The notes below the pieces were generated by a model. It was not told the DNA's origin, searched no databases, and saw nothing but the letters and a program-made list of their open reading frames with translations. A stretch of 44,261 bases of DNA from Nemertoderma westbladi (Eukaryota > Animalia > Xenacoelomorpha), in contig JAUCBJ010003019.1 in NCBI GenBank assembly GCA_032718475.1, positions 1-44,261 on the forward strand. Reading direction: 5' to 3'. Position numbers and translations under genes: made by a program. This document shows positions 1 through 44,261 of the stretch, piece by piece (position 1 is the first letter of the stretch; the number at the start of each line of letters is the position of its first letter).

Positions 1-2
1 CT

Positions 3-2813
3 TACTTGTACCACAGGAAACTCTCGGATCCCTACATTGGAGGATGTCTCTTTCCAAGGTGGTTGTCGTTCAGAAGTAGTTAGAGTAAAGTCGTTGTCTG
101 GATCCTTTTCATATGTGAGTGCTCGATACACTGCGGTATTTATCATGTAACAGGATTCGTTTTCGTCAGAGAACTCATCTGTATAGAATCCTTCCATCTC
201 AGATTGATCAGTGTCGTTCACATCACTGAATTGGACATGTAGCTCGGAATCACTTACCTGATTCGGACTATTTCGATCGAATTCAGCGTGAAACAAGATA
301 TGATGTTTCGCACCACACTTTGCACATCTTATGTCCGAGAAACAGGTACGCCGTTGGTGTCCTTGTCTGAGGCAATTATAACATAACCGCTTATCCCACA
401 TAACTTCGCGTCTCTCCGTTAATGATTTCTTTAGAAATTCATCACACCTATTCAAATAGTGGGTCCCGTCACACAGCGCACATTTTGGTTTGATGTTACT
501 TACCTTATTCTGAGTCACATTGTGTACACTTGCCTTTTCTTCGGGCTTTCTCACCTGAATTCTCTTGGGAGACGTGGGAGGAGTTTTTCTTACCTGTTCC
601 CTCCTGTCATTTGTTCGAGACTTAAATTTACTTACCTGATCTTTAGGCATTTTATTCACGTAATAAGATCTATCCGTGTCCTTCCCGCTATCTTCTCCTT
701 GAGAAGTCTGGCTTTCGCCGTCATCGGTATAACATACTGGTGTTATTTTTCTCCTAGAGATGGGTTTTTCACTTACCTTGTTTTCCGTTGTTTTCTCCCT
801 AGACAGTTTCAGGAGCTGTAATTTCACTTCTCCATCTAGGAATGACATGAGATCAGCCATGGTAGGGTCTCGCCGTTGTTGTTCCATCATATATAACACT
901 TTCTTATCCCAGCGTGTACCTACTCCACCTTTAGGTAAAGTAGAAGCCACTGCTCTAATAACCATAGTGTTCTGATACTCATGAGACTTACCTAGCCAGT
1001 CTAATTGTCTGCAGATCTCCTGGATCTCATCGGAAAACTCGATAATTCCGCTACTAATAAACTTTCGGGGCGCTACTAACTTGGCATACAAGTACCCAGC
1101 GATATTATTCCTTTTACCATACCTGATGTTTAGTGTATCCCAAACTTGTCTTAATCCGTCTGGATGTCCAATAAACTTTAACGCCATTAACTTGGGAGAT
1201 CCTTCCAAGCACTCGATGAGGTATCTAAGTTTTTCTCCATTAGATAGTACAGAGTTCTGTATGTTATCTTTGTAATATTCATTAAAAGGTAACCATTTCA
1301 TCTCATCTCCATTGAACTTGACGATCTCTCCAACCTTTACCGCTTGCCGGGCTTCGGTTCTAGCCATTTGACGCGTAAAACTTTCTTGGGCCATCGTGCT
1401 ATTTAATATCGAGTTATCGGTATATAAATTTCTCGGATTATGATCAGTTCTATAGGGAATATCATTATCAACAGGTCTATAATTACCCTTAATAGGGTTC
1501 ACTATAGGAGTTTCTACTTCGCTAGCAGTATAGATGCGTGTAGGCTCCACACCTTGCGCATGAGATACTTCAGACCTAACGGGTTGACACATTGTTACAG
1601 AGGGTGGTGGTATACCTCTTTGAGTATTTACTAATTTATCGCGCTCTAGCGCGATACTTTGCTGCACTTCTTGCAACTCTAGTCTACTTTCCCTTACTGT
1701 GCCCTTGAATTGCTGGACAGTCTCCTGCATCTGCCCGAGCAGGATATCCATCCCCCGCCGTCTCTCGTCCACCCATTCGACCGCCGAAGCGGGAGTCGCC
1801 AACGTTGTAGCGGGCGGACGAGGGACAACGGGCGACAAATTATGAATATTTCGCTCGGGGTCCAGGACCTGAACTGTCTCTGGGGTAGTTCTACGGGGCA
1901 CAGGTAGCTTAGTGCTATGCAGAGGGAATTTAGAAGTAGTTTCAGGGAGCACAGGTGTATCTGTCACCGAAGGGGTGATTTCAAGAACAGGCCTAATTAT
2001 TTCAGGCTCATCTACTATAGTAGGGAGTCTTTCTATTTTAATTATTTGGTCTGTGGGCTCTGTACTACCTAAGTTGGTGTTATTTAGTTGCCTTCTAACA
2101 GCTGGAGGCAAATCAGGCAATTTCTGACGGTGGAATGTTCTTTTACGTCTGCTTAGACGAGATCTATTTCCTTTGCCTTCAGTATCGGTGGTATCGCCTT
2201 CCTCAGATGATGTATATCCCTGTCTTTTGGGAGTAGATCGATTCATCATCTGCATATTGCTAGCCGTTAACTGTTTATTTATGCAGTCTTGATTCTCTTG
2301 AATGTTTTCCAATTCTAATTGGTTGGTTTCTTCGGCCGCTTTTGCCTCTGCCGCTGCCGCTTTTGCCTCTGCCGCTGCCTCTGCCGCTGCCGCTTTTCTT
2401 TCAGCTTCGGCCGCCTTTGCCTCTGCCGCTGCCTCTGCCGCTGCCGCTTTTCTTTCAGCTTCGGCTACTTTCCTTTCCGCTTCGGCAGCTGCTACTGCTG
2501 CTTTCTTTCTGTCTTCTATACGTTTTTTCTTGACTTGTTCTTCTTGGACTCGTGTGATGCGGAGTTGTTCATCAAATTTAGCCTGGTTCGCAGCTAACAT
2601 TTCCGCATCGATGGCATCCAATACAAGCTTGGTTCCTTCACTATTAGGGCTAAGCCCCTCCAGCCTTCTCCTCAACTCGTCATCACCTAAAAAACGTTGA
2701 TAGTCTGACAGATAGATGTCAATAGCATCTCTCTTATGCGGTTTCTCTGCTGTCACTTCGCTCTCGGTTGTATCTAGTAGACTGTCTGACAGGTTCTGCT
2801 TTGCGTCAGACAT
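3..2813 (-). CDS. BEL/Pao Gag-(Pro) polyprotein, 5' part, open to the window edge (~937 codons): Ala/Glu coiled coil, capsid-like region, three Zn knuckles
   Basis: ATG at 2813 reads MSDAKQNLSDSLLDTTESEV. The same frame at the left edge reads SNVGIREFPVVQV, matching A's pre-protease SNVGIREFPVVQL. It is absent from the ORF track, consistent with no stop before the edge. Confidence 0.85.
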   Translation of the reverse strand, partial: MSDAKQNLSDSLLDTTESEVTAEKPHKRDAIDIYLSDYQRFLGDDELRRRLEGLSPNSEGTKLVLDAIDAEMLAANQAKFDEQLRITRVQEEQVKKKRIEDRKKAAVAAAEAERKVAEAERKAAAAEAAAEAKAAEAERKAAAAEAAAEAKAAAAEAKAAEETNQLELENIQENQDCINKQLTASNMQMMNRSTPKRQGYTSSEEGDTTDTEGKGNRSRLSRRKRTFHRQKLPDLPPAVRRQLNNTNLGSTEPTDQIIKIERLPTIVDEPEIIRPVLEITPSVTDTPVLPETTSKFPLHSTKLPVPRRTTPETVQVLDPERNIHNLSPVVPRPPATTLATPASAVEWVDERRRGMDILLGQMQETVQQFKGTVRESRLELQEVQQSIALERDKLVNTQRGIPPPSVTMCQPVRSEVSHAQGVEPTRIYTASEVETPIVNPIKGNYRPVDNDIPYRTDHNPRNLYTDNSILNSTMAQESFTRQMARTEARQAVKVGEIVKFNGDEMKWLPFNEYYKDNIQNSVLSNGEKLRYLIECLEGSPKLMALKFIGHPDGLRQVWDTLNIRYGKRNNIAGYLYAKLVAPRKFISSGIIEFSDEIQEICRQLDWLGKSHEYQNTMVIRAVASTLPKGGVGTRWDKKVLYMMEQQRRDPTMADLMSFLDGEVKLQLLKLSREKTTENKVSEKPISRRKITPVCYTDDGESQTSQGEDSGKDTDRSYYVNKMPKDQVSKFKSRTNDRREQVRKTPPTSPKRIQVRKPEEKASVHNVTQNKVSNIKPKCALCDGTHYLNRCDEFLKKSLTERREVMWDKRLCYNCLRQGHQRRTCFSDIRCAKCGAKHHILFHAEFDRNSPNQVSDSELHVQFSDVNDTDQSEMEGFYTDEFSDENESCYMINTAVYRALTYEKDPDNDFTLTTSERQPPWKETSSNVGIREFPVVQV

Positions 2814-2899
2814 GCTTATGTGTACAGTTGAATGTCTACTGCTGTATTACAGTCTGAGCAAGTCTAGTAACTCAGTATTAACTGCTAGCCTAGTAATTA

Positions 2900-3315
2900 A
2901 TTACCGGTACTGCTACTCAGTGTAGCGTGATATATATAATATATTAGAATACCGGTGGTATGCTTATAGTATATATAACTATTATTACAGACTAGGTTTA
3001 TCACAGAATACCGGTATAATTTTAGCACAAATATATATAAATATATAATAGGCCTATCGGAATACCGGTATACAGCTTACAGTTTGTAGTATATATAATT
3101 CTGGACTAGAATTAATTACAAGTACCGGTATAATTTCAGCCTAAATTTATAGAAATAAAGATAATAGGCCTATCGTAAATACCGGTATGCAGTTTACACT
3201 TATAGTGTATATATATAAGTATAATTACAAACTAGAATTAATTACAAGTACCGGTATAATTTCAGCCGAAATTTATAGAAATAAAGATAATAGGCCTATC
3301 GTAAATACCGGTATA
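2900..3315. repeat. AT-rich degenerate tandem repeats (~60/120 bp) each built around palindromic TACCGGTA, in the 5' UTR of B
   Basis: TACCGGTA recurs about every 60 nt. A homologous inverted copy lies at 7425-7720. Confidence 0.75.
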
Positions 3316-4252
3316 TCAATTATTTTAAATAATTGAATTTCTGAATTTTAGGGTTACTTGGTTACTTTACTTACTTTATTACCGTTATTGAGCAGTAGTC
3401 CAACTGATATTGAGACCTAATTGTTGTATGGCAGGCCTACTATTTATAAATCGTTTGAGTTGATTTATAATATATATATACCCGTTTAATGGGTTTTGTC
3501 AATGTTGAAATAAATGTTATTATTTCTGGGGAGTAATCACTACACAAAGCGGTGCGCTTTCAGTGAAGTGTTACTTATAGGACACTAAAACAAATAATTC
3601 TAATTTACCTAAGTTACTTAATACTACAAATTACGTACAATTCGGGTTGAGATTATAATCTCTAAATAAACACAAAAATTTACAAAAACGCAAATACGAA
3701 TTTTCAGGGTAATTTTACAAGAAGTCTACAAACCAGTCTAACAAAGGGTTAGAATCTGGTTATTACAACGGACAGGGTACTACGGTATTTGAAATAATAA
3801 GTAGTAGTAAATACACTGCGTTGTCTAGATAGGAAAATACCACCGCCTGACGACCTATAGCCGTATCGCTATAGGTTCTACGTTATGTATCACGGAGTGT
3901 TCCTACCTAGAAGTTAATAGAGCTAATCGAATGTGCCTATCAACCACTTTACAACACAGATATAATGTCTACAATAATTACTTCGGAAAGTACTGTACAC
4001 TAAACCCTAAATTAGGTACGAGTACTTGTATAACAGATAATCAGTAGTTAGATATACTTGAACAGCTAAAAGAACCACGGCATCTGCTGGAGTGACCGAT
4101 GCACAAAATCACCAGTCTTTACCTACGCCGAGCAGCCCGTGTAGTACCGGGGTTAATTTAACTATAGCGGTATGTATAACAAACACAATTACTGTAGGAA
4201 CAAACTTGGGGAATGAATGTTGCGAATAATCGCATAAACTCTGAATAATAAA

Positions 4253-4825
4253 TATTACGCTACGCGTACAAACTACTCAAACAAAATACAGACCGAACAC
4301 TGACAGACTACTATCAAGACTAAACAAACTACGGTATATGCAGACTCCGAAATGATTAGGGAGTATGCGCTCTAACCCAGTAGTGCGACTTATTCTTTAG
4401 TTGGGGGTTTACCTTACAGCGTTCGCTGCCCCTACTGCCTAACTGTACTTAATCGGACAGATGATCTACACACGCGGCAATCCGCTCAGACCTAATAACA
4501 GCCAGACAACTATCCAGCCTACAAATTATCTAAGTAAAATTATACGCTACCCGTACAGACTTACACAAACAAAGTACAGACTAAACGATGGCAGACTACT
4601 CTCAAGCCCAAATAAACCTCAGGACATGCAGACTCCGAAATGATTAGGGAGTATGCGCTCTAACCCAGTAGTGCGACTTATTCTTTAGTTGGGGGTTTAC
4701 CTTACAGCGTTCGCTGCCCCTACTGTCTAATCGTACTTAATCGGACAGGTGATCTACACACACTGCAATTCGTTCGGACTTAACAGCAATCAGACAACAG
4801 CTCAGCCTACAAATCGTCTGTACAA
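4253..4825. repeat. ~289-bp tandem duplication in the 5' UTR of B
   Basis: GACTCCGAAATGATTAGGGAGTATGCGCTCTAACCCAGTAGTGCGACTTATTCTTTAGTTGGGGG occurs at ~4343 and ~4631. Confidence 0.85.
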
Positions 4826-5098
4826 TCTGATCAGGCTTACACGCCTTCTGTTCAATACTGGCCTACAAATAAATAAAACTTGACAGAAATAAGTAAACCA
4901 TATAAAGGTATAAGGGGTGATCAATCCCTAATCCCCTAAACAGCCTACCGGTATACAACAATCAAATCGAATAATACTAGTGTACTTATACGGCAGTACC
5001 GGTTAGAACAGTTAGGCCTACTGACCTACAGGTGTACCGTTCAGGTTTACCGGTTGACCGGTACTTTCAACTTTATTGCTTACTGCAACAAAGAAGCA

Positions 5099-5109
5099 AT
5101 ATCCTTTAA
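5099..5109 (-). promoter_or_regulatory. Non-tRNA primer-binding site of B (TTAAAGGATAT), complementary to LTR segment 5865-5875
   Basis: Abuts the LTR end (GCGCGAACA). No TGG is present. A perfect 11-nt complement lies inside the LTR. Confidence 0.6.
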
Positions 5110-6315
5110 TGTTCGCGCTTTCAGACCTTTGGCAGTTTAACCCGCCAAATTAAGATGTCTTCTAGATATTAAATCGCTTTTTAGCCTATGACAAGTATTT
5201 GATTCACTACACTAGTCGAAACCAATCCGTGCGCGACCATTCACCCGCTGGATATTCCCGGGAGATTGGGTTCGACGGTTTAATTTTATTGCTATGTAAG
5301 CTTAATGTATTATTCGACTGACAGTATTATATAATCTCTGACAATATTATTCACCTTCGGGAATATTAACAGTTCCTTTAGGACGTGGCGCTTTATCTAT
5401 ATAAACAGAGTTATGACTTAAACTACTCACAACGATATGGCTTAATTATAATTCACATATATGGCGCATTCTTTAGGAATTGCTTCTTTAACAGACTCGC
5501 TCATACGCAATGCTGCACAATACTGCACACTAATCTGCCAATCTTCACTGATTTTAATCACATATAAAAGGAACACAGACTGATTCATGTAGGGTCTATC
5601 AAATAACATTAGATTCACTTCAAACCACTTTAACATAAGTCACAATCGTTATTGGTAACCTTTCTCTCTTACCTTCGGTATATCAAGAATATTGGGTGTC
5701 GGGGTTATTTCTCGTTATTCCAATATAATAATTCATCAACAAATATAATGAATAACCGACAACAAATAGCAGTATGCAGTATTCACAGATCAATCGTGCC
5801 AGTTTGTTTTGATATCTACAGAGTTTAAAGCCAGGTTGTTTGATGCGTAATTGCAGCCAGGTAGTTAAAGGATATATGTCCTTGTAATTAAACCTACTAG
5901 TGTTGAGCTAAAAAGCATAAAACATAAAACACTACAAAGCCGTTCTTTCGTGGCTTTGAAAAACTCGTGACTACTGCTCTATACGAGGATACCAACTCCC
6001 TTATTCCACGAAGCTCCCGTTCAACACAGAGAAAGAGCAGTGAGATAGGAAATTTTCAGTTCAGTACTCTGTGATAGGTCGAAATCAAGGCTAACTCAAA
6101 TTCTATTGGGAGATACAAAACAAGGCTATGACGCAACCTCCCTAGGCTTGTTGGCCGATTAAACAGAGCCCAGATGCCTGCGTACAGCAAATCAGCCAAT
6201 AAGTTGGTAACTTGCACTATTTTTAGTTATAGATCACTTTGAGAGTATTCTTAGCGACTGGGGGGGAACTGGCCAACAAGGCAAACGAATCAGTTATCCC
6301 ACAAAAGCTTTTACA
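5110..6315 (-). repeat. 5' LTR of element B (1206 bp)
   Basis: Minus strand reads TGTAAAAGCTTTTG...GCGCGAACA; the A LTR reads TGTAAAGGCTTTTG...GCGCGAACA. 5110-5810 aligns by eye with 36290-37012. Confidence 0.85.
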
Positions 6316-7424
6316 CCCCCGAAAGAATAAGTCGTACTACTCAGTTAGAACGCATACTAACTAACCATTTCGGAGTCTGCATATACTGTAGTTTATTTAG
6401 GCTTGATAGTAGTCTGCCAGCGTTTGGTCTGTATTTTGTTTGTGTAGTCTGTAAGGGTAGCGTAATATTTATTATTCAGAGTTTATGCGATTATTCGCAA
6501 CATTCATACCCCCAAGTTTATTCCTACAGTAATTGTGCTTGTTATCCATACCGTTATAGTTAAATTAACCCTGGTACTACATCAGGGCTGTTTGGCGTAG
6601 GTAAAGACTGGAGATTTTATGCTTTGGTCACTCCGGCAGATACCGTGTTTCTTTTAGCTGTACAAGTATTTTTAACTGCTGGTTATTTGTTGTATAAGTA
6701 CTTGTACCTAATTTAGGGTTTAGTGTACAGTGCTTTCCGAAGGTAATTAGTGTGTAGGCAGTATATTTGTGTTGTAAAGTGGTTAATAGGCACGTTGGCT
6801 CTGGTAGGCCGCGGTAATTAACTTCTAGGTAGGAACACTCCGTGTACATAACGTAGTACTTATAGCTCTACGGCTATAAGTCGTCAGACGGTGGTATTTT
6901 TCCTATCTGGACAACACAATATATTTACTACTGCTTTATTATTTTCAAATACCGTATTATCCTGTCCGTTTGTAATAACCAGATATTCTAACCCTTTGTT
7001 AGGCTGGTTTGTAGACTTCTTGTAAAATTACCCTAAAATTTGTACGTGTAATTTTTTGTGTTTATTTAGAGATTGTAATCTCACCCCGTAATTGTACGTA
7101 ATTTGTAGTATTAAGTAACTTAGGCAAATTAGAATTATTTGTTTTAGTGTCCAACAAGTAGCACTTCACTGAGAGCGTACAGCTTCTGTGTAGTGACTCC
7201 TTCCCAGAAATAATAACGTTTATTTCAAATATTGACAAAACCCATTAAACTGGTATATATATATTATAAATCAACTCCAACCGATTTATAAAATAGTAGG
7301 ACAGTCTTACAACAATTAGGTCTTAATGTCAGTTGGACTACTGCTTAAATAACGGTAATAAAGTAAAGTAAAGTAACCAAGTAACCCTAAAATTCAGAAA
7401 CTCAATTATTCTAAAATAATTGAT

Positions 7425-7720
7425 ATACCGGTATTCACGATAGGCTTATTATATATTTCTATATATTTGTGCTGAAATTATATACCGGTATTCTGTAATT
7501 AATTCTAGTCTATAATTATACTTATATATACTATAAGTGTAAGCTGTATACCGGTATTCACGATAGGCTTTTTATATATTTCTATATATTTGTGCTGAAA
7601 TTATATACCGGTATTCTGTGACAAACCTAGTCTGTAATAATGCTTATATATATACTATAAGTGTATACCGGTACTCTAATATATTGTATATATATCACGT
7701 TACATAGAGTAACGATATCG
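7425..7720. repeat. TACCGGTA-containing tandem repeats in the 5' UTR of A
   Basis: ~120-bp duplicated unit (TATACCGGTATTCACGATAGGCTT...GTGCTGAAATTATATACCGGTATTCTGT), inverse of 2900-3315. Confidence 0.75.
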
Positions 7721-7748
7721 GTAATTAATTACTAGGCTAACAGTTGAT

Positions 7749-8389
7749 CTACTACTACTAGGATCGGCATGCTGCATTGCAGCTGCATTTTTAAGAATGC
7801 TGTGCCGGCTTATCAACAAAATTGCACCGCCACAACTCCCTATCACCCATGACATTTGCTAGATCATCCGCATCTTTAAGGCCAGTGTCCTTTAAGATGC
7901 GTCTCAAGAAAGTCATGGGCTGTCCACCATGCTTATTCACTCCACGAGGCTGCCAAAGTACAAGATTATGCACTGGCTGGTCCTCACGGCGAAAGCAATG
8001 TCCTGCAAAGCGGAGGCGATTTTGTTCTAGTGTCAAGCTTGGGGGAACCAATGAGACACCTCCAATGTTATATAGTGTCTGGTTGGAGATGTGTGCATTG
8101 TACTTGACACAATGAACCCGGCGTAGCATTCTTGTGAATGTGCCATCCAGAGATTTGTTGTCCTCAGCAGTTAGAGCCCAGCATGGACTCCCATAGAGGA
8201 GTACTGGAACTACTGCTGCTCTAAATAATCGGACCTTAAGTTTCCGATTAATTCTCGGTGTCTTCCAAATCCTGGAAAGCCTATTCAAGGCTGCCCATGC
8301 CTTTCCCTTACGTATTCGAAGGTCCTCACCTGACTTCCGGATCCATGATCCCAGGTAACAGAAGTCGTCCATATGCTCAAGCATACAGC
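7749..8389 (-). mobile_element. 5'-truncated RTE-clade LINE (C-terminal 197 codons, 7791-8384) with (TAG)n tail and 10-bp TSD AACAGTTGAT
   Basis: Protein FCYLGSW...RLFRAAVVPVLLYGS...RLRFAGHCFRR is related to the RTE at 37-40.6 kb. TSD at 7739-7748 and 8390-8399. The homologous site in B is empty. Confidence 0.92.
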
Positions 8390-8462
8390 AACAGTTGATA
8401 CTGAACTACTAGACTTGCTTTAACTGTTATATAGCAGTAGGCATTCAACTGTACAAACAAAC

Positions 8463-10755
8463 ATGTCTGACACAAAGCAAAACCTGTCAGACAGTCTCCT
8501 AGATACAACCATCTGTGACCCAGACAGGAGTGTGGAACGTGTGAGACCAAAGTTCAACCTCCTACTGTAAGAAAGATCATCCCTCCAGTAGTAGTATCAG
8601 ACCCTAGGCTAGTCCAACACCGTAGGTCTATCATAGGCACTCGGGCTCAAGTCAAGCGGGATCAAGAAGCAGCTGTCAAACAGCAGCAACAAGCGAGCCG
8701 AGAACTTATTTCTCAGCGGCCCGATAGCTCCAGTAGTTCAGATACTGTAGAGCTGACACCCGAGCGCGGAGCAGAGATGGCAGATGCGGTTTATTCAGAC
8801 CCCCTTCTCATTCTTCCTGCAGCCGTACTCACTAGGTTATTGATTGCGGTCGAAGAACACCAAATCGATTGGGCGAGAAGTAAGCGATCGACCAAGGATA
8901 GTTATGCGGGATACACAAGGGTGGAACTGAAGTCTATTGTCGAGTCGCAATGGAACTTCCCCGGACCCAGACTCCCGTTTAACTTATCGGAAGCTACCTG
9001 GGAAGACTTACACAGGATGGGAGTGACAAAGGACACTAGTGATCCGGCTGTGTGGAAGAGGTCGGCAGCAGGATATGTACAGAGATTCTTCAGCTCTTTG
9101 GAGCGATTAGAGGAACAACTGTTTCAACAACCCCAAGGACCTCAAGAGCAGGGAGAGCTGCTTTATCAAGTTCGAGAAAGAACTCTAAGAATCAGACTAA
9201 TCTTATCGGCCTTTGAGGAAGCTTCGAAAAGAAAACAAGACACGTCGTTGCAAGTTGCCGTAAAGACTTAGTTCCAGCGGGTGGGTCTCAAGGTTCAAGG
9301 AACGGCCCAGTGGAAATCTCAGCTGGCTGAGCGCTCAACCCATGGAGAATCAACAGACGCTACCTTTTCTCAAGTGTAAAGCGAAGCGACAGCAGAGAAA
9401 CCGCAGAGGAGGGACGCTATTGACATCTATCTGTCAGACTATCAACGATTTCTAGGCGATGAAGAGTTGAGGAGAAGGCTGGCTGGACTTCGCCCTAATA
9501 GTGAAGAAGCCAAGCTTGTGTTGGACGCAATAGATGCGGAAATGTTAGCTGCGAACCAAGCTAAATTTGATGAACGCCTCCGCATCGCTAGAGTCCAAGA
9601 AGAACAAGTAAAGAAAAAACGTATAGAAGACAGAAAGACAGCAGCAGCGGCAGTGGCAGAAGTTGAAAGAAAAGTGGCAGTGGCAGCGGCAGAAGCGGAA
9701 AGAAAAGCAGAAGAGGCAGTGGCAGAAGCAGAACGGAGAGTGTCTGAAGAGACCACCCAACTAGAGTTGGAAAATCTTCAAGAGAATCAAGACTACATAA
9801 ATAAACAGTTAGCAGCTAGTCAGATGCAGATGATAAGTCGATCTACTCCCAAAAGGCAGGGATTTACATAATCTGATGAAGGCGATACTACCGATCCTGA
9901 AGGTGGAGGAAATAGATCTCGTCTAAACAGGCGTAGAAGAATCCCCCACCATCAGAAATTGCCTGATTTGCCCCCAGCTGTGAGAAGGCAACTAGCTAGC
10001 ACGGACTTAGGTAGTACAGAACCCACAGACCAAATTATTAGAGTAAAAAGACTCCCTACTATAGTAGATGAACCTGAAATAATTAGGCCTGTTCTCGAAG
10101 CCACCCCCTCTGTGATAGAGACCCCTGTACTTCCAGAACCCAACTCTAAATTCCCTTTGCACAGCACTAAACTACCTGTGCCCAGCAGAACAGCCCCTGA
10201 AACAGCTCCTGTCCTGGACTCCGAGCGAAATATCAATGATTTGTTGCCCATTGTCCCTCGTCCGCCCGCTACTATGTTGGCGGCTCCCGCTTCGGCGGTT
10301 GAGTGGGTGGATGAGGGACGGCGGGGGATGGATCTCCTGCTCAGGCAGATGCAGGAGACGGTCCAACAGTTCAATGGCACAGTAACGGAAAGTAGGTTAG
10401 AGTTGCAAGAAGTGCAGCAAAGTATCGCATTAGAACGCGATAAATTGGTAAATACCCAAAGGGGTATACCACCAACCCCAGTAACAATGTGTCAACCTGC
10501 TAGGTCTGAAGTATTTCATGCGCAAGGTGTGGAGCCTACACGCATCTATACTGCTAGTGAAGTAGAAACTCCTATAGTAAACCCTATTAAGGGTAATTAT
10601 AAACCTGTTGACAATGATATTCCATATAGACCTGATCATAATCCGAGAAATTTATATACCGATAACTCGATATTAAATAACACGATGGCCCAAGAAAGTT
10701 TTACACGTCAAATGGCTAGAACCGAAGCCCGTCAAGCGGTAAAGGTGGGAGAGAT
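8463..10755 (+). pseudogene. A gag, N-terminal part (stops and frameshift; pieces 8777-9271, 9467-9871, 9959-10755)
   Basis: ATG 8463 reads MSDTKQNLSDSLLDTT, homologous to the B start. Premature stops are present (e.g. 9869-9871). Cut by a LINE at 10755. Confidence 0.85.
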
Positions 10756-11268
10756 TTTTTTTTTTTAACATTTATTATCCAAAGAAGAGGACAATTGGGC
10801 AACAAGCCGAAGCTTATGAGAGCCCTCTTGTCAATAATTACAATACAATTTGCACAACAGACATACAAAGGAAAGAAGCACAGTGCACATACCCAGGTAC
10901 TACTACATAAAAAGGAACGAGGTATCACACACACAACACATACCCAAACCAAAAACATACGTGAAGATCCAGCGCAGTAGGAAGTTGAAAAATTGATATC
11001 CCAAAAGTAAGCCAGCAATTAAGCGATCAGTAGAGTGAATATAGAAAATTACTGTTACAACTAAGTGGAATAAAAAAAAAAAAAATTTTTTTGTGTGTTG
11101 CAACCACAAATGTTGGAAATTAAAATTTGTAGAGGCGAAGATTTAGGTTAAAAAAGAATTACTATAGGTTCGGTTGTAATTTAAAAAAATAATATCTGGG
11201 TTTATTGTAGGTTATTCATTTCATTAAGATAATGAGCGTCTAGGTCGCCGTGCCGATGTCGGATGACA

Positions 11269-14200
11269 CTAATACCCTAGGAAATTAAAACGACCCGTGT
11301 TGGATACAAATGCGGAGATTATGTCGATAAGAGCCTGCGCCTTGGTGTGCTGCATAGTTATGGAGGGTGGGTGATTAACATCTGTTGGAGGGCCATATAA
11401 GATAGTAGTCAATGTTGGCCTTAGTCCTAAATTTGAAATAGCTGCATGCAAGACAACATGAAGAGAGTGATAATGGAAACATTCCATAAAGTAGTGGAAT
11501 GCGTCCTCTCGCTGATGACCGCAGGAACATGATTTTGTTAATTTAACATGGTTAGAGAAGAGATCGGAATTCAGTGAGGAGCAATTGCATCTGAGTCGCG
11601 CCAATAGGCCATTGATTGATGGTGATCCCAGGGTATAATAATAAGGAACAGGAGACGAGAAACATATTACTGGAAATACACCATTCCTGAAACTTTCAAT
11701 TGTGCCTGAATAACGCAAATCGATCGGAAGTGAGTTCCACAATCTAACAGTAGAAGGTAGGAACGAATCTCTGTAGAAGTTCCTATGGGCCATAGGAGGG
11801 CGTACATTCGTGGAGTTGCGGGTGTTGTATGCACTAGCGGACCTAACAACAGGTGGAAGGATATCCAATAAGTGTTGGGGGGCGCGGTCCGTCATCATTT
11901 TGTAGAATACACACAATTTCTGAAAATCTCGTCTTTGTTGAAGTGGGCACAGCCCAGATTCCTTATACAATTTGCTCGTGTGGCAAGAAACTGTCAATCT
12001 GCAAACTATTCGAATAGCTTCCTTATTTAGGAGCTCCAACTCCATTTTGAGATCCTGAGAGCAGTTGTTCCAAACGGTACTGGCATATTCCAAGTTTGAG
12101 CGGACAAAAGATTTGTAAATATTCATGAGTGCATCCCTGCTAACCTTGTATTTAACAATTCGTAACATATTTAACTTATTATTTGCAGATTTTAGAATTT
12201 TTTCAACCTGTGAGTGCCATTTTAGGGAGGATGAAAGAATAAGACCAAGATGTTGGTGCTCTTCAACTTCGGGGATCGAGATACCATTGAGGAAGAGAGG
12301 AAGATGATTAGGATCGCGTGACCTGCGATGTGAGAACAGCATACTCTCAGTCTTCGAGGGATTGAATTGAACTAACCACCGCGCGCCCCAATTGGATATT
12401 GATGTAAGGTCTGCATTAAGATTAGATGCGGCAAGAATGCAGTTGGACCTGGAATTGACCTCTATGTAGAGAGCGGTGTCATCAGCATAAAGGCTAATGT
12501 TGCCACTAACTACATCCACTATGTCATTGATGAAAATCAAAAACAGTAGGGGTCCCAGGACAGAACCTTGGGGGACTCCAGCCAAGACCTTCACCCAAGA
12601 CGATTGCTGACCATTCACTACAACACATTGAAAATTGTCATTCAAATAGTTGTGGAGCCATTCCAGAAGCTTCCCCCCAATTCCCATGTTTTCCATTTTA
12701 TGCAGCAGACTTTTGTGATGGACTTTGTCAAAAGCCTTACTTATATCTAGAAATACAATTCGGACCTCCTTCCCTTTGTCTAAAGCACTAACAAGGGCGT
12801 TATAGAGTGAAATCAATTGATAGATAGTACCGTCCCCACCCTTGAAACCAGACTGAAATTTGGAGATGTAGGTCTTAACATGAGTGAAGATTATTCTATG
12901 GATGTAGTGCTCGAACAACTTCCCAAGGTTACTGGTAAGGGCAACTGGACGAAAGTTGTTACAAATATCATTTGGAAATTTTTTCAAGAGTGGCAGGACA
13001 TAGCGCATTTTCCATTTTTTTGGATGATACCCGCTATCAAAGATAAATTGAAACAATTTGGAAACGTGAGCTATTATCACAGGCATTCCAGCCTTTATCA
13101 TTCTGTTTGAAATTCCTTCGGCAGGACAGGTAGCACCATCTGGGTCTAAAGCTTTAATGTCGCACAGAATTTCAGATGCACAAAAGTTGATCTCGGTAAG
13201 TATAGGTTCCGGAGGAGCAGTTTGGGGCATAATGAAGTTAGATTCGTCCAGTGAGTATTGATCAATAAAGAAAGAGTTAAAGAGGTCCGCCTTCTCCTTG
13301 GGTGACACAGCAACGATGTTATTATGAGATACCGAGGGAATCTCCGGTTCCAGAGCTTTTCCCATTAATTGTTTGCAAATTGACCACCATTGTTTGCTGG
13401 AAGACCTTGTTGCAAGAAGTTTTTCTGAAAGGTTTGCAAAATACTCATTTTTGGCTTTGCGGCATTCTAGAACGTACTTATTTCTAGCTGAACGAAAGTT
13501 GTTCCAAGAGTTGCCATTGTTGGTGGATTTAGCAACCCGATGTACTCTATCTTTAATGCGAGAGAGGCGTCTTAACTCAGTGGTACACCACGGCTTATCA
13601 TTTGGGCGTACTGTAATAATTTTATTCGGAATTGAAGAACTCGCACAAAGGAAAAATCGGTCTGTCCACGCCGAAACGATGTCGTCAACATCAGTGTAGT
13701 CCGTGTAGACACTGTCCCAATTAGTTTCAGTCAAAAGGCGCCTGAATTTTGGAAAATCCGCCTCCTTATAAAGCCAGATCCGTCTAGTGTATGCTGGTAT
13801 TGTGTTAATAGGAAATTTATAAGAGAAAGAAATTACGCAGTGGTCGCTTGTACCGTAAGGGCTCGAAATATCTATGTTAAAGATAGAATTCGGAAGAGTG
13901 GAAATAACTGGGGATGGTGATGTACTAGTAGTTTGGGTTATGCGAGTAGGCTCCTGAATATACTGGAACAAACACTGACGCAATATAAGAGAGGAAATAT
14001 CACGACATTTAGTTGGATCTAAAAGGTCCTGATTGAAGTCTCCCAAAATAAGAATCTCCTTGAATCCTAAACTCTTTGCTTCTGAAACCATAGAATTAGC
14101 TACTTCCCAGAAGTTACTAGGGGTGGTGCTAGGCCGATAGAATAGACCGATAGCAAGTTTTTTGCGGCCAAAACTACAGGAGCACCATAATGATTCGAAT

Positions 14201-14667
14201 AGTGGGTCAATGTTCTCGATGGTGCTAAGCCTCTTAACTTTAAACTTGTTGGAAATGTATAAAGCTAAGCCACCACCAAGAGACGGGCGATCACGGCGTT
14301 GTGGCACATGAAAATTAGATATCAGAAATTTATTAGAAATCTGATCAGATGAAAACCAGGTCTCGACGAATGCAAGTATATCAAAGTTTGAGGATAGATT
14401 ATCTGGCAAAAAATCCCAATTACAAGGCAGTGAACGAATATTTGTCAGCATAACTTTAATAGATGGAAGAGAGGGGCCTGGGTTAGGGTGAATATCCCCG
14501 GATATATATAAAATAAAAGTTAAACATGCAATAAACCACGCAAGAGCTAGGCCATGGAAAAGCAGTAAGGAAAACGTGTCACAAAAATTTTCGCTTCTAC
14601 AGTATCCAGAGGTAGCCCCGTGAAAAGTCCCCACGCTTGCTCGCCATTGCTCAATAGAAATGTTCAT
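11269..14667 (-). CDS. LINE ORF2: APE endonuclease plus reverse transcriptase (1132 aa) with N-terminal 2A-like motif and C-terminal Cys/His motif
   Basis: Motifs NIRS, ETW, GDFN, SDH (APE); FLDISKAFD, GVPQGSVLGP, YADD (RT); CSCGHQREDAFHYFMEC. Confidence 0.95.
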   Translation of the reverse strand: MNISIEQWRASVGTFHGATSGYCRSENFCDTFSLLLFHGLALAWFIACLTFILYISGDIHPNPGPSLPSIKVMLTNIRSLPCNWDFLPDNLSSNFDILAFVETWFSSDQISNKFLISNFHVPQRRDRPSLGGGLALYISNKFKVKRLSTIENIDPLFESLWCSCSFGRKKLAIGLFYRPSTTPSNFWEVANSMVSEAKSLGFKEILILGDFNQDLLDPTKCRDISSLILRQCLFQYIQEPTRITQTTSTSPSPVISTLPNSIFNIDISSPYGTSDHCVISFSYKFPINTIPAYTRRIWLYKEADFPKFRRLLTETNWDSVYTDYTDVDDIVSAWTDRFFLCASSSIPNKIITVRPNDKPWCTTELRRLSRIKDRVHRVAKSTNNGNSWNNFRSARNKYVLECRKAKNEYFANLSEKLLATRSSSKQWWSICKQLMGKALEPEIPSVSHNNIVAVSPKEKADLFNSFFIDQYSLDESNFIMPQTAPPEPILTEINFCASEILCDIKALDPDGATCPAEGISNRMIKAGMPVIIAHVSKLFQFIFDSGYHPKKWKMRYVLPLLKKFPNDICNNFRPVALTSNLGKLFEHYIHRIIFTHVKTYISKFQSGFKGGDGTIYQLISLYNALVSALDKGKEVRIVFLDISKAFDKVHHKSLLHKMENMGIGGKLLEWLHNYLNDNFQCVVVNGQQSSWVKVLAGVPQGSVLGPLLFLIFINDIVDVVSGNISLYADDTALYIEVNSRSNCILAASNLNADLTSISNWGARWLVQFNPSKTESMLFSHRRSRDPNHLPLFLNGISIPEVEEHQHLGLILSSSLKWHSQVEKILKSANNKLNMLRIVKYKVSRDALMNIYKSFVRSNLEYASTVWNNCSQDLKMELELLNKEAIRIVCRLTVSCHTSKLYKESGLCPLQQRRDFQKLCVFYKMMTDRAPQHLLDILPPVVRSASAYNTRNSTNVRPPMAHRNFYRDSFLPSTVRLWNSLPIDLRYSGTIESFRNGVFPVICFSSPVPYYYTLGSPSINGLLARLRCNCSSLNSDLFSNHVKLTKSCSCGHQREDAFHYFMECFHYHSLHVVLHAAISNLGLRPTLTTILYGPPTDVNHPPSITMQHTKAQALIDIISAFVSNTGRFNFLGY

Positions 14668-15269
14668 TTAAAAAATTTCGAAAGAAAAAAAAAACGAGAA
14701 AAGTTGTGAGGAGCGAGCAGGGGGGGGGGGGGGGGGGGGGGGCAGTGATGCAACACACAAAGCGCGTAATAAGCTTACCTTTGGATAAAAATATTTTTTG
14801 CAAATAGGATAAGAGACATGGCAGTATGAAGATGCTGATTGGCTTGAGGGAAATCCAACACACATGACATTCACACACACACACCAACTCACACAGCAGA
14901 CACAGACAACAGACATACAAAGTGATATAATGTGGTATGAAGTGAAGAGAAGGGAGAATGAGTGAACCCAAGAAATGGAAAAGATGAATTAATTTCAAAT
15001 TTGACTGTGGTCTATATTCCCATCACCATAAACGTTAATAACGATATTGTACATACATAGGCCTGTGGCAATTGAAAATTAATACATACAAAAGATCGGC
15101 GAGCAAATAAACGTAAATTAGGTGAATTATATCCACGCATAAGAGGAATCGACTATGTTCATGCGAAATTAAGTTGACTGATACGGAAAATATATATGCT
15201 GAATATTTCAAATACAACTGTTCTGGAAAATATTTCAAATGCCAAACTAATGCGTAAATTAAAATGAAT

Positions 15270-15790
15270 GATATAAAATATGGCACTTAGTAGGCTGATA
15301 AATTTACGCGGAAATTAAATTAAATACCGGTACTGGAATATGGCGCTTAGTAGACTGAAGTATATGTAGAATATTAAATACTGAAATATGAATGCAGAAA
15401 TATGGCGCTTAATAAATTGAAATATTTATATAGAGGATTAGATACTGAAATATGGCGCTTAATAAATTGAAATATTTATTAAAATATGGCGCTTAATAAA
15501 TTGAAATATTTATATAGAGGAATAGATACTGAAATATGGCGCTTAGTAAATTGAAACATTTATATAGAGGATTAGATACTGAAATATGGCGCTTAAAAAA
15601 CTGAATATTTATGTGGAATATTAAATACTGAAATATGGCGCTTAGTAAATTGAAATATTTATATAGACTATATATAAACTGAAACATTTATGTAGAACAT
15701 TAACTACTGAAATGTGGTGCTTAGTAGGCTGAAATATTACCGCAGAAGTTAAAGATTAAAATATGGCGCATAGTGACTAAAATGCTTGAA
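15270..15790. repeat. Degenerate ~50-bp minisatellite in the LINE inter-ORF region
   Basis: Repeated ACTGAAATATGGCGCTTA(G/A)TAAATTGAAATATTTATATAGA units, about 10 copies. Confidence 0.85.
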
Positions 15791-15928
15791 TAGAATATTA
15801 AGCTAACTAATAAGAAATATACTTCTGAAACTTGAAACATTTGACTTGGTAAAAATGATATAACTGAATCAGTAAATACCGGTAGATGGTCAGTACCGAT
15901 ACAGTTACGATGAACATCACCTGCTCAA

Positions 15929-16984
15929 CTATTCTTCGGACGACCCACGAAGACCGATCAGAAGGGAGAATAATCTGGGGGACAAGTCAGACTGGAGGAA
16001 ATTGAGGACGTCTGTTAGAATCGTTAGATCTTTGGTAGCACAACGATCCTGTCCACCGTTGATAGCGTCCTCTACGACCTTGCGAAGTGAATCCACTCGG
16101 AAAACATCCCGCTTCTCGCCCGACAACAACTTGATGTATATGGCACCGTCGCGTGTCCAACAGTCCGATATTAATTTCATTTTGACAAATTTACGGCACT
16201 CAAGGAATAGAAGGGAGCGGTAAGGCGTGAGGCACTCGTTTACATAAATACGATCTGCCCGTGAGTCTGTCTTTAGTTTGAAACGGCCACGGTAGAAATG
16301 ATCCCTTGCCCTATACGTACTGAACTTTATGACTACCTGCCTTTTGTTGCGGGAAAGGTGAATTCTAGATGTGTCGCGAAGTAGATCGAATGATGTTACC
16401 CCACAACGCCGAGCGACCTCTACAACGAATGTGTCAACAACGTCATTAGTGGAAGCGGGAGAACTGGCTGCCTGCACGGCAGTCGCTTCTGCTGAAGGGC
16501 CGGATAATATAAGAGTGTTACGGCGCGAATATTGGGACTCATTATCACTTTTAAGAGCAAGAGCATTGATATGGGTTTTTTGGACAGAGCATCCGGTACA
16601 AGGTGACTCGAGTCGGCTGAGAAGAGATGTCGTCAGCGAGTCGAATTTAGCAGATATCGATCTCGTTATATTGTCTGCAAAGGACTGTAATAAGCCGCGC
16701 ATATCATCCTTATTGCCAGTAGTGAAATTCGAGATAGCGGAGGAAAAAGTCGGTTCGTCTTCTTCGCCCCAGTCGAGCGTCGTAGTCTGCGTCGCCTGAG
16801 GTACCGGTACCGATACCGGTAAACGTTTCGGATCTGGGGAGGCTACAGATGAGGAATGAGACGTTGCACTGTAAGAACGTTTGGACGGACCGTCACTACG
16901 ATTTAATTCTGTTTCTGTCATGCGAGTGCAAGTTCCCGTTGCCGTTGGGTTCATTTCGCAGCGGGAAGGATAGCAGTGAGGCAA
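15929..16984 (-). CDS. LINE ORF1 (coiled coil, RRM-type, C-terminal domain), 351 aa; exact start uncertain
   Basis: QYSRRNTLILSG, VVIKFSTYRAR, IYVNECLT and CWTRDGAIYIK are typical CR1-group ORF1 motifs. Same strand as and upstream of ORF2. Confidence 0.88.
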   Translation of the reverse strand: MPHCYPSRCEMNPTATGTCTRMTETELNRSDGPSKRSYSATSHSSSVASPDPKRLPVSVPVPQATQTTTLDWGEEDEPTFSSAISNFTTGNKDDMRGLLQSFADNITRSISAKFDSLTTSLLSRLESPCTGCSVQKTHINALALKSDNESQYSRRNTLILSGPSAEATAVQAASSPASTNDVVDTFVVEVARRCGVTSFDLLRDTSRIHLSRNKRQVVIKFSTYRARDHFYRGRFKLKTDSRADRIYVNECLTPYRSLLFLECRKFVKMKLISDCWTRDGAIYIKLLSGEKRDVFRVDSLRKVVEDAINGGQDRCATKDLTILTDVLNFLQSDLSPRLFSLLIGLRGSSEE

Positions 16985-17103
16985 TAGAACGACGGTAGGC
17001 CTATGTAGTACGGTACAATTTATTAAAAGCCTGAAATTGGTGTATTGGGACTAGGATGTGCACTAGGCCTCCATTATTGTACGTACAAGTATATCAAGTA
17101 TAT

Positions 17104-20100
17104 CGTCAAGTTCAATGGAGATGAGATGAAATGGTTACCTTTTAATGAATATTATAAAGATAACATACAGAACTCTGTGCTATCTAACGGAGAGAAACTT
17201 AGATTCCTCATCGAGTGCTTGGAAGGATCTCCCAAGTTAATGGCGTTAAAGTTTATTGGACATCCAGATGGATTAAGACAAGTTTGGGATACACTAAACA
17301 TCAGGTATGGTAATAGGAATAACATAGCTAGGTATTTGTATGCAAAACTAGTAGCGCCCCGAAAGTTCATTAGCAGCGGGATTATAGAGTTTTCCGATGA
17401 GATTCAGGAGATCTGTAGACAATTAGATTGGCTAGGTAAGTCTCATGAATATCAGAGTTCTATGGTTATTGGAGCCGTAGCATCTACTTTACCCAAGGGT
17501 GGAGTAGCTACACGCTGGGATAAGAAAGTGTTATATATGATGGAACAACAACGACGAGACCCTACCATGGCTGATCTCATGTCATTCTTAGATGGAGAAG
17601 TAAAATTACAGCTCCTAAAGCAGTCCAGGGAGAAGACACCGGAAAATAAGGTAAGTGAGAAACCCGTTTCTAGGAGAAAGGTAACACCAGTGTGTTATAC
17701 AGACGACGGCGAAAGCCAGGCTTCTCAAGAAGAAGACAGCGGAAAAGACACTGAAAGATCTTACTATGTAAACAAAGCGTCTAAAGACGTAAGTAAATTC
17801 AAGTCTCGAACCAATGACAGGAGAGAACAGGTAAGAAAAACTCCTCCTACGTCTCCTAAGAAAATTCATGTAAGAAAGCCCGAAGAAAGAACGAGTGTGC
17901 ACAACGTTACTCAAAGTAAGGTAAGTAACATCAAACCGAAATGTGCGCTGTGTGACGGGCCCCACCGTTTGAGCGTGTGTGATGAATTCCTAAAGAAATC
18001 ATTGAAAGATAGACGTGAAGTCATGTGGGATAAGCGGTTGTGTTATAATTGCCTCAGACAAGGACACCAACGGCGAACCTGGTACTCCGATGCAAGGTGT
18101 GCAAAGTGCGGCGCAAAGCATCATATCTTGTTGCACACTGAATTCGAATGAAACAGCCTGAGTCAGGTAAGTGAGTCCGAACTACATGTCCAATTCAGTG
18201 ATGTGAACGACACTGACCAAAGTTCTGAGATGGAAGGATTTTATACGGACGAATTCTCCGATGAAAACGAATCCTGTTACCTAATATATACCACAGTGTA
18301 TCGAGCACTTACCTATGAAAAGGACACCGACAGTGAGCCCCCCCTAACTACTCCTGACCGACAACCATCTTGGAAAGCACCAACTTCCAACGTAGGAATC
18401 AGAGAATTTCCCGTAGTGCAGTTGAGAGTCCATGGGCCAAACAAAAGCTATATAGTGAATGCCCTCCTTGACTCCGGCAGCACAGGAACATTCATCGACA
18501 AAGAACTAGCCGAAGACATCTTTGCTGGACAACCCAAATTCCGAACTAAGTTAAACATGTCAGGAATTATGAGGTTTGGAAATCTACAGTAATTGCAGAT
18601 TATTATGTAGGTACGTTGTCCACCCCCCAGGATGAACTAGGAGAACACAGTATAAGGTCAGTAAAAATGGTGGCGATAAAGAACTTCGCTACCAGCCAAG
18701 TGGAACCTTATAACTGGGATGAGGACGATTTCACCCAGCAGCTTAAGATACCTAGATTTAACACAGACTACCCTGGAGTGCAAATACTCATCGGCCAAAA
18801 TGCGCATGAGGCGCTTGAGACATTGGAGAAACGGCCTGCTCAACCGCAACCACTACAAGCTTATGCGGGAAGAACTAGAGTAGGTTGGTACTTTACTGGC
18901 CCTTCCCGTAGAACTCTCATGGAAAGGTTACCCAAAGAACGGGTATACCAGGTAAGTGAATGGGAAGAGGAGTTCAGTGAGGTAGAAGACATAACTGAGG
19001 GAACACCATACTCCTCAGATAATGACGATATCCACCAACTCTTCGACGAGGAGAATACCATCGACCTCCTTACCGAAAACGAAACTTGGCAAAACCAAGT
19101 GAACCTATGTCAACTCATTCGTCCATCAGGACAAGTCGACTATAACGACGAACTGAATGACGTGATAGATCGCTACAACGCGAAGACTCGGGATGAACAC
19201 GCCGTACGATTCTTTACTCAAGAGGCTGTAGAGCCCAATTCCTACGATAAGGCCCTATCGGTAGAAGAAGAAAGAGCCAAGCAGATACAGGAAACAACTA
19301 CACGTTTTCTTAAAGATCAAGGTAGATATGAAATTGGTCTACCATTTCGAAAGCGAGAACCTAAATTTATAAACAACCGACCCTTGGCGGAGAAAAGAAT
19401 TGCGCAACTATATCGACGCCTTACGGCAAATGCTTCAGCTAAAGAAATGTACAAGACTCAGTTGAAGAAATTTATTGACAAGGGATATGCGGAGCGAGTA
19501 CCGGAAGAAACACCCATAACTGAGAGAACGTACTATCTAACACATCATTACGTTCCCAAACCCGGTAAACCCAATGAAGTCCGGGTAGTATTTGACGGCT
19601 CCGCCCTCTACATGGGCCAATCCCTTAATTCCGAGTTGTTAGCAGGACCCAACTTACTCCAATCCTTGTTGGGAATCCTCTTAAGATTACGACAATATTC
19701 AATCGCTTTCGCCTCCAATATAGAAGGCATGTTCTTACAAGTTAAGGCGCTGGATAGGGATCGAGACAGCCTACGATTTCTGTGGTGGCCTGAGGGAGAC
19801 CTCAACCAGAAACCGGTGGAGTACTGGATGACCATCCAGGCTTTTGGGATCATCTCAAGCCCTTCAAACGCCTGCTCAGTAGTAAGCACCACTGCTGATG
19901 ACAACCGGGAGGCCTTCTCTAAAGAGGTGATCGACAACATAAAACGGGATATATACATGGACGACAATTTAAAGTCCCTCCCATCGGTGGAAAAAGCCAT
20001 TGATGTCGCCAAAGGAACGGTAGAGTGCTTGAAAAGAGGTGGATTTCGATTAACTAAATTCACCAGCAACTCCCGTGAGTTTCTGGAATCGATCCCGGTA

Positions 20101-20658
20101 GAAGACCGAGGAGTGAAAGATCTAGACCTAATCAAGGACGATCTTCCAGAAACCAAGACACTTGGTTTGAAATGGGACACAGAGAGAGATATCCTGTTTT
20201 TCCAGCTAAAACAGCGAGATAATCCAGTTCGGACTAAACGGATTTGTCTAAGTATCCTGAGCACTTATTTCGATCCATTGGGATTTATTAGCCCAGTTAT
20301 ATTGATTGCTCGGAGTTTAGTACAACAAATGTGGCTTGAAAATCACTCATGGGATGATCCACTTAAGGGAGAGCTACTAACGAAGTGGATGAAATTGGAA
20401 GATTCTCTACCATCCATCGAGAACTTTATAATTTCCCGTTCCTATTTTGGTCATGTTCTCCCCACGTATTCCTATCAACTCCATGTGTTTGGAGACGCCA
20501 GCGATATGGGAATAGGTATAGTAGCCTACCTGAGAGTTGAAACTCCGGATGGAATCAAAGTCGCCTTGGTTACCTCTAAGGCATTGATAAACAACAAGTT
20601 GAAAGTTCCTCGAGCGGAGTTAAAAGCTGCTCTATACGCTACAGCCATTGGCCGTAAT
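17104..20658 (+). pseudogene. A gag capsid/Zn knuckles, aspartic protease, RT and N-terminal RNase H (stops at 18149 and 18590)
   Basis: CALCDGPHRLSVC, CYNCLRQGHQRR, CAKCGAKHHILLH; NALLDSGSTGTFI; VRVVFDGS, SLNSELLAGP, YMDD, FDPLG, LHVFGDAS. TGA at 18149 is CGA in B. Confidence 0.92.
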
Positions 20659-21189
20659 TGTGACGGGATCTACGGATCCCGGTTTATCCGTTGGGTTTTC
20701 TATCCACGCGTCCCCGCCGTGTGTGAAAGGTAAAAGAGTTCTGATGTTGGGTAATATGTATAAAGGTATAATAGTCTGATAGTTGATATAGTATAGTATG
20801 ACACAACAGGTAATATATAATGGCGGTAGCGGACGGTGACAGAAGTCCCCGTTCCACCCTACTGATCTGACTGAGTAAACTGAATGACATGATTACAGGT
20901 TACTGGTTATATTGCACGGTGGCCTTATTGCTACTCAATCGATGCCTTTCCCCCCTCTGATTGGTTGATACCCCTGTTGGCACCCCGTGGAGTGTTCCCG
21001 TTCACTCCTCCTGTTCTCTCTGGGTTAGGGGTTTGGCCCCTGACCCCTTATTGTGTGTGTCTCCTTTGGGGCCTATTGTCCCCGTTTACTGGGCTGACAC
21101 GAGGTTGATTGGTAATCAACCTCGTGCTCCCAATATTGCTTTATGGCTCACTCTATGGGTTTGTGTTAGCGGAATTGGATAAGCTAACA
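20659..21189 (-). repeat. 3' LTR of element C
   Basis: Minus strand TGTTAGC...CCCGTCACA, preceded by PPT GGGGGGGAG (21190-21198). I find one mismatch to the other LTR (20801 A vs 27211 T). Confidence 0.95.
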
Positions 21190-21799
21190 CTCCCCCCCAT
21201 GCTATCTTCCCGGTAAGAAGATAGCATCCAACTCAAGTGCGCTACAATTCCACTGGATCCCGATCTAGCATCGGGTGTGGGGTGGGTATATTTTTTCTTT
21301 CGGAGCCGGCTTTCCGGGCCGCTCCCTATGGGTATGATGTCACTACCCTCTGGCGTCTCGTGTCGGGCCGATCGTGCGCTTCTCTCACACAATTTTTGTT
21401 TCCCCAACACTCTCACCACTCTACTCCAACTCTCGCATACTCCCGGACCTCCTCGTCCCACACTCTTCCTCTCACTTCTCCTCCCCCACACTTGAATTGC
21501 GCCCACGCTCTCTTCGCACTTCGCACTATTACTCCATCCCTCCTTGACTACCTTATCTCTTCTGACGAATCTCACCCCCCCTCCGTGCCGTCACACTCAG
21601 GAAATGTGAAATCGTCTGGCGTCTTGTCCCTAGTGCCATAGTCACTTAGCCCCCCAGTCCCAGTAGCTAATTGAGAAAGGTTGTATGACTATAGTACTTA
21701 CACCACTATCTCCGCACCCCGCACTATCACCTCTCCACTCTCTTGTCACTCCCTAAGGCTTTATTCTCTAATGCTACCCCTGTGCTATCATACTATCTA

Positions 21800-23255
21800 C
21801 CTACTGCTTACTAACTCTAACTATCTAACTAACTCTGCTAACTACTAACTCTTACTACTTCTAGCTCTAACTGAGAGCCTCTAACTTTCTACTGACTCTA
21901 ACTCTCTACTAAGTCTAACTAACTCCTACTAGCTCTCTACTTCTACTAACTCTACTTGACTCCCCTGAGTCTACCAACTCTGCTAACTAGCTCTACTAAC
22001 TCTACTCCACTAGCTCTGCTAACTCTACTCCACTAGCTCTGCTAACTCTACTAACTAGCTCTACTAACTCTACTCCACTCTTCTAACTACGTGGCGCTTG
22101 CGGTGCCCACAACCCCTTTACTACTACTTCCTTCTACGTGGCGCTTGCGGTGCCCACAACCACTCTACTATCTGGCACCCTATGTGCCCTCTCTACTACT
22201 CAACTACCTCTCTAACACTCTAACCCTACTACTTGGCACCCTATGTGCCCTCTCTACTACTCCACTCTCTGGCACCCTATGTGCCCTCTCTACTACCTCT
22301 AACACTCTAACTCTACTACCTGGCACCCTATGTGCCCTCTCTACTACACTACTACACCCCCTTTACGTCTCATCGCCTACACGTGACGCTCTGAGTGCCG
22401 GCAGAGTGGGTACGTTAATTATGTGAACTACTACTGACTCTACTAACTCTACTAACTCTCTTCTAACTCTCTTCTAACTCTACTAACTCTTTTTGTGCCC
22501 GGCACCTCTTGTGCCCGGCACCTTCTAACTCTACTAACTCTTTTTGTGCCCGGCACCTCTTGTGCCCGGCACCTTCTAACTCTACTAACTCTACTAACTC
22601 TCTACTAACTCAACTAACTCTACTACTAACTCTACTACTAACTCCTTTTGTGCCCGGCACCTCTTGTGCCCGGCACCCACCCTAATTAACATACCCTGCT
22701 CTTACATCAAACACGTCATCACGCCCGTGCCCCACTAAGTTCAGCGCATTCCCTACTAACTCTAACTACGTGGCGCTTACAGTGCCCACAACCCTCTACT
22801 GCTACTACTAACACCCCTAACTAGCGGTACTACGTACCCTTTAACTCCTACTCTCTAACGGTACTGCGTACCCTCTAACTCTTACTCTAACTCCACTAAC
22901 TGACGGTACTACGTACCCTCTAACTCTTGCTCTAACTAGCGGTACTTACGTACCCTCTAACTCTAAATAACTAGCGGTACTTACGTACCCTCTAACTCTC
23001 TTCTACTAACGGTACTACACGTACCCTCCTACTAACTCTTCTACTAACGGTACTACACGTACCCTCCTACTAACTCTTCTACTAACGGTACTACACGTAC
23101 CCTCCTACTAACTCTTCTACTAACGGTACTACACGTACCCTCCTACTAACTCTTCTACTAACGGTACTACAGTACCCTCCTACTAACTCTTCTACTAACG
23201 GTACTACACGTACCCTCCTTTAACTAACTAACTAACTAACTAACTACCTAACTTC
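21800..23255. repeat. Strand-skewed low-complexity/minisatellite 3' region of C (CTAACTCTA matrix, 38-bp unit x~6, GTGCCCGGCAC and GGCACCCTATGTGCC units)
   Basis: Directly visible. The 38-bp unit CTACTAACGGTACTACACGTACCCTCCTACTAACTCTT spans ~23003-23218. Confidence 0.9.
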
Positions 23256-23284
23256 TACCTACTCTATTATTTAATTATTTTTAA

Positions 23285-26200
23285 TTAAATAATTATTTTA
23301 TATTTTGTGCATGGGAAGGGCGTCTCGCCCTCATTCCCACCCCCTTCAGTCCAAAACTTTGGACGACTAAAAACTCTCACGTGCCCCTTCTTCCAGTAGG
23401 CACTCTCCTGCTGCCCTCCTATACGTCCTCTAACTCTTCGCCACACTCTCTTCGGTGCCACCTTTGCTGGCCTCCCCCTTCGTATGTGTGCTGGCATTAG
23501 AGCCCTCGACGACCCCCGCTCGTCCCTCGGTATACGCGGTGTCTGCCCATGTAATGCCCCCCCGCACTGTGTCAGCCCTGCGTGTGTATGCAACACGCCT
23601 CCTTCTACTTTCCCGACTCCCTTATGTTTGCTAATGGGCTTCTCTGCCCCTGGTTTAGTCCTTTGATATCCTCTCCCTTTCCAACACTCTCCGGATCTGT
23701 GTCCTTTTACCACACATCGATGACATAGTCCGTTTGCGTCTGTGTAGGCTACACGATCTCGTTTGGGCAACGCTTGCCAGTACTTGCAACTCCTGGTCTT
23801 ATGGGTTCCGTCCCGATGTAATTGAAATTGGAATCCTGGATTATAGCGTTTCCTGTATAGTCCTTCACGTATCGCGCTTAGGTTTATATGTACCGATCTA
23901 ATGTTTTGGTTGTCTAGACTCGGCCTACTGGGTATATTGGGATTGTGTTTATTTTTGGTGTTATTTTCTTTCTGTCCCTACCACGGTGTGGCCCTGCTCC
24001 CAGCTAACTGTGGACTGGTAGTCCCCTGTATGGCCGCGTGTGGTGGTGACTGTCCGCACGACCTGCTCTCGTCCAGGGAGTTCGATATTCTTGCTCCTAT
24101 CGGGGTATATTGTCGATATTGTGATGGGGGAATGTCACCCTGTCCCCCCCCAGCCGGTATGTTTGGTACTGGGGTTGATGTTAATACATTGGGGCCCATA
24201 CGTCTATCTCCAATAACTCCCCCCTCCCCTGGATATATGTTATGTCCCTGTGTATTATAGTCATGCTGCTGTACCGATATAGGCCTACCTACCTCTCGCC
24301 TACCTACCTGTATGTACTCCGCGACTTCCGGGTTTAATCCCGTCGTTCGCGCTACCCCATCGCCTACTCTATCTCTCCCAGCATGGCCTATAATAGTATG
24401 TGCAGTAAGGCCTACAGTATGTCCTGCAGTCTGCATGTGCCCTTCCGAACCGAAGTTTATTCTTCGCGAATCTCGAATCTCCCCGCGACTACTGCACTCT
24501 CGATCGGCAGCTATATCCCGTCGGGAAGCTTCTCTCCGATCCCCTCTCCTGTTCTCGACTCTGTATTGGTACGTCTTGTACCCCTCTCTTGGCGTGCGGT
24601 GCGTTTCTCCGGGGCGACGGCAATCTCCCGAAGTTCGACCCCACTGGCTCCCTGACTCCATCCCTACTGTCGACGGTCCGCTATCCGTCCTCACACTCCT
24701 ATCGTTCGTGGCGACACCTTTTCTACTATCTCCCTTTCTTCTCTTTTCAGTGCAGTATTCCGGCTCATGAGATCTCTCGTCGACCTCCCGGTTAAACTCC
24801 ACTGTTCTTCTTCCCTCTTCTGATCGGGCTCGACGCTTCGTCTGCCCTCTCGCGACGTCAACCTGCCTCTCTCTGCTCGATCGCACGCCGCTGGGGACAC
24901 TCGCAATCCCCCTATTACTCTCCGTCGCCGGGTGTTGCGGTTTACCTGATTCGGCCCGCGCATTATCCGCTGACGGCTGTGGGACACTCTCTGCCCCCCC
25001 TCTCTCTCTACTAACTTCTCGCGGTGGGGTGTCCGTAGCCCCCCCCCCCCCCCACCCGCCACTTCTAACTTCACTATCTCTTACTACACTTCTGCGTCCC
25101 TCTTGTGGGGCATTCTCTGCCCCCCCTCTCTCGCCACTAATCTTATGTGGTGGGGCGCCCGTAGCCCCCCCCCCACCCGCCACATCTAACTTCAATATCT
25201 CTTACTTTGTCTCTACACCCCTCTCTAGTCGACGCACTGTCTCTACTACGGCTGGGTCTATTCACCCCCCCTCTCTCTCTACTACTGCGTGGCCCATCAG
25301 GCCTACTTCGGGTTGGCTCAACCCCGCTACCTCCTGCCTACTAACTGCGTGGCCTACCAGGCCGCCGCCTGCCGTGTTATGTACGTCCGACACGCTCATA
25401 TTAATAGCACCATTCCCAATATTATTTGTTAAATCAATTAAATTGTTAGAATTTGAAACGAGATTTAAATTATTTAAATTAGAATTATTACTATTTTCAA
25501 AATTTAAATTATTATTCGAATTATTTGAATTATTCTGAATATTTGAATTAATGTTATTATTTGAATTTAAATTTAAATAATTACTACCAGGTAAAATATT
25601 ATTTGCTGCAATAAAGGGATTAGGGTTATTTACTACGGTACTATTAATATTATCTACTTCTAACGTACTATTATTACCCCCCCCCCCCCCCCGCCCGTAC
25701 GGCTACACCAGTTCTGGTTTTCTCGCTCGGTGCTTATAACTGGGGTCTCACTCTCTGATAGTTCCAACCGCGCCAGTTCTAGTCGGCGCTGGTCTAGTTT
25801 GGCTTGATATTGCGCAAGCCCCCTTAGCTGGGCACGCAAATCATCCCGCTCACGCTCTGCCTCTATCTCTCTCTCTATGCACTCTCGTAAACTTTGCTCG
25901 GCCAACTCGGTATCTCTCGCAACCATCTCAAGCCACGTCGCCGGCTCGTCCCCTACTCTCATCTCCCGCTCTCTACACTCCTTGACTCTCTCTCTATCCT
26001 CCATTGCCCACTCTCTTTCTCTCTCCAACCATGCGGTTTCCTCTCTCAATCGTCTCTCTAACTCATTCTGCTCTGTCGCCACCATCGCTAATTCATACGT
26101 CAGATTTATTTTCAGCACCCTTCTTTCTTTCGCGGAGGATGTAGCAGACTTATTGGTTGCGACGGACTCCCGCCGCCCCTCCGTCCTATCAACTTTCCCC

Positions 26201-26952
26201 CGCCTCCCGGAACTTCCTCCGACCGACGAGACCGAATCCTCGGAGTTAACCTCGGATTCGCCCTCCTCAGGTCTCTTCCAACCCACTAATTTTACTCCCC
26301 GGGCATCGACTAAGTATGGCCCTACGTACACTACGCTAGGTTCCATACCCCCACATTCCCATAGTTTAATCAGTTCGTTGGCAACCCCTCTCGCTCTCTC
26401 CTCGGCCAGTTCTCTCTGCCCAGAACACACTAGGTGATCAAAGTATCTGTTCGACTCACCTAGTCCCTTTGTCATCCTGACCTCGTCTATCCTCGCCCCC
26501 TCCTTGGCCTCCTTTAGTAGTTCCCGGGTCGCGTTGTAGGCCCGTCGAAGTCGATCAGAAACCCCGACGTCCTCGTCGCCGACCTCTCGTCTGTCTCTCC
26601 GGGTCCGACGTCGTACCGACGGCCCCACCGTCGCCGTTCCGGTGGACCGTTCGTCGTCCTCGGCCTGTGGCTGGCCGGCGACATCGGTATGTCGACCCTC
26701 GCTCCGCGTCGACTCGTCTTTCTCTTCTCCTCCCTTCTCATCTCCTTCCCTCGACTCGCTCTCCGATTGTAGACGACCCCCCACATCTTGGTTCGCCGGG
26801 TTGCTCGTTGTCGACGTGGCGTCAACCTGCGTCGACGTGGTCGGCGTAGCATCGACCGGCGTCGTGGGTTCGTATTGTCTCGCCATGGCCTCGCGGATCG
26901 TTAGATCGTCGTCCGGGGTCCGCGGCGGTGTCGTTCCTCTCTCTCGACTCAT
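23285..26952 (-). pseudogene. Gag-like ORF of C (~1220 codons when joined): coiled coil, Asn-rich tract, disordered region, BEL-type Zn knuckles; two frameshifts at G-runs and one in-frame TAG
   Basis: ATG 26952 reads MSRERG. Frames switch at G-runs near 25685 and 25170. TAG 23978-23980 is in frame with FQLHRDGTHKTRSC...LCHRCVVKGHRSGEC. Confidence 0.75.
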
Positions 26953-27059
26953 CGTCGTCTTTGGTGGCTGGCAGCCACGTTGATAACAATCTATCACTGT
27001 CAGACTGTTAGGGCAGCTGCTAGGATTCTATCTCTGTCAGGGCAGCTGGGCGGATCTAG

Positions 27060-27068
27060 TTCTGTCAC
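27060..27068 (-). promoter_or_regulatory. Non-tRNA primer-binding site of C (GTGACAGAA), complementary to LTR 27246-27254
   Basis: Directly abuts the LTR end, no TGG. Perfect 9-nt complement plus four further helices with the predicted 5' leader. Confidence 0.62.
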
Positions 27069-27599
27069 TGTGACGGGATCTACGGATCCCGGTTTATCCG
27101 TTGGGTTTTCTATCCACGCGTCCCCGCCGTGTGTGAAAGGTAAAAGAGTTCTGATGTTGGGTAATATGTATAAAGGTATAATAGTCTGATAGTTGATATA
27201 GTATAGTATGTCACAACAGGTAATATATAATGGCGGTAGCGGACGGTGACAGAAGTCCCCGTTCCACCCTACTGATCTGACTGAGTAAACTGAATGACAT
27301 GATTACAGGTTACTGGTTATATTGCACGGTGGCCTTATTGCTACTCAATCGATGCCTTTCCCCCCTCTGATTGGTTGATACCCCTGTTGGCACCCCGTGG
27401 AGTGTTCCCGTTCACTCCTCCTGTTCTCTCTGGGTTAGGGGTTTGGCCCCTGACCCCTTATTGTGTGTGTCTCCTTTGGGGCCTATTGTCCCCGTTTACT
27501 GGGCTGACACGAGGTTGATTGGTAATCAACCTCGTGCTCCCAATATTGCTTTATGGCTCACTCTATGGGTTTGTGTTAGCGGAATTGGATAAGCTAACA
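27069..27599 (-). repeat. 5' LTR of element C with CCAAT, TATA-like (27321) and Inr-like TCAGTT (predicted TSS ~27291)
   Basis: Near-identical to 20659-21189. TATAAC to Inr A spacing is 30 nt on the minus strand. Confidence 0.93.
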
Positions 27600-27604
27600 G
27601 TAAT

Positions 27605-29786
27605 GTAACAGAACAGATCGACTATCCACTGGAAAAAACTGTCTATTGGACCGATGCTTTACTCGTGTTGGAGTATATAACCAATGAAGTCTGTAAGTTC
27701 AGCGTCTTCGTTACTAACAGAGTAGCCATTATACTTAGTCGCACGAAGATAGATCAATGGAGACATTGCCCCGGGACGATTAATCCAGCCGACATCGCCT
27801 CCAGGGGAGCAACTCCGCAAGAACTGATAGATACTCCAGACTGGTTAAGTGGACCCGACTTTCTAAGCAAAGAAGAAGATGAATGGCCTCCTCATCTTAC
27901 CACGGCTGAGATTAGACAAGCCAAGGGAGCGGAGAAAGTCAAACCTAAAACCCGGGCGAGTAAATCGAAGTTATTTAAACCCACGATAGATCTGTCTGTA
28001 CTACACGTTTCCAGAGACGATGCTTTGGATCCACAATCCCTCGCCACAAATAAGTCTGTTGTGGAAATCAGAGAGAGAGATTGGAAATCTGGAATACCAG
28101 ACGTCTCGCAAGGACTCTCACCTCTCCTGCAGAGAGCGATACATCACTATAGTTCCTGGAATCGGCTCTGTAAGGCCGTTACATATTTAAAGCGATGTTT
28201 TCATCATCACTACTCCAGGACGAAGACCACTAGTGATAATGCTCCACTGCTGCGCTGCGCAGGTCCATGTTGTTAAAGATCTTCCCAAATACAAGATATC
28301 CGACAGGTTTCTGAAGGAGAAGATCAGTTACCAGGAGCATGAAGAAACCAATAAGCAGATACTGAGACTCCTGCAATGCTATGAGGATTCCAATAAGTAT
28401 TTCCTGTTGTTGAGAAATCCACAGATGCGCTTAAGGGATCGTTTCTCTAGCACCATGATAGATGGGTTAATACGTGTTGGAGGAAGATTAACTAGTGCTC
28501 CATTATCCTTTGACACTAAGTTTCCCATACTCATTAGAAGTCTTGAAATACAAATCAAGATGATTGTAGATGTTCACAGTAAGCTTTATCATGCTGGTAG
28601 AGAATGAGTTCTTAGCGAAATTCGAACTCGCTATTATTTTTATAAACCCCATAGAGCTCTGAACCAAGTTCTTAGGAACTGCATACCCTGTAGGAAAGCA
28701 TTCAGTAGGCCTTTAACACAGCGAGAGGTAGAATTACCTAGGGAACGAGTAAGCTTCTATGAACCACCCTTTACTAATACCGGTGTGGATTTGTTTGGCC
28801 CTATTGAAGTATATCGTGCTAGGACTATAGTCAAGAGATGGTGTGTCATCTTTGTTTGTATGACTTGTAGAGCTATCCATCTCGATATGGTGAACGATTT
28901 ATCTACTAACAGCTTCCTATTGAGCTTACGCCGACAGATCGCTCGCTTTGGAACTAGTAACACGATGAGATCTGATAAGGGAACAAACTTCATTGGTGCC
29001 AACAATGAAATCAAGGCTTACGTCAAAGATTGGAACCAAAGACAGGTGGACGATCAGCTAAGGGTAACAGCGTCTAGCTGGACCTTCAACGCCGCCGACG
29101 CCCCTTGGTGGGGAGGAAGTTGGGAGAGATTAATCAGGAGCGTGAAGACCGCATTTCACTTTATAGTGCCGTGCCGCGCGTATCTCACCGACGAACTTTT
29201 GCGGACGTTAATGGAGGAAATCGCCGCCTATCTCAACGAGAGACCTCTTATGCCAGTCTCATCGAGTCCCGATTCCCTGGAAGCGCTAACACCCGCGCAC
29301 TTCCTACTGAAGAAACCTGTAGCCATGCTCCCACGATCGGAAATCACAGACGGAGACGAATACTGCCGGCAAACTTGGCAACTTATGCAGTTGTTATCCC
29401 GTCATTTCGCTGACCATTTCGAAAAACATTATCTGCCCACGCTACAACTTCGAACTAAGTGGTTTGCGCAGCAAGAAAACGTCAGCGCTGGAGACATGGT
29501 CCTTATTGTGGATTCAGATCTTCCACGTAAGCGGTGGCAGACAGGTCGTATCATCGAGACTCATATCTCGGATGATGGTTTGGTGCGATCGGTAGAACTC
29601 GTCGTCATGCGACGTAACTTTAAGAAACCGGGAATTGTCTTCGAGACGCAGCAACTCAATCGCCCAGTTGGTCGTTTATGTTTACTGGAAAGAGACAGAG
29701 AACTCTCCGGAAACTATGGAAGGCAAGATACTCTTCCCACGACCACCTCCCTAATCCAACAAACATCTAGGGACTCCCCAACGTAA
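27605..29786 (+). pseudogene. A RNase H C-terminus and integrase (HHCC, DDE core, BEL C-terminal domain); frameshift near 28250 and stop at 28605
   Basis: YWTD, WRHCPGTINPADIASRG, WLSGPDFL, GLIRVGGRL, HSKLYH...CIPC, GVDLFGP, RAIHLDMV, SDKGTNF, WERL, LNERPL, LTPAHFL. Confidence 0.93.
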
Positions 29787-29791
29787 CAGCG

Positions 29792-29805
29792 TCTGGAGTG
29801 GGTGT
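29792..29805 (+). promoter_or_regulatory. Second PPT-like motif directly after the pol stop
   Basis: TCTGGAGTGGG|TGT resembles the terminal TCTGGGAGCGG|TGT at 35812-35825. Confidence 0.45.
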
Positions 29806-30311
29806 GTGACTATATTATTTTATATTTGCTTTTATTATTTTATACTTATGTATGTATTATTATGTAATTTTATTATAATCGTTTTCTTTAATTTTATTTA
29901 GTAGAATGTTATTTTAGCGATTATTTAGTAGATTAGTGCCATATATATTCGCGTTTATTACTTAATTACTTATATATTATATATTTAGTGCGACGGCGAG
30001 AAATAATTTCTTTTCTCTTTCCTTACTGTCCGTATTACATTATAAATATGTGACTACAGTAAGATGAAATATCCGTACTTATTAAAGTACAATAAAGCTC
30101 CTACTATATTCAAGTATTATTGGTAAGTAGAGTATTAGGAATGCAAAGTTCAGATCCTCGTGTCTCGGCTAAACCAAGCTCTGGGTAGACCTTGGAAACG
30201 ACTTGCCTCTTCTCACTGACATTGCTTCTTGCGATATTGCTCTCATACCGTATATTAAATAATACATATAGTAGCGTGATGTCCCTCTAACAGTAGCGTA
30301 CAATGCAAAAT

Positions 30312-30700
30312 AAATCTGTTAAACCCTTTGACCTTCTGTAATTCTAGTCGATTAAGATATCGCGGCACCCACCGATATACTTGAAAGACAAAATTCTAGA
30401 ATCAGTGGTTAACGTCCCCAGACAAGTTCTGGAATAAACCGGTGCCCATCTTAAATATTAACTATTAATATTTATAAAATCTGTCAAACAAATACAATAG
30501 AGTAAATACTTACAAGTTAACTCTAGAAAATCTATAAATCAAAATCTGTCAAATTTGAGATCCTTTAAAATTCTAGTCGATTAAGATATCGTAGCACTTA
30601 CCGATACTCTTAAAAGGACAAATTTCCTAGAATTCAGGATCCTAGTCCCCAGACATGTTCTGGAATAAAATTGTGTCTATTTAACATTAAATAATAAAAT
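30312..30700 (+). repeat. Diverged ~150-bp direct repeat (period ~230 bp) in the pol-accessory spacer
   Basis: ATTCTAGTCGATTAAGATATCG...GTCCCCAGACA.GTTCTGGAATAAA occurs at ~30341 and ~30570. Confidence 0.8.
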
Positions 30701-31489
30701 TTACGGGAATAAATTCTAATTCATCTCTTTTAATGAATTTGATAAATTGTCATTTTATACAATTTATAACATTCCCAAAATTCCATTAATTAATAGATCA
30801 TGGGAGCGGAGATTCACCCTATTAAGTGTATTAGTGTGCGAGAATCTCCAATATATAGTCAATAGCCGATAAAATTCATAAAATCATGTATAAAGGGGAT
30901 ATTAACAATTAAAGAATTACTATTAAATAGCATCCCAGATCTGTTTGCATGAGAATTACCCTAATTCTACCGCTAGCTTTCCATAATGTCACCATAGCAA
31001 CAACCACGCTAGAATTAGAAGTGAGTTAAAAGAACAATAGGAAGCTTGCCCCATTGAATAGCATAGGGAATAAATAGCACACTGCTAGTATCCAAGGATA
31101 CATAATAATAACGTGGCATTCTGGAAGGCACTGACTAACGGACAAATGGCCCGAATGTGTACAATTTGTGACAGTTGTGTGGAATTTGTGCGTTTATAGG
31201 TGAATGTTACTACTAAAGTGTGTTTACAGTAGCGAGTCGCAATTGTGAAAGTAGCCCTAACTGTGCCGTAAGAACCTGAAGTAAATCTAAGCCTTTGGGA
31301 TGGACAGTGGAGTGACTTGTGCCGGTTATCGTTGTCGTTGTGTAGCTACTACGTTGGTGAAAAACACAGCGACGACGGCACATCGGCGCTGAGGATCTTG
31401 CACTGTCCGGGGGCCGAGAGGGGTAGGCAGCGACGCCCGCTAGCCTAATTATAAACTTATTATAATATTAATAAACTCATATAGCAGAT

Positions 31490-33517
31490 ATGACTGAGTT
31501 GATAGAAGATGATCTTGGTATCAGGGAGCGATATACTCTACCTTTACAAGCGTTTGTTGATAGCTTGATACGCGGCGACGCTAGTCCAACTACTACGGAG
31601 GACGATGGTCGTTATATCGAACCGCCAATGTCCCAGGAGTAACTTACGCGTGAATTGGACTATAGAAAATTCACCGCTCGCTATACGCATCGTAATGGTA
31701 CGTATATGGACTTCTTAACTACTGGCCATCCTATCGATTTACACGATACGGACGACGTAGACACCGAAAGGGAAATGGTTTTATTTAAATATCATACCCA
31801 GCGGAGTCGGAACGATAAACCGAGAATAGAACACGAGAATTCTATTCGGAACCGACTCGAAAGAGAAGACGTTGAAGAGCCGGATAAACGCAGCGACTTC
31901 AACGATTATATGGAATTCCTGAGAGAAACATATCTCAATATTGCCAGTCAACAAAATCTAGAAACTCGATATCCTCAAGGTATACATCATGACCCTATGA
32001 TAGAACTCAAACGGCTCTATTTCACTATGATGTATCTTACCGCCGATCGACCGCTACCTGTCATCCCAGATAGCTTCGAACAGATGGAGGAATATTGTAA
32101 AACTGGAGAACGATCACCCGCGTTTCCCCTGCAGGACGTGCGTCTTTGGTATTACTGCGACGAATGCCCTAGACCCAATCAGCAAACAGAAAGACATAAA
32201 CATCCACGGAGACGTTGCGCTAAACACAGTTTTACACGATATACTTATGGGAGTTTCGAGCGAAACCTGTTTGACATATCACCTACGCTCGCTCGACTCA
32301 AACGATCCTTAAATAAACCAATGATCAGAGTTCCGGAATACTCGGTCAGACCTCCTCATTCCTTAGTGAGACCTCAAATGCTCGATCCTAATAGTATAAC
32401 GGATCCCCCTGAACTGTACTCACTATTTAAAGATCTTGTGTTACCCGAACAATTAATCGGTGGCACTCCAGTAGTGGGCTCGCTAGATATTCGCCCACCC
32501 TACCTAGCCGGATTGGCACGCGGTCATCTAATATCGCCGTTTAACCCGTACAACCGTCCAGGTTTAACCCCGATACAACCCGTTACCGAAGTCGAAGAGA
32601 GCGTTGTACAAAACGCGTTAGACGCTATTCGGCAGAAGATCGGAAAAGGAACTTACGATTGTTTAGAGAAATGCAAATTGCAGCAACAAGTCCAAGCGGT
32701 GAAAGAATTAGCTTTACCCCAGTTCGATAGAGAAATCCAGAACCTCGAGGAAGACATCGAACATGGACGAACCTATTCTCAACAAGAGTTCCTAGACGAG
32801 CGTTTACAACAACAAGCGGAGGAAAATCAGCTCGAGGAGAAAAACATAGAAATGGATGAGAGAGAAGAAGCAGCTTTAGCCCAGCCAGAAGCTCAAATCC
32901 TTATGACGGATCTCTATTCTAAAACCATCATCCATCCTTCGATGGTTCCCCATTTCGGAGACAAACTCTTCGCCACGGCACAGCCTCAACCGGTTGATAT
33001 CAACCTAAGATCTCGAGATCTTATCGCTGACGCTCCCATGTTGCAACATCCGCCAATCGAGGCCGCTCGTGTCGATGGTATACTCGCTGTACCTCCGGAC
33101 AATAGAGCAGATCTTGTCCGTCGTATGGTACACGAAGTTAACATACGCGCTAGACCTTTACTGAACTCGTTTTATGGGATCAAAGATCACCCTTATTATG
33201 TCAATCTAACGCAATATTACATGGTAAAACCGGAAGATCCTACACATAGTCTGAGGTTTCTACCACTAATAAATCCTCTCGATCTTGTCGAACTCGAACA
33301 ACTGCAGAAACATCTGGATCAGTTAGTGAAAGTAAACTCATTTCGAAAACCCTATAATGTTTCCAGAATAGAGAAAGATACAATACCTCCGTATAATCTT
33401 GATGGATTTATCAAAACTCGATTAGTCCACTGGAATCTCGACGTGTTATTCGAGGAAGAAAGAATACAACGATATGGAGAATGTAGAAACATATACTACA
33501 CAGTATTTGAAGTATAG
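31490..33517 (+). CDS. Accessory ORF-X of A, unknown function (~675 codons, one in-frame TAA at 31640), with a CxxC...CxxH motif and Glu/Gln coiled coil
   Basis: ATG 31490 (MTELIEDD) is in frame with the 620-aa track ORF. Contains WYYCDECPRP...RRRCAKH. No family recognised. Confidence 0.7.
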
Positions 33518-35744
33518 AGATCTACCTAATGCTAGCGAATGCGCCACCTTGTGGCATCCAGTGGGAATGACTCTAGAAAGCGCCACTAAAGAGTGGAATG
33601 AGACTCTTAACGTTATCGAGATGTATGGAGTTGTCACTTACGATAACGAAGGTAGCGTTCCGGTTGGAGAACTGGGAACTACGCGCATGATACATATACG
33701 AGGACTAGCTGGTTCTACCCACGTATTCACTCGAGCGTGTTCCGATGTGATTGATTATTCTTTTGAGACCCTTACCGAGATACAAAAGAAACTCCGACAT
33801 GGACAATTCGAACTCGCGCAGCGTTACGTCACCGACACCGAGCGTAAACCGGCCATGGGTATCGATGGATCGATGATACCCCAGCCCGTGCTCGAGATGT
33901 TGTTTAATGAAAGAATCCTTAAAATCGGCTCAGCTGTTTATGGAGATCTCCAAAACGACTTTCGGAACATGGAGAACATTCCATACCCTTTCGTCGATAC
34001 TCAGCTGATTGCTCCCTGGGCAGAAGGCCGAGGTTTCTTCCGCACTATGTATGCAAATACACCCAGCGGCATTACTAAAGTACAACGAACCACCATCGGA
34101 CATCTTGCCTTTCAAGAATACGGATGGAATTTCAAGGTTGGAAATCCTATCAACTACCAACAAGTATATGGAGATCATTATTCTCGATTATACTTTGATG
34201 GACCATTGACCGCACCTGGTGCCGTGTATAGCTTTATGAGTGTTCCACTTCGTCCCTCTTTAGCTATATACATGATCTTTGAAAACGCCGCACTTGCTGG
34301 TTGGCTAGCCGATGTGTGCAGTCGTACTATACGCGCCCATCCCTTAATACTTGGAACCAAACTCGCCAAGCTAGATGAACACAATAAATTCATCCGCTTC
34401 GAATGTTTCAGGCGCTTTCTGACTCCGTTCCGTAACGTTGATAGTCAGTTCAAGGACCGCGCTCTGACCAAGCTCAGCCTAAGAGACTCAGCTGCTGAAA
34501 AGTTAGACAGCGCGGGATTCGCCATTTTCAAGGACGTTTGTATACAGAACTTACATTCATCTGTTATACAAAGACCTCGAATACCCACGGGTTATTCTAT
34601 CGTGGAAGTTCAGACAGCGGGTTCGCATGAGGAGACAGCCGCACCTACCTCAGCTATGCAATTGGAAGACGAACCAATATGCTTAGAATCTGAGGAGATT
34701 CAGCCTACAGCGCCCCAGAGCAGCGATAACGACTACGTCTTGGAATGGTATCAAGGTCCACAATGTCTCACCGCATACGATTATCGGCACGCCAACTATG
34801 TTTCTCGAAAACGTTGCCGATTATGCGCATCGAGAGATCATTTCACCCCTATGGACTCAGACGTACCCTGCTCCTATTTCCATGAACAACCGATGATGGA
34901 GATCTATTGTGCGTATTGCAGACTCAATAACTCGCACATTTTCGCAGTCTGCCCCCAATTTATGACTCAATGCCATCATTGTCAACTTAAAGGACATGCC
35001 AGTTTTAATTGCCCTTTTAACCGCGATCTGGAAAGCGTAGATGAGATGATTACCCTGCGCTACATCCGAGCTTGGGAAGCGAATGCGGATTTACATTGTG
35101 AGTCACGCCATCGCTATTACCCTGGACGCGCCTACGAAGGAGTTTACGCATTCCATCCTTATCTATTCGCGTCTGTTGAACAAAAATCGCGCACACCGAG
35201 TTACGAACTAATGAAGCGTGTTGGTGAGTGTATTTCCACCAAATTTGTTCGTAAATATCTCAGGAACATCAATCCTAACGATATTAATTCATACAATTTG
35301 ACCAATTTCATCCGTCAAGACCCGGAGTATGGCGATTTGTTCATCAACTCGCATCCTGAATTACAGGAAGTACATCGACGGCCTTACGAATATCGAGCCC
35401 GAGAACGCGAGCTGGAAAGAACCATTAAACCGAGGAAGTTTCTCACCACTCACGGTCTGCCTACCGCTATCGTTCAGACGACTTGTCAGGGACCAGTAGG
35501 AGCTGCTGTCCTAAGACGCGCTCTAAAGGCCGTTAGACCTCGCTCCACTGAAGTTGATATCGATCAACCAGGTACCTCGACCGGCGGATACACCGACTGT
35601 AATCCTAAACCTTCTGATGCAATTGTATTGCACCCTTCACCCAGGAGTTATAGCCCTCCTAGTAAAGTGGCTCGCCCCAAAGAGAAAAGGACTCTTGCTA
35701 GCCTCAAAAAACTGCGTAAACGCCGTCCGCACAAGAAAGACTAA
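33474..35744 (+). CDS. Accessory ORF-Y of A: DEDDy-type 3'-5' exonuclease (WRN/RNase D/Mut-7-like), tandem CCHC Zn knuckles, basic NLS-like tail (756 aa)
   Basis: ExoI VVTYDNEG; ExoII IPQPVLEMLFNERILKIGSAVYGDL; FVDTQLIA; TIGHLAFQEYG; ExoIII-like PLRPSLAIYMIFE; CRLCASRDH, CAYCRLNNSHIFAVC, CHHCQLKGHASFNC; KKLRKRR. Confidence 0.78.
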   Translation: MENVETYTTQYLKYRDLPNASECATLWHPVGMTLESATKEWNETLNVIEMYGVVTYDNEGSVPVGELGTTRMIHIRGLAGSTHVFTRACSDVIDYSFETLTEIQKKLRHGQFELAQRYVTDTERKPAMGIDGSMIPQPVLEMLFNERILKIGSAVYGDLQNDFRNMENIPYPFVDTQLIAPWAEGRGFFRTMYANTPSGITKVQRTTIGHLAFQEYGWNFKVGNPINYQQVYGDHYSRLYFDGPLTAPGAVYSFMSVPLRPSLAIYMIFENAALAGWLADVCSRTIRAHPLILGTKLAKLDEHNKFIRFECFRRFLTPFRNVDSQFKDRALTKLSLRDSAAEKLDSAGFAIFKDVCIQNLHSSVIQRPRIPTGYSIVEVQTAGSHEETAAPTSAMQLEDEPICLESEEIQPTAPQSSDNDYVLEWYQGPQCLTAYDYRHANYVSRKRCRLCASRDHFTPMDSDVPCSYFHEQPMMEIYCAYCRLNNSHIFAVCPQFMTQCHHCQLKGHASFNCPFNRDLESVDEMITLRYIRAWEANADLHCESRHRYYPGRAYEGVYAFHPYLFASVEQKSRTPSYELMKRVGECISTKFVRKYLRNINPNDINSYNLTNFIRQDPEYGDLFINSHPELQEVHRRPYEYRARERELERTIKPRKFLTTHGLPTAIVQTTCQGPVGAAVLRRALKAVRPRSTEVDIDQPGTSTGGYTDCNPKPSDAIVLHPSPRSYSPPSKVARPKEKRTLASLKKLRKRRPHKKD

Positions 35745-35822
35745 CTGTTTAGAGTATTTTTATATTTTAGAAACTGTGATTTTTTATATTTTATAGAATT
35801 AAATCCCATTTTCTGGGAGCGG

Positions 35823-37012
35823 TGTAAAGGCTTTTGCGTAATTAGCTGGTTATTTTCCCCGCCAAGTACTCTGTAGGTGTTTTAGCGGACATAAAAAGCC
35901 GTTTCCTTACTGTACCGGCGTTTTAGTGGACATAAAAAGCCATTTCTTCTGTATGTGTACTTTAGCGGACATAACTAGCGATTTTATGTCGCAATACGCC
36001 AAAATACTCTTGATACAGTGAAAGTTCAGATGACGACATCTATCAGCTGATATGTACACGTGTAACTTTTTCTTTGTTCTTTGTTCGGTCGACCAATCAG
36101 AGCAATTTTCATTTTATTTGTACAGAAGCCTCCGGGAAATCGCGCAATGCATTATGGTTTATGTTTACCTTTTTTCCTGATGCCACAACATCGGCTGTGG
36201 AATTATTCTGTGTTTCAGACTTTAGCCAAACATTAGAACGGCTTTGATCATAGAAACGTATAACTGTTATAATATTATCATATTGTCACAAACTGGCATA
36301 CTGCCCATATCATACCATACATACCGTTCACCGCATAATTTTACTGCTATTTACTGTCGGTTATTAATTGTATCAGTTGATGGAATATTGTTATATTTGG
36401 AGAATATCGATAAATAATCATAAAAACCCCAATCTTCTTGATATACTGAAGGTGAGAGACCGGTTACATATAGCAATTGCGACTTACATTATAGTGGTTT
36501 TGGAGTGAATCTAATGCTATTTCATAGGCCCTACATGTATCGGTTGCTGTTCTCTTTATATGTGACTAAAATTAGTGAAGGTCGGCAGATCGGTGTGCAG
36601 CATTGTGCGGTAGTGTGCATGAGTGTGATAGATAACAAAGCATCTCCTAAAGAATGCGCTTTATACGTGAATCAATAGCCATCCCGTTGTGTTTAGTGTA
36701 AGTCATAACTCTGTTTACATACTTAGAGCGCCACGTCCTAAAGGAACTGTTAATATTCCCCGAAAGTGAATAATATTTGTCAGAGATTTTATATTAACGA
36801 TCAATCGAATAATACAGTAGGCCTACACCGCAATAAGGTCAGAGCATCCGAATCCAGTCTCCCGGGTAAATCCAGCGGGTGAATGGTCGCGCATAGGCTG
36901 GCTTCGGCTAATGTAGTGCATCAAATACTTGTCATAGGCTAAAGTCGATTTATAACCTAGAAGACACCTAAATTTGGCAGGTTAAACTACTAAAGGTCTA
37001 AAAGCGCGAACA
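35823..37012 (+). repeat. 3' LTR of element A (1190 bp), preceded by PPT GGGAGCGG
   Basis: TGTAAAGG...GCGCGAACA; both termini match the B LTR. U3 has three ~40-bp repeats TTTAGCGGACATAAAAAGCC (35880-35980). Confidence 0.87.
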
Positions 37013-40000
37013 GCCTGTCCCTACTTCCATGCTGAGTGGATGTAGGCTTTTCCCTAGAGCTGGACCCTCATACCTGGCTGCAGGGGTATGGGACTTGATC
37101 AGGCAGAATGTCATCAACCAATGGCTGGTCAAGTATTAGGATGTACCTTGCGTCTATAAAGACGAAGGTACCTCCCACTGCAAGCTGCACCTGTAGCAGG
37201 GGTGTAATATATGGCCTGGCAGATGAGCCACTTGCCAATGGTGGGCCATATGCACCAGGGGAGCTTTGGGAGATGGGCCCATTGTAACCCCACTGCAACA
37301 CCCACCCTGTGGACTGGCAAACCAGGGTGTGGTACCTGCCCCGAGAGCGTACTCGGTAACAAAGCACCCCCCTTTCTAACCACAATGGATAGTACCAGTA
37401 ACGCGGAGGTCCGGCCACCTGGGGCCAGTGGAGAACCCGGACTTACAAGGCCCCACAGGCGCCAGTCTTCTCCTGACAGGCAGTCTGTATCCCAACCCCT
37501 AGGAGAGGGAGGAGCCGGCATTGCTTTACCCCTCCCTGATAATGACCCACTTGGCCCAAACCCTATTGGAGGGAGGCCAAATGGCGAAATTCAGTACCAC
37601 TGGGCTCATGTACCATCTAGGCCCAAAAACCCCCTGGTGAACATGAGACAAGTTACCATGCTTGCCTCAATAAATCCCAGGACTCTCAACCCACCACTGC
37701 AACAAGGGGAACTTACTGCTCTTGCAGATAAGCTGAACCTGACTGCAGTCGGTATTCAGGAACACCGCATGAGGTGCTCTGAAGAGGTAAGATACCAGGA
37801 TATGGGTGGTGGTTGGCAGCTTGTTCATTCCTCAGCGGATGATCAGGGAAACGGGGGAGTGGGTCTGCTTTTAAACCCAACTGCTTTTGCAGCACTAGAC
37901 AAGGTAGAGTCCATATCCCCCCGTATAATTTGCTACCACTTCACTTGCGCTGGTAAGATGGCAAAAAAGTTCCCCAAGGTTGTGATTATGGTATGCTATT
38001 CTCCAACTAGTACTGCTGATATAGCTGATGTAGACACATTCTATAACCAGCTGCAAGCAGCTACTGACTGTGTAGACAAGCATGCCTTTCTCACTATCCT
38101 TGGCGACTTCAATGCCAGCTTACCAAGATCCTCTTCTAACCCATGGGTTTATAGTGACACTGTAAACCGAAATTCAGGTCATTTGCAAGATTTTATTCTG
38201 GCAAATGAGCTGTTTTCGGCCAATACAAATTTCCAAAAACGACCTGGAAAGCTGTACACCCATGTGGGACCCAGTGGTCATAAGTCCCAGATAGACAACC
38301 TCATCTTCCGTAAGAAATACAGAGGATCAATAATTGACTGCTCTTCTCTCACAGTGCGGACATTTCAGACTGACCATCGATTGGTTATGGGAAAGACCAA
38401 ATTAAGCCTTCGTGCAAACAAGGGTCTTAAAAAGTCCACCCCACATCATGACTGGTCTACCTTGGATAAAAACCCCATTATAAAGGATAACTTTACAATT
38501 TAGGTTACAAATAGATATTCCAGTCTCATAAATGAAGAAATGAACCACTGTGAGAAATATACCCAGTTTGCTGCAGCAGTAAAGTCAGCTACAAAGAAAA
38601 CTGTTCCTCTAAAGCCACGGAAGTTGAAGAAGATCCCCTGGGCAGACCAGCGCATTCTAGACCTGCGAGAGGCATTGAACAAAGCCCAAAGAGAGTATCG
38701 TAGCCGACGTACAACTTCTGCAAAAAATGCAGTGAAAGCTTCAGTGAAATCTCTAAACAAGCAATACTCGATTAATAAAGCAAAGCTTATCAGCGAGCAG
38801 GTTGATACTATCAATGTTGCTGACGAAAGCAGGAAATCTGCTGAAGCCTGGCAAGCAATCAACCTGCTCTCTGGAAGAAAAAGCCGACCAACTGCCAAGG
38901 TGAAGGCTGATTCTCCAGCCGACCGCTTGGCAGGCTGGAAGTCTCATTTCGAGAAATTGCTAAATAATGATCGAGAACTGACTGACGATTTCACTGTAAA
39001 GCCTGTGTCACACACAATACTCTCAGACATCCCAATTGGTGACAAAACATTCGAAGAGGTCTTAACTGCTTCGAATGACATTAAAACCAATAGGGCATCT
39101 GGTGTTGATGATGTGCCTCCCGAGGTCTTTAAGATCAGAGAATGCCTTCAACTAGCCCACCCTATCCTAGTAGAAATGTACCGCACTAAGATTGCACCAC
39201 AAGAACTTAAGACTAATCGGCTAACACCCGTTCCAAAGAAGGGCAACCTCTCCTATTTTGGTTCACATCGTGGAATTAGTCTAATCTCAATTGCAGCTAA
39301 ATTATTCAACAGAATAATGCTGAATCGCATTAGGGATCCTGTAGAAAGACTCTTGCGTGGGAATCAAAATGGGTTTCGAAAAGGTAGAGGTACCTTTGAA
39401 CCCATTCTGGCACTTAGAAGGATTATTGAAGAGGTTTCTACAAAGAAAGACAGACATTTGGCTGTCATATTTGTGGATTTCTTCAAGGCCTTCGATTCCG
39501 TGTCACGCCCACGCATGTTCCAAATTCTTCAGGCATATGGGATCCCCAATGAGATCATTAATGCAATCAGATCAGTATATGACGGTTCCACGACCTTTGT
39601 ATCCACTACTGATGGAGACACAGACCCATTTGAGGTTCTCTGGGGTGTCCTTCAAGGAGACACATTAGCCCCGTTCCTCTTCATTATTGTGGTGGACTAT
39701 GTGCTGCGGACATCACTCGATCTTCATGAAGCTGATGGGGTGGAAATATCTCCACCATCAGGTAGCCGTAGACGTGGTTCCCCAGCAGAACATCTAACCG
39801 ACCTTGACTTTGCAGATGACCTTGGTTTACTGTCAGAGACATTAGAAGGAGCACAGAAGCTGCTATCTAGCTTAGAGGAGGCTGCATCTAGTGTTGGCCT
39901 CTTTGTGAATAGCACAAAGACCAAAATTCTGACAGTAAACATGGATTCAGATCAGCAGAAAATTGATCGGGATAACATTCAATCGCTGGATGGACTGGTA

Positions 40001-40607
40001 AGTCATGTGAACGACTTCTGCTACCTTGGATCATGGGTTCGGAGGTCTGATGAAGATCTCCGAATTCGCAAAGGGAAAGGCTGGTCCGCCATCCACAAGC
40101 TATCCAGGATCTGGAAGAGCTCTGACATCTCATGCTCTTTAAAGGTACGCCTTTTCCGTGCAGCAGTGGAGCCTGTGCTGCTCTATGGCAGCCCATGCTG
40201 GGCTCTAACTGCTGAAGACACCAGGTCCTTGGATGGCACATACACCAGGATGCTTCGCCGGGTGCACAACATAGCATATGATGCACACATAAGCAATGAG
40301 GTGTTATATAAATATGGTAACATATCATTGCCAAGACCTAGCATCACCCTGCAGAAACGCCGTCTAATGCTTGCTGGGCACTGTTTCCGCCGGCAGGATC
40401 AACCTGTACACAACCTTGTGCTGTGGCAGCCTGCTGGCGAGAATAGACGTGGTGGACAGCCAATGACTTTCCTCAAACGCCTGCTCAAGGACACAGGACT
40501 TGAGAACAGGAATGAATTAGGAAATTGTATGGCCGACCGCAAGATCTGGGGGCGCTATGTTTCTGGGGCCGCCGGCACTGCACCCTAGTGTAAGCCGATC
40601 ATCATCA
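37013..40607 (+). mobile_element. Near-full-length RTE-clade LINE with (ATC)n tail; 5' boundary uncertain
   Basis: Single APE-RT frame, very short 3' UTR ending GCCGATCATCATC. It abuts the A LTR end and no TSD is visible. Confidence 0.88.
37211..40588 (+). pseudogene. RTE APE endonuclease-reverse transcriptase ORF with one in-frame TAG (38501-38503)
   Basis: GIQEHR, YSPT, GDFNA, TDH; FVDFFKAFDSV, GVLQGDTLAP, FADD, FCYLGS. Track ORFs 37211 and 38540 share a frame. Confidence 0.92.
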
Positions 40608-41550
40608 AGTTACTCTGAGCAGCCTATCATTATAGTGAATTTTAATTTTTTTGAATTTTAACAATTGTTAATTATTAATCTGACGCATATTATATTTATT
40701 GTTTCACTAACTAATTTCACCAATTTACAACCCAAACTAAATTTGCCACAGTTTGAGTTTGTGTTTTATGTATTTTATTATATCTCAACAATAGACGAAA
40801 CGAGGAAATATTCTAATAACGATTGTCTATCTATGTGTAAGTTTTCCATTTCACCATTCTTATTCGTTTCATCTGGGAATAAATTTCGGTTTGCCTATGT
40901 TTCATTAGACTAGTTGTCAATGTCCAGGTAAGAAACCATTAGGTTTCCATGACAATACAAAATTATCGGGTTAGGACTTTGTATAAAGTACTTTCAAAAG
41001 AAAGTATAAGTTCGGACTTTAGCGCTCCCAGAATTTATGCAAACGGTTTTATTTTTGTGTTCGATGTGAAATTGGTTATTTGCGAAACTGAGGGGTATTC
41101 GCAATCAATATTTTCGGTCTTACAATCATTTAGCATTTAGTACAAATTGAATATAAGTGTGATTGACTAACCAACGAAAATTAAAATAACACGAGAGAAA
41201 GTAAAAAACATTATTGATAATAGGTAAAAAAAATTAAAATATAGCAGACAATAAAAGTCAGAAAAACCGACGTAATCATTTATGTAAAGGAACTTTCATA
41301 TTTTACCGATTTATAACTGATGTTACACGAATAATGATTGAATTGTATTATTTTTTCCTGCAAATATTGTAAATTGATAAAAGTGAAACTATAACTATTT
41401 TACATGATTGTGTGAAAGGTTTCACATAAGCAGTATTTATGTACCGAGCGAGGGTGGCGAGGGATGTTTCCATAAATATACAACGGTCATTCATTCATAA
41501 ACGTTGACAGTGCCCTTTTCACAAAATGGTGCCATTTTGTTAAATTATGA

Positions 41551-41613
41551 CCGGTCCGGTCCGGTCCGGTCCGGTCCGGTCCGGTCCGGTCCGGTCCGGT
41601 CCGGTCCGGTCCG
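41551..41613. repeat. (CCGGT)n microsatellite, ~12.5 copies
   Basis: Perfect pentamer array. Confidence 0.97.
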
Positions 41614-41799
41614 TCTCGGTATAAAAGTATTTATACAGTATGTTACGAATCTCCTCTGTATTGGTACAATACACGGCCTTAAAAAAACATACATACATAC
41701 ATTATTACATTTTTTATTTATTACATTTACACATAGGCTACAGACAGACTTACACAGAATTATATTTATTGTTAATTTACAATTATTGTATATGGATAT

Positions 41800-42276
41800 A
41801 TTGAAAAATATCGTGACATGAAAAATATCGAGAGTAAAAATATCGAGTGTTGAAAAATATCGAGAGTAAAAATATCGAGAGTAAAATATCGCGTGTTGAA
41901 AAATATTGAGTGTTGAAAAATATCGAGAGTAAAAATATTGAGAGTAAAAATATCGAGTGTTGAAAAATATCGAGTGTTGAAAAATATCGAGAGTAAAAAT
42001 ATCGAGTGTTGAAAAATAATGAGTGTTTAAAATATCGAGAGTAAAAATATCGAGTGTTGAAAAATATCGAGAGTAAAAATATCGAGTGTTGAAAAATATC
42101 GAGAGTAAAAATATCGAGAGTAAAAATATCAAGAGTAAAAATATCGAGTGTTGAAAATATCAAGAGTAAAAATATCGAGTGTTGAAAAATATCGAGAGTA
42201 AAAATATCGAGAGTAAAAATATCAAGAGTACAAATATCGAGTGTTGAAAATATCGAGAGTAAAAATATCGAGTGTT
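41800..42276. repeat. Minisatellite of interspersed 15-bp (AAAAATATCGAGAGT) and 17-bp (AAAAATATCGAGTGTTG) units
   Basis: About 28 units directly visible. Confidence 0.95.
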
Positions 42277-42381
42277 ATTGTATCTTGTATATAGGCGCCA
42301 TATAAATCTAAAATAATACTATTATTATTATTATTATTATACAGCTTTACGTCTGTAAAGACAATTTTAACAATAAAATAA

Positions 42382-43356
42382 TTATTCTTCTGTACGGCTT
42401 CCATTTGTAATTTTCAATAAGCCATATAACATATTGATAAGTTCAGTTTTGAATATTGGGTTCATCAGCAAAATATATAAATTTATCGTGGCGTTGATAA
42501 TGTAAGCTAAATCCGACAGTGAGGCCCAAAATACAGTTAGAACGATATTCGGCCCTTTGAACAATTCGGCCCCATCATTTAGAGCTGAAAAACTTGAAAA
42601 AATATGATATAAATAATATTTGTTTATATATGATACAGCAAATTGAATAGCTCGAGGCAACATCAATATGCTAAAGATAATTGTTGTTGATAATAATGTT
42701 TTAGTTGCATGATCGGCTTTCTTACCTCGAGATTTTAGTCGCCACAAAATCATTATATTTAAAGAAGTAAATCCTATAACAGGTAAAACTGATTCATAAA
42801 GTACAGGAAAAACCCCCCAATTAAGGATACGGTGTTTATATGGAACACAAGTATAAAAAATATCTGTAACGTTTAGAATTGGGTGGTAAATTAGTTCGTA
42901 TTTAGATTCGGAAGTATCAATAATAATTACAAATATTACACCAAAAGCTAATATGTAACCCAAAATACACAAACTAACTGTGTATAACACACGCCATTTA
43001 TTCCGGTAGAAGATTGGCCAATAAGACGCTATGAACCTCTCCAACGAGATCCCCAAGGACAACGCTATAGACGCACAGCTGGTACTCATCTTCCAAATGG
43101 GTAATATGTAGCATAAAAATACAACCCAAAAGCTAAATGTTTCGGGTACATTGGCCGTAAGGAGATTGGCTCCAAATTCATTGTCAATTATCGATAAAAA
43201 TAAATGTTGCAAGTCGCTAAAAGCGAGAAACATTAAAAATACAGCAAAACTTTTAGAACGAAGCAACGATGAACCACCAACAGCGCATAATATGATGATG
43301 TTATTAACAATTCCAACGCAACAAACGCAAATCATAACAATGCTAATAGGGTGCAT
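42382..43356 (-). CDS. Intronless class A (rhodopsin-like) GPCR, peptide-receptor/chemoreceptor-like, 324 aa
   Basis: Seven hydrophobic segments; TM1 GIVNN, TM2 LAFSD, TM3 ISLERF, TM5 LP...LN, TM6 MLP, TM7 NATINLYI and helix 8 NPIFKTEL. Confidence 0.88.
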   Translation of the reverse strand: MHPISIVMICVCCVGIVNNIIILCAVGGSSLLRSKSFAVFLMFLAFSDLQHLFLSIIDNEFGANLLTANVPETFSFWVVFLCYILPIWKMSTSCASIALSLGISLERFIASYWPIFYRNKWRVLYTVSLCILGYILAFGVIFVIIIDTSESKYELIYHPILNVTDIFYTCVPYKHRILNWGVFPVLYESVLPVIGFTSLNIMILWRLKSRGKKADHATKTLLSTTIIFSILMLPRAIQFAVSYINKYYLYHIFSSFSALNDGAELFKGPNIVLTVFWASLSDLAYIINATINLYILLMNPIFKTELINMLYGLLKITNGSRTEE

Positions 43357-44051
43357 GATACCGGATTATTAATTTTGATATACCTTTAAATATTCGACTG
43401 GTGCCGGTAATTCCACAATATCCTCTATATTTCGTTTTGACATAAAGGTACCGAAACAGAGGTACAGTAGGTAGACATCGTGCCTTTACTGCTACCGGTA
43501 CGGTATATCAGCCTTAGTTTACTTAATTTAATCTAAAACTTAATAATCTGTTAAAATTATGACCAATCTTTTAGAAAACCTATTTTATAAAGATTCTGGT
43601 TGCTGTAAAATGATTCAATGAAGTAATAAGATACCCGTCATGGTTGATGGCATTCCTTTATAATGTTTATTGGATAAATAGGTTGAGGTTGTACAGTAGC
43701 TGCTGAATTCAGTGGAGTGTTAGTATTCGTTGGAAAGTTTTACGATTCATAAAATTGCGTCTGAACAACAGTTCAGAACGATAGTTACGCAGTTATAGTT
43801 ACAGATAACTGTTAGCCACCATTTCTTAATTCAGATTTAGTTTTAACAGTATATCTAATTATATCGAATTAACCGTGTTTTCCTGTTACCCCCCCTCCCC
43901 CCGAATTCCCCCATTCCTGTAATCCCCCGTCACATTTAGTGATTCCTGTTACCCCTCCATGCCATATTGGATATTATTTGCAGGATATGAGAGCTAGTGA
44001 TATATATTTTTGTACATACGAGATATAAGAACAAAGGTTATTGTATTGGAT

Positions 44052-44261
44052 TGAAAAAGCCGTCTCTATAACCTGCTCCTTTCCCTCACGTGAAAACGAG
44101 ATTGTTTATTGTTTTGGTTAGAAAAAGCCATATCTGTAGTCTGCTCCTTTCCCTCAATTGGTAACAACATCGTTTACTGTTTTGGTTAGAAAAACCCGCC
44201 TCTCTAACCTGCTCCTTTCCCTCAATTGGTAACAACATCGTTATTATTTTTGGTTTGAAAA
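44052..44261. repeat. ~66-bp tandem repeat running off the window
   Basis: GAAAAAGCC...CTGCTCCTTTCCCTCA...GTTTTGGTTA, three copies. Confidence 0.85.

Follow-up and report, generated by a model that had tools for sequence, protein, structure and literature searches.

A non-autonomous BEL/Pao-like element of Nemertoderma westbladi whose leader may prime its own reverse transcription

Anatomy and coding content of the inserted element

We analysed the whole 44,261-nt stretch of contig JAUCBJ010003019.1 of Nemertoderma westbladi (assembly GCA_032718475.1), hereafter the window. An LTR element, which we call Element C, lies there on the minus strand, nested in an outer BEL/Pao element. The insertion and its surroundings comprise the following features.

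27599 to 20659, minus strand: Element C, LTR element nested in the outer BEL/Pao element
27069..27599, minus strand: 5' LTR of Element C, 531 bp, TG...CA
20659..21189, minus strand: 3' LTR of Element C, from the LTR-pair comparison
27600..27604, minus strand: upstream copy of the target-site duplication, 5 bp
20654..20658, minus strand: downstream copy of the target-site duplication, 5 bp
21190..21198, minus strand: polypurine tract of Element C, immediately next to the 3' LTR
25660..26952, minus strand: ORF1, gag-like N-terminal part, charge-rich; first post-LTR ATG at 26952
23978..25201, minus strand: ORF2, low-complexity
23285..23977, minus strand: ORF3, central BEL/Pao-type Cys/His box (linker and one CX2CX3GHX4C knuckle)
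21190..23284, minus strand: non-coding 3' region, 2.1 kb, largely tandem repeats, without pol remnant
18550..20653, plus strand: outer BEL/Pao pol, left of the insertion, Peptidase_A17 match
27605..29786, plus strand: outer BEL/Pao pol, right of the insertion, integrase region, DUF5641

The two LTRs of Element C are 99.8% identical, with a single difference (1/531) at 27211. These near-identical LTRs, the 5-bp duplication and the polypurine tract indicate a recent, integrase-made insertion, and the family as a whole is high-copy and recently active. The insertion splits the pol of the plus-strand outer BEL/Pao element, and the Pao pol of the window is that of the outer element, not of Element C. 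The LTR length of 531 bp fits the Belpaoviridae range of 0.2-1.2 kb, as does a polypurine tract before the 3' LTR. Within the LTR, U3 contains a strong 14-bp hairpin at 27537-27507 (-20.2 kcal/mol), and the LTR start (27599-27575) forms a short one.

ORF1 would be gag judging by its position; it returned no match in Pfam, in the homolog search or in the Atlas, and the family search with ORF2 was likewise without a match. ORF3 matched a profile built from 42 BEL/Pao Cys/His boxes of metagenome loci (E 2e-7), ranking third among the 411 ORFs of the window. The first two ranks were taken by two gags of the outer family (E 1e-20) and the next match after ORF3 reached only E 1.5; an unrelated, knuckle-bearing ORF at 33426 was absent from the profile matches. 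The match of ORF3 covers profile positions 14-57 of 76, and the first and third knuckles are degenerate or absent, so that the full triple Cys/His box of Belpaoviridae Gag, as described in the available part of PMC554778, is not found in Element C. A homolog search with ORF3 gave none, and the Atlas yielded weak zinc-knuckle leads only, below its 0.9 level. None of 115 BEL/Pao pol proteins matched within Element C. The RT and integrase of Ty3/gypsy chromoviruses, which characterize Tf1/sushi elements, are absent as well: Element C lacks pol and its sole protein signal is BEL/Pao-like. With pol missing, the single sign of a BEL/Pao origin is one degenerate Cys/His box. Element C is likely a non-autonomous BEL/Pao derivative rather than a demonstrated member of the family; the earlier description of it as a BEL/Pao-type element thus holds for the Cys/His box and not for pol or the complete triple box.

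The outer BEL/Pao family is present in two mutually inverted copies (6322-29800 and 7-4820) that are 84-87% alike. The plus-strand copy is interrupted by LINE-type insertions at 7791-8405 and 11269-17050 (two ORFs) in addition to Element C. A homolog search with the outer gag was empty, and the two other BEL/Pao copies of the window offered no LTR pair and no primer site for comparison.

Complementarity between the primer position and the LTR

The region that directly follows the 5' LTR of Element C, where the primer of minus-strand synthesis would bind, is complementary to a segment inside the same LTR. The features of this pairing are listed below.

27060..27068, minus strand: primer-binding position, 9 nt directly after the LTR, perfect complement of 27254-27246
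27032..27054, minus strand: 3' arms of the four outer helices (7, 4, 5 and 3 bp), pairing prediction
27246-27254 with 27068-27060, minus strand: 9-bp helix, 9 Watson-Crick pairs
27263-27269 with 27054-27048, minus strand: 7-bp helix, one G.U
27271-27274 with 27046-27043, minus strand: 4-bp helix, one G.U
27277-27281 with 27040-27036, minus strand: 5-bp helix, pairing prediction
27283-27285 with 27034-27032, minus strand: 3-bp helix, pairing prediction
27005..27067, minus strand: tandem repeat, 29-nt unit, 2.2 copies, 80% matches; forms the post-LTR arm
27075..27090, minus strand: hairpin 5 nt before the LTR end, -8.2 kcal/mol; block common to diverged subfamilies

In all, the 37 nt following the LTR pair with LTR positions 27285-27246. 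An earlier note on this DNA had described colinear helices of 9, 7, 4, 5 and 3 bp with two G.U pairs, and we recovered all of them as described, on the minus strand. Its statement that the 9-bp helix is flush with the LTR was also borne out: C27246 forms a pair with G27068, and this base immediately follows the LTR end at 27069. The candidate primer 3' end at C27246 has the context AC^C. The absence of a TGG-type tRNA primer site was confirmed, the first TGG occurring only at nt 92 after the LTR, and the 18-nt site complementary to a tRNA 3' end that is typical of Belpaoviridae was not found in Element C. What is present instead is a primer site that adjoins the LTR end and complements the element's own LTR, a defining property of Tf1/sushi elements.

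When the LTR was shuffled 20000 times with dinucleotides preserved, a 9-mer complement anchored at this position arose 16 times; own-LTR pairing flush with the LTR end occurred in none of 500 shuffles in the analysis run alongside the relatives described below. When placed on foreign LTRs, the site of Element C found a complement of 8 nt at most. The 40-nt duplex reaches -42.3 kcal/mol versus -27.2 +/- 3.0 in shuffles (0/2000 as stable; z -5). For arms of 12, 18 and 25 nt the difference from shuffles is smaller (26, 60 and 3 of 2000, respectively). Among internal 40-mers (n=584), one other ties at -42.3 kcal/mol and another six come within 4 kcal/mol of this value. Since another internal 40-mer ties in energy, it is the position of the pairing and not its energy that carries the argument. 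The exact 24-nt pattern of the junction had 0 matches in metagenome contigs.

The post-LTR arm is formed by a 29-nt tandem repeat, the second unit of which supplies the 5- and 3-bp helices. This favors a reading in which the pairing has no role in priming: the arm would be an old inverted copy of the LTR that was later tandem-duplicated, and it would serve in fold-back or in the control of translation or packaging, with transcription starting near 27199-27204 and another primer being used. We consider this unlikely, as an accidental inverted copy need not end at the first post-LTR base, nor in AC like its relatives. It is also at odds with the recent transposition of the element (LTRs differing at 1/531) in the face of no other primer site.

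Promoters, predicted folds and variation within the family

The leader that might serve as self-primer is delimited by a predicted transcription start and by the 3' end of the 9-mer. The relevant features are these.

27317..27321, minus strand: TATAA of predicted promoter 1, 30 nt upstream of the initiator-like A27291
27246..27291, minus strand: predicted leader and candidate self-primer, 46 nt; pairing computed, start and cleavage putative
27222..27229, minus strand: second TATA-like box of rival promoter 2, downstream of the leader; YYANWYY sites follow at 27204 and 27199
27108..27117, minus strand: alternative U5 partner competing for the 9-mer in the fold; variable among family contigs
27119..27245, minus strand: predicted stem closing R-U5, pairing 27245-27232 with about 27128-27119 in a constrained fold

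An initiator-like TCAGTT has its A at 27291, at a spacing of 30 from the TATAA at 27321, and predicts a transcription start near 27291. Folding places the end of the complementary stretch at 27289 and alignment at 27295 (9/2000 shuffles), both within 4 nt of this start, which was predicted separately from the TATA-initiator spacing. Counted from the predicted start, the perfect 9-nt helix occupies +38 to +46. The LTR contains two similar TATA-led modules, 27321-27291 and 27229-27199, which flank the candidate primer. In the second of them the initiator-like sites lie 25 and 30 nt past the box at 27229. A start from this promoter would place the leader outside the 5' end of the transcript, which counts against self-priming and speaks for the pairing without a priming role.

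We folded the LTR together with the post-LTR region. The fold of 27021-27295 has a z of -2.76 (1/200 shuffles). In the whole-leader fold, the four outer helices form at a probability of 0.97 or more, whereas the value for the 9-bp helix is 0.07 at 37 C and does not exceed 0.01 between 15 and 25 C, a point that the earlier note does not raise. The 9-bp helix is disfavored because the 9-mer prefers its U5 partner at 27117-27108; imposing that helix raises the energy by 1.2 kcal/mol at 37 C and by 3.6 kcal/mol at 15 C. This result counts against self-priming: outer helices that are predicted to form while the primer helix is not are what the reading without a priming role would accommodate. When the 9-bp helix is formed, the stem closing R-U5 is predicted to stack on it in the constrained fold. 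A U5-IR-like stem adjoins the primer duplex in the Tf1/sushi group. In Element C, folding predicts a stacked stem and a terminal hairpin next to the primer duplex.

It is also possible, though quite improbable in our view, that the same LTR segment is the primer but comes from another RNA molecule, from the 3'-LTR copy at the end of the transcript or from a co-packaged helper RNA, and not from the 5' leader folding back. The intramolecular fold that disfavors the 9-bp helix is in line with this, the segment is present in both LTRs, and such priming would survive a transcription start downstream of the leader. Against it, the complement stops near the predicted start, which fits a 5' leader, and neither AATAAA nor ATTAAA was found in the Element C LTR, leaving no polyadenylation signal to place a 3' end. 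In addition, Tf1 uses the 5' end of its RNA, according to the available text of PMC7175516.

Variation within the family was drawn from five DNA runs of one organism in three studies, all of them sets of contigs, of which the less diverged were compared. Ratios of LTR to primer-site depth were not used, as contig depth is not a copy number. Among the substitutions listed (at least 25), none falls at 27218-27275 and 21 fall at 27092-27163, an interval that includes the competing U5 partner. The sole change listed in the 9-bp helix is C27064 to U (17-25% of depth, two studies), which keeps a G.U pair; among the variants listed, C27279 to U likewise keeps a G.U pair and the variant at 27276 falls in a loop. 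C-to-U changes keep wobble pairs automatically. A27033 to U (46-52% of depth) breaks the 3-bp helix and counts against self-priming. Two-sided compensatory changes were absent among the variants listed in family contigs, a further point for the reading in which the pairing plays no part in priming.

Other contigs match the end of the LTR and the start of gag but not the bases between, with joints at 27054, 27060, 27065, 27066 and 27067; loose contig ends at 27067 number 9 and 5. One contig has everything beyond 27054 replaced, which counts against self-priming. Judging by these contig joints, no more than two bases of the primer site are common to the subfamilies. Loose ends behind 27297 were found in 5 and 2 contigs (agreement about 0.7). 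By eye, these contigs appear to retain the initiator but to have another TATA-like box ahead of it, and the apparent retention of that initiator disagrees with the pairing having no priming role.

The divergence of the site between subfamilies argues against a fixed cellular primer. It bears on a further alternative, which we regard as very improbable: that a cellular RNA primes Element C, namely a tRNA fragment rather than the 3' end of a whole tRNA, as in copia lineages with half-tRNA primers. Over its first 7 nt the site complements what we take to be the tRNA-Asp(GUC) anticodon loop, and over its first 9 nt it presumably looks like the body of a primer site for tRNA-Leu that lacks the TG. 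The assumed match of 7 nt is nonetheless shorter than the 9 nt shared with the element's own LTR, and a search of 26800-27700 against Rfam found no family at the site, with nothing but two chance matches elsewhere. No tRNA gene was detected in the window or in the loci of the relatives. Half-tRNA primer sites are known in copia lineages and need no TGG, as stated in the accessible part of PMC6317226.

Relatives, known systems and the proposed mechanism

We aligned 33 BEL/Pao pol regions and fetched 80 metagenome loci, of which 16 had short flanks, 32 lacked a direct repeat and 32 had one. In the last group the LTR end could be fixed for nine loci and the LTR start only for eight; the remaining 15, neither LTR boundary of which was usable, were left out. 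These relatives were fetched with the pol of the outer element and not with Element C, so they show the behavior of BEL/Pao elements and not that of Element C's helper; what links Element C to them is the one Cys/His box. Searches of viral contigs with single-protein and alignment queries gave no relative.

Among the nine relatives with a fixed LTR end, eight lack TGG and six pair the primer position with their own LTR. In five of the nine, a 10-15-nt complement is built across a canonical GT..AG junction in the LTR (0, 1, 1, 3 and 10 of 500 shuffles), the second exon giving 4-7 nt of it. The sixth (L035) has a contiguous 11-mer complement (1/500 shuffles), whereas L026 and L071 show neither a clear own-LTR complement nor a TGG after the LTR end. 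Where only the LTR start was fixed, four of eight relatives have a junction complement (0/30 shuffles each) and four are without, no clear own-LTR complement being seen in L016, L020, L027 and L044. The loci with a splice-junction complement are the following.

L007, 6341-6759: fixed LTR end
L033, 7274-7675: fixed LTR end
L040, 2079-2772: fixed LTR end
L042, 6752-7204: fixed LTR end
L048, 6465-6864: fixed LTR end
L001, L004, L012 and L043: fixed LTR start only, L043 belonging to the L042 family

The closest analogue of Element C is L035 (566-925), whose contiguous 11-nt complement ends AC^C and lies 3 nt after the LTR end. A TGG-type tRNA site occurs in L039 (56-80), the single case among the nine.

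The own-LTR complement of the relatives lies within 0-3 nt of the LTR end, and in Element C, L033 and L042 the pairing begins right at the first post-LTR base. The paired segment ends in AC in eight of nine relative families (AT in L007) and in Element C, even though the search imposed no such constraint. The self-complementary sites of the relatives use different letters from those of Element C, and when primer sites were compared with foreign LTRs, splice options included, 2 of 90 comparisons reached 10 nt and 6 of 90 reached 9, the latter counting against self-priming. Like Element C, the loci L007, L033, L040, L042, L048, L001, L004, L012 and L035 combine the lack of TGG with an own-LTR complement. 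The splice-junction loci differ in that a GT..AG intron builds the complement; Element C has no such intron yielding 7 nt or more. For Element C itself, every GT/GC..AG pair was tried as a splice-junction primer, and no complement of at least 7 nt was obtained. The relatives also lack the long outer helices of Element C, the z of the 40-nt duplex being above -2 in all nine. In a tree of 31 RT-RH rows, the splice signature is scattered over a wide branch and not confined to one clade; this tree cannot place Element C, which has no pol. L039 groups with L048 (spliced) and L071 (support 94/93), which suggests that the priming mode may switch within the BEL/Pao branch. The splice-junction relatives are a stronger case for self-priming than the single, non-autonomous Element C.

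On balance, we lean toward the leader of Element C priming reverse transcription in place of a tRNA. The earlier proposal of self-priming draws support from the geometry, the lack of TGG, the divergent site and the six of nine relatives; the disfavored 9-bp helix and the rival promoter downstream weigh against it. In the mechanism that we propose, transcription would start near 27291 and the four outer helices would hold the leader against the 5' UTR. The 9-mer would then switch from its U5 partner at 27117-27108 to the primer site, at the predicted cost of 1.2 kcal/mol at 37 C, perhaps with the help of Gag. The RNase H of an RT supplied by an autonomous BEL/Pao helper would cut after C27246, leaving the new 3' end opposite G27068, and extension would proceed from A27069. 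The product would be a strong-stop DNA of about 177 nt joined to a primer of about 46 nt. Element C would accordingly be the unspliced version of a self-complementary site that most related BEL/Pao elements build across a splice junction. Only tentatively do we extend this model to a broad BEL/Pao branch that dropped tRNA priming and uses its own leader, mostly spliced and cut after AC. In this extension, Element C would be unspliced, with a capped leader of 46 nt held by the outer helices and a 9-mer that toggles as a switch for the start of reverse transcription.

This mechanism resembles that of Tf1 in outline, although Element C is not a Tf1/sushi member. Like Tf1/Tf2 of Schizosaccharomyces pombe, Tj1 and other Tf1/sushi elements, it has no tRNA site and a post-LTR site that complements its own LTR, and the Tf1/sushi model invokes the same RNase H-released self-primer (PMC7175516, PMC4600332 and PMC5341516, in their available parts). 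Tf1 pairs the first 11 nt of its RNA with the primer site and RNase H cuts between nt 11 and 12 (available text of PMC7175516), whereas the helix of Element C spans 9 nt at predicted positions +38 to +46 and is accompanied by four imperfect helices. Self-priming like that of Tf1 has been proposed for Tj1 (PMC4600332, in the part available), and the regulation of Tf2 involves a choice of start site that includes or omits the self-primer (PMC5341516, likewise in part). In contrast with the Tf1/sushi elements, which are Ty3/gypsy chromoviruses, Element C has a BEL/Pao-like Gag remnant and no pol. Self-priming has also been predicted, from complementarity alone, for the Tcn1 clade and for the copia TAR lineage (Houba, Osr-1), which lies outside Tf1/sushi (PMC6317226, accessible portion). 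The case for Element C is of the same kind, but these lineages belong to other superfamilies and TAR is found in plants.

With Belpaoviridae (Semotivirus) and the Sinbad/Suzu-like marine elements, Element C shares TG...CA LTRs, a polypurine tract and the central Cys/His box; it differs in the absent tRNA site, the incomplete triple Cys/His box and the missing pol (PMC8742986; PMC554778, in part). According to the ICTV profile (PMC8742986), Belpaoviridae are primed by a tRNA at an 18-nt site for tRNA-Arg or tRNA-Gly, and how they replicate is little understood. We found no report of self-priming in BEL/Pao elements in the full-text literature, a body that leaves aside most subscription papers, supplements and Repbase. 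The main text of a survey of metazoan BEL/Pao elements (PMC3118150) does not use the terms PBS, primer or tRNA. In the accessible parts of PMC3601003, PMC6934838, PMC8220671, PMC11042837, PMC5443660 and PMC5445492, self-priming, if mentioned, concerns non-BEL elements only. Since self-priming has already been proposed in a second superfamily, its presence in a third would be a variant and not a new principle. If the proposal holds, a third LTR superfamily would use self-priming, with longer primers and a common AC end, and annotation tools that demand a tRNA site would misjudge many intact BEL/Pao elements. The Cer7 element of C. elegans reportedly encodes its own tRNA-like primer.

Finally, the rest of the window contains two long overlapping plus-strand ORFs of 624 and 772 aa (31643-35744) without Pfam matches, the second of which, of 772 aa, has several Cys/His knuckle-like motifs. 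A near-complete LINE with two ORFs (endonuclease, RT, DUF6451) lies at 37208-40588, and an intronless ORF of a rhodopsin-family GPCR, a host gene that along with the BEL/Pao content points to an animal host, at 42382-43365.

Follow-up and report, generated by a model that had tools for sequence, protein, structure and literature searches.

A BEL/Pao-type retrotransposon of the xenacoelomorph Nemertoderma westbladi has, between its integrase and its 3′ LTR, a third gene that is present throughout its family and is kept by purifying selection, and the probable C-terminal half of that gene, ORF C, likely encodes a DEDDy-like exonuclease with three zinc knuckles behind it. What might such a protein do for a retrotransposon? 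The reading favoured here, at a probability of roughly 0.45, is that ORF C is half of the selected third gene, that its product would be an RNase D-type exonuclease with knuckles that grip RNA, and that it would act in trans on host silencing RNAs. The window, i.e., the whole stretch of DNA analysed, is the 44,261 nt of contig JAUCBJ010003019.1 (assembly GCA_032718475.1), and its features are listed in Table 1.

Table 1. Positions in the window of the third gene, of the element that carries it (element B) and of the matching LTR of a sister element (A)
Feature	Position	Strand	Remarks
5′ LTR of sister element A	5110..6315	-	ties the LTR behind the third gene to the same BEL/Pao family
gag of element B: DUF1759 and knuckles	8463..18151	+	interrupted by an insertion (8511-9379) and a LINE (~10756-17101)
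pol of element B: RT (YMDD 19954) and Peptidase_A17 region	18550..20658	+	pol cut by a nested LTR element
3′ part of pol, element B: integrase with DUF5641	27600..29786	+	frames broken
AT-rich spacer, 1.7 kb, from integrase stop to third gene	29787..31489	+	
Probable 5′ end of third gene: ATG and 50 codons, in the frame of ORF B	31490..31642	+	in-frame stop 31640-31642 in the window copy
ORF B, likely N-terminal half of third gene: Cys/His cluster, Pro-rich part, Gln/Glu-rich part	31643..33517	+	
ORF C, likely C-terminal half of third gene	33474..35744	+	
Single-base frameshift of the window copy, probably separating B from C within the third gene	33479..33480	+	12 contigs, 4/4 runs
Putative DEDDy-like 3′-5′ exonuclease domain, variant D57-E59-D158-Y266-E270	33606..34340	+	D57 33642, E59 33648, D158 33945, Y266 34269, E270 34281
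Three Cys/His zinc knuckles, C448-C513	34815..35012	+	
Conserved module E..A...R...G..F after the knuckles	35076..35153	+	common to P0001 and both repeats of P0002
Basic tail	35652..35741	+	
Polypurine tract of element B	35815..35822	+	
3′ LTR of element B, 1,190 bp, TG...CA	35823..37012	+	contig joints at 35823

The third gene and the element around it

ORF C is open over 756 codons inside the element, its stop lying 70 nt before the purine tract, just as the original prediction had placed it. In 2,000 base-shuffled versions no stop-free run went beyond 233 codons, and a chance ORF was rejected. The BEL/Pao context that had been proposed for it was borne out by Pfam, with DUF1759 in gag, Peptidase_A17 and DUF5641 (E 6e-12, 2e-32 and 3e-21) and with the marker domains in the order gag, RT, RNase H, integrase. 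Sister element A ties the LTR that follows the third gene to the same family, since its own 5′ LTR (6315-5110) agrees with that LTR in 848 of 1,127 aligned columns; the 5′ LTR of element B itself lies outside the window, so that the partner LTR is visible in the sister only. A purine run and TG right after the integrase stop were considered as the true 3′ LTR and rejected, the LTR that matches the sister sitting behind ORF C. Summed from the 5′ part of A and the parts of B minus insertions, the element would be ~18 kb long, whereas the ICTV profile states 4.2-10 kb for the Belpaoviridae. According to that profile the primer-binding site, behind the 5′ LTR, pairs with tRNA-Arg or tRNA-Gly; within 38 nt past the end of the 5′ LTR of sister element A, TGG is absent. 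By its length, and by a third gene that is not env, the element departs from the ICTV description, and it is by its marker domains, not as fitting that description, that it is filed as BEL/Pao-type. That the gene in the env slot is nonetheless an env was rejected, there being, by hydropathy, neither signal peptide nor transmembrane anchor: the maximum 19-residue value, a measure of hydropathy only, is 1.33 in C, 1.07 in B and 0.46 in the 5′ segment, in keeping with the earlier claim of an env slot without env features. The window copy is dead, with a frameshift, an in-frame stop and nested insertions.

Are ORFs B and C two genes or one? B has no family match in Pfam, gave nothing useful in NCBIfam and has no relatives among viral contigs, and it had been thought a separate partner upstream of C. 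However, at 33479-33480 a length difference of one base from the window appears in 12 contigs, drawn from all four public runs. Of the listed changes close to this junction, three out of four on its 5′ side are synonymous in frame B, and three out of three on its 3′ side in frame C. The length difference and the frame switch of the silent variation make it likely that B and C form a single gene of about 1,350-1,420 codons, which the window copy has in broken form, and as the frame continues from B in the other copies, the ATG at 33474 is probably no real start. That ORF C is instead a gene on its own, starting at that ATG or reached from B by programmed frameshifting, is improbable. It would suit the two distant homologs described below, which, like ORF C, start ~55-60 residues ahead of ExoI, and in three of the runs just part of the junction depth carries the length difference (1,573 of 23,441 in X1, 1,449 of 7,771 in X3 and 10.7 of 28.1 in X5, figures to be read knowing that short contigs ending at the junction are unable to reveal one base). 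Against it, the 4 contigs of X4 that cross the junction all carry the difference (486 of 486), as do contigs of the other three runs, contig depth falls about tenfold at the junction bin in X1 and X3, and the silent-site frame changes at the junction.

ORF C is no private possession of the window copy. Its 30 bins are all covered in each of the four runs, a second organism label included, by variants 80-99% alike, and of the listed variants 42/53 are silent as against 17.6 expected, the two wrong frames giving 5/53 and 7/53. The excess extends over the nuclease (28/36) and knuckle (13/14) parts, and in ORF B 9/13 are silent against 4.5 expected; the variants analysed are those listed, 40 of 2,218 and 40 of 224, and for this reason, and as the copies are related, the significance is overstated. 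The gene is thus cargo of the family, as had been proposed, and the chance is slight indeed that ORF C was captured once from the host and now drifts with no role for the element. In its favour, the window copy is dead and deletion derivatives without the nuclease core are abundant among the contig joints, but the strong silent excess largely refutes a drifting fragment, the presence of all bins in every run also speaks against it, and among 1.84 billion representatives there is no close cellular homolog (2 matches, both ~30% identical). Contig depth, which is not copy number, is lower across the nuclease core than in its flanks.

The nuclease domain and the knuckles

The original prediction of a DEDDy-like exonuclease is favoured by profile comparisons, and its motifs, like the knuckles and the basic tail, lie where it had put them. 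Of 18,950 NCBIfam models just two matched, both RNase D (E 0.004 and 0.02), at 16 and 14 bits against cut-offs of 299 and 516. In hhalign, the query alignment A2 matched 15 RNase D domains with P 2e-5, a score reached by none of 60 shuffles (P 0.29 for the reversed control), and 41 mixed PF01612 domains at 91% (P 1.2e-6, above all shuffles), with D57-x-E59 falling on ExoI and D158 on ExoII. An RNase D HMM run over 186 sequences ranked ORF C first and the homolog P0001 second, and 25 of 30 Atlas matches fall in PF01612-bearing clusters; in PHROGs an unnamed family came out at E 0.043 and an exonuclease family at E 0.18. The domain had been called WRN-like, and here the prediction fared less well: the lowest P, 2e-5, went to RNase D, with P 0.009 for bacterial WRN-type stand-alone exonucleases and for PolA alike, in a comparison by small profiles of unequal depth that covered these groups, the WRN-type one by bacterial members only. 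Six small stand-alone domains in the comparison, which we take to be short RNase D-like proteins of NrnC type rather than WRN, gave no match to the nuclease domain (P 0.2). Pfam returned no match for the window's nuclease domain even at E 10, nor did a PDB sequence search with ORF C alone and with A2, and a profile search with A2 found nothing in two bacterial genomes.

Residue by residue, the likeness to bacterial RNase D (TIGR01388, PRK10829) and to PF01612, DNA_pol_A_exo1, consists of the ExoI DxE, the ExoII Asp, P(F/L)xDTQ and the P-x7-Y-x3-acid spacing of ExoIII. D57-N-E59 aligns to the DTE of RNase D (P0001 has D-V-E), and D158 to the ExoII Asp of the RNase D, PolA and stand-alone sets. 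In P258-Y266-E270 the residues are spaced as in RNase D, P-x7-Y-x3-D, with Glu in last place, so the canonical Y-x3-D is lacking, here as in P0001; the ExoIII match alone is weak (P 0.054) and lies ~40 residues farther from ExoII than in RNase D. Global hhalign misplaces ExoI and ExoIII owing to insertions. None of the 40 listed variants over the nuclease stretch falls on the five site residues. RNase D or Rrp6 proper it is not: Pfam finds no HRDC, there are two ~40-residue insertions and the ExoIII Glu, and the scores stand far under the curated cut-offs. Two AlphaFold models reached only pLDDT 32, and fold searches with the domain model, which turned up no DnaQ fold (Foldseek, none at E 0.001; VIA, best Z 6.0 over residues 35-90), are uninformative at such low confidence. 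Judged from sequence, residues ~45-290 are likely a DEDDy-like exonuclease of DEDE variant, nearest to RNase D and not a canonical DEDDy member. The stretch from ExoII to ExoIII together with a KIG...D motif also aligns with PolA proofreading domains (P 0.009, 0/40 shuffles), from which the substrate could be DNA.

Of the three knuckles only the third has the exact CX2CX4HX4C spacing, the first being CX2CX4HX9C and the second CX2CX5HX4C, and over four knuckle modules 18 columns are invariant. They are nearest to HIV NC (E 2e-4), LIN28 and Air2, while Atlas matches of the knuckle part are all < 0.9. In the basic tail, 13 of the last 30 residues of ORF C are K or R, and it is possibly a nuclear localisation signal.

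Relatives and precedents

Two uncharacterised proteins have nuclease, triple knuckle and post-knuckle module in the order of ORF C, to which they are 21-24% identical overall, and both lack a B-like N-terminal half, in which they differ from the third gene. P0001 (648 aa, 24%) keeps all five site residues with Y-x3-E, and a basic tail. As so distant a protein has the same Glu, the ExoIII change, for which decay had been considered, is better seen as inherited. P0002 (633 aa, locus L001) has a degenerate nuclease, without the ExoI Glu and all of ExoIII, and a doubled knuckle module. Behind it, at its locus, there are LTR-like signals. A 5.8-billion-protein set gave no match among near-length proteins, among shorter ones or with alignment A1, a scope below the length at which a B-plus-C product would fall, and A1 found no relatives among viral contigs; tblastn on plasmids gave noise only.

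Malik, Henikoff and Eickbush reportedly noted, in 2000, that the BEL/Pao element Cer7 of Caenorhabditis elegans has, towards its 3′ end, an additional reading frame for an RNase D-like exonuclease, and Cer7 is said also to have a phlebovirus-like env and to be without a knuckle fusion; if that description is right, exonuclease capture by BEL/Pao elements is not new in itself. For LTR elements of another kind the precedent named in the original prediction is in print: the portions of Rodriguez et al. 2017 (PMC5408684) drawn on here describe a DEDDy-exonuclease ORF3 in the Juno and Vesta LTR retrotransposons of bdelloid rotifers, and in Athena/Terminon elements. Like the third gene, it follows pol in the place of env, codes for an RNase D-like DEDDy protein that lacks membrane segments, and has a conservative D-to-E change; those portions read it as possibly active, showing neither activity nor role. 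The change there gives DEED, whereas ORF C has DEDE, the elements are not BEL/Pao (Juno, Vesta, TelKA and Mag clades are those named), and, compared by description only, the same portions mention no C-terminal knuckle array, no N-terminal half of ~600 residues and no length of ~1,400 codons.

The exonuclease-plus-CCHC fusion, for which no precedent had been recognised, does have one. In the parts of Gao et al. 2021 (PMC7797062) used here, TbRND, the RNase D of Trypanosoma brucei, is an RNase D-type exonuclease with a CCHC knuckle array in place of HRDC, and the CCHC domain confers RNA binding, boosts cleavage and promotes 3′ trimming of small guide RNAs. The order, exonuclease and then knuckle array, is that of ORF C; however, as far as those parts go, TbRND is encoded by a cellular gene and has a canonical DEDD site and, on a linker of 28 residues, four knuckles, whereas in ORF C the site is DEDE and the three knuckles come ~160 residues after the nuclease and are followed by a conserved module. 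Since just the knuckles matched TbRND structures, and weakly (7c45 E 0.75, 7c42 E 5.8), the likeness is an analogy and the fusion probably independent. Exonuclease capture by LTR elements, in rotifers, and exonuclease-plus-CCHC, in trypanosome RNase D, are then known already. Probably new is their combination in a BEL/Pao third gene, which was not found in print: the literature covered, that outside subscription journals and Repbase, described neither a BEL/Pao exonuclease nor an exonuclease-knuckle ORF3.

Possible roles and their meaning

Separated from pol by a stop and the 1.7-kb spacer, the third gene would have a transcript to itself rather than being translated together with Gag-Pol. If trypanosome RNase D is a guide, the three knuckles would grip single-stranded RNA and feed the 3′ end into an active site where D57, E59, D158 and E270 would hold two metals and Y266 would place the water. 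The protein would then act in trans and shorten the silencing RNAs of the host, or the precursors of these, the target being the least supported step. The lack of a membrane segment, the basic tail and the existence of deletion derivatives without the gene fit a diffusible host-directed factor better than a particle enzyme.

Might the element instead need the nuclease for its own replication, to trim primer, RNA 3′ end or cDNA ends or to proofread for reverse transcriptase, with the knuckles a second nucleocapsid-like protein? This is appreciably less probable than action on silencing RNAs. The top score of the knuckles is to HIV nucleocapsid, the PolA alignment points in the same direction, as do a length far over that stated for the family and a sister element without TGG right past its 5′ LTR, and for the rotifer nuclease 3′-end processing of element RNA is proposed in the consulted portions of PMC5408684. 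However, no fusion joins the third gene to Gag-Pol, and a way for its product to enter particles is not evident. One to three genes, none of them described as a nuclease, are enough for other BEL/Pao elements to replicate (ICTV profile), and RNase D outscores PolA.

A similarly doubtful suggestion is that the domain has little or no catalysis and, with the knuckles, serves as an RNA-binding scaffold or decoy, in the manner of Maelstrom and EXD1, which PMC5408684, in the portions used, cites as inactive RNA-binding DEDD derivatives of the piRNA pathway. In TbRND, according to the parts of PMC7797062 used, metal A is bound by the Asp of ExoIII (Asp230), and the Ala mutant leaves trace activity only; ORF C has Glu in its place. 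P0002, too, has lost the ExoI Glu and ExoIII and still has two knuckle modules. Glu can, however, still bind metal, and two proteins just 24% identical have every one of the four acidic residues, and the Tyr, in common; the possibly active DEED of the rotifer ORF3s, as described in the same portions of PMC5408684, also argues for catalysis.

An extension of the favoured action in trans, itself speculative, is that members of an old mobile family of proteins, DEDE exonucleases joined to triple knuckles, are spread by LTR retrotransposons as their third gene and are TbRND-like silencing suppressors that would bind and trim piRNAs or siRNAs. The wider question is whether retrotransposons of animals have genes of their own with which to counter silencing by small RNAs. 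For that the third gene is a compact candidate, its nuclease-plus-knuckle stretch being intact in the window and selected, and TbRND, as a structural analogue, would predict how the ORF C protein works. ORF C offers a naturally conserved, predicted DEDE active site, and it carries the theme over to a BEL/Pao element nearly double the greatest length described.

The element and its third gene

The window consists of mobile elements nested in one another, and the frame under study, ORF C, runs for 756 codons without a stop, where 2,000 base shuffles of it reach at most 233. As the original prediction had it, the element that bears it, element B, is of BEL/Pao type, since DUF1759 (E 6e-12), Peptidase_A17 (E 2e-32) and DUF5641 (E 3e-21), its Pfam matches, mark that family. 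That ORF C is inside the element follows from the LTR behind it, which matches that of element A, a sister copy, at 848 of 1,127 columns; the gag genes of the two are 84–88% identical. LINEs, together with a nested LTR element, split gag and pol of element B; with insertions left out, and A's LTR and leader added to B's parts, the full element sums to ~18 kb, in contrast to the 4.2–10 kb that the ICTV profile gives for the family (PMC8742986). The predicted frame, active-site motifs, knuckles and basic tail (K or R at 13 of the final 30 residues) are all in place. So too the claim that they stand ‘in place of env’: neither ORF C nor the frame upstream of it, ORF B, has a membrane segment, and an env identity for either was rejected on that ground.

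Features of the window (residue numbers are those of ORF C)
Feature	Position (nt)	Remark
Element A, minus strand	1-6315	inverted within 5' leader of element B; TGG primer site not found behind its 5' LTR
Element A LTR	6315-5110	
LINE fragment	7878-8375	in 5' leader of element B; 71% identical to related LINE at 37013
Insertion in gag of element B	8511-9379	870 bp; absent from element A; 250-codon frame, no Pfam match
Nested LTR element, minus strand	20659-27599	young; LTRs of 531 bp, 99.8% identity; target duplication of 5 bp; no pol, and no Pfam match for its long frames
Tandem-repeat tract	~21800-23260	within nested LTR element
LTR-start-like stretch	29790-30150	right after integrase stop; purine-rich run, TGTGAC, AT-rich stretch with AATAAA
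165-bp direct repeat	30312-30474, 30542-30703	76% identical; in spacer 5' of third gene
ORF B	31643-33517	
ORF C	33474-35744	
ExoI	33642-33650	D57-x-E59
ExoII	33945	D158
ExoIII	34269-34283	Y266-x3-E270
Knuckles	34815-35012	C448-C513
Purine tract	35815-35822	begins 70 nt past ORF C stop
LTR behind ORF C	35823-37012	1,190 bp
LINE	37013-40610	endonuclease and RT; starts at last base of element B 3' LTR
Satellite	41760-42280	15-17-bp unit; adjoins receptor gene
Rhodopsin-family receptor gene	42382-43365	single frame; 7tm_1, E 7.5e-10

Probably one gene in the family

Is the frame a property of the family or of one copy? Copies were sampled from contigs of public sequencing runs aligned to the integrase-LTR region. 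The stretch is present in five of the seven listed runs (four under one organism label, one under a second), and in all four runs compared each of the 30 bins from integrase to LTR is covered, by variants 80–99% alike, so that the frame is indeed present in other copies. The variant tables (the top 40 by support among 2,218 differences, plus 40 of 224) yielded, once repeats were merged and 10 rows outside B and C dropped, 53 variants in ORF C and 13 in ORF B. Of those listed for ORF C, 42 are silent (28/36 in the nuclease part, 13/14 in the knuckle part) versus an expected 17.6 when identical base changes are scattered randomly, while reading in the two wrong frames leaves 5/53 and 7/53 silent; for ORF B it is 9/13 versus 4.5 expected. 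Kinship among the copies and incomplete tables mean that the P value for ORF C, 8e-12, is overstated; the direction of the excess is clear, and the third gene, of which B and C are the likely halves, is family-wide and selected. Contig joints in several runs (31858-34664 and 32841/32852-35582) skip 2.7–2.8 kb, and therefore the family includes deletion derivatives that lack the nuclease domain.

The original prediction saw in ORF B an upstream partner, and here the picture needs correction: it is most likely the N-terminal half of ORF C's own protein, because a one-base length difference from the window at 33479-33480 recurs in 12 contigs from 4/4 runs (X1 4, X3 2, X4 4, X5 2), and because silent sites switch frame there, 3/4 listed changes in the overlap zone before it being silent in frame B and 3/3 after it in frame C. 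The difference has the entire depth in X4 (486/486) and a share in X1 (1,573/23,441), X3 (1,449/7,771) and X5 (10.7/28.1), where short contigs end at the site and contig depth drops ~10-fold in X1 and X3. B and C are likely a single gene, split in the window copy. Its length would be ~1,417 codons with the ATG at 31490 as start, provided that the stop at 31640-31642 is a lesion too, or ~1,345 from an alternative start at 31706. ORF B has no family match in Pfam or NCBIfam. The LTR-start-like stretch, for which the window has no second match, may be a relic of third-gene acquisition.

The nuclease domain and its ExoIII Glu

Pfam has no match for the nuclease domain, and 18,950 NCBIfam models provide only two, both RNase D (E 0.004, 0.02) and far under cut-off. 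In the ESM Atlas 25/30 matches are in PF01612-bearing clusters (best score 0.92, 164 shared features; top three unnamed), and a scan of 1.84 billion representatives gave two distant relatives, P0001 (E 4e-7) and P0002 (E 8e-4). An alignment of the three nuclease regions was compared by hhalign with bacterial reference domains: P is 2e-5 for 15 RNase D domains (reached by 0/60 column shuffles; reversed, 0.29), 0.009 for eight PolA and again for 12 stand-alone, mostly WRN-type, domains, 0.2 for six short RNase D-like ones, and 1.2e-6 (91%) for all 41 pooled, with 0/40 shuffles in a two-sequence version. ExoI and ExoII are in register with the reference domains, PFVDTQ fitting the RNase D P(L/F)xDTQ; ExoIII compared alone is weak (P 0.054, 0/60 shuffles) and keeps the P-x7-Y-x3-acid spacing of 15/15 RNase D. 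An RNase D HMM run over 186 sequences has its top score with ORF C (E 4e-5), followed by P0001. Two structure predictions have pLDDT 32, and fold searches on such low-confidence models are uninformative. A DnaQ-like fold is judged very probable. The stretch preceding ExoIII aligns with PolA, so that the nuclease substrate could also be DNA.

What of the Glu in ExoIII? It is inherited: P0001, with an overall identity of just 24%, shows D-V-E at ExoI, Asp at ExoII and again Y-x3-E. None of the best 40 of 224 variants hits the five site codons; among the same 40 one change, adjoining Y266, is nearly private to the window copy. Catalysis with Glu is plausible, not assured, because in Trypanosoma brucei RNase D (TbRND) the counterpart of this residue, Asp230, coordinates metal A, and its replacement by Ala leaves trace activity (PMC7797062). 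P0002 has lost the catalytic site and doubled the knuckle module, so the family tolerates a dead nuclease. A third-gene protein acting as an RNA-binding scaffold, catalytically weak, would suit P0002 and suit less well the site residues that P0001 keeps, and we consider it unlikely.

At the P0002 locus, L001, a purine run then TGT lies ~45 nt past the stop (L001:2062-2075), with CA, two bases and TGGCGA (2955-2972) ~890 nt after the purine run and next an open acidic frame (3388-3685). The order resembles that of a third gene followed by polypurine tract, LTR, primer site and gag; the 3.7-kb contig has no RT.

Knuckles, precedents and a proposed role

Across four knuckle modules from the three proteins 18 columns are invariant, a short post-knuckle module included. 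The nuclease-plus-knuckle reading of the original prediction holds. The best solved structures for the knuckle profile are HIV nucleocapsid, LIN28 and Air2 (E 2e-4 to 0.009); TbRND entries match weakly. According to PMC7797062, TbRND has four C-terminal CCHC knuckles through which it binds RNA and which boost its cleavage of guide-RNA tails, and its authors rate the exonuclease and CCHC combination very unusual. As a mechanistic model for ORF C the trypanosome enzyme serves best, by analogy only. Cer7 of Caenorhabditis elegans is reportedly a precedent for an exonuclease frame in a BEL/Pao element. Capture by rotifer retroelements, also part of the original prediction, is borne out: PMC5408684 describes RNase D-like DEDDy ORF3s in Juno, Vesta and Athena elements, with no assay there, and a site with DEDD changed to DEED. 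Reviews repeat this (PMC6431247, PMC5718144, PMC6338049), one calling the domain a well-known accessory, and a BEL/Pao exonuclease was not found in main-text passages of PMC3118150, PMC2774666, PMC5029228 and PMC9094657. The ORF C finding is real and the frame selected.

What, then, would the protein do? Most likely it is made from its own transcript, its knuckles most likely bind single-stranded RNA and its nuclease most likely trims RNA 3' ends. It could be a replication helper of the element; that too seems improbable. Host silencing RNAs are the favoured target, though this is the weakest step, because the gene is not coupled to Gag-Pol, its protein has a basic tail and the abundant deletion derivatives do without the gene. 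Taken whole, from separate transcript to the trimming of knuckle-bound host silencing RNAs, we give this role a probability of roughly 45%.
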